From: Burkholderiales bacterium
GTDB lineage: Bacteria > Pseudomonadota > Gammaproteobacteria > Burkholderiales > SG8-41
Direction of reading: 5' to 3'
Assembly: GCA_046597455.1 (NCBI GenBank)
Contig: JBKJKJ010000337.1
Location: 1 to 52,062, forward strand
DNA: 52,062 nt
Part shown: positions 1 through 52,062 of the stretch, in pieces
Layout of the letters: every line of letters begins with the position of its first letter
How positions within the stretch are numbered: the first letter of the stretch is position 1
Notes under the pieces: model-generated
What the model saw: only the letters and a program-made list of their open reading frames with translations
The model's database searches: none
What the model was told of the DNA's origin: nothing
Position numbers and translations under genes: made by a program

Positions 1-2236
<2,236 letters not shown>

Positions 2237-2259
<23 letters not shown>

Positions 2260-2617
2260 AGACCACCAGGAAATCTGGGATTTTCTGTCGCGCCGCCTCA
2301 AACGCCGCGGCTACGAGGTCGTCGTCGCGCAAGACGGCCAGGAGGGACTGGACAAAGCGCGCGCCGAAAAGCCCGACCTCCTTCTGCTCGACATGAACCT
2401 GCCCGTGATGGACGGGTGGACCGTGGCGCAGACGCTGAAGGGGGATTCGGCGACGAAAGGCATTCCGATCATCGCGCTCACGGCGCATGCGATGTCAGGC
2501 GATCGGGAGAAGGCTATCAACGCGGGCTGCGACGACTATCATGCGAAACCGGTGGATTTCTCGCAACTCCTTAGCCAGATCGAGGCGGCCCTCACGTCGC
2601 GCTCGGAAACTTCATGA
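2237..2617 (+). CDS. Single-domain response regulator (CheY-like receiver)
   Basis: '[17 protein letters not shown]...[14 protein letters not shown]...ALTAHAM...KP'. ATG at 2237 is preceded by gaaaGGAGccc. It overlaps the kinase 3' end. The track ORF start at 2141 is an over-extension. Confidence 0.9.
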
Positions 2618-3147
2618 GCACCGTGGCGCAAGCCGAACATCCGATGGCCGGCGCCTCGCAGGCGCCCGAGAGCGACGCGGGACCGCCCCCCTATGATGAA
2701 AGCATCGTTGAGGTTCTCGCGGCGAAAATTCTGATCGACTGGCTGCGAAATCGCCAGCAACTGCTCGTGCCGTTTACCATCGACCTGCAAAAGCTCGATG
2801 CGCAGCAGGGAAAGATACTGGTCCAGTCGATGCTCGCGGCCGCCCAAGCTGACGGCACGGTCGACGGTAATGAGCTCGAGCGTGTCGAGAGCGCGCTGCA
2901 GCACCTCAATGCGGGCGAAGCGCAGCGCGCGGCTCTACGCGAAATCCTCGAGCGTCAGCAGCCCCTCGCTGAGATCCTGGCGGCAGTTCGGGACGTGCAG
3001 ACCGGCTCACTCGTCTATGCGGCGTCCCTGCTCGCAGTCGACCGGCGCAAGCTGGTGAACCGGCAGTATTTGCGGTATCTCGCCGCGCGCCTGCAGCTAC
3101 CCAAAGATATCGCCCGCAGCCTCGAGCAGCGCTATCAGTTGAATTAA
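2614..3147 (+). CDS. TerB-like / DUF533-like protein
   Basis: ATGA start/stop overlap with the response regulator. 'MLAAAQADGTVDGNELERVESAL' resembles the TerB/DUF533 helical motif. GC3-rich codon usage. Confidence 0.55.
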   Translation: MSTVAQAEHPMAGASQAPESDAGPPPYDESIVEVLAAKILIDWLRNRQQLLVPFTIDLQKLDAQQGKILVQSMLAAAQADGTVDGNELERVESALQHLNAGEAQRAALREILERQQPLAEILAAVRDVQTGSLVYAASLLAVDRRKLVNRQYLRYLAARLQLPKDIARSLEQRYQLN

Positions 3148-3216
3148 CTCTCAGGGTTTGCGGCACTCATCACGCGAATAAAGGCGGTGAGGTCAGAACG
3201 GCGGGCGCGCCAACGT

Positions 3217-3690
3217 TCACGCCGACGTCTTTTCGGATCCCGCCTGCTCATCGCGCCCAACGCGATCGGTGATGCCACTCAACGCGGTCTGCACCACCTG
3301 GCTTTCAACCAGGAGGTGACGCGAGAGGTCCGACAGCGTGATCCAGCCCGTCACGCGCTGTGCATCGTCGAGAACGGGCAGCCGGCGCACGTTCTGGGAT
3401 GCCATGAGGTCCATCGCGATGCTCAGTGAGTCGTCAGGCCGGCAACTGAAAACCTGCTTCGTGGCCACCTGAATCACCGACGTGCGCCGCGGGTCCTTGC
3501 CTTCGGCGACAGCCCGATAGAGGATGTCGCGATCGGTGATGATCCCTTTGAGGTCTTCCGGCGTACCGACCGGCAGCGCGCTCACGTCGAGCTCGCCCAT
3601 CAGCGCCGCCGCCTCTTGCAAAGTGGCGTCCGGCTCGACGAACTCCACGGTCGTCGCCATCAGCTCTGCTACTTTCATCGCCTTCGACAT
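3217..3690 (-). CDS. CBS-domain pair protein
   Basis: Two CBS-like repeats ('VAELMATTVEFVEPDATLQEAAALMGELDVSALPV', 'LSIAMDLMASQNVRRLPVLDD'). AGGAG lies 6 nt upstream of the ATG at 3690. Confidence 0.85.
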   Translation of the reverse strand: MSKAMKVAELMATTVEFVEPDATLQEAAALMGELDVSALPVGTPEDLKGIITDRDILYRAVAEGKDPRRTSVIQVATKQVFSCRPDDSLSIAMDLMASQNVRRLPVLDDAQRVTGWITLSDLSRHLLVESQVVQTALSGITDRVGRDEQAGSEKTSA

Positions 3691-3742
3691 TTACCCACTC
3701 CTGTGCTTGACTTTGCGGCTGCTATTTACGGGATACGACGCA

Positions 3743-5527
3743 CTAGCGTGCTGCCAGCGGCCACACGGCCGCGATCAGGGGCACACCCGCAACGATGATG
3801 AATACCGACAGCGGCAAACCGAGCTTCCAGTAATCACTGAAGCGATAGCCGCCCGGCCCCATGACGAGGGTATTGCACTGGTGCCCGAAAGGCGTCAGGA
3901 AATCGCACGCAGCACCGAGCGCAACCGCCATGAGGAACGGGTCCGGATTCAATCCGAGGCGACTGGCCAGGCCTGCCCCGATAGGCGCGACCATCAGAAC
4001 GGTGGCAGCGTTGTTGAGAAACGGCGTCACCGCCATCGCAGCAATCAGCATCAGCGCGAGCGCACCGAGAGGCGGCAGCCCGCCGGCGGCCATGTGAAGC
4101 CAGCCCGCAATGAGATCGGTCGCACCCGTCGTGCGGACCGCTTCGCTCACCGGAATCAGCGCAGCGAGCAGAATGAGTATCGGCCATTCGATGCTTTCGT
4201 ACGCATCGCGCAGCGTGAGGGATTTCGTCACGACCAGCGCGACCGCGGCTGCGAAAAAGGCCACGGCGATGGGCAGCACTTTGAACACGACAGCCAGCAC
4301 CGCAACTGCCAGGATCAGGATCGGTATCCATCGACGCCGGTCGCGGCCCAGCCCCACATCCCGCGCGGCCAGCGGCAGGACGCCGAGCGTCTGCAGCGTG
4401 TCGGGCAACCGGTCGAAACGCCCCTGCAGCACGATCACGTCCCCCGCTCTGAAGCGAACCGAGCGCAGACGCTGCGTGATACGCTCGCCGCTGCGACTGA
4501 TCGCGAGCACGTTGGCATCGTAACGCTGACGCACGTCGAGCTCGATCAGGTTGGCGCCGATCAGGGGCGACTCACTTGTGATCACGCCTTCCACCACGCC
4601 CACGGTATCTCCATCCTCGTCCGCACCTGATTCGGCCGCCTTTCCACCGAGCACCAGGCCGCCGCGCGCGACAACTTTTTCCAGCGCGGCAGGCTCGCCT
4701 TCAAGCAGCAGCACGTCACCGGCATGCAGCTGCAGCGCGCGGGTCGGCTTGTAGCGCCTGAAGCGCTCGCGCACCACCGTGGTGAGCTTGACTTCACCCT
4801 CGCCCAGCGCCTCGAGATCCGCTGCCACTTTCCCAACGAGCTGGGATGTCTCGGCGATGGTCGCTTCGACGACGTAGTTCTCGATGTTGATCGCCGCGTC
4901 GATTGACACGCCGGCGCGACGGTCTTTCGGAAGTAACCGGTACGCGAAAGTGAGATAAATCATGCCAACGGCCGCAATACCGAGTCCGACCGGGGCATAG
5001 TCGAACATCTGGAAAGGCTTGCCGAGGATCTCTTCGCGCACGCGCGACACGATGATGTTGGGCGAGGTCCCGACCATGGTGATGAGGCCGCCCATGAGCG
5101 ATCCGAACGAAAGCGGCATGAGCAGCTGCGAAACCGGCGTGCCCGAGCGCTTTGCGAACTGCAGCGCAACGGGCAGCATGATCGCGAGCGCGCCGACGTT
5201 CTTGATGAACGTCGACAGCACAATGACCGCAAACACCAGAACGAAAACCTGTGCCTGGGTGGATTTGAGGTAAGGCGCCAGCGGCCTGATGAGAAGGTCG
5301 GTGACACCCGACTTCGCGACCGCAGCACTCACCACGAGTGCGGACGCAACGATGATCACGATATCGTCGCTGAAACCCGAAAAAGCCTCTTTCGCAGGAA
5401 CGATGCCGGCGAACACCGCCGCCAGCAGGGCGAGCAGCGCGACGACGTCATAGCGGACGCGGTCCCACACGAAAAGCGCCATCATCGCCCCGACGATGGC
5501 AAAGGTCAGTCCCTGGGGAAGCGTCAT
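3743..5527 (-). CDS. SLC13/DASS-type anion permease with central tandem TrkA-C (RCK_C) domains
   Basis: 594 aa. Hydrophobic N- and C-terminal halves flank a soluble insert ('EATIAETSQLVGKVAADLE...GDVLLLEG', 'VEGVITSESPLIGANLIELDVRQRY...GDVIVLQG'), the typical duplicated TrkA-C signature. Confidence 0.85.
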   Translation of the reverse strand: MTLPQGLTFAIVGAMMALFVWDRVRYDVVALLALLAAVFAGIVPAKEAFSGFSDDIVIIVASALVVSAAVAKSGVTDLLIRPLAPYLKSTQAQVFVLVFAVIVLSTFIKNVGALAIMLPVALQFAKRSGTPVSQLLMPLSFGSLMGGLITMVGTSPNIIVSRVREEILGKPFQMFDYAPVGLGIAAVGMIYLTFAYRLLPKDRRAGVSIDAAINIENYVVEATIAETSQLVGKVAADLEALGEGEVKLTTVVRERFRRYKPTRALQLHAGDVLLLEGEPAALEKVVARGGLVLGGKAAESGADEDGDTVGVVEGVITSESPLIGANLIELDVRQRYDANVLAISRSGERITQRLRSVRFRAGDVIVLQGRFDRLPDTLQTLGVLPLAARDVGLGRDRRRWIPILILAVAVLAVVFKVLPIAVAFFAAAVALVVTKSLTLRDAYESIEWPILILLAALIPVSEAVRTTGATDLIAGWLHMAAGGLPPLGALALMLIAAMAVTPFLNNAATVLMVAPIGAGLASRLGLNPDPFLMAVALGAACDFLTPFGHQCNTLVMGPGGYRFSDYWKLGLPLSVFIIVAGVPLIAAVWPLAAR

Positions 5528-5605
5528 CAGAATTGCCCGGTGCTCGAATGGAATCGAGCGACCCTAAGCAACCCTTATGCCGCACTGCCGCGGCTCGGCT
5601 GCGCC

Positions 5606-6274
5606 TTACCGGTTGGCGCGCGGGACCGTGACGCCGACCAGGGTGTCGCGCGTGAGGATCCCCGCCAGTTTTTCCTCCGACCAGCCTTCGGTTCCCTGCG
5701 GCCGCATCGGGACGACGACGTAGCGCATGTCGGCGTTGGAATCGTGCACGCGCAACGTCACGGTTTCAGGAAGCTCGGTGCCGAATTCCTTCAGCACCGC
5801 GCGCGGCTCGAACACCACACGCGAGCGGTAATTGCGGCTTTTGTACCAGGTCGGCGGCATGCCCAGTAACGCGCGCGGATAGCACGAGCAAAGCGTGCAC
5901 ACGATCGTGTTGTGGACGTCAGGCGTATTCTCGACGGCGATCAGGCGGTCTGCCTCGATGTCGATTCCCATTTCGGCGCACGCCGCCTTGCCGTCAGCCA
6001 GCAGGCGCGCTTTGAATTTGGGATCGCTCCAGGCTCGCGCGACCACCCTCGATCCGCGATAGGGAAACTCCTCGTCGAAGACCTCTATCCTGTGCCGCAC
6101 CTGCTCGGCGGTGATCACGCCTTTTTCTTCGAGCAGTTCCTGCATCGCACGGCTCATGATTTCATATTCGCCGGGCGGACCGTCGTCGTGCTCGTTGATC
6201 GGCGCGTGGTCATCGTGATGATGATCGCCATGATCGTGGGCGTGTGCAGCGCTATCGAATCTGGATGAGCTCAT
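5606..6274 (-). CDS. Nitrile hydratase alpha-subunit family protein, cobalt-type metal site, His-rich N-terminal extension
   Basis: Metal-binding motif 'VCTLCSCYP' (Thr/Tyr variant is the Co type). 'YKSRNYRSRVV' follows it. N-terminus is 'AAHAHDHGDHHHDDH'. ATGA overlap with the upstream gene. Confidence 0.9.
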   Translation of the reverse strand: MSSSRFDSAAHAHDHGDHHHDDHAPINEHDDGPPGEYEIMSRAMQELLEEKGVITAEQVRHRIEVFDEEFPYRGSRVVARAWSDPKFKARLLADGKAACAEMGIDIEADRLIAVENTPDVHNTIVCTLCSCYPRALLGMPPTWYKSRNYRSRVVFEPRAVLKEFGTELPETVTLRVHDSNADMRYVVVPMRPQGTEGWSEEKLAGILTRDTLVGVTVPRANR

Positions 6275-6660
6275 GTGGATTGCTCCGGGTTCGTGCCTCT
6301 GGAAGTCGAATCAGCAGACACAGGTTCGAGCCAGTGCTCGAAAATTTCCATTTCGAGCAGGTCGCGCTCGGGCCCGCGGTAATCGGCCCAGATCTGCTTT
6401 TGACTGAAACGCACGCGATAAAGCACTTTTGCAGGCTGGCCGTCGAAGCCGTAAGCGAGTTCCTCGGGATTGGGGAAAACGCCGCAGACGCGCTCGATCA
6501 CCCCGGATTTGCCGCGGATGTAGCACGGCGTGCGCCGGTGCCCCGGCGGGAAAATGCGCTTCACGCGGACCGTATCGCCGACGTCGAACCGGCGTCCCGG
6601 CGCAGGCGTATACGTCGAAGGCAGCGGCGCGCGCCCGCTGTCGGGCTCACCTGCGCTCAT
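6271..6660 (-). CDS. Nitrile hydratase beta-subunit, C-terminal-half homolog, encoded as a separate polypeptide
   Basis: 'FDVGDTVRVKRIFPPGHRRTPCYIRGKSGVIERV...LYRVRFSQKQIW...EIFEHWLEP' matches the SH3-like C-terminal half of NHase beta. ATGA overlaps on both sides. Confidence 0.85.
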   Translation of the reverse strand: MSAGEPDSGRAPLPSTYTPAPGRRFDVGDTVRVKRIFPPGHRRTPCYIRGKSGVIERVCGVFPNPEELAYGFDGQPAKVLYRVRFSQKQIWADYRGPERDLLEMEIFEHWLEPVSADSTSRGTNPEQST

Positions 6661-7016
6661 GTGGTCGCCTTTTGCTTGATCGGCGAAGTGCTTTCATCGG
6701 GTACGTTGAACCGCGAGCGCACCTCCCGCATTTTCTGTTCGAGCCCCGCTTCGGTGATGAGGCCTTTTTCGAGCAGGACGGCGCGCAGCGCCGAAGTGGT
6801 GATTTCGAAGTACTGGAGCTGCGCATACCGGTCGCCCAGATCCTCGGCCGCGCGGCGCAGCTCATCGGTCCGTACGATCCCGTTACGCTGCAAGACCGAT
6901 CGCAGCCCGTTCGCCTGGCGCTCCCAGAACTTCATGCCATGATCGAGGGTGTCCACCGGACCGCTTGCTTCGCCGCCGATATCCTGCGGCCCCTGGTTAG
7001 GATATTTTTCGCTCAC
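6657..7016 (-). CDS. Nitrile hydratase beta-subunit, N-terminal-half homolog, encoded as a separate polypeptide
   Basis: 'PQDIGGEASGPVD...FWERQANGL...DELRRAAEDL...YFEITTSALRAVLLEKGLIT' matches the NHase beta N-terminus (HDxGG motif). I chose the GTG at 7016 because GAGGA lies 7 nt upstream and codons between 7017 and 7127 are GC3-poor. The ATG at 7127 (track) is an alternative. Confidence 0.75.
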   Translation of the reverse strand: MSEKYPNQGPQDIGGEASGPVDTLDHGMKFWERQANGLRSVLQRNGIVRTDELRRAAEDLGDRYAQLQYFEITTSALRAVLLEKGLITEAGLEQKMREVRSRFNVPDESTSPIKQKATT

Positions 7017-7314
7017 GTTCGTGTCCTCGCATTGCGGTCTGTCACCTGGACCTGCGAAGAGAACTTGCCAGTGAACACCAGCGAAGTCAAACTCGCCCGA
7101 CGACAACCGCATGAAAGGGATCCGCATGCAGGGTTACCCCGCCGCTTCCTGGGTAGGGCGTTGATGGCGTTACCCGTTTGGGGGAGCTTCAGCCAGGCCG
7201 TCAACCCGACGCCCTACAGGAAGCTGCCGTTCGATACTGAGATTCCGTTCTGGACCAAGGTCGTGCGCGAGTCCGGCGCGACCGCCGACTGAAAGCCCGA
7301 ACCTGGAGCCCGCA

Positions 7315-8277
7315 ATGAAGCTGTCGCAATCGCTTGCCCTCTGGGTGTGCGCCCTCGCGTCTCCCGCGCTCGCTCAGCACACGCCCCAATACCCTAATCG
7401 TCCGTTGCGCCTGATCATCCCGATGGCAGCCGGCGGCGCGACCGATATCGTGATCCGCACGATCACACCGCGCATGTCGGAGCTCCTCGGCCAGCAGGTG
7501 ATCGTGGACAATCGGCCCGGCGCCAACGGGATCGTCGGCGACGAGATGGTCGTCAAGGCCGCGCCGGACGGCTATACCCTGCACGCCAACTCGCTCGCGA
7601 TCGCGATCAACCCAAGCCTGTACAAGCTCAACTACGATATCCTGCGCGACCTGACGCCCATTACCCAGCTTGCAGCGGTCGATCTGGTGCTCGGCGTCTA
7701 CCCCCAGCTTCCCGTGAAGTCGGTGCGCGACCTGATCGCGCTCGCCAAAGCTCAGCCGGGCAAGCTCAACTACGCCTCGTTCGGCGTCGGCAGCATCGCA
7801 CACATCGCCGGCGAAATGTTCAAGCAGGCAACACAGACCCAGGTTTTGCATGTCGCTTACAAGGCGAGCCCGCTCGCGGTGCAGGAAACCGTAGCCGGAC
7901 AGACCCAGTTTCTTTTCGGCGGCGCGTCATACATGTTGCCGCAGGTGCGCGCCGGGCGCCTGATAGCCGTGGGGGTCGCATCCCTCAAACGCACCCCGCT
8001 TGCGCCCGAAATTCCCACCCTCGATGAATCGGGCGTTCCCGGGTTCGACGTCACGGCGTGGTTCGGAATGTGGATGCCGCCCAGAACGCCCAAACCCATC
8101 GCCATGCGTATACACGACGTCGCGGTCAGGTCGTTGCGGGAGATGCGCCCGGGAATCGAAAAGCTCGGTTACCGCCCCGGCGGCGAATCGCCCGAAGAAT
8201 TCGCGAAGTTCGTGCGCGCCGAAGTCGAGAAGTTCGCCCGCGTCGTCAGGAATGCGGGAATCAAACCCGAAGGTTGA
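7315..8277 (+). CDS. Bug/TctC-family tripartite tricarboxylate transporter substrate-binding protein
   Basis: Signal peptide followed by 'YPNRPLRLIIPMAAGGATD...VDNRPGANG...APDGYTL...YASFGVGS..H', the Bug family signature. GGAG upstream of the ATG. Confidence 0.93.
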   Translation: MKLSQSLALWVCALASPALAQHTPQYPNRPLRLIIPMAAGGATDIVIRTITPRMSELLGQQVIVDNRPGANGIVGDEMVVKAAPDGYTLHANSLAIAINPSLYKLNYDILRDLTPITQLAAVDLVLGVYPQLPVKSVRDLIALAKAQPGKLNYASFGVGSIAHIAGEMFKQATQTQVLHVAYKASPLAVQETVAGQTQFLFGGASYMLPQVRAGRLIAVGVASLKRTPLAPEIPTLDESGVPGFDVTAWFGMWMPPRTPKPIAMRIHDVAVRSLREMRPGIEKLGYRPGGESPEEFAKFVRAEVEKFARVVRNAGIKPEG

Positions 8278-8364
8278 CGCGCCCACCCGCCCTGTCCCGG
8301 CACGCGCTGCGGCCGCAGCTCCACGCGATGTCCCCCCCGCACATGCCCCGACCGAGCCCGTGCG

Positions 8365-8637
8365 CTAACGCAGGTGCGCCGTAGGGCGGATGCGCGGGGA
8401 CGCGAATTCTTTTCGATCGTCATCATCGCGGAGACGGTCGGCATTACGGTGCAGCCCCCACGCGAGCCCACCCCAGATCGCCCACCACGCGGCTGCGGTC
8501 GCGACGAGAAAAAACGCGATTCCCAGCTTGGAGGCGAGTGCTGCGAAGAATGCGATGACGACCGCGGCAGCGGAACCGGTTATCGCCACGCCCTGGGTCG
8601 TTGCGGCCATAGTGCGAACGAGCTTCGATGCCTCCAC
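8365..8637 (-). CDS. Small membrane protein (two predicted TM segments), unknown function
   Basis: AGGAGA lies 6 nt upstream of the ATG. Hydrophobic stretches 'AAAVVIAFFAALASKLGIAFFLVATAAAWWAIWGGLAWGL'. GC3-rich. Confidence 0.5.
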   Translation of the reverse strand: MEASKLVRTMAATTQGVAITGSAAAVVIAFFAALASKLGIAFFLVATAAAWWAIWGGLAWGLHRNADRLRDDDDRKEFASPRIRPTAHLR

Positions 8638-8835
8638 GGTGCGTCTCCTGAATGTCAGTCGACCTGCACCTTATCTAAACCGCGGACGCCGCGACAGAAG
8701 CCGGTTGACCTATACCCTGCGGTGTAGGACCGACCGTTGAGGACATATCACCTTAACGCTACGAGCAACTTTTTCCGGGCAACCGTGTAAGGAACACACA
8801 CGGCCACGCGCGTTCGATGGATGCGACCGGGAAAT

Positions 8836-9207
8836 TCAGGAGTTCGGGCGGGCGGCGATCGCGAGCAGACCTTCCAATGCTTCGAAGTCGAGCGGCTTCG
8901 TGTAGCAGTGGCTGCATCCGCACCGCATCGCCTTGTCGCGCCAGGTCGCATCGCCCAGATGGGCGCTGAGCGCTACGATCGGGATCATCGACGTTGCAGC
9001 ATGGGCGCGGATAGATCGCGTCGCCGTAAGGCCGTCCATGACCGGCATGCTGAGGTCCATCAGGATGAGATCAGGGTGCTCTTTGATCGCACATTCGACG
9101 GCCTGTTTGCCGTTTTCGGCCTCCAGGACCGAGTGTCCTCGCATTTCCAGCACCAGCTTCATCAGGTGTCGGGTGTCTTCGATATCTTCGGCAACGAGGA
9201 TGCGCAT
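8836..9207 (-). CDS. Single-domain response regulator (receiver only)
   Basis: 'MRILVAEDIEDTRHLM...DLILMDLSMPVMDGL...ALSAH...KP'. Confidence 0.88.
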   Translation of the reverse strand: MRILVAEDIEDTRHLMKLVLEMRGHSVLEAENGKQAVECAIKEHPDLILMDLSMPVMDGLTATRSIRAHAATSMIPIVALSAHLGDATWRDKAMRCGCSHCYTKPLDFEALEGLLAIAARPNS

Positions 9208-9271
9208 GCGCTATTAACAGCAAATAACAGACCCGGCCTCGCACCCGACCGCCCGTCCACACAATATCGGG

Positions 9272-10240
9272 TCAGTCGAGCTTGAGCTTCGCCGCAGCGA
9301 TCGTCTTCTTCCACTGCTCGTACTCGGCACGCATGAACTGGGCGAGCATTTCGGGGGTGCCGGGCGCCGGTTCCGCGCCTTCGCGCAGCAGCCTCTGGGC
9401 GACGTCCTTGTCCTGGAGGCTGCGAACGATTTCGGCGTTGAGCTTGGTCACGACCTCTTTCGGGGTGGCGGCAGGCGCAAAAATGCCGTACCAGGTCACG
9501 TAACCGAACCCGGGGACACCTGCTTCGGCCACCGTCGGAATTTCCGGCGCGGCAGCCGAGCGCTTCGCGCTGCTGACCGCAATCCCTCGCAACCGGCCGC
9601 TGCGGACGTGAGGCAGCACCGAAGGCATGCTGTTGAACATCAGCGAAACCTGCCCGCCGAGCAGATCCGTGACCGCAGGCGCGGTGCCCTTGTAAGGGAT
9701 ATGGACAAGATCGATACCGGCCGCGGCTTTGAGCATTTCCATCCCCAGATGCTGCGGGCTTCCCGGGCCCACCGAGGCATAGTTGATCTGTCCTGGTCTG
9801 GATTTGGCGAATTTGATGAGCTCGCGCACCGAGGTGACCGGAAGCGAAGGATGCAGCACCATGATCTGCGGATTGATCACGACAAGGCTGATCGGCGCCA
9901 GATCGGTGAAAACGTTGTACGGCAGCTTGGTCCCGACCGCCGGAGTAACCGACATGCTGCCGCCCGTCGCGAACAGCAGCGTGTAGCCGTCGGGTGCGGC
10001 GCGCACCACGTTCTCCACGCCGACGATGCCGCCTGCGCCCGGGCGATTGTCGATGATGACCTGCGGGCCCCACGCCTCGGTCAGCTTCTGGCCGATCATG
10101 CGGGCCACCAGATCGGTCGGACCGCCAGGCGGAAAGTGAACCACCATGCGAATCGCTTTGGCCGGGTAGGTTTGTGCATGCGCCGGGACACCGAATATCC
10201 CCGCTGCCGCAACCAGGCAGGGCAATAACGCTCTCTTCAT
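9272..10240 (-). CDS. Bug/TctC-family substrate-binding protein
   Basis: 'MKRALLPCLVAAAGIFGVPAHAQTYPAKAIRMVVHFPPGGPTD...IDNRPGAGG'. GGAGA lies 5 nt upstream of the ATG at 10240. The 528-aa track ORF is an over-extension. Confidence 0.92.
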   Translation of the reverse strand: MKRALLPCLVAAAGIFGVPAHAQTYPAKAIRMVVHFPPGGPTDLVARMIGQKLTEAWGPQVIIDNRPGAGGIVGVENVVRAAPDGYTLLFATGGSMSVTPAVGTKLPYNVFTDLAPISLVVINPQIMVLHPSLPVTSVRELIKFAKSRPGQINYASVGPGSPQHLGMEMLKAAAGIDLVHIPYKGTAPAVTDLLGGQVSLMFNSMPSVLPHVRSGRLRGIAVSSAKRSAAAPEIPTVAEAGVPGFGYVTWYGIFAPAATPKEVVTKLNAEIVRSLQDKDVAQRLLREGAEPAPGTPEMLAQFMRAEYEQWKKTIAAAKLKLD

Positions 10241-10498
10241 TACCGTCTCCTCATGTGTTCTTTGGTCGAGCCTTCCGAATGACTTCGAGCTCGATATTTG
10301 CGTGCGGGCGTGGCCGATATTATAAGGGCCGCGCAAACTCCAGCGCGCGCACTGACTGTCGGAGCTCGACACGCCGCTTTTCGCTGCGCGCTTCGCGGGC
10401 GCGAACGGTGCCCGACAAGGCGCCGCTGACGCAGCGCAGTGAAAGGCTCGGGTAAGAAACGGCGGCGACAATGACTCACGCCATACGGCTGTCGCCCC

Positions 10499-11137
10499 GT
10501 GCCCCGACCAGACCCTATCCTGATCGATCCTTCGCCCCGACTCGCCCTCGCCGCTACGCTCCTCGGCTGCCTGATGTTCGTCGGTCTCGCCACGGCCTCG
10601 GACGCGATTCTTCGAGCGCTGTCCGGAGAAGACGGAATCGTGGAGATCACTTCGGCGCTCGCCTATCCCGTGGGCGCGTTCTTCGCGCTGCGGCTCGCGA
10701 GGCATTCGCATGGGTGGGGGCGTGCCCACTGGATCATGTGGGTGGGCTTGTGCATATTGTTCTTCGGGGAGGAGACGAGCTGGCTGCAGCATGTAATCGG
10801 CTACACGACCCCAGACGCGATGAAGGCCGTCAACGCCCAGTCCGAATTCAACCTGCACAATCTGAACATCGTCACTGTCGACGGGGCGCTCATCGGCAAC
10901 GACGGCACCCTGACGTTCAAAGTCTGGCGGGATTCCCAGGTGCTCTTCTACCTGGGATTCACCACCTACTTTCTGCTGCTGCCGCTCGCCAGATCACTTC
11001 GATTCGTCGATGACATGGCGCAACGTCTTGCCGTTCCAGCGCTGAGCCGGCGCTTTCTGCTGATGGTCTGGATCCCGATTGCCGTGAGCGTCGCTTTCAC
11101 GTTCCTGGATCGGCACGAGCTTCTGCGAAAAAAATGA
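10499..11137 (+). CDS. Integral membrane protein, unknown function
   Basis: Several hydrophobic segments and a 'FFGEETSWLQH' motif. GTG start, so the start is uncertain. Confidence 0.5.
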   Translation: MPRPDPILIDPSPRLALAATLLGCLMFVGLATASDAILRALSGEDGIVEITSALAYPVGAFFALRLARHSHGWGRAHWIMWVGLCILFFGEETSWLQHVIGYTTPDAMKAVNAQSEFNLHNLNIVTVDGALIGNDGTLTFKVWRDSQVLFYLGFTTYFLLLPLARSLRFVDDMAQRLAVPALSRRFLLMVWIPIAVSVAFTFLDRHELLRKK

Positions 11138-11285
11138 TCGGTGAGTCGCGCGAGATGATCTTCGCGCTGACCATCATGGCATTCATCGCCATCGCCTATC
11201 ATTTTGCGCGCCGCCGGAACGCGGCGCAAAGCTATACGCCCCCCATCCCGGGTCCCATTCCGCACAGCCCCGCTTGAAACCCTCG

Positions 11286-12458
11286 TCAGAACGCGTACTC
11301 GGGCCCTTCGACATACTTGAAGCGCTCGAGTGCGTCGCTACGCAGGGTGTAGCCGAGGCCCGGCCGATCCGGCGCGTGCACCGAGCCATCGGGACGTACG
11401 TCGAAAGGCTCATTGAAAAGCTCGTACATCATGGGCATGTAGCCCTGGCTGACTTCGAGTATGTGACAGTTGGCCGCAGCCATCGCGACATGAATGCTGG
11501 CCGCGAACAGGATGCCGCTTCCCCAGGCGTGCGGCGCGAGCCGTATGTCGCGGGCCGAGGTGAGCGCTGCGATACGGCGGATTTCGGTGAAGCCGCCCGC
11601 GCGCGCGACGTCGGGCTGGGCGATGTCGATCGCGTTGTTCTGAAGCAGACTCTGAAAACCGTAGCGCGTGAATTCGCGCTCGCCTGACGCAATCGGAATG
11701 GTCGTGGCGCGCCGGACTTCCGCTTGGCCGGCATGATTCTCGGGGGACACCGGCTCTTCGAACCAGGCGATGTCGTAGCTCTCGAGCGCTCGGGCCAGCC
11801 TGATCGCGACGGGCACTTCCAGGGAGCCGTGGGCATCGACCATCAGCTCCACGCCGGGCCCGATCCCGCGCCTTGCCGCCTCCACGCGCCTCACGCATTT
11901 TTCGATCGAGAACCCGTCGCGCCCGACGACGCGCATTTTCACGGCCGAGAACCCTTTCGCCGCATAGCCGCCCAACTCGGCTTCGGCTTCGTCCCCCGGC
12001 GCCCAGCCGCCGCTGGCATAACCACGAACGTGACTTCGCACCGCGCCCAGAGCCTGATAGACGGGAATACCGAGCGCCTGCGCTTTCACATCCCAGATCG
12101 CGATGTCGATTCCCGCAATCGCCTCCATCACCATGCCGCTACGGCGGCTCACTTCGGGCTGCGGGACCCCGCGCTCGAGCGCCGGCTGGGCGCGCGAGCC
12201 GTTGTACATTTTTTCGTAAATGCGTTCGGAGAACAGCGGGTCTTCGCCGACCACCTCAGGCGCCAGCTCGTGCTCGACGATAGCCGAAACGACGGGCGGG
12301 CTGCCGAGTGCTGCGCCGATGCCCGTCAGCCCGCTGTCGGTCTCCACTAGAATGAGCGTCGCGTCGCTTTTGACTTTCGTTCCAAGGTCGGTGCGATGCT
12401 GGCGCTTCAGCGGTACCGGGTCGGACATCGGGATGGCACGTACGCGAACGATCTTCAC
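11286..12458 (-). CDS. Mandelate racemase/muconate lactonizing enzyme family protein (enolase superfamily)
   Basis: N-terminal capping domain ('LILVETDSGLTGIGA'). Barrel motifs 'FSAVKMRVG', 'LMVDAHGS', 'WFEEP', 'IASGE', 'DIAQPD'. Confidence 0.9.
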   Translation of the reverse strand: MKIVRVRAIPMSDPVPLKRQHRTDLGTKVKSDATLILVETDSGLTGIGAALGSPPVVSAIVEHELAPEVVGEDPLFSERIYEKMYNGSRAQPALERGVPQPEVSRRSGMVMEAIAGIDIAIWDVKAQALGIPVYQALGAVRSHVRGYASGGWAPGDEAEAELGGYAAKGFSAVKMRVVGRDGFSIEKCVRRVEAARRGIGPGVELMVDAHGSLEVPVAIRLARALESYDIAWFEEPVSPENHAGQAEVRRATTIPIASGEREFTRYGFQSLLQNNAIDIAQPDVARAGGFTEIRRIAALTSARDIRLAPHAWGSGILFAASIHVAMAAANCHILEVSQGYMPMMYELFNEPFDVRPDGSVHAPDRPGLGYTLRSDALERFKYVEGPEYAF

Positions 12459-12604
12459 GGCGACTCCTTCGGTTCGCGCATGTTATGCGCGCTATGGCGG
12501 CACGATCGGGACGCGTGCGTATCGAATCGAGCCGGCTTTCCCGTGAGCTTAATGAAACGCAATGACCTTGTCTGCAACCCGCCCCAACCCGCTGGAGACG
12601 TGAC

Positions 12605-13432
12605 GTGAATCTGGATTGCCGCGCATGTTTGATCTGGTGCGCATGGGTCGTGGGGTTCTTACCCGTCGGCGTTCTCGCCCAAACGGCCGATTCCCGGTAC
12701 GAGCCGACCATGGGGCAGCAGGGCAAGGACGTGGTGTGGATCCCCTCACCGCCGGGCATGGTCGAGATGATGCTCGACATGGCGCAGGTGAGCGATCGTG
12801 ATTTCGTCGTCGATCTGGGCTCGGGCGACGGACGCAACGTCATTGCCGCCGCGAAGCGCGGCGCGCGCGCCCGCGGTGTCGAATACAACCCGAAGCTGGT
12901 CGAGTTATCGAAACGAGCTGCAGTTGCGCAAGGCGTCGCCGACAAGGCGAGCTTCGTCCAGGGCGACATGTTCGAAGCCGACGTGTCGGACGCGAGTGTC
13001 CTCGTTCTGTTCCTCGTCCCCGACAATCTGCGCAAGCTGGCGCCGACGTTGTTCGACCTCAAGGCCGGTACGCGCATCGTCTCCAATACCTACGAGATCG
13101 GCGGCGGCTGGGAGCCGGACGAAAGCGCGAGCTTCAAGCCGTGCGCAAGCTGGTGCCTTGCGCACTTGTATGTCGTCCCCGCCAGAGTGGCCGGCACCTG
13201 GCGGTTGCCTCAAGGCGTGCTCACGCTGGAGCAGGCATTCCAGACAATCTGGGGGACGTACGAAATCGACGGTATCAGTCTGCCCGTGGACGGCGGACAA
13301 CTGCGGGGCGACGACATACATTTCACCATCAACACCGTCGTGTACTCCGGCCGCGTGAGCGGGGACTCGATGGCGGGGGTGACCCGAGGCCGCGCGAGCG
13401 GAACCTGGAGTGCGAAACGCTCGGACGAGTAG
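12605..13432 (+). CDS. Class I SAM-dependent methyltransferase-like protein with N-terminal signal-peptide-like segment
   Basis: Motif I 'VVDLGSGDGRNVIAAAKRGARARGVEYNP', then 'FVQGDMFEADVSDASVLVLFL'. The N-terminus 'CLIWCAWVVGFLPVGVLAQTA' is hydrophobic. GTG start. Confidence 0.75.
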   Translation: MNLDCRACLIWCAWVVGFLPVGVLAQTADSRYEPTMGQQGKDVVWIPSPPGMVEMMLDMAQVSDRDFVVDLGSGDGRNVIAAAKRGARARGVEYNPKLVELSKRAAVAQGVADKASFVQGDMFEADVSDASVLVLFLVPDNLRKLAPTLFDLKAGTRIVSNTYEIGGGWEPDESASFKPCASWCLAHLYVVPARVAGTWRLPQGVLTLEQAFQTIWGTYEIDGISLPVDGGQLRGDDIHFTINTVVYSGRVSGDSMAGVTRGRASGTWSAKRSDE

Positions 13433-13482
13433 CGACTGGCGTGAAGTGGCGACGCGCCGAGCCTGCAAGGCCGGCCGGACAC

Positions 13483-13512
13483 AAAAGGCGGCATGTTCCA
13501 GCGCCGCCTTTT
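13483..13512. terminator. Bidirectional hairpin between convergent genes
   Basis: Perfect inverted repeat AAAAGGCGGC (13483-13492) / GCCGCCTTTT (13503-13512) with A/T runs on both flanks. It lies between the stops at 13432 (+) and 13546 (-). Confidence 0.7.
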
Positions 13513-13545
13513 GCCGTCCGGGCTGCCGCCTTGCCGACCTGTCGC

Positions 13546-13869
13546 TCAGAGGCGGCCCGTTTCGTTCACCGAGTACGGAAACGGGGAAGACTGATTGCCC
13601 GCGATGCTCGGCGCAATGGACCACGCGGACCGCACGCGCGCGGGTTCGTAAGCGCTGTTCCCGGGCCCGTGTTCGATGGCTGCGCTCGGGAAGACGGGTC
13701 CCGTGGCGCCGCTCTTCGACGGGCCCGTCGCATTGCGGCCCATCTCGGTGTAAAGCGAGAGCGGAAACTCGTTCGCGGCGCTCGGGAAGGCCGACCCTGC
13801 CGCATTCACGGCGCCTGCGCCGAGCAGCAAGCCAGCCACGACCACACCTGCAATTCTGCGGTTCAACAT
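13546..13869 (-). CDS. Small secreted protein, unknown function
   Basis: 'MLNRRIAGVVVAGLLLGAGAVNAAGS' is a signal peptide. GGAGA lies 6 nt upstream of the ATG at 13869. Internal reiterated 'FPSAA' motifs. Confidence 0.55.
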   Translation of the reverse strand: MLNRRIAGVVVAGLLLGAGAVNAAGSAFPSAANEFPLSLYTEMGRNATGPSKSGATGPVFPSAAIEHGPGNSAYEPARVRSAWSIAPSIAGNQSSPFPYSVNETGRL

Positions 13870-14167
13870 GACAGTTCTCCATGAAAAAAATGTCGGTGCA
13901 TCGCGGGTTCGAGAAGACAAACCCTTTTCGACATCACCGTGCGCCTTAGACGCGGGAGAACGTCGTATCCTTACGGGGTAATTTCCTGTCTGCGAGCGTA
14001 AGGTTGAGGATTCCCGAACGACACTGCGCCTGTTCCGCGGCCGGAAAACGCCACCGTGACGCTCGCGTTACGCGCCCGCCGTGTATGCCTGGCGCGCCCT
14101 CGCCGAATTCGCGCGCGTCCCGAGCGCATGCGTACACGCACGCAACAAGCGCAACCGGGTTGGGCAC

Positions 14168-15889
14168 ATGACTTCAGCGCAGAACGATCGTTCCCGCGAA
14201 TCCGGGCCGTGGCATCCGGGTATCGAATCCCCGGTACCTCTCCGGCTGCGGCACCTGTGCACGATCTTCCGCCCGGAGAATGTCTACACCGTTTTCGACG
14301 AAGCCCGTGAGTTGCGCGGCGTGACCGGCCTCGATTACCCCGACCTGGTGGCTTTCCGCCCCGAGCGTCTCGCGCTGCACGAGCTTCTGATTCGCGTGAG
14401 CGCCGATTTCTCCGTCCCCGACGGCTCGCGCATCGAAGATCTCGGGATCAACTTCCGCCGCATCGCAGGCGACATCCTCCGGCGGGACGTCGAACCCCGG
14501 CGCGCCGCGATCGCATCATGCTATGACGACTGCCGGCACGCACTCGCGGAACTCATCGACGCGGAGTTGGCCGGCCTCTTCCCAGCGTTACACGCCGCGG
14601 GCGGCGCGGCGGGAATCGTGGACGCGTGGGAAGCGCGCGCGATCTCGGAGACCGCCCCCATGCGCCGAAGCGCCTGCCGCGCCCTCGCGAAAGTCGTTTC
14701 CGCCATCCTCGTGCGTCATGGCCGCATCTGGGGCACACCCGACCTGACTGCAGCCATCGCGGTCACCCTCGCGTGCAACGAGTTCGCCAGCGACGAGATC
14801 GGCCGCACGATCGAGCCGTGGGTGATGCATTCCGTCGCCGAAGGGCGCTACACCCTGCTCCCCCGCCAGGAGAAACCCGTGGTCATGAACACCAAGGGTG
14901 CATCCGCTTCGGGGAAGAGCACGCTCAGGCCGCTTCAGAAGAGGCTCGCGGGCGACATCGGGACGCGCTGGAGCGAGTTCGCGCTGATCAGTCCCGATAT
15001 CTGGCGCAAACAATTACTGGATTATGAAGCCCTCGGTCCAGCCTACAAGTACGCCGGGGCTTTCACCGGAGACGAGTTGCAGATCGTGGATCAGAAGCTC
15101 GATCACTACATGGCACGCAAGGCGGAGCGCGGGGATATGTCGCATCTGCTGATCGACCGCTTCCGCTTCGACAGCTTCGCGCCCGACTCCGATGTCGCCG
15201 GCAGCAATCTGCTGACCCGCTTCGGACAGATCGTGTATCTGTTCTTCATGATCACGCCACCGGGCTCGCTCGTCGAGCGCGCGTGGAGCCGCGGCCTCGA
15301 CGTGGGCCGCTACAAGGCCGTCGACGATACGCTTGCGCACAGCGTCGAAGCGTACTCGGGCATGCCCCAGCTTTTTTTCACGTGGGTCCAGCGCCGCGAC
15401 AAGCGGGTGCATTTCGAATTCCTCGACAATACCGTGCCGCTGGGCGAGCGTCCGCGCACCGTCGCGTTCGGATGGAATGAAACCATGACCGTGCTCGACG
15501 TGAAGTGCCTGCTCGATGTCGAGCGCTACCGCAGGGTCGACACCAGCGCGACCTCGCCGGACGCACTCTTCCGCGATCGAGGCCTGCTGGCTGCGGCTAA
15601 CAACACCGGTTTTCTGCGCGAGTGCGTCGAGCGCATTCGAGAGGTGAATTTCGCAGAGCAGGCCTCCGGGCGCGTTTACCTGCGACTGGTGTCAGGCGCG
15701 CCCGTGTGGGTCGATGAGAAAGGGCTTGCCCGGGCGGCGGCGGATCCCGACACGCGTGCGGGCCTCATGGCAACGGCCCCCGCCGTGTTCTCGGGCGAGC
15801 TTGCCGGGATCGGCGGGGTGAACTTTCCCCTGGACCTGGTTTCAACTGAAGGCCTGCACACCGTCGGCCGCTGGGCCTCGGATGCCTAG
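14168..15889 (+). CDS. P-loop NTPase/kinase-like protein (zeta-toxin/AAA_33-like core) with a roughly 270-aa N-terminal region of unknown function
   Basis: Walker A 'GASASGKST' and Walker B-like 'HLLIDRFRFD'. Long GC3-rich ORF. Start is uncertain: ATG 14168 versus GTG 14081, with no clear SD for either. Confidence 0.7.
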   Translation: MTSAQNDRSRESGPWHPGIESPVPLRLRHLCTIFRPENVYTVFDEARELRGVTGLDYPDLVAFRPERLALHELLIRVSADFSVPDGSRIEDLGINFRRIAGDILRRDVEPRRAAIASCYDDCRHALAELIDAELAGLFPALHAAGGAAGIVDAWEARAISETAPMRRSACRALAKVVSAILVRHGRIWGTPDLTAAIAVTLACNEFASDEIGRTIEPWVMHSVAEGRYTLLPRQEKPVVMNTKGASASGKSTLRPLQKRLAGDIGTRWSEFALISPDIWRKQLLDYEALGPAYKYAGAFTGDELQIVDQKLDHYMARKAERGDMSHLLIDRFRFDSFAPDSDVAGSNLLTRFGQIVYLFFMITPPGSLVERAWSRGLDVGRYKAVDDTLAHSVEAYSGMPQLFFTWVQRRDKRVHFEFLDNTVPLGERPRTVAFGWNETMTVLDVKCLLDVERYRRVDTSATSPDALFRDRGLLAAANNTGFLRECVERIREVNFAEQASGRVYLRLVSGAPVWVDEKGLARAAADPDTRAGLMATAPAVFSGELAGIGGVNFPLDLVSTEGLHTVGRWASDA

Positions 15890-15950
15890 CGGGTATGAGA
15901 TGATTCCGGTCGCTGGAAAAGCCGGTTGCACAATCAGAGGAGAACAATAC

Positions 15951-16919
15951 ATGTTACGTTTGTTGGCGATATGCCTGCTGGGCGCGGTCGCACCCTGGGC
16001 GGGCGCGCAGGGAGATTACCCGTCCAAACCCATTCAGATGGTCGTGCCTTTCCCGCCGGGCGGCGTGGCCGACATCACCGGCCGGCCGACCGCGCTGGTG
16101 ATGAGCAAGCTGCTCAAGCAGCCGATCGTGATCGTGAACAAATCCGGCGCCGGAGGCGCCATAGGCATGGCGACCGTCGCGAAAGGCCGCTCGGACGGCT
16201 ACACGATGCTGATGGCGCTGTCGTCGATTTCGGTGATACCGGTCGCCGAGCGCCTGCAGGGACGCACGCCGCCCTACGAGTTGAAGGAACTCACGCCGAT
16301 CGCGCTCATCAGCTCGGATCCGACGGTGCTCGTGGTGCGCGCCGACGGCCCGTACAAAACCATCAAGGATTTTGTCGCCGCTGCCAAAGCGCAGCCGGGC
16401 AAGATCAATTACGCCTCGTCAGGCGTTTACGGCACGCTTCACGTCGCGATGGAAATCTTCGCGCACGCGGCCGGCGTGGCGCTCTTCCACATCCCTTATC
16501 AGGGTGGAGGGCCAGCCGTAGCGGCGCTGCTCGGCGGGCAGGTCGAAGCGCTCGCTTCCGGTCCCGCTGCGGCGATCTCCCAGATCAAAGGCGGCAAAAT
16601 GCGCGCGCTCGCGGTGTGGGGCGACAAACGCCTCGCTTCACTTCCTGAGGTGCCGAGCATGAAAGAGCTCGGCTACAACGCCGAGTTCTATATCTGGTCC
16701 GGATTGTTCGTGCCGGCGGCGACACCTGCGCCGATCAGGCAGAAACTGCGCGACACCGTTCGCCAGACGGTGAGCGATCCCGAGTTCAAGGACGCGATGG
16801 CGAAAATCGAGACGCCAATTGCCTATCTCGACGCACCGGAATTCCAGAAATTTCTGGACCGCGACGCGAAGCGCCTCGAGAGCGCCGTCATGCGCATGGG
16901 CAAGGTCGAACAGAAGTAA
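15951..16919 (+). CDS. Bug/TctC-family substrate-binding protein
   Basis: 'MLRLLAICLLGAVAPWAGAQGDYPSKPIQMVVPFPPGGVAD'. AGAGGAGAA upstream of the ATG at 15951. Confidence 0.92.
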   Translation: MLRLLAICLLGAVAPWAGAQGDYPSKPIQMVVPFPPGGVADITGRPTALVMSKLLKQPIVIVNKSGAGGAIGMATVAKGRSDGYTMLMALSSISVIPVAERLQGRTPPYELKELTPIALISSDPTVLVVRADGPYKTIKDFVAAAKAQPGKINYASSGVYGTLHVAMEIFAHAAGVALFHIPYQGGGPAVAALLGGQVEALASGPAAAISQIKGGKMRALAVWGDKRLASLPEVPSMKELGYNAEFYIWSGLFVPAATPAPIRQKLRDTVRQTVSDPEFKDAMAKIETPIAYLDAPEFQKFLDRDAKRLESAVMRMGKVEQK

Positions 16920-17388
16920 CGCGCGTCGCATTCGGGACCGCCTGCTGACTCACCTGTCCGCATTCGGACCCGGCGAGCGAGATCAAACGCGTCGGCGGCA
17001 CAGTGGCTACTCAGCGCAGAGCAGCGCCCGCCAACAAACGCGATAGATCGTTGAGGCGACAGGGAATTTACTTGCCAAATACCCCTCACGGCCTCATACT
17101 TGCCCGTCAATTGGTTGTCGGTCGTCGGTCTCTCGTTGGTTTTCGGTGGTCTCTCCACCTGTGCCAGGTGTATTCCGCTGGTTTTTCCGATCATCGTTTG
17201 ATGCCCGTCCGTTTGAATAGAGGGCCCGGCGCGCGGCGCTTCGCGTCTTCGCGTTCGATGAAGTCGATCTGATTGCTGTCCGAGTGGCGTGGCTACCGCT
17301 CGCACTTCCTGAATTCAGTTCACCGCAGTTACAGCGGCGGTTAAGTCGGCATCAGCCACGCCGATTTCAGCCGCGACGAGGCGTTTAT

Positions 17389-17655
17389 ATGGCAAAAGAA
17401 GAAATAGTCGAGCTCGAAGGGGTCGTGGACGAAGTGCTTCCGAATACAATTTTTCGCGTGAAGCTCACGAATGGCCACGAAATCACGGCCTACGCTTCAG
17501 GCAAGATGCGCAAGCACCGCATCCGCATACTCGCAGGCGACCGGGTGACGCTCGAAATGTCCCCTTATGATTTGAGCAAAGGCCGAATCTCGTTTCGTCA
17601 CAAAGACGAGCGCGCCGCGCCGATGGGCCGCCCCGCGCAATATCGTAGAGGTTGA
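17389..17655 (+). CDS. infA: Translation initiation factor IF-1 paralog with C-terminal extension
   Basis: '[70 protein letters not shown]' is the IF-1 S1-fold sequence. An extra tail follows: '[18 protein letters not shown]'. Confidence 0.92.
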
Positions 17656-17996
17656 TGGTCGCTGGCCGGCGCAGGTTATCCCGCACGGCATGCGCCTTGG
17701 CGAAGCGGGCCGACTCACCACCCCCACTGACACCCATCCTACCGCCTGAACTCGGGATAGCCCAAGCGTCGCGCCGTGTCCCGGCCGCAGACTCGAATAC
17801 AAACGCAGCATCACGCCCGACGTGAATCCTGCGCGCCCGCACCATTCCACTTAAAGATCCAACGCGCGCAAGCAGTGGCCCGGTAACACCGTGCTGCTGC
17901 GTGTCCGACGTCAGCCGCGCCTGTTGAACACACGACGACTCGAGGCTAAGGGAAGAAGCGACCGCCCTTCCCCCGCCTCGACGATCGCAGTGGCGA

Positions 17997-18269
17997 TCAG
18001 GACGTGATTCGACCCACGACGATCCCGACCACGAAAGCCATCACCAGCGACTTCAGCGGGTTGGCTGCGACGTAATCGCACGTCGCTTTGAGCTCATCCT
18101 GCACATACGACTGCTTGTCTTCCAGCCAGCGCGCGGCAGGCGCTGTCGAGCTCACCGCTTTGTCGACCAGACCGTGCGCTGCGGATGCGGCGCTGTCCAG
18201 AACGCGCGAAGGGATGGGCGTGGCGGACGTTGTGGGGGTGCTCGAATTGTTCTCGGGTACAGCTGCCAT
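17997..18269 (-). CDS. DUF883/ElaB-YqjD-like C-tail-anchored membrane protein
   Basis: C-terminal 'NPLKSLVMAFVVGIVVGRI' anchor after a helical soluble part. GGAGA lies 7 nt upstream of the ATG at 18269. Confidence 0.65.
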   Translation of the reverse strand: MAAVPENNSSTPTTSATPIPSRVLDSAASAAHGLVDKAVSSTAPAARWLEDKQSYVQDELKATCDYVAANPLKSLVMAFVVGIVVGRITS

Positions 18270-18454
18270 GTCAAAATCTCCGGATAGGTTGATGACGACC
18301 CGCTTCGGTCGAAGCGTTTTGCTGATGCAAGCCCGAGGCCCACAGCAAATCCGAAGAGGCTCATCACGAAACGGCCGGAGTGGCACGCGCGTTGCATACA
18401 CAGGTCAAGACTTACCGGATTGCCCGGATAAGCTCGCGACAACAGAGATCAGGG

Positions 18455-18691
18455 ATGCATACGCTACGCCGCATTTTCGTTCTACCGACGCGCAACACGC
18501 TCGCGACGATCCGCACCTCGAAAGCCATTGCACTCCTGCTCGTCATCATAATCCCCGGCGGTTTGATGTTGCCGATCTGCTACGGACTTTATGGTGCGAT
18601 CCGCCATACCCTGTCGAACAAGGCCTCGCCGCGCACAGCGGGATCGCAGGACGTGGCTCATCCCGTAAACGACGCACAGGCGCCCCGATAA
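18455..18691 (+). CDS. Small hypothetical membrane protein
   Basis: One TM segment, 'AIALLLVIIIPGGLMLPICYGLYGAI'. Weak SD. Divergent from the DUF883 gene. Confidence 0.3.
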   Translation: MHTLRRIFVLPTRNTLATIRTSKAIALLLVIIIPGGLMLPICYGLYGAIRHTLSNKASPRTAGSQDVAHPVNDAQAPR

Positions 18692-18793
18692 GCGGCACGT
18701 CCGCGGGACCCGAGCTTCGGCGTCTCTAGTTAGCTCGCGATGCCCTCGGCTGCGTCCTGGAGCCCTCTCCGGTGCAGCCCGTTGCTGCCGAGA

Positions 18794-19804
18794 TCAACGC
18801 GTCGGCGTCAGCACCTCGTGCACGCCCGAAAACGCAGCGCCCGCTTGAGGGCCACCTGAGAGCACATGGATTGCACCCCCGAGCACGGCGGCACCGAGAC
18901 CGTGTCGAGCGGTCGGCATGGGCGCCATCGCTTCCCAACGCAGCGTTCGAGGATCGAAGCGCTCGGCCTGGCTGAATGTCCTGTGCACCGGCGCGTAAGC
19001 CTCCCCGCCGAAAACGTAAAGCCGTCCGTCGAGTCCGGCGGCAGCAATTCCGCTGCGCCCGGTCGGCAACGGTGGCGCGCTGCGCCAGGTATCGGTTGCG
19101 GGCTCGTAAATCTCGTGCGTGCTCATCGTGAAATCGTTACCGACCCGCCCACCCACTGCATGGATGCGTCCATTGATTACGGCTGCCGCCAGATGATTGC
19201 GCGGCGTGGGCAACGGTGCAAGACGCTTCCAGGTGTTCGACGCCGGATCGTACGCTTCGTGCGTGCCCACGGATGCGTGATCGCTGCCGACCCGATGTTC
19301 GCGGCTGTCCAGCTGGGGGGCACCGTCGGCGTGGCCGCCCAGCGCATGGATGCGACCGTTGAGCGCGACGATCGCATGAGCCGCGCGCGGAGTCGGCATC
19401 GCGGCGCCGGCACTCCAGCGCTGAGCGGCGATGTCGTAGACCTGCACCGCTCCGGTGGGATCGCGATTGACGCCGCGCCAGCCGCCGACGATATAAATCC
19501 TCCCGGCGAGATGGGCCACCGCGGAATGGTTGATCCCTTCCGGAATCAGCGACGGCGACGACCAGCGGTCGGTCTCCGGATCGTAGACCTGCATCGCTCG
19601 CGGCATCGAGAGACCCGGAGCATACCCGCCCACCAGAAAGATCCGCCGCCCGTCACTGGTGGCGCAGACCTCGGTACGCGACTCAGGTAAAGGCGCGCGA
19701 CTCACCCACGCACCGTTTGCGATCGCAGGCATCTGTGCCGCTGCGGCCCATGACGACGCGAGTAACAGTATCAGCGTCGACGTTACCTTTCCCAGCCGCT
19801 TCAT
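18794..19804 (-). CDS. Kelch-repeat beta-propeller protein, secreted (NanM/galactose-oxidase-like fold)
   Basis: Signal peptide 'MKRLGKVTSTLILLLASSWAAAAQ'. Six reiterated 'G(R)I(Y/H)xxGG...W' kelch units. The track ORF to 20215 is over-extended through GC3-poor sequence. Confidence 0.85.
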   Translation of the reverse strand: MKRLGKVTSTLILLLASSWAAAAQMPAIANGAWVSRAPLPESRTEVCATSDGRRIFLVGGYAPGLSMPRAMQVYDPETDRWSSPSLIPEGINHSAVAHLAGRIYIVGGWRGVNRDPTGAVQVYDIAAQRWSAGAAMPTPRAAHAIVALNGRIHALGGHADGAPQLDSREHRVGSDHASVGTHEAYDPASNTWKRLAPLPTPRNHLAAAVINGRIHAVGGRVGNDFTMSTHEIYEPATDTWRSAPPLPTGRSGIAAAGLDGRLYVFGGEAYAPVHRTFSQAERFDPRTLRWEAMAPMPTARHGLGAAVLGGAIHVLSGGPQAGAAFSGVHEVLTPTR

Positions 19805-19936
19805 TGGGTCTCGATGTTGCTTAGCGACATTCCGATGGACAATGTCTGTGTTCTTTCGCATGACCGGCGGCCCGCCGGCGTGGATAGGCATGATACCCGC
19901 CCTGCGCAGGTTAACGCGCGGCTGCAACGCTCGGAG

Positions 19937-20152
19937 ATGAATGCCGTGGATCAGGACCACACGCCCGAAAGACGAAGCAACTGGAATTTCGTGATCACCG
20001 ACACGGGCTGGCTCTGGACGATCACCCGTCCGGACGGCGCGGAGGAGCGATCCGACAAAATCTTTCCCACGCTTGCCGAGTGCGCCGACAACGCGGTCCT
20101 GCATGGCTATGGCGCATGGAAACAGGACGAGCGCCGCCGGATGGATTTCTGA
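19937..20152 (+). CDS. Small hypothetical protein
   Basis: 'NWNFVITDTGWLWTITRPDGAEERSDKIFPTLAECADNAVLHGYGAW' looks protein-like, but the start and SD are unclear. Confidence 0.3.
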   Translation: MNAVDQDHTPERRSNWNFVITDTGWLWTITRPDGAEERSDKIFPTLAECADNAVLHGYGAWKQDERRRMDF

Positions 20153-20163
20153 TCCCGAGCTCG

Positions 20164-21174
20164 CTAAACCTTCGCGCCGACCTCGTTCTCCAGCCGCTGA
20201 CCGGCCAGCCAGCATTCCAGATTCCGCAGGAAGATCTCGACACCGCGTCCCGAATTGCCGATCGACGCCGAGCAGTTGTGCGGCGTGACGATTACGTTGG
20301 GCATATCCCAGAGCGGCGACTCGGGGGGTAAGGGCTCGATCGAGAATACGTCGAGATAGGCGCCCCCCAGCGCGCCCCGCTCCAGCGCAGCGACCAGAGC
20401 CGCTTCGTCAATGATCTCTCCGCGCGCCACGTTGATCACCCTCGATTCAAGCGGAAGCAGATCGAGGCGCCTCGCATCGATCAATCCGCGCGTCGTCCCG
20501 GTCAGCGGACACGCGATGACGAGCCATTGCGCGTGCGGCAATACTTCGTCAATACGCTCGTACGTTGAGACGACATCGAAATGCTCGGTCGGCGCGGTGC
20601 TGCGCCGGATGCCGACGGTACGCACGCCCATCATCTGGAGCAGGCGGGCGATGTTTTTTCCGATCGGGCCTGTGCCGACGACGACGGCCGTCTGACCGCG
20701 CAGGTCGCGAGGCAGGTTCGGCGAAATCAGCGGCGACCATACGCGATTGCGTTGCGCCGACATCCAGTGCGCCGTGCCGCGCGCGAACGAGAGCACGGCC
20801 CACAGCACCGTTTGCGCCATCGGCTCAGCGTTCGATCCCGAAGAGGTGGTCACGCGCACGCCCCGCTGCAGCGAAGGCTGATAAAACGAAAGGTCAGCGC
20901 CCGCTGAGGTCACCTGCAGCCACCGCAGGCCCGGCGCCTGGTCGACGCATTCGAAGAATGCCTGTGTTGCGACATTCACCCTCGTCTTGTCGCAGCCTTC
21001 CCACACGTCGCGCGAATAGAAAGCGATTTGTAAGTTGCGTGCATCATCGGCGCGTGGCGTCGCGCCAGGTGAGGACACGACGATATCCACGGCCCGCCCC
21101 GCGCGATCGAAGATTTCCCGAATGCGCGCCCCGCAGGCATCGGCAACGGTTCTCGAGACGAGAACCCCCGTCAT
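20164..21174 (-). CDS. D-isomer-specific 2-hydroxyacid dehydrogenase family protein (NAD-binding)
   Basis: 'VVVGTGPIGKNIARLL' Rossmann motif, 'INVARGEIIDEAAL', 'LDVFSIEPLP...PNVIVTPH'. An alternative GTG start at 21204 overlaps the upstream stop. Confidence 0.88.
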   Translation of the reverse strand: MTGVLVSRTVADACGARIREIFDRAGRAVDIVVSSPGATPRADDARNLQIAFYSRDVWEGCDKTRVNVATQAFFECVDQAPGLRWLQVTSAGADLSFYQPSLQRGVRVTTSSGSNAEPMAQTVLWAVLSFARGTAHWMSAQRNRVWSPLISPNLPRDLRGQTAVVVGTGPIGKNIARLLQMMGVRTVGIRRSTAPTEHFDVVSTYERIDEVLPHAQWLVIACPLTGTTRGLIDARRLDLLPLESRVINVARGEIIDEAALVAALERGALGGAYLDVFSIEPLPPESPLWDMPNVIVTPHNCSASIGNSGRGVEIFLRNLECWLAGQRLENEVGAKV

Positions 21175-21200
21175 GATCTGCTTCGCCTCACGCGCCGAAA

Positions 21201-22322
21201 TCACGTCCTGACGCGGCGCTCGAAGCGCTTGACGGCGTCCGGATCGAGCTCGACGCCGATGCCCGGCGTTGTGGGCACCGCGATGACACCGGCTTCGGGT
21301 TGCGGCAGCGGCCGGTCCAGGATCGCGTGCAAAGGATTGTGGATATACATGTGCTCGAACGTCAGAAGGCCGGGCGTGGCCGCCGCAAAATGCAGCGAGG
21401 CCGCGATGCAGATCGGCCCTGAGGCGCCAGTGTGCGGCGCGACCGCGACGTTATAAGCGCCCGCGAAAGTTGCGATTCGGCGGCAACCGGTGAAACCCCC
21501 GGCGCGCGCGATGTCGGGCTGCACGACGTCGAGCAAACCTTCTTCCATAAACGGACGGAAGCCTGCGACCGTGAACTCACCTTCACCGGCCGCCAGCCGC
21601 ACGTTCCTGATCGCACTTCGTATCCGGCGATAGCCCGAAAGGTCATCAGGAACGACGGGCTCCTCGAGCCAGAACATGCCCAGCGTTTCAGCGTGCAGGC
21701 CGACCGCGATCGCTGTGGGCGCATCGTAGCCGCTGTTCGCGTCGAGCATCACATCGATGTCCGCGCCCACGGCTTTGCGCACGGCATCCATGCGCGCGAT
21801 ATCGGCGCCGCGTCCGCCACCGACTTTCATCTTGATCGCGGTATAGCCGTCCGCGGCCAGCCGCTCGGCCTCGCCGGCCATGATCGCAGGCGTGTCGAGC
21901 AGGATGGACGACGCATATGCGGGAACCTCTTTGCGCCCGTGACCGGCGAGAAGGCGCGAGACCGGCATTCCGAGCTTCTTGCCGAGCAGATCCCACAGCG
22001 CGATGTCGATCCCGCTGATGGCCTCGAGCAGATAGCCGCGCGAGTGCCCGCGCGCGCGCATCGTGCGATACATGTCGTCCCAGATGCCTTCGATATCGAA
22101 GCCGTCGCGCCCGATCACGACCGGCGCCAATACTTCCTCGATCACGGCGCGGGTGGCGCCCGGCCCCAGTCTCACGATGCACTCGCCCAGCCCCGTCAGC
22201 CCTTCATCGGAGTGAACCCGCACGACCGTCGCGAGCAGCGACTTGAGCTCAAAGGTGGCGATCCTCCACGGCTTGTCGAGCGGTGCTTCGAGCTCGAGCA
22301 CTTCGATGCGGGTGATTTTCAT
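21201..22322 (-). CDS. Mandelate racemase/muconate lactonizing enzyme family protein (enolase superfamily)
   Basis: 'MKITRIEVLELEAPL..', 'YTAIKMKVGG', 'VMLDANSGY', 'WLEEP', 'LAAGE', 'DVVQPD'. The track ORF to 22634 is over-extended. Confidence 0.9.
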   Translation of the reverse strand: MKITRIEVLELEAPLDKPWRIATFELKSLLATVVRVHSDEGLTGLGECIVRLGPGATRAVIEEVLAPVVIGRDGFDIEGIWDDMYRTMRARGHSRGYLLEAISGIDIALWDLLGKKLGMPVSRLLAGHGRKEVPAYASSILLDTPAIMAGEAERLAADGYTAIKMKVGGGRGADIARMDAVRKAVGADIDVMLDANSGYDAPTAIAVGLHAETLGMFWLEEPVVPDDLSGYRRIRSAIRNVRLAAGEGEFTVAGFRPFMEEGLLDVVQPDIARAGGFTGCRRIATFAGAYNVAVAPHTGASGPICIAASLHFAAATPGLLTFEHMYIHNPLHAILDRPLPQPEAGVIAVPTTPGIGVELDPDAVKRFERRVRT

Positions 22323-22336
22323 TGCGGCGCCCGGAC

Positions 22337-23485
22337 TCAACGCACGACTTGCCAGGCCCCGTCGCTGCCGGGATAGACGGCGCCGTATTTGCGAACCGCT
22401 TCGGCGTCGAAGTTCCAGCCGAGGCCCGGCGTCTGCGGCAACAGCAGGTCTCCGTCCTTCGCGACGAGTTGACGGTCGATCAGGCGGCGGAAATTCACGA
22501 TGTGGTCGTCGGGCATGAATTCCACGTGACGCGCATTGGGCGCCGATGCGGCCAGATGCACGTGCACATCGTGCCAGGCGTGAGGCGAGACGGTCACGCC
22601 GTAGCTCGCCGCGGTCGCAGCCACGCGCCGCCATTCGGAGACCCCGCCGCAGACCGTCGCGTCGGTCTGAAGGATCTCGGCGGCCTGTTTCTCGAGCATT
22701 TCCCTGAAGCGCCAGCGCCCCGCCTCGATTTCCCCGGTCGCCACGGTCACGCTGGTGCGTTGCGCGAGCTTCGCATGATTGTCGATGTCATCCGGAGAAA
22801 ACGGCTCCTCGATCCAGTACGGATCGTACGGTTCGAAGCGGTTCATGTAGCGCAGCGCAGTCGGCAGGTCGTGCCATGCGTTGTTGGCGTCGAGCATCAG
22901 CAGCACGTCGGGGCCGATCGCCTCCCGCGCGGCGCGAATGCGGTCCTCTTCCTCGCGCGGAGAGAGCCGGCCCGTTTTCATTTTCACGGCCTTGAAACCA
23001 TCCTTGACGTAACCCGCGAGCTCTTCGCCGAGTTTTTGAGGCGTCTTCCCCGGCAGGTAGTAACCGCCGCTCGCATACGCAGGCACGCGATCATCGACGA
23101 CCGCGCCGAGGTAGCGATACAGCGGCAGCTTCGCGGTGCGGGCGTTGAGGTCCCAGATCGCAATATCGATCGCGGACAGCGCGCGCATGACTGCACCCAC
23201 GCGTCCCTGCAACAGCGCTTCTGCATACATCTCCTGCCACAGCCCTTCGACGCGCAGAGATTCCTGACCGACCACGCGCGCACCGAGGAGATCGGTCACT
23301 GCAACCGCAAGCAGGCGCCCCGACGTGTTGACCGCGTAGCAGTATCCGATGCCTTCCACGCCGTCGACCGAGCGCACTTTCACCAGGCAGTATTCGCGCG
23401 CGGTGACGGTGCGGGTGGAGAACGTCACCGCGTTGTCGAGCGGAACGCGGGCGATGCAGACTGAAACCGATTCGATGCGGGCCAT
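22337..23485 (-). CDS. Mandelate racemase/muconate lactonizing enzyme family protein (enolase superfamily)
   Basis: 'FKAVKMKTG', 'LMLDANNAW', 'WIEEP', 'VATGE', 'ILQTD'. Ends 14 nt before the next gene. Confidence 0.9.
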   Translation of the reverse strand: MARIESVSVCIARVPLDNAVTFSTRTVTAREYCLVKVRSVDGVEGIGYCYAVNTSGRLLAVAVTDLLGARVVGQESLRVEGLWQEMYAEALLQGRVGAVMRALSAIDIAIWDLNARTAKLPLYRYLGAVVDDRVPAYASGGYYLPGKTPQKLGEELAGYVKDGFKAVKMKTGRLSPREEEDRIRAAREAIGPDVLLMLDANNAWHDLPTALRYMNRFEPYDPYWIEEPFSPDDIDNHAKLAQRTSVTVATGEIEAGRWRFREMLEKQAAEILQTDATVCGGVSEWRRVAATAASYGVTVSPHAWHDVHVHLAASAPNARHVEFMPDDHIVNFRRLIDRQLVAKDGDLLLPQTPGLGWNFDAEAVRKYGAVYPGSDGAWQVVR

Positions 23486-23495
23486 GATGATTTCC

Positions 23496-24473
23496 TTACT
23501 CGGGTTTGATGCCGGCCTGTTTGGCCACGGCGTTCCATTTCTTCAGGTCCTCGCGCATGAGCTTGCCCAGCTCTTCCGCAGTGCCTGCAAGCGGGTCGCC
23601 ACCTTGCTGGATGATGCGATCGCGCATTTTTTCCGTGGAGAGGATACGCGTGATCTCACCATTGAGCTTCGCCACGACGTTCTTCGGCGTCTTCGCCGGC
23701 GCGAGCACCCCGAACCACACCACCGACTCGAAACCCGGCAGGCCTGCTTCAGCGAGCGTCGGCACGTCAGGCAGCACGGCCGCGCGCTTGTTCGATGTCA
23801 CGCCGAAGGTTTTCACCTTGCCCGCTTTCAGTTGGGGCAAGCCTTGCACCGTGGTGATGAACGTCACCGCCGCAGCACCCGCGATCGTGTCGATCAGGGC
23901 CGGAACGCCGCCTTTGTACGGGACATGCACCATCTGTATGCCTGCCATGCGGTTGAGGAGCTCGTTCGACAGATGCTGGATCGAGCCCTGGCCAGGCGTT
24001 GCGTAATTGAGCTGGCCCGGTTTCGATTTCACCAGCGCGATGAATTCTTTCAGGTTTGCCGCCGGCACACCGAGATTGGCGAGCAGCATGAAAGGCGAGC
24101 TCGCAACGAGCGAGACTGGCGCGAAATCGCCGATCGCGTCATAGGGGATCTTCGCGTAAACACTGGGCGCGATCACGTGATTCGGTATCGCCATCAGGAT
24201 CGTGTGTCCGTCGGGAACGGCCTTGGCAGTCGCTTCGGCGGCGAGCATGCCTGCGGCACCGCCGCGATTGTCGATGATCACCGACTGTCCAAACGCGCTG
24301 GTCAGCGGCGCGGCGAGATCGCGTGCGAGTATGTCGACACTGCCGCCCGGTACGAAACCCACGAGAAACCGGATGGGTTTGGTGGGATAGTTCTGCGCAA
24401 GCGCAGTGGAAGCCACGAAAGCGAACAGGGCGCCGGCGGCGGCGCCTGTCACGCGATTGAAAGTGCGGTTCAT
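23496..24473 (-). CDS. Bug/TctC-family substrate-binding protein
   Basis: 'ALAQNYPTKPIRFLVGFVPGGSVD...IDNRGGAAG...VPDGHTIL'. First gene of the Bug/MR/MR/dehydrogenase operon. Confidence 0.92.
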   Translation of the reverse strand: MNRTFNRVTGAAAGALFAFVASTALAQNYPTKPIRFLVGFVPGGSVDILARDLAAPLTSAFGQSVIIDNRGGAAGMLAAEATAKAVPDGHTILMAIPNHVIAPSVYAKIPYDAIGDFAPVSLVASSPFMLLANLGVPAANLKEFIALVKSKPGQLNYATPGQGSIQHLSNELLNRMAGIQMVHVPYKGGVPALIDTIAGAAAVTFITTVQGLPQLKAGKVKTFGVTSNKRAAVLPDVPTLAEAGLPGFESVVWFGVLAPAKTPKNVVAKLNGEITRILSTEKMRDRIIQQGGDPLAGTAEELGKLMREDLKKWNAVAKQAGIKPE

Positions 24474-24566
24474 GCGTTCTTCTCCTCAGTGTAGGACGTA
24501 AACAGCATCGTGATTCCGGTCACGCCCGTGGAGCGCGATGCGCTACGGGCGTTTGCATCGAACCGA

Positions 24567-25454
24567 CTAAAGTCGCGGATCGTCGCGGCCCGAGGCAATA
24601 CCGCTGTCGGCGATGAGTGACGCCTGGGTGCCGACGTACAGATTGATTCCCAGCTCGCGTGCGTACTCCAGCACGAGATGCAGGTCCTTTCTCAGGTTCG
24701 GCGGCGTCACACCCGGCGGGGTTGCTGCGAGCATCCCTTTCCAGCGCGGGCCCAGATCGTCCCACAGTCGCAACACCGCGCTGTCGGCGATGCCCTCCCC
24801 GAGGATCTGCCTGAGTATCGCCGGCTCTACGCCTCCGGCGACACCCAATGCCATGCCTTCCAGCAGCGTCATCACGTTCACGCTGCATACGAGCTGATGG
24901 GCGAGCTTCGCCGTCTGGCCTGCACCGATGTCGCCTGCGCGCGTGATGCTGCGTGCAAACGCACTGAGCACCGGCCGCGCACGTTCGAGCGTCTGCGCTG
25001 CGCCGCCCGCCATGACGCTCAGGTTGCCTTGCGCAGCAGCGAGGTAGCCGCCGGAAATCGGCGCATCGAGCGTCTCGCACCCATTCCCGGCGAGTTGCTC
25101 CTCGGCATGGGTGTCGAAATCAGTGCGAATACGCCGGAACAGTAAGAGGGCCGGCGCCACAGCGAGACCCGACTGTGCGCCCATGATCAGCGTGTAGCCG
25201 TCAGGCGGTGATTTCGCGACCAGCTCGCCGGCAATGAATCCCGATGCGCCGGGGCGGTTCTCCACGATGACGTTTTGCCCCCACGCCTCGGTCAGGCGCT
25301 GGGCGATCACGCGCGTGAGGACGTCGGTACCACCGCCTGCACTCAGGCCGATGACGATGCGCACCGGTTTGGCCGGGTACGTCTGGCCTGCCGCAGCGCC
25401 GGCGCCCAGAGACCATACGACGGCGATCGCCGCAAAATTTAGAAACAGATACAT
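24567..25454 (-). pseudogene. In-frame chimera: Bug-family N-terminus (about 105 aa) fused to the C-terminal domain of a 3-hydroxyisobutyrate/tartronate-semialdehyde-reductase-type dehydrogenase
   Basis: N-terminal part 'MYLFLNFAAIAVVWSLGAGAAAGQTYPAKPVRIVIGLSAGGGTD..VENRPGASG..PPDGYTLIMG' is Bug-like. From about 'LDAPISGGYLAAAQGNLSVMAGG...GDIGAGQTAKLAHQL' onward it is a HIBADH NAD_binding_11-type C-terminus. The Rossmann domain and most of Bug are absent. Confidence 0.7.
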
Positions 25455-25524
25455 GTCGTGCACTCCCTGGTGTCGTAGCCGGTGTTTCGATCGAGCGGCG
25501 CGCGTGCCGGCCGATGAAAGCATG

Positions 25525-26235
25525 TCAGGCGGCCTGCGGGCCCTGCGAGCGCGAGCGCTCGATTCGTTCGATGCCTTTGCGGAAATGCGCCCGCGCACTG
25601 GCGCGAGCTTCGTCGGCGTCACGCGCCGCGATGGCCGCGTAGATTTTTTCGTGTTCGCTTTGCGTATCGGCCATGCGGCTCGCGCGCGCGACCCTGCCGC
25701 CGGTCATCTGGATCTGGTGCCTTACATAGCGTTCCAGAAACTCGGTGAGCTCGACATACTTGCTGTTGCGAGTCGCCTGGGCGATGGCGCGATGAAAGCG
25801 CAAGTCCTCGTCGACCCCGTCTTCGCCTCGCTGGAAGGCCGCGCGTACGGCGTCGAGCGCCGCGCGTATCGCCTGCAATTGCCTGCGGCTCGCGCGTTCC
25901 GCCGCGAGGGCCGCGGCTTCGGATTCGACCGCGAGACGCAGCTCGAGGACTTCAACCGTGGCCTCGAAAGAGTCGACGCTGTCGGGTGCGATTCGAAAAG
26001 GAATACCGAGCCTGCTCTGTGCGACGAAGGCGCCTGCACCCTGCCGCGTTTCAACCAGGCCCTCGGATTTGAGACGTGAAATGGCTTCGCGCACGACGGT
26101 GCGGCTGACGCCGAATTCGCTGGATAACGCCTGCTCGGTCGGCAGGCGGCTTCCGGGCGTGAGCGCTCCGGACGCGATGCGGGTCAGCATCGTGGCGCTC
26201 ACCTGATCCGTAAGATTGCCTGCTCTGAGGGGCAT
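25525..26235 (-). CDS. GntR-family (FadR/FCD subfamily) transcriptional regulator
   Basis: wHTH 'LPTEQALSSEFGVSRTVVREAISRLKSEGLVETRQGAGAFV' plus a helical FCD-like C-terminal domain. Confidence 0.9.
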   Translation of the reverse strand: MPLRAGNLTDQVSATMLTRIASGALTPGSRLPTEQALSSEFGVSRTVVREAISRLKSEGLVETRQGAGAFVAQSRLGIPFRIAPDSVDSFEATVEVLELRLAVESEAAALAAERASRRQLQAIRAALDAVRAAFQRGEDGVDEDLRFHRAIAQATRNSKYVELTEFLERYVRHQIQMTGGRVARASRMADTQSEHEKIYAAIAARDADEARASARAHFRKGIERIERSRSQGPQAA

Positions 26236-26364
26236 GCGGTTTGTCTTCGTAAGAAGTTGTCAGGTTATCATACAAGTTGTCGATCGCAGAAGTCGCCGTC
26301 GGAAACGCGACCGTGCGCCCAATTTTCACGGCAGAATGATTCAAACAACACCGGGGAGAACCAC

Positions 26365-27333
26365 ATGAGGGCAATGCTTCGAGCGCTGGTCGCAGGCGTC
26401 CTGATCATCGGGAGCGCGGCGGCGCAGGCGCAAAACTATCCGACGCGACCCGTCAGAATCGTCGTCGGCTCGACCGCCGGAGGCGGAACCGACATCATCG
26501 CGCGGCTGATCGGAGAGAAGCTTGCCGACGCGTTCAAACAGCCTTTCATCGTCGAGAACCGGCCGGGCGCATCGACGACCATCGCCGGCGCGGTGGCGGC
26601 AAAAGCCACGCCCGACGGCCACACGCTCCTCATCGGCACGAGTACGGTGCGCGCCGTGGCACCGCACCTGATGAAAGTCGGCTATGACGCGAACCGGGAT
26701 TTCGCGGCCGTCGCCTTACTGGTGACGGTTCCCAACGTCCTGATCGCGAATAGCGCGCTTGCGGTGAAGGACGTGCGCGACCTGGTGGCATTGATACGCG
26801 CCAAACCCGACCAGTTCACCATGGGCAATGCCGGCACGGGCACCGTGCAGCATCTCTCGGGTGAAGCTTTCAAGCAGCGCATCGGAATCAAGACCGTGAA
26901 CGTGCCGTACAAAGGCAGCGCGCCGGCGCTCACCGATCTGGTCGCGGGGCATATCCAGTTCGCGTTCGACACGACGTCCTCCTCGATGGGGCAGATCAGA
27001 AGCGGGCGCGTGCGGGCGCTCGCCATCACCAGCGCCAGGCGTGCACCCGAGCTGCCCGACGTGCCGACGATGGCCGAAGCGGGCTACCCCAATTTCGAAT
27101 TCGCGACGTGGTACGGGATGTGGAGCACGGGCGGCACGCCGGCCGCGATCGTCACCCGGCTTCACGACGAGACGATGCGCGCGCTCAAACTGCCCGACGT
27201 GCAGCAGCGCCTGTCTGCGCTCGGCGGCGAGCTCGGCGCTTCGAGTATCGAGCAATTCTCGACGTTCACGCGCGCTGAGTACGAGCGCTATGGCAAGCTC
27301 GTGCGCGATGCCGGAATCAAGGTATCGCAATGA
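26365..27333 (+). CDS. Bug/TctC-family substrate-binding protein
   Basis: 'MRAMLRALVAGVLIIGSAAAQAQNYPTRPVRIVVGSTAGGGTD'. GGGGAGAA upstream of the ATG at 26365. Confidence 0.92.
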   Translation: MRAMLRALVAGVLIIGSAAAQAQNYPTRPVRIVVGSTAGGGTDIIARLIGEKLADAFKQPFIVENRPGASTTIAGAVAAKATPDGHTLLIGTSTVRAVAPHLMKVGYDANRDFAAVALLVTVPNVLIANSALAVKDVRDLVALIRAKPDQFTMGNAGTGTVQHLSGEAFKQRIGIKTVNVPYKGSAPALTDLVAGHIQFAFDTTSSSMGQIRSGRVRALAITSARRAPELPDVPTMAEAGYPNFEFATWYGMWSTGGTPAAIVTRLHDETMRALKLPDVQQRLSALGGELGASSIEQFSTFTRAEYERYGKLVRDAGIKVSQ

Positions 27334-27404
27334 GCCCGCGCATCGGTCTTACTTCGCCCTGCGGCAGGGGCCGCGTGCGCCGGTAGATCACCGGCGAAGA
27401 CGCC

Positions 27405-28184
27405 ATGATCCGCCGTGCACGCGATCTGGAAGCGTTGTTTGCATCGGACGCGGACGCACGCCGGCTCACGCGCACCAGTCTCGTTTGCGTCGCTCTGATC
27501 TACGCCGATCTTCTCGCAGCCACGCTCGGCGCCGTGCCGCCGTGGACGCTCGCGATAATCGTGACGCTGCTCGTCCCGCGGTGGATGATCGCCGTTCACG
27601 AGCTTTTCCATTTGCGCAGCGAGCGCGAAGTCGATCCCGTCACCCGGCTACAGGTGCTTCTTTTCACGCCTTTGAGTCTGGGCTACCGGGAGAATCTCGC
27701 GAACCACCGCAGTCACCATCGCTACATGGGAACGCCCAGCGATGCCGAGTTCTACCAATTGCGCGGTTCGCGCCTGACCGGCTTTGCGAACGCCCTGACG
27801 GCGCCCGAGCAGATGTGGTTACGCTGGGTCCTCGAACACGGGATCGACACACGGCTCGCAATCGAAACCGCCGTGCGATTCGCGCTGTTCGCCGGGCTCG
27901 TGGAGTTGACCGGGACGACCTTTCTCTGGTACTGGATACCGGCGCGCCTCGCATTCGGCACGAGTTATTTCATCTTTTTCTACTGGCTGCACCGGCAGGG
28001 TGATGCCATGGGGGTGTACCGCCTGATCCTGCCGCGGCCGCTCGTGAGCGTGCTCACGTTCCTGTACGGGAAAGACGTTGTCGAGGCGACGCTGCACCAC
28101 GACGCACACCACGCGCAGCCGCGCATTGCCGCAGAACATCTGGATCGTTCGCGAATGCGCCTGGCGCTTCAGCCACCTGCGTGA
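27405..28184 (+). CDS. Fatty-acid-desaturase-type membrane di-iron protein
   Basis: Three His boxes, 'HELFH', 'HRSHHRY' and 'HHDAHH', separated by hydrophobic segments. Confidence 0.75.
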   Translation: MIRRARDLEALFASDADARRLTRTSLVCVALIYADLLAATLGAVPPWTLAIIVTLLVPRWMIAVHELFHLRSEREVDPVTRLQVLLFTPLSLGYRENLANHRSHHRYMGTPSDAEFYQLRGSRLTGFANALTAPEQMWLRWVLEHGIDTRLAIETAVRFALFAGLVELTGTTFLWYWIPARLAFGTSYFIFFYWLHRQGDAMGVYRLILPRPLVSVLTFLYGKDVVEATLHHDAHHAQPRIAAEHLDRSRMRLALQPPA

Positions 28185-28256
28185 CGCACGAATCGTGATG
28201 CGCAGCGCACGTGGCGGCACGGCCACGCAAGCGTTGTCCACCACTCGCCTGCCCTC

Positions 28257-28295
28257 TAGCAGCCTGTCGGACTTACCAGTCGGGACAGGCTGCTA
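28257..28295 (+). terminator. Stem-loop downstream of the desaturase-like gene
   Basis: 12-bp perfect inverted repeat TAGCAGCCTGTC (28257-28268) / GACAGGCTGCTA (28284-28295), 73 nt after the stop. No U-tract, so terminator function is uncertain. Confidence 0.4.
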
Positions 28296-28570
28296 AAGCA
28301 AAACCGGACGGATTTACGCAGAATATGATTTCGAAAAGCCTCAAAAGCATGATTTCGACTTCAATTCGGCTGTCCGGTTTTGCATAAAGCGCTTGTCGCA
28401 TCGCAAGTCCGACAAGCGCCTAGAATCACTCGATGCCGAAAGACCCCGCAACGCGCGATGCTGCGCCCGCAGCACGTGTCTCGCGCGAAGACGATCGGGC
28501 GGCATGGCGCGCGAGGCGGGAAGCGCGCCGCGCGAAGCAACGCGAACAGAACGTCGTTCGCGCAGCCCGG

Positions 28571-29382
28571 ATGCACGAGGCGCGCCTGGCGCATGAAACG
28601 TCACGTCCGCCCGGCCTTCACAGCGCGAGCGTCGACGCCCCGGAATCGCGCACGCAACCCGCAATCCACGTCGGCTGCTCAGGCTGGTATTACTGGCACT
28701 GGCGCGACACGTTTTACCCTGCAGGCCATCCCGGAAGCCTCTGGTTCGACTATTACGCGAGCCAGTTCCGCACCGTCGAGCTCAATGCACCGTTTTATTC
28801 GTGGCCGACACTGGCAACGATCAAAACCTGGAACCGGCAGATCGGCCGGCGCCGTTTCACCTACACCGTGAAGGTCAACGAGCTCATCACGCATACAAAG
28901 CGTTTCGTTCGCACGGCAACACTCGTCAAGGATTTCGGGCTCATCGCCGATCTGCTCGGCCCGCACTTCGGGTGCTTCCTGTTTCAGCTCCCCCCGAGCG
29001 TGCACTACGCCCCCGCAGTGCTCAAAAGAATCCTCAGCCAGCTCGATCCTCGTCACCGCAACGTGGTCGAATTCCGTCTGCGTCGTGGTGGAACGAAAAG
29101 GTTTACCGGGCTTTCCGTGACATGAACGCGATCTTTTGCTCGGCGAGCGCGCCGCGCCTGCCAGATGAGCTCGTCAAGACCGCGGACGACATCTACGTGC
29201 GTTTTCACGGCACCCGGCAGTGGTATCGCCACGATTACACCCGCGACGAGCTCGCGGTCTGGACCGGGCGGGTGAAGCGCAGCGGCGCGAAACACGTATG
29301 GGCGTATTTCAACAACGACCGCGAAGGTCATGCCATCAAGAACGCTCGCGCGTTCATCAGGCAGCTCAAACGCACCGGCTGA
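28571..29382 (+). pseudogene. DUF72 (YecE-like) family gene interrupted by a 1-nt frameshift
   Basis: Frame 1: 'IHVGCSGWYYWHWRDTFYP...FQLPPSV..NVVEFR'. The continuation 'ASWWNEKVYRAFRDMN...IYVRFHG...VWAYFNNDREGHAIKNA' is in the next frame. The junction is at about 29078-29079. The length is not a multiple of 3. The start could also be the ATG at 28433. Confidence 0.75.
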
Positions 29383-29399
29383 TGAACCTGCCCGCGCTG

Positions 29400-29591
29400 T
29401 CAGGCCTTACTTTTAGAGAGGTATTCACGGCCGAGCGAAGTCATCTGCAGACCGCCTTCGACCAACCGGATCGCCAGACCCTCACCGATCAGGCGATCGG
29501 CTATGGGACCGGGCAGGTCCGGCTTGACCGGAGCCTCCGTATCGAGCTGCGTCAGCCAGTCCAGTTCGTCAGCACTGAGTTTGTATGTCAT
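29400..29591 (-). CDS. Small hypothetical protein (63 aa)
   Basis: GGAG lies 5 nt upstream of the ATG at 29591. 'MTYKLSADELDWLTQLDTEAPVKPDLPGPIADRLIGEGLAIRLVEGGLQMTSLGREYL'. Confidence 0.45.
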   Translation of the reverse strand: MTYKLSADELDWLTQLDTEAPVKPDLPGPIADRLIGEGLAIRLVEGGLQMTSLGREYLSKSKA

Positions 29592-29840
29592 TGCCACTCC
29601 GTCGTATTCGCTGCGTTTCCTTCGCTGCGTCTTTATGATGGCCCGGGCGGGACCACGGTTCCTCGAGTTGTCTGCCGTCAGTTTGGAACAGGGCTTTCGC
29701 GACGCTCTCATGCAAGATCGTTGCCCGCACGGCGCAACGCGTTGCTGACGCCTTCCCGCGAATGATCGGGCCAGCCGCCATAGGGGGGCGGTCGGACGAT
29801 CGAAGCGAAGACGATTATGCGACGCCCGGCGGCGCCGCGC

Positions 29841-30317
29841 TCAGTCGTGAGCGATTTGCAAATGCGTCAGAGGGGTGGTCAGGGAGGCGGCTTGCGCAAG
29901 CGCCGCGCGATCGGCGTCAGGCTCCGGCGCCGATTTGATTTGCGTGGCCGCCCATATCCCCCATACCAACCCGCCGATCAGGAAGACGGGATTGGCAATG
30001 CCGAGCAGGAGCCCCAGCGAACGGGCCGTCAGCGGGCTGCTGACCACGGCGTTGGTGCGCTGCAAGTCCACGCGGGTGACCGGGTCGAGAGGCACGGTCT
30101 CGAGCAGATTGCCCACCACGCCTTTGTAGAGCGTCTGATCCACCGACTGCGGAGCGCCGGTAGCCACGGGACCGTCACCGGGTTCAGGCGCCGCAGGGAG
30201 CGGGCTGGCAAGTGTCGCCACGAGGGCGACCGCATCCGACGCGTCGACCTGAGCGAACGCGATGTTTCCGCCGAACGCGAGCGGAACGGCGAGCACGAGC
30301 AAAACCGCGGCTTTCAT
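29841..30317 (-). CDS. Exported protein with C-terminal hydrophobic segment, unknown function
   Basis: Signal peptide 'MKAAVLLVLAVPLAFGGNIAFAQ'. TM-like 'LGLLLGIANPVFLIGGLVWGIWAA'. Confidence 0.5.
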   Translation of the reverse strand: MKAAVLLVLAVPLAFGGNIAFAQVDASDAVALVATLASPLPAAPEPGDGPVATGAPQSVDQTLYKGVVGNLLETVPLDPVTRVDLQRTNAVVSSPLTARSLGLLLGIANPVFLIGGLVWGIWAATQIKSAPEPDADRAALAQAASLTTPLTHLQIAHD

Positions 30318-30557
30318 GACGTGGCGATTATCCTTTTCCCTCTCACGTCCTGGTAACGGCACGACGCGCGGTCGGCTTTAGCCGTCTTTGTGGCATGATT
30401 CCGGGCCCGCGTCCCTATCAATAATATTCGCCGCGTCGTCTGGAGGACACTGTATGGACGGCCCCTACATTCGCGCTCTCGCCGAAATGTGCGATGCGCT
30501 CGAGCGCGCCGACGACGTTTCATCCCTGATCGCGGTACTGCGATAAGCGAGGTATCC

Positions 30558-32855
30558 ATGCTGACATCGACCCACTGGGGCGTATACGACGTCATCGTCG
30601 AAGGCGGCGAGATTGCGCGCGTCGTCCCGTTCGACAAAGACCCCGATCCTTCACCGATCGGCCAGTCGCTGCGCGGCACCGTAACCGGGCCGACGCGCAT
30701 ACGCCGTCCCGCGGTTCGCAGAAGCTATCTGGAAAGCGGCCCCGGGACGGCAACTCACCAGCGCGGCGCCGAGCCTTTCGTCGAAGTGAGCTGGGACGAA
30801 GCCCTGACACTCGTCGCGAACGAGCTGAAGCGCGTTACGACGCAGTTCGGAAACGACTCGATCTTTGCCGGCTCTTACGGCTGGTCGAGCGCCGGCCGTT
30901 TTCATCACGCGCAAAGCCAGGTGCACCGCTTCATGAACTCGATCGGCGGCTACGTGGCCCACCTCGGGACGTACAGCCTCGGCGCCGCGCGCACCCTGCT
31001 GCCTCGCATCCTCATGGACATGGACGCCATGCGCGCGCAGCACACCGCGTGGGTGCAACTCGAAAAGCACTGTCAGCTGCTCGTCGCATTCGGCGGCATC
31101 CCGGGCAAGAACGCGCAGGTAAACAGCGGCGGCGCGAGCCAGCACGAAGTGCGGCCGTCACTTGGGCGTCTTGCGGCGGCCGGCGTCAAGTTCGTCAACA
31201 TCTCCCCGCTGCGCCAGGATCTCGACGATGCGCCGGGCGCCGAATGGCTCCCCATCCGCCCGAATACCGACGCGGCTTTCATGCTCGCGCTCGCGCACAC
31301 CTGGATCGCCGAAGGCCTGCACGACCGCGCTTTTCTCGATCGCTACTGCGTCGGTTTCGAGGCGTTCAGGCGCTACGTCATGGGCGAGACTGACGGCGTG
31401 CCGAAAAACGTGGCGTGGGCCGGCGCGATTTGCGAAATCCCCGCGCAGGCGATTGCCGACCTCGCACGGCGTATGGCCGCGAGCCGCACCCTGATCAACG
31501 TGGCGTGGGCACTGCGGCGCGGCGATCACGGCGAGCAGCCGTACTGGCTCGGCATCACCCTCGCCTGCCTGCTCGGACAGATCGGAACACCCGGCGGCGG
31601 CTTCGCGCTCGCCTACGGGCCGGTGAACGCCGAAGGTGCGAACGCCAGAGCGTTCTCGGGGCCTGTCCTCCCGCAGGGACAGAATGCGGTCAAGACCCCG
31701 ATCCCCGTGGCGCGCATCACCGACATGCTCGAACATCCCGGCGAGCCTTACGATTTCAACGGCAAGCGCTGCATCTATCCCGACATCCGCCTCGTCTACT
31801 GGGCGGGCGGCAACCCGTTCCACCATCACCAGGACCTCAACCGCCTGCTGCGCGCGTGGCGCAAACCCGAGACCATCGTGGTGAACGAGCAGTTCTGGAA
31901 CGCGAGCGCGAAACGGGCCGACATCGTGCTCCCTGCGACCACGATGCTGGAGCGCGACGACATCGGCTCGACCTCCCGGGACCGTTTCATGATCGCGATG
32001 AAGCGCGCGATCGATCCGGTCGGGGAAGCGCGCGACGACTACGACATCTTCAGCGCGCTGGCCGGGAAGCTCGGCACCCGGGACGCTTTCACCGAAGGCC
32101 GCTCGAGCGCCGCGTGGCTGCGCCATCTGTACGACATCTCACGCGAGCGCGCGGGCAGGTTCGACCTGCAGCTCCCGTCGTTCGAAGCGTTCTGGTCCGA
32201 AGGCTATGTCGAGATGCCCCCGCCGGAAGAACCGGCGGTGATGCTCAAAGCGTATCGCGACGACCCCGTAACCCACGCGATGCCCACGCCCTCGGGCAGG
32301 ATCGAAATATTTTCGTCCACCATCGCGTCGTTCGGCTATGACGACTGCCCTGGCCACCCCGCGTGGTTCGAGCCTGCAGAATGGCTCGGCTCCCCGCTCG
32401 CGAAGCGTTTTCCGCTGCACATGATTTCGCATCAGCCTGCGACACGGCTGCACAGCCAGTACGATCACGGCAGCGTCAGCCTCGAGTCCAAAATCCAGGG
32501 GCGCGAAGCGTTGACCCTGCATCCGCACGACGCTGCGGCGAGGGGTATTCGCAGCGGCGACGTGGTGCGCGTCTACAACGACCGCGGCGCGTGCCTCGCC
32601 GGCGCGATCGTCGACGACGCCGTAAGACCCGGCGTGATCGTACTCCCCACGGGCGCCTGGTACGACCCCCTCGTGCCGGGCGAGATCGGCACGCTCGAAA
32701 AGCACGGCAATCCGAACGTGCTCACGCTCGACAAAGGCACCTCCCGGCTCACGCAGGGGTGCAGCGCCCACACCGCACTGGTGGAAGTCGAGCGCTTCGA
32801 AGGCGAGCTGCCGCCGATCACCGCGTTCGATCCGCCGGCATTCGTCGAACGATGA
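30558..32855 (+). CDS. Molybdopterin-dependent S-/N-oxide reductase, cytoplasmic BisC/TorZ-like (no signal peptide)
   Basis: 'MLTSTHWGVYDVIVEGGEIARVVPFDKDPDPSPIG...RIRRPAVRRSYLE' is the BisC-type N-terminus. Large MopB body and C-terminal molydopterin-binding barrel ('GDVVRVYNDRGACLAGAIVDD'). GAGG lies 5 nt upstream of the ATG at 30558. Confidence 0.88.
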   Translation: MLTSTHWGVYDVIVEGGEIARVVPFDKDPDPSPIGQSLRGTVTGPTRIRRPAVRRSYLESGPGTATHQRGAEPFVEVSWDEALTLVANELKRVTTQFGNDSIFAGSYGWSSAGRFHHAQSQVHRFMNSIGGYVAHLGTYSLGAARTLLPRILMDMDAMRAQHTAWVQLEKHCQLLVAFGGIPGKNAQVNSGGASQHEVRPSLGRLAAAGVKFVNISPLRQDLDDAPGAEWLPIRPNTDAAFMLALAHTWIAEGLHDRAFLDRYCVGFEAFRRYVMGETDGVPKNVAWAGAICEIPAQAIADLARRMAASRTLINVAWALRRGDHGEQPYWLGITLACLLGQIGTPGGGFALAYGPVNAEGANARAFSGPVLPQGQNAVKTPIPVARITDMLEHPGEPYDFNGKRCIYPDIRLVYWAGGNPFHHHQDLNRLLRAWRKPETIVVNEQFWNASAKRADIVLPATTMLERDDIGSTSRDRFMIAMKRAIDPVGEARDDYDIFSALAGKLGTRDAFTEGRSSAAWLRHLYDISRERAGRFDLQLPSFEAFWSEGYVEMPPPEEPAVMLKAYRDDPVTHAMPTPSGRIEIFSSTIASFGYDDCPGHPAWFEPAEWLGSPLAKRFPLHMISHQPATRLHSQYDHGSVSLESKIQGREALTLHPHDAAARGIRSGDVVRVYNDRGACLAGAIVDDAVRPGVIVLPTGAWYDPLVPGEIGTLEKHGNPNVLTLDKGTSRLTQGCSAHTALVEVERFEGELPPITAFDPPAFVER

Positions 32856-33823
32856 AGGCGCTGGTCTTCATTGCATTCGCGGCGTCTCTCAGCAGCCCGG
32901 CGTACTCGGCTGCACGCGCGCCTGATGCCTATCCTTCGCGGCCGATCAGGCTCATCGTCGCGTTTGCGCCGGGCGGAAGCGTCGACGTCGTAGCGCGGCT
33001 GGTAGGCCAGAAGCTTTCGGAAGCGTGGGGACAGCAGGTCGTCATCGACAACCGGCCGGGGGCAGGCGGGAACCTGAGCGCTGAGCTGGCTGCGCGAGCG
33101 GCACCCGACGGCTACACGCTGTACATGAGCAGCGCTTCGCTCGTGGTCAACGTGAATCTCTACCGCAAAGTGGGCTACGACCCGATCAGGGATTTCTCCC
33201 CCATCACGCTGCTCGCATCGGTGCAGAACGTGCTCGTCGCGCATCCCTCCGTGGCCGCAAAAAATGTTTCCGAACTGGTGACGCTTTCCAGGAAGACACC
33301 AGGGCGGCTCAATTACGCATCGACGGGAAGCGGCTCCTCGGGACATCTCGCGATGGAGCTTTTCAAAAGCATGACCGGTGCCGATCTCACGCACATCCCG
33401 TACAAGGCGGCTGGTCAGGCCCAGGTAGACCTGCTCGCCGGACAGGTATCACTGTGGTTTCCCACCATTCCCGGCGCACTGCCCTTCATCAAAGCGGGAA
33501 AAATAAACGCGCTCGCGGTTTCAGGCTCAACCCGCTCGATCGCATTGCCCGACGTTCCGACCGTTGCAGAATCGGGCGTGCGGGGTTTCGAAGCGTCGAC
33601 GTGGTATCCGGTGCTCGCACCTGCAGGCACGCCTGCCGATGTGGTCGACAGGCTCAACCGGCAGCTCGTGGCGATCGTCAGGACCCCTCAGGTGCACGAT
33701 CAGCTCGTGCAATCCGGCGTCGAACCGATCGGCTCGACGCCCGCGCAGCTCGCGAGTCACATCAGAACCGAGCTCGACAAATGGGCGAAAGTGATACGCG
33801 CCTCGGGCGTTCGCCTCGATTGA
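32852..33823 (+). CDS. Bug/TctC-family substrate-binding protein
   Basis: 'MKALVFIAFAASLSSPAYSAARAPDAYPSRPIRLIVAFAPGGSVD'. ATGA overlap with the reductase stop. Confidence 0.92.
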   Translation: MKALVFIAFAASLSSPAYSAARAPDAYPSRPIRLIVAFAPGGSVDVVARLVGQKLSEAWGQQVVIDNRPGAGGNLSAELAARAAPDGYTLYMSSASLVVNVNLYRKVGYDPIRDFSPITLLASVQNVLVAHPSVAAKNVSELVTLSRKTPGRLNYASTGSGSSGHLAMELFKSMTGADLTHIPYKAAGQAQVDLLAGQVSLWFPTIPGALPFIKAGKINALAVSGSTRSIALPDVPTVAESGVRGFEASTWYPVLAPAGTPADVVDRLNRQLVAIVRTPQVHDQLVQSGVEPIGSTPAQLASHIRTELDKWAKVIRASGVRLD

Positions 33824-34090
33824 CGTTTACTGCGGGGTGACTGCAACCGTGCCCATCTGGTTGAGCATGCCCAGCTCGTCGCACATCGCCCATTCTTACG
33901 CAATCCTGCCTGCCTCCAGGCGAAACTCGACGATTGCAGACCAGTCGAGCGCCTGCGACTGACGCATCACGACTTCGTCCTCAAGGCTGCAGAAGGTGTG
34001 GGGACGCACGCGGGTGCGGTGCGCGGTGCGCGATGCGCACACTCACCCTACGGCGGTTCACGCGATATGACAGGTGTTACGATCCGTCCC

Positions 34091-34435
34091 ATGCCCGGTT
34101 TCGAAATCGTTTTGGTGGTGTTCATCGTATTGCTCGCATGGCTCTGGCTCGACAGCCTCAAAGTGCGCGAAGTGGCAATCAGGACGGCCCGCGGGGCGTG
34201 CGAGTCGGAGGGTCTGCTGCTGCTCGACGACACGGTTGCGATTGCTGCCGTCAAGCTCTCGCGCGACGACGAAGGCCACGTGAAGCTGCAGCGCACTTAC
34301 GATTTCGAATACAGCGACACCGGCGACAACCGCCGCAAGGGCAGTGTCGTGCTGCTCGGCGCACGCGTCATCCTGTTCAACGTGGGCTTTCGCGAAACCC
34401 CTGTCGTGCGCAGCCTGCATTCCAATCATGAATAA
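34091..34435 (+). CDS. DUF3301-family small membrane protein
   Basis: N-terminal TM 'FEIVLVVFIVLLAWLWL', then 'REVAIRTARGACESEGLLLLDDTVA...YDFEYSDTGDNRRKG'. Start ATG at 34091 or 34067. Confidence 0.65.
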   Translation: MPGFEIVLVVFIVLLAWLWLDSLKVREVAIRTARGACESEGLLLLDDTVAIAAVKLSRDDEGHVKLQRTYDFEYSDTGDNRRKGSVVLLGARVILFNVGFRETPVVRSLHSNHE

Positions 34436-34449
34436 TCCACGGAGCCGTC

Positions 34450-35778
34450 ATGAAATTCCCGATCCGCGCTTTTCTGGGCCTGGTCGTCGCGCTCATGCCT
34501 TTGCACGCTGAGTCTCAGCCGAACATGAAATGGGTGACGAGCTGGGCGGCGTCAGCGCACGGGCCTTATCCGCTGGGCAGCGCGGCGGCGCAACCCGATC
34601 TCACGCGGGTCTTTCCTTCGGCACAGACCGGCGCGCAAGACCAGAGCTTCCGGTTGATCGTGCGTCCCGACCTCTGGGGCAGGCAGACGCGGCTGCGGTT
34701 CTCCAATGCTTTCGGCAGCACGCCGCTCACGCTCGACGGGGTTTTCGTCGGCGTACAGATGGGCAGCGCCGCGGTACTGCCGGGCACCAACCGACCGGTG
34801 CGCTTCGGCGGCAAACCAGAAGTGACCATCGCGCCCGGTGCGCTGGTATGGAGCGATCCGGTGGACCTGTCCTACATTCCCCAGCCCGAGTCGCTCGACC
34901 TTGCCGCGCACAAGATGGCGGTGAGCTTTCACGTCGCAGGCGAAAGCGGCCCGATGACCTGGCACGCGAAAGCGATGCAGACCTCCTACGTCACCGCGCC
35001 CGGCGCCGGATCGCAAGGGGCGGCAGAGGGCGAGTCGGCCTTTCCGTTCACCACGACCTCATGGTATTTCCTCGACGCCGTGGACATGATGGCGCCGGCC
35101 GCGACCCCCGTAATCGTCGCTTTCGGGGACTCGATCACCGACGGCACCAACTCGACTCTCAACGGCGATGACCGATGGCCCGACGTGCTGTCGCGCAGGC
35201 TGCACGCACGTCACGGCAACACCGTGTCGGTGGTGAACGCCGGCATCGGGGGCAACCAGGTTGCCGGCCCCACCGAATGGTCGCCGCAGAAACCCTATCG
35301 CGGCGGACCGCCCGCCGGTGAGCGGCTCGAGCGCGACGTGCTCAGTCTGTCGGGCGTGACCACCATCATCTGGCTCGAAGGCATCAACGACTTCAGCAAG
35401 AACGGCAACGCGACTGCGCAGACCGTGCAGTCGGAGATGCGGCAGATCGTCGGGCGTATGCGCTCGCGCCTGCCTGGCGTGCGGGTCATCGGCGCGACGG
35501 TGACTTCAGCACTCGGCAGCACGAGCGCGGCCCACGGTTTCCCGGAGCAGGATCAGAAGCGCAAAGCGCTGAACGATTTCATCCGCGCGTCCGGCGTCTT
35601 CGATGCGGTAGTGGATTTCGACACCGTGACGCTCGATGCAAAAAGCGGCGGTTTGAAGCCTGAATTCGTGCACGACACCACCACGGGCGGTCCCGGTGAC
35701 AAGCTCCATCCCAATCGGGGTGGCTACAACGCGATGGGAACGGCGATCGCGCTCGAGTTGTTGATGCCGAAGCGGTAA
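34450..35778 (+). CDS. Secreted SGNH/GDSL-family hydrolase with N-terminal beta-rich domain
   Basis: Signal peptide 'MKFPIRAFLGLVVALMPLHA'. Block I 'FGDSITDG', block II/III 'NAGIGGN' and 'EGINDF', block V 'DKLHPN'. Confidence 0.85.
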   Translation: MKFPIRAFLGLVVALMPLHAESQPNMKWVTSWAASAHGPYPLGSAAAQPDLTRVFPSAQTGAQDQSFRLIVRPDLWGRQTRLRFSNAFGSTPLTLDGVFVGVQMGSAAVLPGTNRPVRFGGKPEVTIAPGALVWSDPVDLSYIPQPESLDLAAHKMAVSFHVAGESGPMTWHAKAMQTSYVTAPGAGSQGAAEGESAFPFTTTSWYFLDAVDMMAPAATPVIVAFGDSITDGTNSTLNGDDRWPDVLSRRLHARHGNTVSVVNAGIGGNQVAGPTEWSPQKPYRGGPPAGERLERDVLSLSGVTTIIWLEGINDFSKNGNATAQTVQSEMRQIVGRMRSRLPGVRVIGATVTSALGSTSAAHGFPEQDQKRKALNDFIRASGVFDAVVDFDTVTLDAKSGGLKPEFVHDTTTGGPGDKLHPNRGGYNAMGTAIALELLMPKR

Positions 35779-35799
35779 CTCCTCCCGCGACAAGCGCTT

Positions 35800-36690
35800 T
35801 CACATCGACGCGCCTGCGACGGCGAGCGTTTTCTCACCTTCCGCTTTCCACAGCGCCGGATCGTCCTGGATCATGATCCGGTACAGGTGGCGCGTCTCTT
35901 TCATGTCGTAGTCGCCATTCGCCTGGTGCATGACACTGCGGTTGTCCCATACGACCATGTCGCCCATCAGCCATTTGTGGCGATATTCGTATTTCGCCTG
36001 CGTCGCGTGCGCCATCAGCTCTGCAATGAGGGCCAGCGCCGCGTCGTCCGCCATGCCGACGATGCCTTCGATGCGCACCGGATTGAGATATAGCCCTTTG
36101 CGGCCGTTCTCCGGGTGCGTGCGCACGATGGGATGCACGGCCGGAGGCGGCAATGCCTTGCGGCTGTCGTCGGACAGCGCGCGCATTTTGCGAGGGCTGT
36201 ATCTGCTTTCCCATACGTGCACCGCTTTCAGGCCTTCGATGCGCCGCTTAATCGCGTCGGGCAGGTCATCGTAGGCATTGTGCACGTTGACGAATTGCGT
36301 GTCGCCGCCGCGGCTCGGCAGCGAGACCGTGTGCAGCGCCGTCGCCCGCGGCGGACACGGATGGTTGGAGTGATCCGTATGAAACGACTCGCCGGCGATC
36401 TGATACTTCCCCGGCGCGATTTCGGTGTTCCTGATTTCGTAGACTTCCGGATGACCGAGTGCCCGTATGTCCTTGTGATGCTGCGACAGGAGCGGCCCGA
36501 AAATCTCGCCAGCGGCGGCGAACTGCGGCGGCAACAGTTTCTGGTCGCGGAACACCAGCACGTGAAAGCGCGCGAAGTCGGCGTTGAGTCGTGCTTTCAT
36601 CGCGTCCGTGATCGGCAGCCTCAAGTCGAGGCCGCGGATCTCGGCGCCAGTCTCGTGGGTGGAAAGCGGGGTGATCGTGTAATCGCTCAT
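35800..36690 (-). CDS. TauD/TfdA-family Fe(II)/2-oxoglutarate dioxygenase
   Basis: 'FHTDHS' (HxD), 'GGDTQFVN', 'VWDNRSVMH'. GGAGG lies 5 nt upstream of the ATG at 36690. Confidence 0.88.
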   Translation of the reverse strand: MSDYTITPLSTHETGAEIRGLDLRLPITDAMKARLNADFARFHVLVFRDQKLLPPQFAAAGEIFGPLLSQHHKDIRALGHPEVYEIRNTEIAPGKYQIAGESFHTDHSNHPCPPRATALHTVSLPSRGGDTQFVNVHNAYDDLPDAIKRRIEGLKAVHVWESRYSPRKMRALSDDSRKALPPPAVHPIVRTHPENGRKGLYLNPVRIEGIVGMADDAALALIAELMAHATQAKYEYRHKWLMGDMVVWDNRSVMHQANGDYDMKETRHLYRIMIQDDPALWKAEGEKTLAVAGASM

Positions 36691-36777
36691 CGTATCCTCC
36701 GTCGATAGGGGCATCCCGGCGGTCCTCCGGCGTCCCGCAATCCTCGCCCCGCCCTGTCGCGCAAGCGGGGTGGCGTG

Positions 36778-37326
36778 TCAAAGCGTCGAAGCCTTGCCCG
36801 GTTCCATCTCCGGTTTGAGCGCGAGTTGCGCGAGACAGATTGCCGTGTAGTAGCTGCAGGTGAGCGTCAGGTCCACCACGCCTTGCGTCCCAAGCAGCTC
36901 GCCGGCGACCTTGAAAACATCATCCGGAATCTGTTTGTCCCTCAGCAGCTCCAGCACGAAGCGCGCGATCGCCCGCTCCTCGCCGACCAGCGATCCAGGC
37001 GCCTTGCGCGCGCGCACCGCTTCGATCGATTCGGTGCTCACGCCTGCGCGCGCCGCCAGCACCGCGTGGGCCGTCCATTCGATGTCGCTGTCGAACTCGC
37101 GCGCGATCAGCAGGATGGCGAACTCCTTCAGCTTGTCGGGCATCGCACCGTGGAAGCGCAGTTGTGCGCCCATCGAGGTCAGATAGCCCGCGGCGCGGGG
37201 CATGTGCATGAGCGCGCGAAACTGCAGCCCGACTTCGGGCGCATTGCGATCTTTGCGTATGCGGTCGTAAATCTCCTGCCCTTCGACATCCAGGGCACTG
37301 CGTTCTACATAAGGGACTCGGGCCAT
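36778..37326 (-). CDS. Carboxymuconolactone decarboxylase (AhpD-like) family protein
   Basis: 'KEFAILLIAREFDSDIEWTAHAVLAARAG' is the CMD/AhpD helical motif. AAGGAGA upstream of the ATG at 37326. The track ORF to 37740 is over-extended. Confidence 0.8.
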   Translation of the reverse strand: MARVPYVERSALDVEGQEIYDRIRKDRNAPEVGLQFRALMHMPRAAGYLTSMGAQLRFHGAMPDKLKEFAILLIAREFDSDIEWTAHAVLAARAGVSTESIEAVRARKAPGSLVGEERAIARFVLELLRDKQIPDDVFKVAGELLGTQGVVDLTLTCSYYTAICLAQLALKPEMEPGKASTL

Positions 37327-37409
37327 GCGCCTCTCCTTGCGGTTATCGGTTGTGATCGTTGTTGCCGGACTCGGTGGCGGGCGTGGGTCGACGCGCTCGG
37401 ATGCAGTGC

Positions 37410-37783
37410 TCAGTTCGCAGCGGGTAGCGGAAGCTGGTTTTCGGTGATTTCGCAGAGCCGGCCCTGCTCTTCGAGTATGCGCTCGAGGATCCCGACGAAC
37501 CTCACGAAGCGCGGCATACCCGCGTACAGCGTCGACTGCAGAATGACTTCGAGCACTTCCCGCGGCGTCGCCCCGTGCGCGAGGGCGCTGCGGACGTGCA
37601 TGTTCAGCGCCTCCATTTCGTCCATGCAGACGAACTGGCCGACGAGCACGAGGCCTCGCGTGCGCTGATCGAGGATGCCCCGCTCGCGCAGCCGCCGGCA
37701 CAGTCGAGCAGGCGCTTCGCATAGTGCGGGTCCAGATCATGGGCCCAATCGAAGTCCTGATGCCTCCCGTCTTCGTCAGCCAT
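37410..37783 (-). pseudogene. Carboxymuconolactone decarboxylase-family gene with a 1-nt frameshift
   Basis: GGGAGAGG SD plus ATG at 37783 gives 'MADEDGRHQDFDWAHDLDPHYAKRLLDCAGG'. The family continuation 'LRERGILDQRTRGLVLVGQFVCMDEMEALNMHVRSALAHGATPREVLEVILQS' is in another frame. The junction lies in GCCGCCGGC at 37691-37699. Length is 374 nt. Confidence 0.7.
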
Positions 37784-37962
37784 GCCTCTCCCTTTGCGTC
37801 GGTGCGCGGCGGTGCGCCTTTGATGGGTCGATCAAAATACGAAAGGACCGCGGCCCCTCACCTCGTGCAACGGCGTTCAACCGAGCGGTTGTCCCGGATT
37901 CAGGCGCCCCTATAATCGGGATACAACGCGACTCGCGATCGAAGGGAGGATGCCAGGTGGAA

Positions 37963-40089
37963 ATGTGGACCGAAGATCAGATGCGCTCGATCGGCAAAAT
38001 GCTAAACCCGCGCTCTATCGCAGTGGTCGGCGCATCCGCCAAGGGCGGCTATGGCGGGCGACTGCTGAACGCGGTGCTCAAAGCGAAAGATCGCGTTCGC
38101 ATCTACCCGGTGAATCCGAATTACGACGAAATCGCGGGCGTGAAATCGTACCGCAGCATTGCCGATCTTCCCGAAGCGCCGGATCTCATGGGCATCGTCG
38201 TTCCCTACACGCAGGTGATGGACGTGCTCAGGCAGGGCCACCAGAAAGGCGCGGGCTCTGCGGTGATCATCTCGGCGGGATTCGCCGAGCGCGGAACCGA
38301 TTCCGGTCTCGACCTGCAGCGCCAGGTCGGCGCATTCGCGCGCGAGTCCGGTTTGCGGGTCGCAGGCCCGAACTGCCTGGGTCTTGCCAACGTCAGAGAC
38401 GACATCTGGGCCACGGCGTCTTCGCGCACCCTGGGCGGCCTCACCGGTAACATTGCACTGGTGTGCCAGAGCGGTGCGACCGCTTTCGGCCCTTTCCTTC
38501 TGCGCGCGGTGGATGCCGGCATCGGCCTGAGTCACATCATTTCCACCGGCAATGAAACCGATCTCGATTTCGCCGATTTCGCCCGCTACCTGATCGACGA
38601 CGCGCAAACGCGGGTGATCGCCGGTTTCGTCGAAGGCTTCAAGGACGTGCGCAAATTCATCGCGGTGGCCCGTCTCGCGGCCGAGCGCGGCAAGCCCATC
38701 GTGCTCATCAAGATCGGCCGCTCCGAGTCCGGCGCCCAGGCCGCACGCTCGCACACCGCGGCGATGACCGGCGCAGATGCGCTGTACGAAGCGGTGTTCA
38801 GGCAATACGGCGTGATTCGCGTGCAGGACTACGACGAGCTGCTCGAAGTGGCCCATCTACTCGCGCAAAGCAAAAAGCCGCAGAAACCGGGCATCGCGGT
38901 CGTTTCGCATTCGGGCGGCATTAGCTCGCTCACCGCGGACATGCTCGGGCAGGCGGGGCTCGATCTGCCGCGCCTGAGCGACGGCGCGCGCGATGGCATC
39001 AACGGCATACTCAAGGATTTCGGCTGGGCCGCGAATCCTGCAGACGTGACCGGTTTCGCGCGAGGCGAACATTTCCCACGAATCATGGACTACATGATCG
39101 AGGAGCCTCAGGTCGGCACCCTCGTCGTCGCCAGCGCAGGCGCAGGCAATCAGGTCGAGCAGGTGATCGCCCTGCGCGACCGCACCGACAAGAACGTCGC
39201 GTTCTTCTTCACGGCCAGCCGCAACGACAAGGTGCTGGCCGGACTGAAACAGGCGGATATCCCGATTTTTTATTCGCCCGAGAAGCTCGCCAGCGGTCTG
39301 AAGCGTCTGATCGATTATCACGCGTGGCGCGAGACCTATCTCGCCACCGGCCGCGCGCAGGCGTGCGCGCTCACCGGCGACCAGATCGCTGCGGTACAAG
39401 CGCTCAGCGGTCTGGGCCGCTCAGCGCTGTCCGAAAGCGAAAGCAAGCAGTTGATCGCCGCATGGGGCGTGCCCGCATCGCGGGAGGCGCTGGTGCAATC
39501 GGCGGGTGACGCAGTCACGGCGGCGCGGCGTCTGGGCTACCCGGTCGCGCTCAAGGCCGACTCGCCGGACATCCTCCACAAGACCGAAGCCGGCGTCGTG
39601 CGGCTCGGGCTGAAGAGCGACGACGACGTGCGCCTCGCCTACGACGAAATCATCGCGAATGCGAAAAAGCACGCGCCGAATGCGGGCACGCCGGGCGTAT
39701 CCGTGCAGGAAATGGTGACCGGCGGTGTGGAAGTCATCGTCGGCATCAAGTACGACGCGCAGCTCGGGCCGATGCTGCTTTTCGGAAGCGGCGGCGTCAT
39801 GGTCGAAGTGTTCAACGACGTCGCATTGCGCCACTGCCCGATCACCCGGGCGCAGGCGCAGGCGATGATCGGCGAGGTCAAGGGCGCGAAGCTGCTGCGT
39901 GGGTTCCGCGGAAAGCCCCCCGCCGATATCGAAGCGCTGGCCGACATCCTCGTGCGCGTGTCGCAGATGGCGGTTCAGCTCGAAGGCCGGCTCGCCGAGC
40001 TCGATATCAACCCGCTGATGGTGCTGCCTGCGGGCGCAGGCGTGAAAGCGGTCGACGCGCTGGTGGTACTCGACGAAAAATCCCGATAA
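37963..40089 (+). CDS. ADP-forming acyl-CoA synthetase (CoA-binding, succinyl-CoA-ligase-like and ATP-grasp domains)
   Basis: 'PRSIAVVGASAKGGYGG', 'VCQSGA', 'STGNE' and a C-terminal ATP-grasp ('GYPVALKADSPDILHKTEAGVVRLGL'). An in-frame GTG at 37957 with GGAGGA 6 nt upstream is an alternative start. Confidence 0.88.
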   Translation: MWTEDQMRSIGKMLNPRSIAVVGASAKGGYGGRLLNAVLKAKDRVRIYPVNPNYDEIAGVKSYRSIADLPEAPDLMGIVVPYTQVMDVLRQGHQKGAGSAVIISAGFAERGTDSGLDLQRQVGAFARESGLRVAGPNCLGLANVRDDIWATASSRTLGGLTGNIALVCQSGATAFGPFLLRAVDAGIGLSHIISTGNETDLDFADFARYLIDDAQTRVIAGFVEGFKDVRKFIAVARLAAERGKPIVLIKIGRSESGAQAARSHTAAMTGADALYEAVFRQYGVIRVQDYDELLEVAHLLAQSKKPQKPGIAVVSHSGGISSLTADMLGQAGLDLPRLSDGARDGINGILKDFGWAANPADVTGFARGEHFPRIMDYMIEEPQVGTLVVASAGAGNQVEQVIALRDRTDKNVAFFFTASRNDKVLAGLKQADIPIFYSPEKLASGLKRLIDYHAWRETYLATGRAQACALTGDQIAAVQALSGLGRSALSESESKQLIAAWGVPASREALVQSAGDAVTAARRLGYPVALKADSPDILHKTEAGVVRLGLKSDDDVRLAYDEIIANAKKHAPNAGTPGVSVQEMVTGGVEVIVGIKYDAQLGPMLLFGSGGVMVEVFNDVALRHCPITRAQAQAMIGEVKGAKLLRGFRGKPPADIEALADILVRVSQMAVQLEGRLAELDINPLMVLPAGAGVKAVDALVVLDEKSR

Positions 40090-40132
40090 GCTCGGGGGCA
40101 CACTCGTTCAACCCGTCAGGAACACAACAACG

Positions 40133-41044
40133 ATGTCGACAGCGCGCGTTTACAGCATCTGGTTCACTCTCGCGAATATCGCGCGTTTCCTGTTCTGGCT
40201 GCTGCTGATCGCCATCGTCGTGCTGATCGTATTCAGCCGCTCGGCGGACAAACAGGTGCCGCGCAATCAGCTCCTCGAGCAATTCCAGACCGAGCGCAAA
40301 TCACGTGTGATCGCGATGATCCATCGGCAGGAAAGCTCCAGCGTGCTGGGCGTGCCGGTGGTGAGCCACATCGACATCGAGGATTCGGAGGCTATCCTCC
40401 GCGCAATCCGGCTCACGCCCCCCGAGCAGCCGATCGACCTCATCCTTCACACCCCCGGCGGGCTCGTGCTGGCCGCGGAGCAGATCGCCAAAGCGCTCGC
40501 CGAGCGTAAAGCGAAAGTTACCGTGTTCATTCCGCACTACGCGATGAGCGGCGGGACGCTGATCGCGCTCGCGGCAGACGAGATCGTGATGGACGCCAAC
40601 GCCGTGCTCGGACCGGTCGACCCGCAGATCGGCGACGCGCCGGCCGCGTCGATACTCAGAGTGCTCGAAGTAAAAAAACCCGAGGACATCGACGATGCCA
40701 CGATCATCCTCGCCGACATCGCCGCGAAAGCCCAGCATCAGGTCGCCACATTCGTGGCCCAGGTGCTGACCAAGCGCCTGCCGCTCGACCAGGCCACCAA
40801 GCTGGCTGTCGCCCTCAGCGAAGGACGCTGGACTCACGATTTCCCGATACCGGTCCAGATGGCGCGGGAGATGGGGTTGCCCGTCACCACGAATATGCCG
40901 CTGATGGTTTATCAGCTCATGGACCTGTATCCGCAAGCCGGCGCCCAACGGCCTTCGGTGGTCTACGTGCCGACGCCCAGTGTGGCGGAGAAAGCGAAAG
41001 GCCAATCGACCATCCCGCCACCGCCCGCGCCCGCGAAGAAGTAG
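40133..41044 (+). CDS. SDH-family Clp-fold serine proteinase (PF01972-like), membrane-anchored
   Basis: N-terminal TM 'FLFWLLLIAIVVLIVF'. 'IDLILHTPGGLVLAAEQIAKAL...VTVFIPHYAMSGGTLIALAADEIVMD' is the ClpP/SppA-like fold signature. Confidence 0.75.
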   Translation: MSTARVYSIWFTLANIARFLFWLLLIAIVVLIVFSRSADKQVPRNQLLEQFQTERKSRVIAMIHRQESSSVLGVPVVSHIDIEDSEAILRAIRLTPPEQPIDLILHTPGGLVLAAEQIAKALAERKAKVTVFIPHYAMSGGTLIALAADEIVMDANAVLGPVDPQIGDAPAASILRVLEVKKPEDIDDATIILADIAAKAQHQVATFVAQVLTKRLPLDQATKLAVALSEGRWTHDFPIPVQMAREMGLPVTTNMPLMVYQLMDLYPQAGAQRPSVVYVPTPSVAEKAKGQSTIPPPPAPAKK

Positions 41045-41156
41045 CGACGGCGGGAATACGGGGGAGCCGCAATCCAAAGCGTACATGAACGTGCCCGCGC
41101 TTCACGCGCGGGCACGTTCGACACTCGGTACTATCAGCGTGCGACGTCGATGCCGA

Positions 41157-41324
41157 CTACCTGCCGCGTCCCCGCATGCCGCCGATCAGCGACACCACGA
41201 AAAGCACCAGGAAAATGAAGAACAGGATCTTGGCAATGCCTGCGGCACCAGCGGCCACGCCGCCGAAACCGAATAACGCCGCGACCAAAGCAATGATGAA
41301 AAACACGACTGCGTAGTGCAACAT
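41157..41324 (-). CDS. UPF0391/DUF1328 small membrane protein
   Basis: '[47 protein letters not shown]'. GAGGAGG lies 5 nt upstream of the ATG at 41324. Confidence 0.85.
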
Positions 41325-41465
41325 GGTGACCTCCTCAAAAATGTCGTCCGCGCCGGACACACATCCCCTATTGCAACTGGTGTGCCAGCCCCGCGGTTTT
41401 GCAGTCGCGTGCGCTCGCAAGCCGACGCATGAAACCGATTCCTGACCCTACTGGAGCGCAACCCG

Positions 41466-42470
41466 ATGGTGAAACGACCGATGTCGAACCGACGCCTGAT
41501 AACCGCGGCCTGGCTTCTTCTGGCCGTCACCGCAGCGACCCCTGCGGCCCATGCGCAGACTCCCGCCGCCGCCTATCCGACTAAGCCCGTGCGCATCATC
41601 GTGCCCGTTGCTGCCGGGGGTAACGTGGATATCGTCGCGCGTACCCTGGCGCACCGGCTGGGCGAAAGCATGGGCCACCAGGTGATCGTCGATAACCGGC
41701 CCAGCGCGAGCAGCCTGGTCGGCACCCAGCTCGTCGCGAAATCGGCGCCGGACGGATACACGCTCCTGGCCATTGCCAACACCTTCGCATCCGCGCCCGG
41801 AATTCTGGCGAACCCGGGCTACGATCCGGTAAAAGACTTCGCCGGCGTCTCACTGACCGCGCGCATCCCGATGATCCTGGTGGTCAATCCCAACCTGCCG
41901 GTGCGCACGGCGCAGGAGCTGATCGCGCTCGCCAGGAAGCGTCCCGGAGAGCTCGCGTATGCATCCTCGGGAACCGGATCAACCGGCCACATCGCAGCCG
42001 AGATGTTCTCGCGTCAGGCGGGGATCAAGATGCTGCACGTGCCATACAAAGGCAACGCCCAGTCGCTCGTCGATCTGGTGGGCGGACAGGTCATGCTCAT
42101 GTTCGATCAGGTCAGCACGTCGAGCCCGCACGTCAAAGCGGGCAAGCTGCGGCCGCTCGCGGTGACGACGCTCACGCGGGCACCGCTGTTTCCCGACGTG
42201 CCGACACTCGATGAATCCGGCCTGCGCGGCTTCGAAGACGTCACGTTCAATGGACTCCTGGCGCCTGCGGGCACGCCCGGCGCCATCCTCAATCGCCTCC
42301 ACGCCGAAGTCGCGAAAGCGGTGAAGCTTCCCGAAGTGCGCAAGCGCTTCGACGACCAGGGCATCGAGCTCGCCTCGAGCGCTTCTCCTGAAGCCTTCAC
42401 CGCCTACATCAAGGCGGAAGTCGCGAAGTACGCGAAGCTCGCGCGCGAAGCGGGCATCAAGGCGGAATAA
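41466..42470 (+). CDS. Bug/TctC-family substrate-binding protein
   Basis: 'AAHAQTPAAAYPTKPVRIIVPVAAGGNVD...VDNRPSASS...APDGYTLL'. Confidence 0.92.
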   Translation: MVKRPMSNRRLITAAWLLLAVTAATPAAHAQTPAAAYPTKPVRIIVPVAAGGNVDIVARTLAHRLGESMGHQVIVDNRPSASSLVGTQLVAKSAPDGYTLLAIANTFASAPGILANPGYDPVKDFAGVSLTARIPMILVVNPNLPVRTAQELIALARKRPGELAYASSGTGSTGHIAAEMFSRQAGIKMLHVPYKGNAQSLVDLVGGQVMLMFDQVSTSSPHVKAGKLRPLAVTTLTRAPLFPDVPTLDESGLRGFEDVTFNGLLAPAGTPGAILNRLHAEVAKAVKLPEVRKRFDDQGIELASSASPEAFTAYIKAEVAKYAKLAREAGIKAE

Positions 42471-42508
42471 GCGTGCTATCCAGCGCCACGTGAATCGTGT
42501 GAACCATC

Positions 42509-44827
42509 GTGCAGGTTGACGATATTCGATCGCAGGGGCTGCGCCAGGCGGCGGATGCGCTCGCAGCGGTTCCGCTTTTCGCCGGCCTGAACCCCGTCGA
42601 TCTCGCGAAGCTGGCGGGGGTGCTGGAAGACCGCTGGCTCGATGCCGGCAGCGTCGTGTTCGAAGCGGGAAGCGAAGGCGATGCGCTGTACATTCTGCGC
42701 GAAGGCACGGCCGAGCGGCGGGTGGCGGGCTCCGCACTCGAGCTCGTTCATCCGCCTGCGATCTTCGGCGAGCTCGCGCTCATCACCGACGCACCGCGCT
42801 CGGCGACCATCGTTGCCGTCACGCCGCTACGGCTGTGGGTATTGCCGCGCCAGCGTTTCGCACCACTCGTGCGCTCGGAACCCGAGCTCATGCTTCATCT
42901 GGGCACTGCCGTCGGCATGGATCTCGCGCGCACGCGTCGCGCGCTCGGCGAGTTGCAGGGCGAGCTCGACAGGTGGCTCGCCGATCGCCTGAACGCACTG
43001 CCCGAGGACGAGCGCGAGCTCATCGAAGCGGGCTCGTTCTTCGAGCGCCCGCCGCTGCGCGTGCTCCAGCGGCTCGCACCGATGGAACCGGCGCTGCACG
43101 GCTTGCAGGAATCCGCACGCGTCTCGGGTCTGTGGCATACCGATGAAACCGGCCTGTATGTTCCCGCGGCGGTGCGCAGCGCCGTGCAAAGACATCTGCG
43201 GGGTGCGCGCCGGGAGCGTGCGCTGCAGACGCGCCTTTGCGACGTGGCACGACAACTCGAGCGGGAAGGCTACGCCGCTGAAGCCGCTCTGACCTACGCT
43301 GTGGCCGGCGCAACAGCGGAGGCGCGCCGCCTGACAGGCGCCTCCGCTGCGCGAGCCGACGCCACGGATGCCGAAATCCTCCCCGGTCCGACACACGACG
43401 CCAACGGCGGCACGCCACCCGCGACGGGTTCGCGCCTGGCGGGCATCTCGCGCTTCGTGTGGATGGCCGTCGCGCTCGTTCCGCTCCTCTTCTGGAATGC
43501 GGCCCCACCCGAGGACCTGAGCCTCGCGGGCTGGCGCATGCTGCTCACGGTCGTAGCCGCGGCTATCCTGTTTGCATCGGAAGCCCTTCCCGAAGCGGTC
43601 GTCGGACTCGCACTCCTCGCAGCGTGGGTGGTCACGGGCATCGCCGAGCCGCGCCTGGCGCTCGACGGCTTTGCGACTCAGGCGTGGGTGCTCGTCCTCG
43701 CTGTGCTCGCGGTCGGGGTGCCCGTGGGGAATTCGGGTCTGCTCTATCGGGTCGCGCTACTCGCGCTGGGCCGCAAGCCCGCAAGCTTTGCCTCACGGTG
43801 TCTCACCCTCGGGCTGGTCGGCACGGCAGTTACGCCTACTCTACCCAACGCGACGAGCCGCATGGCGCTCGCCGCGCCGCTGGTTCGCGAAGTGGCGGCC
43901 GCGCTCGGCTATACCCCCGGCGGACGTGCCGCGACCGGTCTCGCACTCGCCGCCCTCATCGGTTTCGGGCAGATGTCGGGACTCTTCCTCACCGGATCGT
44001 CGGTGGGCCTGCTGCTGCACGGTCTGCTGCCCGCGTCCGTTCGCGCCGATTTCGGCTTCACCGGCTGGATGGTGGCAGCGCTGCCGCTGCATCTCATCCT
44101 GTTCGCTTCCTCCATGCTGATGGTAATCGCGCTCTATCGCCCGCACGATGCGCCGGCCGATGCCACCCACCGTCTCGCGCTCCAGCACGAAGTGCTCGGG
44201 CCGATACGCCGTGACGAGATGTGGTGTCTCGCCGTCCTGGTCGCGCTCATCGTCGGCTTTCTCACCGAGCCGCTGCACGGCGTGCACGGTGCGTGGCTGG
44301 GCGTGGGCGCGCTCGTCGTCCTCTCCGTTGCCGGCAGACTGGACGCCGGCATGTTGCGAACGGGCGTCAACTGGAGCTTTCTCATTTTCTTTGGCGTCAT
44401 CACCAGCCTCGCCACGGTGTTCAATGCACTGAAGATCGATGCCTGGCTGGCGGCGAGCCTGAGCGGCCCGGTCAGCGCGCTCTCCGGCAACGCGCTGGTG
44501 TTCTGTCTCGCACTGGCGCTCGTGGGTTTCGCGCTCGCCTTCGTCGTGCGCTGGCAGGCAGCTGCACCGCTGCTGACGCTGGTCGCGATGCCCGTCGCCG
44601 GCGCCGTAGGCGTGCATCCTTTTCTGGTTGCGTTGATCGCGCTCGTGTCGACGCAGGTCTGGTTTCTGCCTTCCCAGAGCACGGTGTATCTGGCGCTTTA
44701 CCACGGCTCGGGCGAGCTCTACACCCACAAAAGCGTGCGGCCTGTCGCCTGGACGTGGGGCATTCTGGTGCTGCTGTCGATCGCAGCGTCGGTGCCGGTC
44801 TGGACCTGGATGGGACTGATCCGGTGA
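42509..44827 (+). CDS. Fusion protein: N-terminal cyclic-nucleotide-binding domain, helical linker, C-terminal SLC13/DASS-type permease
   Basis: cNMP domain 'VPLFAGLNPVDLAKLAGVLEDRWLDAGSVVFEAGSEGDALYILREG...IFGELALITDAPRSATIVA'. From about aa 330 onward there are roughly 10 or more hydrophobic segments with 'TPTLPNATSRMALAAPL'. GTG start. Confidence 0.8.
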   Translation: MQVDDIRSQGLRQAADALAAVPLFAGLNPVDLAKLAGVLEDRWLDAGSVVFEAGSEGDALYILREGTAERRVAGSALELVHPPAIFGELALITDAPRSATIVAVTPLRLWVLPRQRFAPLVRSEPELMLHLGTAVGMDLARTRRALGELQGELDRWLADRLNALPEDERELIEAGSFFERPPLRVLQRLAPMEPALHGLQESARVSGLWHTDETGLYVPAAVRSAVQRHLRGARRERALQTRLCDVARQLEREGYAAEAALTYAVAGATAEARRLTGASAARADATDAEILPGPTHDANGGTPPATGSRLAGISRFVWMAVALVPLLFWNAAPPEDLSLAGWRMLLTVVAAAILFASEALPEAVVGLALLAAWVVTGIAEPRLALDGFATQAWVLVLAVLAVGVPVGNSGLLYRVALLALGRKPASFASRCLTLGLVGTAVTPTLPNATSRMALAAPLVREVAAALGYTPGGRAATGLALAALIGFGQMSGLFLTGSSVGLLLHGLLPASVRADFGFTGWMVAALPLHLILFASSMLMVIALYRPHDAPADATHRLALQHEVLGPIRRDEMWCLAVLVALIVGFLTEPLHGVHGAWLGVGALVVLSVAGRLDAGMLRTGVNWSFLIFFGVITSLATVFNALKIDAWLAASLSGPVSALSGNALVFCLALALVGFALAFVVRWQAAAPLLTLVAMPVAGAVGVHPFLVALIALVSTQVWFLPSQSTVYLALYHGSGELYTHKSVRPVAWTWGILVLLSIAASVPVWTWMGLIR

Positions 44828-44907
44828 CCCGGTCAACGCACGCGTTTCGCGAGTAGCCCTCAGTCCGAATTGTCGCGGTCGGATGACCGCACACGCGAAA
44901 CCTTGCG

Positions 44908-45777
44908 TTACTGCCGCGCCTGCATCACCGGCGCATCCGGCAACGATGCCAGCGTCGCGAGAAACTGCCCGGCAACCCGCTTTCGACCCGCGGCATTGAG
45001 ATGCCCGCCGTCGCTGCTCCACTCCGCCGCGAGAGCCGGAATCGTCGCGCCGTCGAGCACGCCGTATTCGAGCGTCCCGTCACTGCGTGTCGATTCGAGC
45101 GCCGCGAGATCGAACACCGTTTCCTTTCCGACGTAAGCGGCACGCAGCATTTCGTTGTACGCCTTGCGCTTCGCGTTCTCGTCGCGATGCGTCGGTATGC
45201 TGCGCACCGTGTTCATCCAGTAGCGCAGCCACGACGGCTCGGTCATCAGCGGAAGCGTCATGTGGACGACGGTCGCTTCAGGATGCCGGGCGCGTAGCGC
45301 CGAGACGGTCTGCCGATAGCGCTCGAACAGCTTTTTCGCATCGGTCTTCTCGTCGACATCGACGTAGCAATACTTGAACATGAGCACCGGCTGGGGCCCG
45401 AGCGCCCCCTGCGTCGCGGCGATAAAGGCAGCGTTCTTGGATTCCGGATCTTCGTTGCGCCCGATGGGGAACTCGTTGAGGACGCCGGCCGCCGCCGTCG
45501 GTTCTCCGGACACCACGCGAAGCTGGATCTGCGGCTTTTGTGCAGCCCACTCGCGAACACCTTCGATGATGTCGGCGCCGACCGATTGATGCCCGAAGTA
45601 GAACGTGCGCTGCGCGAGCTTCTGCCACTGCGCGGCCGTGATCTGATTCACGTCCATCACGGTTCGCACGCCGGGCGCGTCAGGCCGGCTCGAGCATCCC
45701 GCCAGAGGGACGAGGATTGCGAGCGTGGCGAGCAAGGCGGCGGTAGCGGTGGCGGTTCGGACGATTCCGATACGCAT
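44908..45777 (-). CDS. Lipoprotein, unknown function
   Basis: Lipobox 'LVPLAGC' after 'MRIGIVRTATATAALLATLAI'. GGAG lies 6 nt upstream of the ATG at 45777. Confidence 0.65.
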   Translation of the reverse strand: MRIGIVRTATATAALLATLAILVPLAGCSSRPDAPGVRTVMDVNQITAAQWQKLAQRTFYFGHQSVGADIIEGVREWAAQKPQIQLRVVSGEPTAAAGVLNEFPIGRNEDPESKNAAFIAATQGALGPQPVLMFKYCYVDVDEKTDAKKLFERYRQTVSALRARHPEATVVHMTLPLMTEPSWLRYWMNTVRSIPTHRDENAKRKAYNEMLRAAYVGKETVFDLAALESTRSDGTLEYGVLDGATIPALAAEWSSDGGHLNAAGRKRVAGQFLATLASLPDAPVMQARQ

Positions 45778-45873
45778 GAGGCACTCCGGGACGAGCGTGT
45801 GGCGCACATCATGATAGCGCCGTACGGGGGCGCCCTTACCTCGATTTCGCGCCCGCCACCCATGATGACGGTA

Positions 45874-46740
45874 TCAGCCGGATTTCGGAAATCCATACAA
45901 CGCTTCCGGATTCGACACCAGTATCCGGTTTCGCGTCGCTTCGTCCGGCGCCCAGAGCGTGAGCAGGTCGAAGAGCACTGCGTCATCGGGCGGGATCTCC
46001 GGCGTGGGGTGCGGCCAGTCGCTGCCCCATACGAGCCGCTCCGGCACCGCTTTCACGAAAGCCTGCGCAACCGCAGTGGCATCGTCATAACCCGGCGGCC
46101 CGACTTTCGTGTTCATGTAGGCGCCCGAGATTTTCATCCACGCTTTGCCCCGATCGATGAGGCCGCGTATCACTGGATGCGCGGGATGGTCGAGGCCCGA
46201 GAGCCCCAGCTTGCCCATGTGGTCGAACACGATCGGTGTGGGCAGGCGCTCGAGCAGGTTCGCGTTCTCGACAATCTGGTCGGATTCCATGTTGAGTTGC
46301 ACGTGCCAGCCCAGCGCGGCGATTTTTTCGGCCAGCGGCTCGATCATGTCGATGGAGGTCACGGCGGTTTTCGGATCGCCCACGGTGAACCGGATGCCGC
46401 GTATGCCGCCCGCGTCCAGTTTTTTCAGCTCCGCTACGCTGACGTCCGGACGCAGGACCGCCACCCCGCGCGCGTTGGAGATTCCGAGCTGCCCGATCGC
46501 GTCGAGCGTCACGCTGTTGTCGGTGACATAGTTGCGCGGTGTAACGATGACGACACGGGAGAAACCGATGCGCTGCTGGAGCAGCCGGTAATCCGCCACC
46601 GTGGAACGGGCCGGCCGCCCGACGGCCGGCGCAAAGCGCGGATCGTAGATATGGATATGGCAATCGGCAGCATTCGCGGGCGCTTCGAGCTTCGGCGGCT
46701 CGGTGCCGGACGAATTCGGCACGGCTTGTCGGGACGTCAC
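45874..46740 (-). CDS. Amidohydrolase-2 family (LigI/2-pyrone-4,6-dicarboxylate-hydrolase-like) protein
   Basis: 'DCHIHIYD' (HxH), 'IVFDHMG', 'WGSDWPHP'. I chose the GTG at 46740 (AGGAGG 9 nt upstream). The GTG at 46749 is an alternative. The track start at 46857 would overlap the upstream gene by 47 nt. Confidence 0.82.
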   Translation of the reverse strand: MTSRQAVPNSSGTEPPKLEAPANAADCHIHIYDPRFAPAVGRPARSTVADYRLLQQRIGFSRVVIVTPRNYVTDNSVTLDAIGQLGISNARGVAVLRPDVSVAELKKLDAGGIRGIRFTVGDPKTAVTSIDMIEPLAEKIAALGWHVQLNMESDQIVENANLLERLPTPIVFDHMGKLGLSGLDHPAHPVIRGLIDRGKAWMKISGAYMNTKVGPPGYDDATAVAQAFVKAVPERLVWGSDWPHPTPEIPPDDAVLFDLLTLWAPDEATRNRILVSNPEALYGFPKSG

Positions 46741-46810
46741 GGTGTTCACCCTCCTTTTTCGATGGCGCGGATCAGTCGATCCGCGACGAGTGCCGCCGTG
46801 ATGATCGCCA

Positions 46811-47725
46811 TCAGTTTCGGCTGCCGGCCTGCGCGAGCGCCGATTTCTTTTCCGCATCGCGCTTTGCGCAGGCCTCCGCCGTAGCGAGGACGACGATCGC
46901 CCACTCGTCGACCGGCACGTCGATCATGCGCCCATCGAGCGGCACGGCAGCAGTCCCGGCGGCAACACCGGCGGCAAATGCTTCCCGCACACGCTGGTTG
47001 TAGGCGACGAGCTCAGGCGTGGGCGTGAACGCCGCGTTCACCGGGGCCACCCAGCTCGCATGCGGACAGATAACGCCTTTCATGCCGAGGTTTTTCGCCG
47101 TCGTGGCCATCGTCTGTAAATCCGACTGCTCCGCATCGGCCTGCTGGCGAACGCTCATGGGGTAGGCCATGCCCACCGCGGCAACGCGTGCAGCGGTCGC
47201 TTCGACCGCGAGCCGGCCCCTCGAGTACACGAACGGATCGTAAGCCGGATGCGGATCGATGCCGAGGTCCTGCGCCAGCGCGCGCTCGTCCAGGCCCGCC
47301 TGCGAGACACGCGGATCCGCGGTGACGATCGACCGGATGTCCCATACGCCCCGCGCCGAGCCGAGCATCACGATGAAGCTGAGCGCGCCCGCGGCGATGT
47401 CGCGCTCTTTTTCGAGCGCGGCCACAGCCTGGGCTGCTTCCACCACCTCTGCCGCCTGCACAGGCGAGAGCATGATTCCGCTCAGTCCGAACCATACCGA
47501 TGCTTCGATATCCTCGAGTGCGCTGTCCGGCCTCACCTTGACGAAGACCTCGGCGGCGCCCTGGCGCGCGGCGGCGATCGCATCCTTGATCGCGCCGGGT
47601 GCAACGGCCTTCGCGCCCGTGAGATCCAGCGTAATCGCGTCGGCATTGTGGCGCCATGCGTGGGCAACACCCTCGGCATCGGTGATCGGAACGAGAAGAT
47701 TGGAACGGCGCACGAGAATCGACAT
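46811..47725 (-). CDS. HpcH/HpaI aldolase / citrate-lyase-beta (CitE)-like paralog A, with degenerate active-site motifs
   Basis: 'RRSNLLVP...ADAITLDLTGAK...VFVKVR' aligns with CitE-family N-terminal motifs but lacks DLED. There is no purine-rich SD; the leader is the CATCAC repeat. Confidence 0.75.
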   Translation of the reverse strand: MSILVRRSNLLVPITDAEGVAHAWRHNADAITLDLTGAKAVAPGAIKDAIAAARQGAAEVFVKVRPDSALEDIEASVWFGLSGIMLSPVQAAEVVEAAQAVAALEKERDIAAGALSFIVMLGSARGVWDIRSIVTADPRVSQAGLDERALAQDLGIDPHPAYDPFVYSRGRLAVEATAARVAAVGMAYPMSVRQQADAEQSDLQTMATTAKNLGMKGVICPHASWVAPVNAAFTPTPELVAYNQRVREAFAAGVAAGTAAVPLDGRMIDVPVDEWAIVVLATAEACAKRDAEKKSALAQAGSRN

Positions 47726-47772
47726 GAATGAGGGGATGCCGTGATGGAGTGATGAGGTGATGAAGTGATGCG
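47726..47772 (+). repeat. Tandem 8-nt repeat array, GTGATGNN on the + strand, 4 clean and 2 degenerate units
   Basis: gaatgagg ggatgcc GTGATGGA GTGATGAG GTGATGAA GTGATGCG. It fills the 60-nt gap between the CitE-like B stop and the CitE-like A start. Confidence 0.85.
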
Positions 47773-47785
47773 GATCGGGCCGACG

Positions 47786-48760
47786 CTATCTGGGGTACGC
47801 CGGCTGGGACGCCTTGAACGTCGGGGACGCCTTGACGCGCGCGAGAGCCTCGGCTTTTTCTTGATTGCGCTCGGCGCACAGCCGGGCCCATTCCAGCAAC
47901 TCGAGCGCCCGCGCCGCTTCGTAGCGGTCGATCACGCGTCCTTCGATCTCGACCCACGTATCGCGCGTGCCTTCGATCTCGGCGTAATGCTCCAGCACCG
48001 CATGCGCATCCCGGACATCGTCCTCGCTCGGCGTGAGACCCACGTTGTGCCCGTCGACGACCGCCGGGTTGAGTCCGCCCCCGCCGAGCCGCAAGCCGCA
48101 CTGGCGGGCCGCTTCAGCCAGTCGCAAGGCACGGTCGGGATCGCTGACGCTGCCGGTTGTATTCGCGACGAACGGCGCCGTGCGCACGCCCAGGTCGAGC
48201 GTGCGTGCCGCGAGCTCGGCCTCCCCTTTCGGATACACGAACTGGTCGAAGTCGACAAACATCTCGACGCCGAGATCGCGCGACAGATCGTAGCCGCCCG
48301 TGGTCGCGCCGAATTCGCGCACGCGGGGGCTGGCCGATGCGATCTCGAAGACGTTGGTGACCCCGATCGCCGTCTCGATGCTCGCATCGATTTCGATCGT
48401 TCCCGGCGGAATGCCGCGCTCGTTCTCCAGGCGCGTGATGATGTCGTCGAGCGCGCATATCTCGTGGGCGTATTCGGCCTTGGGATATTTGATCCGCTTC
48501 AAGCCCGGCCAGACGACCGCTTCGGTATCCGCCAGCATGTGCTCGTGGTTGATGCGCGCAAACGCTTCGGCGCCGCCTTTCGATACGTTCGCAATTGCCT
48601 CCCTGACCAGCGTGCGCGCATGCGCTTTCAGATGCTGCGGGACCGAGTCCTCGAGATCGAGAACGATGAAATCGCATCCGCGCCGCCACGCGTTGTCGAC
48701 GAATCGCGGGGTGACCACGGGCATCGTCAGTCCGGAACGGCGTACTGTTTTTTGGGCCAT
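47786..48760 (-). CDS. HpcH/HpaI aldolase / CitE-like (malyl-CoA-lyase-like) paralog B, with canonical motifs
   Basis: 'RRSGLTMP', 'CDFIVLDLEDSV', 'AFARIN', 'RIKYPKAE', 'IDASIETA', 'GGYDLSRDLG'. GGAG lies 6 nt upstream of the ATG. Confidence 0.88.
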   Translation of the reverse strand: MAQKTVRRSGLTMPVVTPRFVDNAWRRGCDFIVLDLEDSVPQHLKAHARTLVREAIANVSKGGAEAFARINHEHMLADTEAVVWPGLKRIKYPKAEYAHEICALDDIITRLENERGIPPGTIEIDASIETAIGVTNVFEIASASPRVREFGATTGGYDLSRDLGVEMFVDFDQFVYPKGEAELAARTLDLGVRTAPFVANTTGSVSDPDRALRLAEAARQCGLRLGGGGLNPAVVDGHNVGLTPSEDDVRDAHAVLEHYAEIEGTRDTWVEIEGRVIDRYEAARALELLEWARLCAERNQEKAEALARVKASPTFKASQPAYPR

Positions 48761-48865
48761 GTTTTACTCCAGCAAGTCGCTCATCCCCGTGAGGATTGTT
48801 CCGTGAGATCGACAGCGCCCGGGTGGGGCCGGCTTGCGCCGGCATGACGCATCGATCGACTGATT

Positions 48866-49594
48866 TCAGCTGTACGCGCGGTTGAGCGGCTGCACCTGGT
48901 CGTCCTGAAGGCACATCGCGCCCCTGAACCCTATCGCCCGCCCCCGCTGCGCGGCCGCATACGTATTATCCGGCGTCGCGAACAGTCCGCGATCAGGTGC
49001 GCGCCACCAGGCTCCAATCGGAGTGACGCCGGCGGCGCCGGCAATAATGATCAGGCGCTGCATCAGGTAAGGCATGAGATGAATCTCGCCGGACGGTTCC
49101 GGACGCAGATCCATGATCAGGTCGGCGCGCCCGAGGGTCACGCCCCACACCCGATCACTCGCACGCACGATGTCGTAAGCAGCATGGTTGCCGGGCGCGG
49201 TTTCGACGGCCGGCACGATGGTCACCGTGTTCGGCGCGACCCCGTGCTCCTTCTCGAGCATCGTCAGCGATGCAGCGATCTGCTCGATCTGCTGCGCCGA
49301 TTCAGTGCGCGAGACCACCACGCCGCTCAACCCCGACCACACACAGGCACTCAAGTCCGCATCGACGGATTGCGGCTCGATCTGAACGAACACTTCAGCG
49401 CCGGCGGATTGCGCAGCGATCAGCGCAGCCTGAACCTTGCCGCGCGCTGCGGGCTTGTCCCTGTCCGCGACAAGCTCGACGAGATCGAGGACGATGACGT
49501 CGGCACCCGACTTAGACGCGCGCTCGAGCTCGCCACGCCTGGACACGGGCACGAGCAGCCACGAGCGGCGTGTTCTTTGTTCTGTGATTCTCAT
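48866..49594 (-). CDS. HpcH/HpaI aldolase / CitE-like paralog C, with partly degenerate motifs
   Basis: 'RRSWLLVP', 'ADVIVLDLVELV', 'VFVQIE', 'IVPAVETA', 'LGRADLIMDL'. GAGGAG lies 3 nt upstream of the ATG. Confidence 0.82.
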   Translation of the reverse strand: MRITEQRTRRSWLLVPVSRRGELERASKSGADVIVLDLVELVADRDKPAARGKVQAALIAAQSAGAEVFVQIEPQSVDADLSACVWSGLSGVVVSRTESAQQIEQIAASLTMLEKEHGVAPNTVTIVPAVETAPGNHAAYDIVRASDRVWGVTLGRADLIMDLRPEPSGEIHLMPYLMQRLIIIAGAAGVTPIGAWWRAPDRGLFATPDNTYAAAQRGRAIGFRGAMCLQDDQVQPLNRAYS

Positions 49595-49682
49595 GCTCTC
49601 CTCACTGCAGTGACGCGGCTGCGCCGAAGCCGCTCGCTGGCCCGGCGATGCTAAGCCGTTTTCCGCCGCCGTTCAACCGCGT

Positions 49683-50861
49683 TCATCCGGCCAGGCGCCG
49701 AACCGCCTTCAGCCGCTGGCTCGCGTCCCCTGCGAGATGCGTCCAGATGATGGCATCGCGCACGAGCTTGTCGGCCATCGCATCGATCACACCGCCCGAC
49801 ACGGTGTGAATATCGAGATTCAGGCCGCTCACACGCTGGATCACGGTCGTCGAGTAGTTCATCAACAGCACCGCGTTGACACCCTGCAGTTTGTGGTCCA
49901 TCTCCCACGCCGTGCGCATCACGTACGAGCGCAGCGCTTCGGTCAGCATGTGCATTTCGTTCAGCTTCAACTGCACCAGTTGCTGGTCGTACAGGCGTTT
50001 GCCGCCGCGCCGCTCCGTTTTCGCAAAGCGCATGGCCGCCTCGCATGCCGCGTCGCACACGCCGAGCGCATTGGCCGCGAGCTCGAAGTCGCCGAACTCG
50101 CCTGCAGCGCCGCTGCGCACTTTCACCCCCCCGTGCACCTCGCCGACCACGTTGGCGTGCGGCACCCTCGCGTTGTCGAAGACGAGCTCGGCGTTCTGAT
50201 AGAAGCGCCATCCGCTCTTGTTGAAAATCTTGCCGACCCGGAAACCCGGCGTGTCGCTCGGCACGAGGAATACGGTCGTCCCCTCGCGTATGGACACGTC
50301 GGGATCGGTACGCGTACTGACGAAAAACAGTTTGCCGACGCTGCCATTGGCGATGAAGGTCTTCTCGCCGTTGAGTATCCAGTCGTCGCCGGCGCGCTCG
50401 GCGCGCAGCCGCCAGCCCGACTTCGGCGCATCGGCAGGCGGATAGCGATTGTCCGAACCCGCGTTGGGCTCGGTGCTGGCGGAGCCGATCACATACGTGT
50501 CGTCAGCCATGAAAGGCCTGAGGAAACGCGCCTTCTGGTCGTTCGTGCAGAACTCGGCGATGAGGTGGCTCCACTTCCAGTTCTGGCTGAAAGCCTTGGA
50601 TATCGCGCTGTCACCTTTGGCGAGTTCCGTCATCACCAGCCCCTGCGTGACGAAATCAGTGCCGGGTCCACCCCACTCCCGGGGCACGGCGAGCGTGCGA
50701 AAACCCAGCGCCGAACCTTTCCGGATGATGTCCCAATCCCACGGCTCGTATCCGCCTCCGATCCGGTCGCGCTTCAGCGCAATTGGTCGAATCTCCTCCT
50801 GGGCAAACTCGCGCGCTTTCATCTGCCACGCCTGCTGGTCAGCGCTCAGCGAAAAATCCAT
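49683..50861 (-). CDS. Acyl-CoA dehydrogenase family protein
   Basis: 392 aa. 'EWGGPG', 'TEPNAGSD', 'W(I)LNGEKTFI(A)NG' and the C-terminal helical domain are typical of ACADs. GGAG lies 5 nt upstream of the ATG. Confidence 0.9.
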   Translation of the reverse strand: MDFSLSADQQAWQMKAREFAQEEIRPIALKRDRIGGGYEPWDWDIIRKGSALGFRTLAVPREWGGPGTDFVTQGLVMTELAKGDSAISKAFSQNWKWSHLIAEFCTNDQKARFLRPFMADDTYVIGSASTEPNAGSDNRYPPADAPKSGWRLRAERAGDDWILNGEKTFIANGSVGKLFFVSTRTDPDVSIREGTTVFLVPSDTPGFRVGKIFNKSGWRFYQNAELVFDNARVPHANVVGEVHGGVKVRSGAAGEFGDFELAANALGVCDAACEAAMRFAKTERRGGKRLYDQQLVQLKLNEMHMLTEALRSYVMRTAWEMDHKLQGVNAVLLMNYSTTVIQRVSGLNLDIHTVSGGVIDAMADKLVRDAIIWTHLAGDASQRLKAVRRLAG

Positions 50862-50976
50862 CGGGGCTCCGTTTGAAACGTGACAACGTCAGAAGGTATA
50901 GAGTCGAGGCGGCAATGCGGCAAGGTCACAACGGAACAAGGTAGCAGCAATCATGCGCAACCGCATGAGATCCCGC

Positions 50977-51055
50977 CACATCACTCCATCACTCCATCAC
51001 CCCATCACGCCCTCACCGCATCACCGCATCCTGCATCACTGCATCACCGCATCAC
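50977..51055 (+). repeat. Tandem 8-nt repeat array, NNCATCAC on the + strand, about 10 units; reverse complement of the 47726-47772 array
   Basis: caCATCAC tcCATCAC tcCATCAC ccCATCAC gcCCTCAC cgCATCAC cgCATCC tgCATCAC tgCATCAC cgCATCAC. It sits in the divergent intergenic region between the ACAD gene (-) and the M64 peptidase gene (+). Confidence 0.9.
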
Positions 51056-51127
51056 CTGTAAGCTTTCAACCGTCGAGTGTAAGTCCGAATAAACCGTGAC
51101 GTCCATGCAACTGCCGGAGATTCATCG

Positions 51128-52062
51128 ATGCAAGCCACGCGGCGGCGCTGGCTGAGATACGCCGCGACAGCGGGTGCGTCGCTGTTCCTGGCGGCGTGCG
51201 AACGCGGCCGCCCGGGATCGAATGCCGGTCGCACCCGCCCACCGGCCGAGCAAGGCGCCCTGCGCTTCGACTTTCGCCACTTCATTGCGAGCGGCACCGA
51301 ACATTTCTCGCTCGTCCGGCTGCGCGCCGAACCGCTGTGGTCGGGCTCACGGGCGCGGGGCCTCGCGATGCCCGACTGGGGAGACTATCGGTTTTCCGTA
51401 TTCGATTCCGAAAGCGGCGACCCGCTGTTTCGATCAGGATTCGACAGCAACCTGGATCGCGGTGCGCAATCGAATGCCACGCAGGTCAGCATTCGCATTC
51501 CGGCCCCGGACCGGGCGGTAAACGCCGTGATCGAACGACGGCGCGCCACCGGAGTTTTCCAGCCGGTGTGGGACGGTACGATCGATCCGGCTGACAGCGC
51601 GATCGACCGCTCGCAATCCGCGCTGCGCACGCGGGTCGACACGATCCTGTCGAACGGCGAGCCCGCCGCGAAGGTCGACATCGCGATACTCGGCGATGGC
51701 TATGTCGAATCCCAGTATCCGAAGTTCATCGCCGATGCCCGACGGGCGGCCGAATACCTCTTCTCGGTCGATCCGTTCAAAAAGCGTGTGCAAGACTTCA
51801 ACGTGCACTCCGTTTTCGCGGCCAGCACGGACGCGGGCGTCACCGATCCGTATCTCGGCCTGCGAAAAGACACCGTGTTCGGGTGCGGCTACCAGGCAGG
51901 CATGGCGGAGCGCACGCTTGCCGTGGGCGATGAGACGGCGCTGCGCGAAGCGGCGACCGCGGCGCCGTACGACTTCCTGCTCGTGATCGCGAACGCGCGC
52001 CGTTACGGCGGCAGCGCGTATTTCGGGGGTCCTGCGGTGGTCTCGGTCGACAGCGCGGCCGC
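51128..52062 (+). CDS. Peptidase M64 (IgA-peptidase-like) family protein with Tat-type signal and lipobox; 3' end lies outside the window
   Basis: My own translation of the open frame that runs off the window end: 'MQATRRRWLRYAATAGASLFLAAC...', then 'VDIAILGDGYVESQYPKFIADARRAAEYLFSVDPFKKRVQDFNVHSVF...APYDFLLVIANARRYGGSAY', which matches M64 family blocks. GGAGA lies 7 nt upstream of the ATG. Confidence 0.8.
   Translation, partial: MQATRRRWLRYAATAGASLFLAACERGRPGSNAGRTRPPAEQGALRFDFRHFIASGTEHFSLVRLRAEPLWSGSRARGLAMPDWGDYRFSVFDSESGDPLFRSGFDSNLDRGAQSNATQVSIRIPAPDRAVNAVIERRRATGVFQPVWDGTIDPADSAIDRSQSALRTRVDTILSNGEPAAKVDIAILGDGYVESQYPKFIADARRAAEYLFSVDPFKKRVQDFNVHSVFAASTDAGVTDPYLGLRKDTVFGCGYQAGMAERTLAVGDETALREAATAAPYDFLLVIANARRYGGSAYFGGPAVVSVDSAA

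Follow-up and report, generated by a model that had tools for sequence, protein, structure and literature searches.

Split-beta relatives of nitrile hydratase (NHase) have been described in several settings. ScNHase of Streptomyces canus CGMCC 13662, encoded as AnhD-AnhE-AnhA, works without any activator. Its maturation chaperone was described as AnhD2A, which contains the N-terminal half of the beta subunit (PMC7329996); a single laboratory proposed this model, from in-vitro experiments with DTT. The toyocamycin enzyme ToyJKL is likewise composed of three subunits (cited in PMC7329996). We analysed a further locus of this kind in a stretch of 52,062 nucleotides (hereafter the 52-kb window), where three NHase-type genes lie on the minus strand in the order betaN-betaC-alpha. 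The features referred to below are the following:

7024..7028, minus strand: Shine-Dalgarno-like GAGGA 5' of the betaN GTG (sequence read directly)
6657..7016, minus strand: betaN (119 aa, GTG start), corresponding to the N-terminal half of NHase beta
6271..6660, minus strand: betaC (129 aa, ATG in the betaN stop, ATGA), corresponding to the C-terminal, SH3-like half of NHase beta
5606..6274, minus strand: alpha (222 aa, ATG in the betaC stop, ATGA), the Co-type catalytic subunit of NHase
6182..6250, minus strand: His/Asp-rich N-terminal tail of alpha, residues 9-31, AHAHDHGDHHHDDHAPINEHDDG (from the sequence and homologue composition)
5873..5902, minus strand: metal-binding claw of alpha, V-C126-T-L-C129-S130-C131-Y-P-R134 (VCTLCSCYPR, from the sequence)
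3743..5527, minus strand: CitMHS/DASS-type anion permease with two TrkA_C domains, 78 nt 3' of alpha (Pfam, NCBIfam)
3217..3690, minus strand: stand-alone CBS-pair protein beside the permease (Pfam)

The three genes are translationally coupled: two ATGA overlaps join betaN to betaC and betaC to alpha (tcat on the plus strand at 6657-6660 and 6271-6274, respectively), and Pfam assigned the three products to NHase_beta_N (PF21006, 3.9e-12), NHase_beta_C (PF02211, 7.3e-22) and NHase_alpha (PF02979, 7.3e-80). Coordinates, junctions and domains thus bear out a preliminary description of this DNA, which had proposed three ATGA-coupled ORFs with these identities. A single beta polypeptide (~210-230 aa) is absent from the locus; in its place stand the ORFs of 119 and 129 aa, which score 31.6 and 71.6 bits against TIGR03888, both far under the cut-off of 152.2, with betaC matching positions 137-226 of that model. 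The longest betaN ORF (7127..6657) encodes 156 aa and would mimic the N-terminal extension of ScnB. This reading was dropped, on orthologue lengths, ribosome-binding site and GC3, for the 119-aa product of the GTG at 7016, a start that is backed by homologues and fits the end coordinate given in the preliminary description. The longest betaN ORF is exactly 119 aa in six related loci (L008, L012, L014, L018, L021 and L033) and aligns from window residue 38; GAGGA is placed 7-11 nt 5' of the GTG; and the 7017-7127 extension has a GC3 of 0.65, down from 0.75. Residues 9-25 of alpha form the run AAHAHDHGDHHHDDHAP, and betaC contains PPGHRRTPCYIRGKSG. Both traits earlier attributed to alpha, a Co-type site and a His-rich N-terminus, were read in its sequence as VCTLCSCYPR and the His/Asp-rich run.

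The claw is complete (C126, C129, S130 and C131, with VCTLCSCY at alpha residues 125-132) and alpha passes the NCBIfam NHase-alpha equivalog TIGR01323 (262 bits, cut-off 249.85), in agreement with the original assignment to the Co-type enzymes. The best PDB matches of alpha are Co-type NHase alphas, and by this comparison it is closer to NHase (205-209 bits) than to the gamma subunit of thiocyanate hydrolase (SCNase; 176 bits). In NHase structures, two conserved Arg and one Tyr of beta keep the oxidised cysteines in place and take part in catalysis. Both conserved beta Arg (betaN R54 and betaC R43) and the conserved beta Tyr (Y69) are present at the locus, and the betaN columns invariant in alignment A1 are D12, G14, G15, E52, R54, R55, E58 and Y69. 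The betaC segment GHRRTPCY (GH-R42-R43-TP-x-Y) aligns with the HTRFPRY segment of NHase beta in Bacillus/Geobacillus PDB chains, by which R43 corresponds to the conserved Arg of that segment. At three pocket positions the clade of the window has L53, T73 and A135 as against K, W and P in cultured split enzymes, betaN T73 being placed where other split enzymes carry Trp. R134 occupies the Trp position of PtNHase, as seen from wild-type PtNHase (CSCYPW) and a chain of otherwise identical sequence with CSCYPR (3vyh). An AlphaFold2 model of alpha built with 29 close homologues had a mean pLDDT of 51.8, which is too low for conclusions on the pocket or on disorder of the tail. Judged from these sequence features, the locus probably encodes a heterotrimeric (alpha/betaN/betaC) Co-type nitrile hydratase that belongs to a large split-beta clade.

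The alpha phylogeny was built by neighbour-joining (NJ) on 205 columns with 100 bootstraps. Alphas of split enzymes and SCNase were separated from fused-beta and alpha-only alphas with support of 77/100, and the clade of the window was supported at 98/100. The split clade includes SCNase gammas, which nest within it, the three-gene Streptomyces enzyme, and the permuted betaC-alpha-betaN enzymes of Rhizobium and Burkholderia; the window alpha thus falls outside the two-subunit NHases, in line with the preliminary description. CSCYPR was found in every split or SCNase alpha inspected, and CSCYPW or CSCYPF in every fused one. The layout had been presented as essentially new, a view that is overstated: ScNHase with its betaN-betaC-alpha order and no activator is already characterised biochemically (PMC7329996), the same layout is annotated in many cultured Streptomyces and in Planktothrix, and Rhizobium, Burkholderia, Microvirga and Polymorphobacter have the genes in permuted order. 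Ensifer adhaerens CnhA was also considered as a three-subunit NHase and dropped, its published cluster being an ordinary alpha-beta-activator one. The kind of enzyme is real, widespread and already known, and here it comes from an uncharacterised lineage of uncultured soil and groundwater bacteria. Tentatively, we consider it possible that the beta split and a Trp-to-Arg change in the pocket mark one ancient, very large, activator-independent NHase branch that includes SCNase, in which the freed betaN would be a maturation chaperone, and that the uncultured Burkholderiales clade of the window, with its distinctive pocket (L53, T73, A135), may act on a substrate not yet linked to any NHase.

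That the two beta halves are one frameshifted or decaying gene, through assembly error or as a pseudogene, has nothing in its favour except that any metagenome contig might harbour such a case, and its probability is negligible: betaN, betaC and alpha are present in nearly all of 86 related loci, the split layout is kept in ~80 related loci from independent assemblies, and invariant residues are retained in both beta halves. In 43 related loci betaN and betaC overlap by 4 nt, and elsewhere their junction shows other small gaps or overlaps; its type varies by lineage (ATGA, GTGA, short gaps). Among the 150 closest betaN cluster representatives, 127 are free-standing betaN (<=140 aa) and none is an ordinary fused beta, and hundreds of clusters at 50 % identity are free-standing betaN proteins. 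The related loci and the nearest representatives thus agree with the earlier judgement that the split is no frameshift artefact; on comparative sequence grounds, it is real and old. A second reading takes the enzyme as thiocyanate-hydrolase-like, or as acting on another small anionic or pseudohalide cyano substrate, with R134 binding the charge and the adjacent DASS-type permease importing the substrate. The gene order equals scnB-scnA-scnC (an order present at the window locus but not exclusive to SCNase), R134 aligns with SCNase gammaArg136, SCNase gammas share the alpha clade, the His/Asp tail resembles that of SCNase gamma, and no terminator-like site separates alpha from the anion permease 78 nt 3' of it. 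We nevertheless regard it as quite improbable, since alpha scores 225 bits against TIGR03887, under the cut-off of 291.45 (a true scnC reaches 357), and the ~10-residue insertion of SCNase gamma is missing. The pocket arginines gammaArg136 and betaArg90 reportedly set thiocyanate selectivity (Yamanaka et al., 2013); R134 matches the former and Leu53 of betaN stands at the position of the latter, so the pair is incomplete. The score and this Leu agree with the initial view of the enzyme as distinct from SCNase. The Arg also occurs in all split enzymes inspected, including the Streptomyces one ordered as the nitrile-hydrating ScNHase, and would therefore track the split, not thiocyanate. A non-nitrile or anionic substrate is nonetheless possible from the sequence, since the pocket Arg is common to SCNase. 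As for transport, a terminator scan of the alpha-permease gap gave no terminator-like or convincing site and the permease is possibly co-transcribed with alpha, but a functional link is doubtful: its orthologue is adjacent to the NHase genes in one related locus (L010), lies 5.6 kb away in another (L028), where an orthologue of the CBS protein (79 %) adjoins it, and the pair is absent from other relatives, so that the association of permease and CBS protein with the NHase was set aside as synteny only. A toyocamycin-type (ToyJKL) nitrile hydratase acting on 7-cyano-7-deazapurines, which would share the three-subunit composition, is highly improbable. The window genes scanned include no queC, queD or queE, and a deazapurine-cluster alpha (L104), which is alpha-only and has CSCYPT, is placed by the tree outside the split clade; the enzyme is thus distinct from the ToyJ type too, as first proposed.

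Neither an Rfam scan over 3000-8000 for riboswitches, the cobalamin type among them, nor a sigma-70 promoter scan returned a match. In a sister subclade, a conserved 389-aa gene with a weak M28 match and no Pfam/NCBIfam assignment lies 3' of the locus; it is absent from the window.

The preliminary description had also reported no adjacent activator gene, and this extends well beyond the immediate neighbourhood: tblastn of the 52-kb window with seven accessory proteins plus COG0523-type GTPase, NiCoT, CbtA/B and HupE gave no match, an accessory-protein HMM matched only betaN itself across the same 52 kb, and none of the 86 related loci has an accessory gene beside it. An annotated accessory protein was found in 7/9 cultured fused-beta operons inspected versus 0/6 cultured split operons; the latter adjoin cobalt transporters (NiCoT, CbtAB), of which the 52-kb window has none. 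The proposal that the His-rich N-terminus of alpha serves as a built-in cobalt-delivery module in place of an activator draws on the fact that His-rich stretches are classic metal-binding segments, and on conservation: 5-11 His occur in the alpha N-terminus of 120/120 close homologues, with composition kept and HD-repeat length variable, and the tail recurs across other split enzymes. A (His)17 linker is present in the activator-less NHase of Monosiga (review PMC7193024). Similar tails are, however, found on canonical alphas of Klebsiella (MSHKHDHDH), Sulfitobacter and Halalkalicoccus, whose operons encode an accessory protein, and on the SCNase gamma of Thiobacillus thioparus. SCNase has an activator, P15K. 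In Monosiga, deletion of the His17 region reportedly did not abolish cobalt loading. Because SCNase gamma and accessory-encoding NHases carry tails too, the tail does not explain the missing activator: its presence is uncorrelated with activator absence, while free betaN does correlate. We therefore consider the tail unlikely to be what stands in for the activator. The better-supported candidate for that role is betaN, because it is homologous to the accessory proteins (hhalign 97.8 %, E 7e-13 over 72 columns) and because the betaN half of ScNHase was reported as a maturation chaperone (PMC7329996).

In the mechanism that we propose, betaN and betaC would pack around alpha to restore the usual beta fold, and the enzyme would have the composition (alpha-betaN-betaC)2. 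Co(III) would be held by three Cys and two backbone amides, with C129 oxidised to the sulfinate and C131 to the sulfenate, and the heterotrimer would hydrate a nitrile to its amide. Free-standing betaN, as a homologue of NhlE/P14K-type accessory proteins, may form an alpha-betaN2-type intermediate and act as a chaperone for both the metal and self-subunit swapping, a role that AnhD was reported to play in S. canus ScNHase. Under this proposal a dedicated activator would not be needed, because free betaN can fill the chaperone role, and the His/Asp tail would at most aid cobalt capture.

NHases are industrial biocatalysts whose heterologous expression is complicated by the need for a matching activator, and a large and varied set of natural three-gene enzymes that do without one could be a source of easily expressed catalysts with new substrate ranges. 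The comparisons also show a strict association that may serve as an annotation rule: CSCYPR and the lack of an accessory gene accompany a split beta, whereas a fused beta has CSCYPW and usually an accessory gene. The rule could also guide study of cobalt-site maturation. The gain from the window locus itself is modest because ScNHase already shows the architecture and activator-free maturation.

Compared with known systems, the locus is closest in layout to ScNHase (AnhD-AnhE-AnhA; layout per PMC7329996), with which it shares the order betaN, betaC, alpha, a Co-type CTLCSC site and the lack of an accessory gene; this link rests on gene order, genus and the homologue of Streptomyces sp. NBC_01176 (same alpha clade). 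Like the window, the NBC_01176 homologue has CSCYPR and a His-rich alpha N-terminus with HGDH..H and HAPI.E (identity 56 % for alpha, 38 % for betaN and 49 % for betaC), and the Streptomyces three-gene alpha scores 267 and 231 bits on the NCBIfam models, the same pattern as for the window alpha (262 and 225). The Streptomyces enzymes differ in having K, W and P where the window clade has L53, T73 and A135, and their clusters have a NiCoT transporter or aquaporin next door, which the window lacks; the host of the window is, unlike Streptomyces, an uncultured Burkholderiales-type bacterium.

With SCNase (ScnB-ScnA-ScnC of T. thioparus, PDB 2dd4) the locus shares the split beta in the same order, the Co-type VCTLCSCYPR with its pocket Arg (gammaArg136 = R134), a His/Asp-rich N-terminus on the catalytic subunit and the NJ alpha clade. 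Unlike SCNase, it stays under the TIGR03887 cut-off, has Leu for betaArg90, and lacks the gamma insertion, the 43-residue N-terminal extension of ScnB and a P15K-type activator. Canonical two-subunit Co-type NHases (Pseudonocardia thermophila, Rhodococcus L-/H-NHase and Pseudomonas putida, with NhlE/NhhG/P14K) share the claw and the beta Arg/Tyr residues, and have ~50 % alpha identity to the window, whose alpha passes the NHase-alpha equivalog model; they differ in their one beta polypeptide, CSCYPW and a separate branch of the alpha tree, and in the accessory gene of 7/9 fused-beta operons inspected, which the window is without. The permuted split NHases (betaC-alpha-betaN; Rhizobium leguminosarum, Burkholderia sp. 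PAMC 26561, Microvirga terrae and Polymorphobacter) resemble the window in their split beta, CSCYPR, His-rich alpha N-terminus, lack of an accessory gene and 55-57 % alpha identity, and differ from it in gene order, in an adjacent NiCoT or CbtAB, in K and W in betaN and, for the Burkholderia enzyme, in a betaC with a Tat-like signal.

The three-gene cluster lies on the minus strand at 5606-7016, and its ORFs, quoted motifs and ATGA junctions, as set out in the preliminary description, are borne out by the sequence and by Pfam (NHase_beta_N, 3.9e-12; NHase_beta_C, 7.3e-22; NHase_alpha, 7.3e-80):

7127..6657, minus strand: betaN, the N-terminal half of the nitrile hydratase (NHase) beta subunit; longest ORF, 156 aa
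6660..6271, minus strand: betaC, the C-terminal half; 129 aa
6274..5606, minus strand: alpha, the catalytic subunit; 222 aa

Start and stop codons overlap at both junctions (plus-strand tcat at 6657-6660 and 6271-6274), and VCTLCSCYPR, AAHAHDHGDHHHDDHAP and PPGHRRTPCYIRGKSG were all confirmed in the cluster proteins. The true betaN start is most likely GTG 7016, giving a predicted 119 aa: GAGGA precedes this codon, GC3 of the upstream extension falls to genomic background, and the longest betaN ORF is exactly 119 aa in six relatives, with the alignment beginning at the GTG-7016 residue. So placed, betaN would be without the 43-residue N-terminal extension of thiocyanate hydrolase (SCNase) beta. 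Using NCBIfam models, alpha scored 262 bits on the NHase-alpha equivalog (cut-off 249.85), and each beta half matched one end of the NHase-beta model, both far under its cut-off.

Alpha has > 8000 database homologues, the best 120 of which are 77-87% identical to it, come exclusively from metagenomes or Burkholderiales/Betaproteobacteria MAGs, and bear the sole name 'nitrile hydratase subunit alpha'. The betaN-betaC-alpha order is kept in six contigs encoding two of these 120 and in 80 loci from species-representative genomes, all MAGs. Across these 86 related loci, BLAST of the window proteins against all ORFs showed betaN and betaC to be distinct genes lying upstream of alpha in every contig that was long enough. 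Among the 80 genome loci, alpha identity to the window was 71-86% in betaproteobacterial and 55-65% in alpha-/gammaproteobacterial ones. A sequencing frameshift as the source of the split was excluded because the betaN-betaC junctions are too varied (4-nt overlap in 43 loci; elsewhere a 2-nt or 4-nt gap or a 1-nt overlap). A filter-free betaN search against 1.84 billion cluster representatives returned 411 matches; among the best 150, 127 were ≤ 140 aa, six were betaN-alpha fusions and none was an ordinary fused beta. The two beta halves are therefore no artefact, in line with the preliminary description.

Fusions of betaN to alpha also occur as single ORFs of ~320-350 aa in related loci (L043:2027-3055, L060:4548-5597 and L072:7521-8570; Pfam NHase_beta_N + NHase_alpha) and in proteins P0154, P0176, P0194, P0195, P0235 and P0267, and are a third architecture alongside the split and fused-beta forms. 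In alphaproteobacterial relatives, a second betaN paralogue of ~103 aa with the RR motif kept lies just 5' of betaN (L050:3182-3493, L051:7021-7332, L054:4783-5097, L055:7024-7335, L058:1703-2017, L064:5451-5765, L065:6933-7274, L071:7021-7335 and L080:6808-7239); by hhalign it is related to betaN at 99.7% and to accessory proteins at only 73%, and this copy may be a dedicated chaperone.

Cultured, named comparators were drawn from tblastn against plasmids and 18 annotated regions. An annotated 'nitrile hydratase accessory protein' is encoded in seven fused-beta operons, those of Klebsiella, two Rhodococcus, Halalkalicoccus, Stutzerimonas, Sulfitobacter and Caballeronia; for the fused-beta operons of Ensifer and Thioclava, the incomplete plasmid gene table lists none. 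The split layout is betaN-betaC-alpha in Streptomyces sp. NBC_01176 and Planktothrix, and betaC-alpha-betaN in Burkholderia sp. PAMC 26561 (L087), R. leguminosarum (L089), Microvirga terrae (L097) and Polymorphobacter (L098). An accessory gene is absent from all six cultured split operons in either layout, and a NiCoT or CbtAB cobalt transporter adjoins every one except that of Planktothrix (5/6). NCBI labels both beta halves of the four permuted operons 'SH3-like domain-containing protein', and the Burkholderia betaC starts with a Tat-like signal (SRRSWLKALAASGAAVAMG), which hints at export.

In an alignment of 100 alphas, claw residue and gene layout correlated without exception: CSCYPR in all split-beta enzymes and in the two SCNase gammas, CSCYPW or CSCYPF in every fused-beta enzyme, and CSCYPT in the stand-alone alpha of a queC/queD/queE cluster. 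This last alpha (L104:2456-3127, R. leguminosarum plasmid, in a cluster that also has an IMP-dehydrogenase-like gene) is a candidate ToyJ-like deazapurine nitrile hydratase in a rhizobium. A PDB search found CSCYPW in wild-type PtNHase and CSCYPR in the otherwise identical 3vyh_A, presumably its Trp-to-Arg mutant, which scored higher against the window alpha; the same position is Arg136 in the SCNase gamma of T. thioparus, whose sequence was verified against PDB 2dd4_C. A neighbour-joining tree (72 alphas, 205 columns, 100 bootstraps) separated split and SCNase alphas from fused-beta and alpha-only alphas with 77% support, so the window alpha does not cluster within ordinary two-subunit NHases. 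The window clade (≥ 70% identity) received 98% support, and the two SCNases, at 100%, were nested among the split enzymes.

The window enzyme resembles SCNase in gene order, pocket Arg and His/Asp tail. An SCNase identity was nevertheless rejected: alpha scores 225 bits on the NCBIfam thiocyanate-hydrolase gamma model, under the curated cut-off of 291.45; it is missing the gamma insertion; Leu53 of betaN aligns with SCNase betaArg90; and the pocket Arg, found in all split enzymes inspected, is not diagnostic. SCNase betaArg91 (the NHase betaArg52 equivalent) is retained as betaN R54. The core interpretation, a real split-beta, Co-type, activator-less NHase-family enzyme whose lineage is separate from those of SCNase and ToyJ-like enzymes, is correct. 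Pocket residues differ between the window clade and the Streptomyces / Rhizobium / Burkholderia split enzymes:

betaN 53: Leu in the window clade, Lys in the others
betaN 73: Thr in the window clade, Trp in the others
alpha 135 (nt 5870-5872): Ala in the window clade, Pro in the others

Alpha 135, next to the pocket Arg, is A, T, F, W, D, M or P by subclade, a variation that points to probable diversification of substrates; in 11 fused-beta alphas inspected, the residue at this position is Pro (8/11) or Ser (3/11). A genuine scnC (TIGR03887, 357 bits) is present on an Azospirillum ramasamyi plasmid (L090:2533-4175), preceded by a 283-aa beta-like gene spanning the whole NHase-beta model and adjoined by HupE/UreJ and TauE genes; here the beta of an SCNase-type enzyme is not split.

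Maturation genes were sought by tblastn in the window and the 86 loci with seven accessory proteins, a COG0523-type GTPase, four NiCoT, CbtA/B and HupE as queries. The window gave no match to any of them, and accessory-protein matches in the 86 loci were weak and confined to betaN genes. An HMM built from those seven accessory proteins matched 81 betaN ORFs and the window betaN, weakly matched N-terminal helices of alphas, and matched nothing else. The lack of a separate activator gene, already remarked for this cluster, therefore characterises the split clade as a whole. In a profile-profile comparison, the free-standing betaN proved homologous to accessory proteins (97.8% probability, E 7e-13, 72 columns). 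No recognisable cobalt transporter is encoded in the 52-kb window; a HupE/UreJ-type Ni/Co transporter gene adjoins the three-gene cluster in five of the 86 loci, the betaproteobacterial L012, L017, L026, L028 and L034, its HupE-like ORF lying within ~2.5 kb upstream of betaN.

The His-rich alpha tail had been proposed to deliver cobalt in place of an activator. All 120 close homologues carry 5-11 His within their N-terminal 30-43 residues; HD repeats differ in number, and a conserved HAPxNEHD closes the segment, a pattern that suggests selection for composition. Tails of this kind are not restricted to enzymes that lack an activator: SCNase gamma begins with MSADHDHDHDHDHDHK, HTHDHHHD is present in the NHase alpha of P. 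putida, and the Klebsiella, Sulfitobacter and Halalkalicoccus alphas, whose operons encode accessory proteins, have similar ones. Cobalt capture by the tail is plausible; substitution for an activator draws no support from this distribution.

The window is a Burkholderiales-like chromosome segment (64% GC) with two-component regulators and the following genes:

11286-12458, 21201-22634 and 22337-23485, all minus strand: three mandelate-racemase/enolase-superfamily genes
7315-8277, 9272-10858, 15882-16919, 23496-24473, 26257-27333 and 41466-42470: six Bug/TctC solute-binding genes
42509-44827, plus strand: second CitMHS/DASS-type permease, fused to an N-terminal cyclic-nucleotide-binding domain

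The enolase-superfamily and Bug/TctC genes are typical of Burkholderiales and point to a neighbourhood of the NHase devoted to the catabolism of acid sugars or carboxylates. The window genes scanned included no amidase, cobalt transporter or deazapurine gene, and 3000-8000 held no Rfam element. A CitMHS/DASS permease with TrkA_C domains lies 78 nt downstream of alpha, the intervening stretch holding no terminator-like site, and is followed by a CBS-pair gene; the permease-CBS pair stands beside the NHase in related locus L010, lies 5.6 kb off in L028 and is absent elsewhere, and was treated as local synteny. In a sister subclade, a conserved protein of ~389 aa, absent from the window, is encoded directly downstream of alpha (L001:8711-9868, L023:8688-9857 and eight other betaproteobacterial loci), with a divergent CBS gene upstream; it has no Pfam or NCBIfam match and a weak M28 peptidase match (E 0.0086), and could process the amide product.

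The type is already defined by the Co-type NHase of Streptomyces canus CGMCC 13662 (ScNHase; Guo et al. 2020, PMC7329996), an (AnhD-AnhE-AnhA)2 enzyme that hydrates acetamiprid and thiacloprid. Its genes run anhD-anhE-anhA, AnhD being the N-terminal and AnhE the C-terminal fragment of beta, and no activator gene is present in its genome; cobalt enters apo-ScNHase directly under reducing conditions, and the AnhD2A complex serves as metal and self-subunit-swapping chaperone (PMC7329996), an account restated in a 2026 review. The novelty claimed in the preliminary description was overstated, because ScNHase defines the type and cultured genomes hold many such clusters. The absence of accessory genes and the homology of betaN to accessory proteins are consistent with the ScNHase model, and by analogy we infer ScNHase-type maturation at the window locus. 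The most likely mechanism would be an (alpha-betaN-betaC)2 Co(III) nitrile hydratase whose maturation is aided by its own betaN; the family assignment is very probable and nitrile hydration likely, and the betaN-chaperone step is put forward tentatively, at slightly less than an even chance. The alpha of Streptomyces sp. NBC_01176, of a type carried by many Streptomyces species, stands in for ScNHase in sequence comparison: it has 56% identity with the window alpha, the same CSCYPR and the same NCBIfam pattern (267 and 231 bits), and shares the HGDH..H and HAPI.E motifs of the His-rich N-terminus. Given this likeness, the window enzyme appears to be a new proteobacterial member, from an uncultured lineage, of the three-subunit, activator-less NHase type.

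Follow-up and report, generated by a model that had tools for sequence, protein, structure and literature searches.

Three co-inherited CitE/HpcH-like paralogs are proposed to form one hetero-oligomeric beta-hydroxyacyl-CoA lyase

We analyzed a 52,062-nt stretch of DNA (the window, numbered throughout on the forward strand) with a focus on the locus at 45874-50861. The locus holds five co-directional ORFs, all on the minus strand: an acyl-CoA dehydrogenase (ACAD), three CitE/HpcH-like paralogs (C, B, and A, in that order), and an amidohydrolase (AH). An earlier sequence-only reading had described five co-directional genes with gaps of 88, 105, 60, and about 70 nt, and the ORF coordinates bear this out, the fourth gap being 70 nt when AH starts at GTG 46740. 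This start codon is preceded by an AGGAGG ribosome-binding site; the longest AH ORF, from ATG 46857, would overlap A. The features of the locus, and two genes elsewhere in the window, are as follows.

49683-50861, minus strand: acyl-CoA dehydrogenase family protein (ACAD; 392 aa), the operon's first gene
48866-49594, minus strand: paralog C (242 aa; HpcH_HpaI), a barrel without a lid
49196-49210, minus strand: VET motif of C
49106-49135, minus strand: RADL motif of C
48986-49015, minus strand: GAWWRAPDRG motif of C, family-specific
47786-48760, minus strand: paralog B (324 aa; HpcH_HpaI), a canonical barrel with its own C-terminal lid
48641-48664, minus strand: DLED motif of B
48542-48562, minus strand: RIN motif of B
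48368-48382, minus strand: IET motif of B
48269-48298, minus strand: YDLSRDLG motif of B
47918-47944, minus strand: lid motif EGRVIDRYE of B
46811-47725, minus strand: paralog A (304 aa; HpcH_HpaI), a barrel without catalytic residues, lid hairpin intact
45874-46740, minus strand: LigI-type amidohydrolase (288 aa counted from GTG 46740; Amidohydro_2)
37963-40089, plus strand: ADP-forming acyl-CoA ligase (~708 aa; CoA_binding_2, Succ_CoA_lig, ATP-grasp_5)
41466-42470, plus strand: TctC-family periplasmic solute receptor (Pfam TctC, 250 bits)

The three paralogs share an RRSxL block, are roughly 30% identical to one another, and all exceed the cut-off of 25 bits for Pfam HpcH_HpaI (PF03328), with scores of 86.8 (C), 80.9 (B), and 39.7 (A). 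None of them reaches the cut-off of the NCBIfam equivalogs for CitE (TIGR01588), RipC/Ccl (NF038242), or haloarchaeal malyl-CoA lyase (NF041626); the best score is that of B against citE (107 bits, cut-off 443). In solved CitE-like lyases, the active site is built from the TIM barrel of one subunit, which carries an Arg and the Glu/Asp Mg ligands, and the C-terminal lid hairpin of a neighbor, which carries a catalytic Asp. A trimer and a swapped lid are prerequisites for activity in these enzymes. Arg76 and Asp299 of the Rhodobacter sphaeroides malyl-CoA lyase are conserved throughout the superfamily, and in Rv2498c, Glu112 and Asp138 ligate Mg and Arg64 is the counterpart of Arg76. Every motif that the sequence-only reading quoted for A, B, and C was found where it had been placed, and the alignment to solved lyases that it proposed confirmed the catalytic positions, with the Arg missing from A and C of the window.

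Paralog B carries the motifs VLDLEDSV, FARIN, YPK, SIET, and YDLSRDLG, and among solved structures it is closest to malyl-CoA lyase 5ugr (E=3e-17). Aligned to solved lyases, B has the catalytic Arg (in RIN), the Glu and Asp of the Mg-ligand positions, and the lid Asp (in GRVID). No catalytic position of B, whether one of the six in the barrel or the lid Asp, is altered in any of 53/53 locus orthologs or 120/120 database homologs. On this alignment, B is the sole canonical catalytic CitE-like barrel of the window's trio. In the proteobacterial clade, its barrel is better conserved than its lid (75% versus 60% identity).

Paralog A shows the reverse pattern in that clade, with 81% identity in the lid and 59% in the barrel, which makes its lid the best conserved of the trio. 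Its motifs are TLDLTGAK, VKVR, MLGSARG (no ET), and LDERALAQDLG. In the barrel we find DLTG, Lys for Arg, GS for ET, Ala for the Mg-binding Asp, and Gly and Ala at the Mg-ligand positions, so that one of the six catalytic barrel residues is left in the window's A, an extreme case among its relatives. At 46901-46936, A retains an intact lid hairpin, DGRMIDVPVDEW, which carries GRMID with an Asp (Asp269) at the catalytic position. An AlphaFold2 model of A (pLDDT 86.6, pTM 0.84; hairpin at residues 260-269) has citramalyl-CoA lyase, malyl-CoA lyase, and CLYBL as its best fold matches, and as modeled, A keeps the fold of a full CitE-like subunit including the lid hairpin. Among A homologs, the lid Asp is present in 120/120 and the full set of six barrel residues in only 47/120. 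The latter number is above the expectation for neutral decay, and hence A's barrel must still be functional in many lineages, where A possibly works as a homotrimer. Three genomes among several with this arrangement (L066, L068, and L070) have A unlinked from C-B and grouped with the amidohydrolase and a ligase.

Paralog C spans profile positions 1-218 of 221 and ends where its barrel does, with neither a C-terminal lid nor a lid Asp. The absence of the whole lid had escaped the sequence-only reading. The motifs of C are VLDLVELV, VQIE, AVET, and ADLIMDL; its barrel has DLVE for DLED, Gln for the catalytic Arg, and SR for PK, and keeps the Mg ligands (Glu and Asp). This altered barrel (DLVE, Gln for Arg, the Mg ligands, and GAWWR) is itself conserved in the C family, with a GAWWR-like motif in 43/46 C orthologs, and the lid is usually absent. 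Judged by its sequence, the true defect of C is the missing lid and not simple degeneration. The earlier description of one catalytic and two degenerate paralogs is amended here in two respects: the dead barrel of A is not a family trait, and C is not simply degenerate.

We found the C/B/A trio in about 50 independent loci of Betaproteobacteria, Rhodospirillaceae, and Chloroflexota (including SAR202), and it occurs in many uncultured soil and marine bacteria. Gene orders are C-B-A, C-B...AH-A, and C-A-B. Where the flanking sequence is long enough, 52/53 loci have C and 49/53 have A. Identity to the closest relatives is 66-69% for A and C and 83-85% for B, the slowest of the three to evolve. 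Three clusters of C-B fusion proteins occur (P0121, P0126, and P0138), of which P0121 comes from six contigs of different samples, with A and the ligase still following; there is also one in-frame B-A fragment (P0150). The state of A's barrel varies with that of C's lid: of the loci whose C carries a lid Asp, 10/10 have an intact A barrel, as against 4/37 of those whose C lacks it, in counts that ignore phylogeny. Two of the ten (L069 and L071) were retrieved after the prediction had been made and were picked only for an intact A. The four exceptions, with A intact although C has no lid Asp, are L017, L062, L067, and the L009/L070 pair. C has lost its lid independently at least 3-4 times on the B tree.

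We propose, with a probability of roughly 0.6, a single beta-hydroxyacyl-CoA lyase (malyl-/citramalyl-/citryl-CoA type) that is an obligate hetero-oligomer of A, B, and C. The sequence-only reading had suggested a hetero-oligomer, and comparative evidence supports the idea: the occurrence of the trio across phyla, the C-B fusions, the complementary barrel and lid defects, the tie between C's lid and A's barrel, and the retained fold of A. The three would probably join in an A-B-C heterotrimer, either single or paired with a second one; we infer both the stoichiometry and the ring order from these patterns. The lid of C would sit on the barrel of A, that of A on B, and that of B on C. B would supply the canonical barrel and A the lid that closes it, A's own barrel being dead in this genome. 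C's barrel, closed by the lid of B, would form a second, non-canonical site that keeps the Mg site and has lost the enolate-stabilizing Arg. Once the lid of C is lost, A's barrel would be uncovered and free to decay. The other of the two possible ring orders, with C's lid on B's barrel, is at odds with the invariance of B.

We compared the trio with homo-oligomeric CitE-like lyases, namely malyl-CoA lyase (4L9Y, 4L80, and 5UGR), (S)-citramalyl-CoA lyase (RipC and PA0883, 8KHL), M. tuberculosis Rv2498c, and human CLYBL. The fold is alike, a TIM barrel with a C-terminal helix/hairpin/helix lid, and B shares their catalytic set (DLED, Arg, Glu/Asp Mg ligands, and lid Asp). An active site completed in trans by a neighbor's lid is seen in the solved lyases and would apply by extension to the trio. 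The described CitE-like lyases have one subunit type, whereas here three co-inherited paralogs each lack a different element. We found no earlier description of a mixed three-paralog complex in this family. With a complete barrel and a complete lid, B could in principle form a homotrimer, a point against an obligate complex, as are the full residue set in 47/120 A homologs, the four exceptions to the tie between C's lid and A's barrel, and the genomes with A unlinked from C-B.

It is also conceivable, if unlikely, that two assemblies exist: B would be a self-sufficient homotrimeric lyase, and A and C would pair up or dock on B3, for instance by stacking a second trimer on it, in a regulatory or second-step role, with A's lid closing C's barrel. 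B does hold every canonical element, the solved relatives are all homotrimers or homohexamers, a C-B fusion is compatible with a C3 trimer stacked on B3, and A is sometimes encoded apart from C-B. However, in a closed three-fold ring of A and C only, at equal stoichiometry, not every C barrel would receive an A lid. The lower conservation of B's lid than of its barrel, together with the most conserved lid being that of A, fits a role for A's lid at the most constrained site, and the always intact barrel of A next to a C with a lid Asp would be left unexplained.

We consider it very improbable that the paralogs are three independent homo-oligomeric enzymes for consecutive steps (e.g., a lyase, a thioesterase, and another), linked by a shared pathway alone. 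Tandem paralogs are common in catabolic clusters, and Mcl1 (lyase) and Mcl2 (malyl-CoA thioesterase) of Rhodobacter sphaeroides are a precedent for CitE-like paralogs that share one pathway, as the trio would, with separate activities. Unlike the trio, Mcl1 and Mcl2 are each a complete enzyme working separately; the malyl-CoA thioesterase clade has the lid Asp changed to Glu. In the trio this Asp stays, and what goes missing is an entire barrel or lid. As a homotrimer, C would be short of both the lid and the catalytic Asp, and this genome's A would be short of Arg and the Mg ligands in spite of its invariant lid Asp; the C-B fusions also argue against independence. That A and C are functionless decaying duplicates and B alone matters is scarcely credible. 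Such decay would agree with the single catalytic residue left in the window's A barrel and with the faster evolution of A and C, but neither ORF is broken, their lengths are conserved, their GC3 (0.77-0.78) is of the coding type, and both are kept across phyla; moreover, A has its conserved lid and a confidently predicted fold, and C has conserved family-specific motifs.

The proposed A-B-C lyase resembles citrate lyase (CitDEF), in which a CitE-type subunit works in a heteromeric complex. CitD (an acyl carrier protein) and CitF (a transferase) are of unrelated folds, whereas here all three subunits would be CitE paralogs, and no citD or citF was found near the trio. Activation also differs from that in CitDEF, with a CoA ligase or CoA-transferase in this role here. 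A CoA-activating enzyme is in fact the constant partner of the trio: 25 loci carry an ADP-forming ligase and 16 a family III CoA-transferase. The presence of such an enzyme indicates that the substrate is a CoA ester. The window's ligase (37963-40089) lies outside the interval 45874-50861; it is an ortholog of the ligase found immediately next to the trio in most other loci, and is 51-81% identical to the trio-adjacent ligases of the 25 loci. Its domain architecture in Pfam is that of a fused alpha-beta ADP-forming acyl-CoA synthetase, and its nearest solved relatives are ADP-forming 4-hydroxybutyrate-CoA and 3-hydroxypropionate-CoA ligases; it stays below the equivalog cut-offs (470 versus 1300 bits). 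TctC genes flank the trio in 35/57 loci, and the receptor at 41466-42470 is a candidate for substrate uptake.

The ACAD-CitE3-LigI block, for which the sequence-only reading had proposed a genome survey, is not the conserved unit: ACAD was found in 4/57 loci and a LigI-type ortholog in 13/57. ACAD adjoins the trio only in the window, L001, and L007, and lies more distantly in L021 and L022; it is a lineage-specific first operon gene. Its Acyl-CoA_dh_N, _M, and _1 domains are all above the Pfam cut-offs. The catalytic Glu (MCAD Glu376, YEGT) is absent, with Ala opposite the Glu of 'iyEGts' in 4u83, and an alternative base of the isovaleryl-CoA dehydrogenase type may lie near 'AGEFGDFE'. The LigI-type ortholog often directly precedes A and is a recurrent yet optional partner. 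AH scores 166 bits against Pfam Amidohydro_2, and its best solved relative is LigI, 2-pyrone-4,6-dicarboxylate hydrolase (4d8l, E=1.6e-39), with which its motifs DxHxH, RGIRF, DHMG, and DWPHP all align. We assume for HxH, RGIRF, DHMG, and DWPHP the residue roles of the LigI catalytic motifs. The single NCBIfam equivalog match of AH, 4-sulfomuconolactone hydrolase, stays below the cut-off (152 versus 500 bits). AH thus has the fold and catalytic motifs of LigI (4D8L) but not its protocatechuate 4,5-cleavage context: the scanned flanking genes of the window and related loci include no lig-type neighbors. From these motifs, AH is probably a lactonase whose substrate is a carboxylated lactone.

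The undescribed acyl-CoA degradation route put forward in the sequence-only reading remains plausible. In this genome, the LigI-type hydrolase may first free an acid from a carboxylated lactone. The acid, which is probably of the hydroxy-di- or tricarboxylic kind and imported via the TctC system, would be converted by the ligase to its CoA thioester, which the lyase would cleave to an acyl-CoA and a 2-oxo acid; ACAD, a lineage-specific addition, may act on the resulting acyl-CoA. Malate thiokinase with malyl-CoA lyase and citryl-CoA synthetase with citryl-CoA lyase (the two-enzyme ATP-citrate lyase) follow this scheme as well: a hydroxyacyl-CoA is formed at the expense of ATP and then split by a Claisen-type cleavage. 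Those pairs use a ligase of the succinyl-CoA-synthetase type, whereas the window's ligase is a member of the fused ADP-forming acetyl-CoA-synthetase family and the lyase would be CitE-like and heteromeric. Other trio loci carry enzymes of 2-oxo and 2-hydroxy acids, including ThDP enzymes, a 2-hydroxyacid dehydrogenase, an FMN-dependent dehydrogenase, and PrpD-family proteins.

We examined the gene cluster at 45874-50861, which the sequence-only reading had described as five co-directional genes with short gaps. This arrangement was confirmed, with gaps of 88, 105, 60 and 70 nt, and every motif that had been quoted for the three CitE/HpcH-like paralogs (A, B and C; together, the trio) was found in them. 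The genes, in order of transcription, are as follows (the Pfam cut-off for HpcH_HpaI is 25 bits):

49683-50861, minus strand: acyl-CoA dehydrogenase family protein (ACAD), 392 aa; three Pfam ACAD domains
48866-49594, minus strand: C, 242 aa; Pfam HpcH_HpaI, 86.8 bits
47786-48760, minus strand: B, 324 aa; Pfam HpcH_HpaI, 80.9 bits
46811-47725, minus strand: A, 304 aa; Pfam HpcH_HpaI, 39.7 bits
45874-46740, minus strand: LigI-type amidohydrolase (AH), 288 aa; Pfam Amidohydro_2, 166 bits

The 70-nt gap between A and AH assumes a start of AH at GTG 46740; this codon is preceded by an AGGAGG site and is likely the real start. The longest AH open reading frame, from ATG 46857, overlaps gene A by 47 nt and carries an Arg-rich leader. 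GC3 is 0.77-0.82 across all five genes. A promoter and terminator scan of the operon returned no sigma-70-like site and no minus-strand terminator, and lends weak support to co-transcription.

We aligned A, B and C with solved CitE-like lyases to place the catalytic positions. These proteins combine a TIM barrel, which carries an Arg and the Mg ligands, with a lid, a C-terminal hairpin that bears the catalytic Asp and closes the neighbouring subunit. In the malyl-CoA lyase of R. sphaeroides, Arg76 and Asp299 have been described as conserved across the whole superfamily, and in Rv2498c, Glu112 and Asp138 hold Mg. The Arg of the R-I/V-N strand aligns with Arg76, and the Asp of the C-terminal hairpin G-R-x-(I/V)-D with Asp299. 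The three paralogs read as follows at these positions:

B: DLED; Arg in RIN; PK; Mg ligands ET and D; lid GRVID present
C: DLVE; Gln (QIE) for Arg; SR at PK; ET and D Mg ligands kept; lid absent
A: DLTG; Lys for Arg; SP at PK; GS and Ala, both Mg ligands lost; lid DGRMIDVPVDEW present

Pairwise identity among the three is only 30-32%, and they are therefore old paralogs. A in the window keeps one of the six catalytic barrel residues, versus five of six in its closest relatives, and is one of the most heavily decayed forms of a subunit that varies between lineages. Its predicted model (pLDDT 86.6, pTM 0.84; lid hairpin at residues 260-269) nevertheless indicates a still folded CitE-like subunit, and the top matches in a fold search with this model were citramalyl-CoA lyase, malyl-CoA lyase and CLYBL. 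C in the window ends where the barrel ends. Loss of its lid by a local frameshift was considered and rejected, given the length of the C-B gap (105 nt) and the fact that 241-251 aa is common to proteobacterial orthologs. The motif GAWWR is present in 43 of 46 C orthologs.

No recorded contig contained an exact match to the B protein of the window, and genomic context was therefore taken from B homologs, of which metagenomes hold hundreds at 73-87% identity. One genome per species was scanned, which gave 55 loci, all labelled as MAGs except one, 'Burkholderiaceae bacterium isolate RE-10' (42% identity). They come from Betaproteobacteria/Burkholderiales, one Rhodospirillaceae bin and two Streptomycetaceae-labelled bins, and there are many further loci in Chloroflexota (Dehalococcoidia, SAR202) and a subgroup labelled Alcaligenaceae, at about 40% identity. 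No cultured host of the trio was identified among the genome matches, and in a plasmid search with B the trio was absent and the only matches were remote, generic 'CoA ester lyase' genes (29-35% identity). C is present in 52 of the 53 loci whose upstream sequence is long enough, and A in 49 of 53; in 42 loci C immediately precedes B, and 10 have the order C-A-B. The genes that accompany the trio were counted over 57 non-redundant loci:

TctC-family receptor: 35/57
ADP-forming acyl-CoA ligase: 25/57
family III CoA-transferase: 16/57
AH ortholog: 13/57
ThDP enzyme: 8/57
MmgE/PrpD-family protein: 7/57
ACAD: 4/57

The sequence-only reading had proposed that ACAD, three CitE-like genes and the LigI-type gene might recur as a block. 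This block is not the conserved unit: the counts for ACAD and the AH ortholog are low, and the only loci with an ACAD gene adjoining the trio are L001 and L007, which are closely related to the window. What is conserved is the trio together with a CoA-activating enzyme. A divergent subgroup of about 40% identity (L047-L058, MAGs labelled Alcaligenaceae or 'Bordetella parapertussis') has the order C-A-B, a family III CoA-transferase in place of the ADP-forming ligase, a C that keeps the Arg (DLEY/RVD), and an A that has lost the two Mg ligands.

In the window, the ADP-forming ligase is encoded about 6 kb outside the operon:

37963-40089, plus strand: ADP-forming acyl-CoA ligase
42509-44827, plus strand: 772 aa, N-terminal cyclic-nucleotide-binding domain fused to a DASS/CitMHS-type anion (di-/tricarboxylate) transporter, between the ligase gene and the lyase operon

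Protease, TctC, transporter and GDSL-family genes separate the ligase from the operon. In other loci the ligase gene is usually convergent and directly after A, and the window ligase is an ortholog of these trio-adjacent enzymes, with 51-81% identity, and part of the trio's system. Among solved proteins, those closest to it are ADP-forming 4-hydroxybutyrate-CoA and 3-hydroxypropionate-CoA ligases. The longest ligase open reading frame, from 37675, has an implausible 96-residue Arg/Ser-rich N-terminal extension, and the likely start is ATG 37963.

We then compared how strongly each part of the trio is constrained. Among the 120 closest homologs of each protein, B keeps 6/6 barrel residues and the lid Asp in all 120; A keeps the lid Asp in all 120 and an intact barrel in only 47, with scores ranging from 0 to 6. 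Within the proteobacterial clade, the barrel of B is 75% identical and its lid 60%, and for A the lid is 81% identical and the barrel 59%. The barrel of B and the lid of A are thus the two most constrained pieces.

The state of the A barrel also follows that of the C lid. In some Chloroflexota, C is about 313 aa long and has a lid. In a first survey, A was intact (6/6) in 8/8 loci in which the C lid carries Asp, and in 1/33 loci in which this lid is absent or carries Thr. The decayed A proteins show many different substitutions, and the B tree indicates at least 3-4 independent losses of the C lid. For a follow-up test, six A-intact homologs were picked without knowledge of their C: two have a C with the lid Asp (GDRLIDRG; L069 and L071, both proteobacterial-type by sequence), one has a lid-less C (L067), and in three A is unlinked from C-B (L066, L068 and L070). 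In total, A is intact in 10/10 loci with the C lid Asp and in 4/37 without it. A strict rule, in which loss of the C lid always kills the A barrel, was softened after the 120-homolog survey and the exceptions in which A is intact and C has no lid Asp (L017, L062, L067 and the L009/L070 pair). Together with the intact 39% of A homologs, these exceptions show that in many lineages the A barrel is still functional, perhaps in homotrimers of A.

Gene fusions and split loci were also found. An exhaustive search of cluster representatives returned three C-B fusion proteins, P0121 (638 aa), P0126 (645 aa) and P0138 (612 aa), and an in-frame B-A fragment, P0150. Six contigs from different samples carry P0121, and A and a convergent ligase gene follow it. 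C-B fusion genes were located in two of the loci:

L062, 9660-11576: C-B fusion gene
L065, 373-2211: C-B fusion gene

The gene after the fusion in L065 encodes an A so decayed that it has no recorded Pfam family, with a lid that still reads GRMID. The A-type genes of L066, L068 and L070, unlinked from C-B, are catalytically intact, and their neighbours are LigI-type amidohydrolase, D-2-hydroxyacid dehydrogenase, ThDP enzyme and PrpD-family genes and the same ligase. L070 (A) and L009 (C-B) lie in one MAG; the trio can therefore be split over two loci. A further protein, P0273 (763 aa, on a 3-kb contig), joins a truncated B-type domain to cytochrome c domains, which may reflect either a genuine fusion or a chimeric assembly.

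The sequence-only reading had suggested that A, B and C could form a hetero-oligomer. Comparative genomics supports this proposal well, through retention of the trio, the C-B fusions, the complementary constraint, and the coupling of lid and barrel. With lids acting on the neighbouring subunit, the assembly would be a 1:1:1 ring with two possible orders. The order that places the lid of C on the barrel of B would be excluded because the lid of C is dispensable and the barrel of B never varies. In the order left, barrel(A) would be closed by lid(C), barrel(B) by lid(A), and barrel(C) by lid(B). Such a ring would account for (i) decay of the A barrel after loss of the C lid; (ii) the invariant lid of A; and (iii) both the retained lid Asp of B and the conserved barrel of lid-less C (Mg ligands, GAWWR).

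Canonical cleavage is unlikely at the site of C, because C has no superfamily Arg. A more far-reaching and less likely reading, to which we give a probability of roughly 30%, is that the trio and the ADP-forming ligase carry out an unrecognised, widespread ATP-dependent cleavage of hydroxy-polycarboxylates, by a heterotrimer with two chemically different sites. The barrel of B with the lid of A would be the canonical lyase site; the barrel of C with the lid of B would be an Arg-less Mg site for a second reaction, on product or substrate; and A would be a true pseudoenzyme, kept only to donate its lid. ATP-citrate lyase, and malate thiokinase with malyl-CoA lyase, would be parallels to this pairing of ligase and trio, which differs from both in its three CitE paralogs.

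A CoA-activating enzyme always accompanies the trio, and the substrate is therefore inferred to be a CoA ester. Other loci encode ThDP enzymes related to acetolactate synthase and glyoxylate carboligase, D-2-hydroxyacid dehydrogenase, an FMN-dependent dehydrogenase and MmgE/PrpD-family proteins. These enzymes of 2-oxo and 2-hydroxy acids fit a cleavage of the malyl-/citramalyl-CoA type, which would yield an acyl-CoA and a 2-oxo acid. The structure nearest to AH is LigI (4d8l, E=1.6e-39), with HxH, RGIRF, DHMG and DWPHP motifs aligned. In LigI, the carboxylate-binding arginines lie in RGIRF. AH often directly adjoins A, with a 4-nt overlap in L005. The retained RGIRF and this adjacency suggest a carboxylated lactone as the source of the acid in AH-bearing lineages. 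The ACAD protein has 'IWTHLAGDAS' versus 'IYEGTS' of the MCAD type, which aligns Ala with the catalytic Glu376; its catalytic base may sit at another position, or the protein may be something other than a classical dehydrogenase.

Every solved relative of A, B and C is a homo-oligomer, in contrast to a system of three paralogs, and malyl-CoA lyase, citramalyl-CoA lyase, Rv2498c and CLYBL are all described as such. The limited literature collection searched held no heteromeric or pseudoenzyme-containing CitE-like lyase. Should the trio be an obligate heteromer, it would offer a subunit retained only for the lid it gives to its neighbour's active site, with a barrel decay that can be traced stepwise across lineages. 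Genomes with the trio are common among uncultured Burkholderiales of soil and groundwater and among Chloroflexota, SAR202 included. Its proteins carry the public names 'citrate lyase subunit beta/citryl-CoA lyase' or 'aldolase/citrate lyase family protein', and none of A, B or C reaches an NCBIfam equivalog cut-off. Because the three genes are labelled alike, automated metabolic reconstructions probably miscount them as three separate lyases. If the substrate were identified, the uptake receptor, ligase and lyase that recur together as a module in these organisms would have an assigned function.

For four further genes in the window, no link to the trio was found in other loci:

51083-52060, plus strand: M64-family peptidase, divergent from the ACAD gene; also in the syntenic locus L001
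44908-45807, minus strand: GDSL-type hydrolase
35800-36777, minus strand: GDSL-type hydrolase
34432-35778, plus strand: TauD-family dioxygenase

An 8-nt unit, CATCACNN, is repeated about 10 times at 50979-51056, in the divergent region upstream of the ACAD gene, and about four times, in the opposite orientation, at 47733-47770 in the B-A intergenic gap. The unit gave eight matches versus 0 expected from shuffles, and no copy was present elsewhere in the window or in the 65 loci compared. The arrays may bind a regulator or may be repeats prone to slippage.
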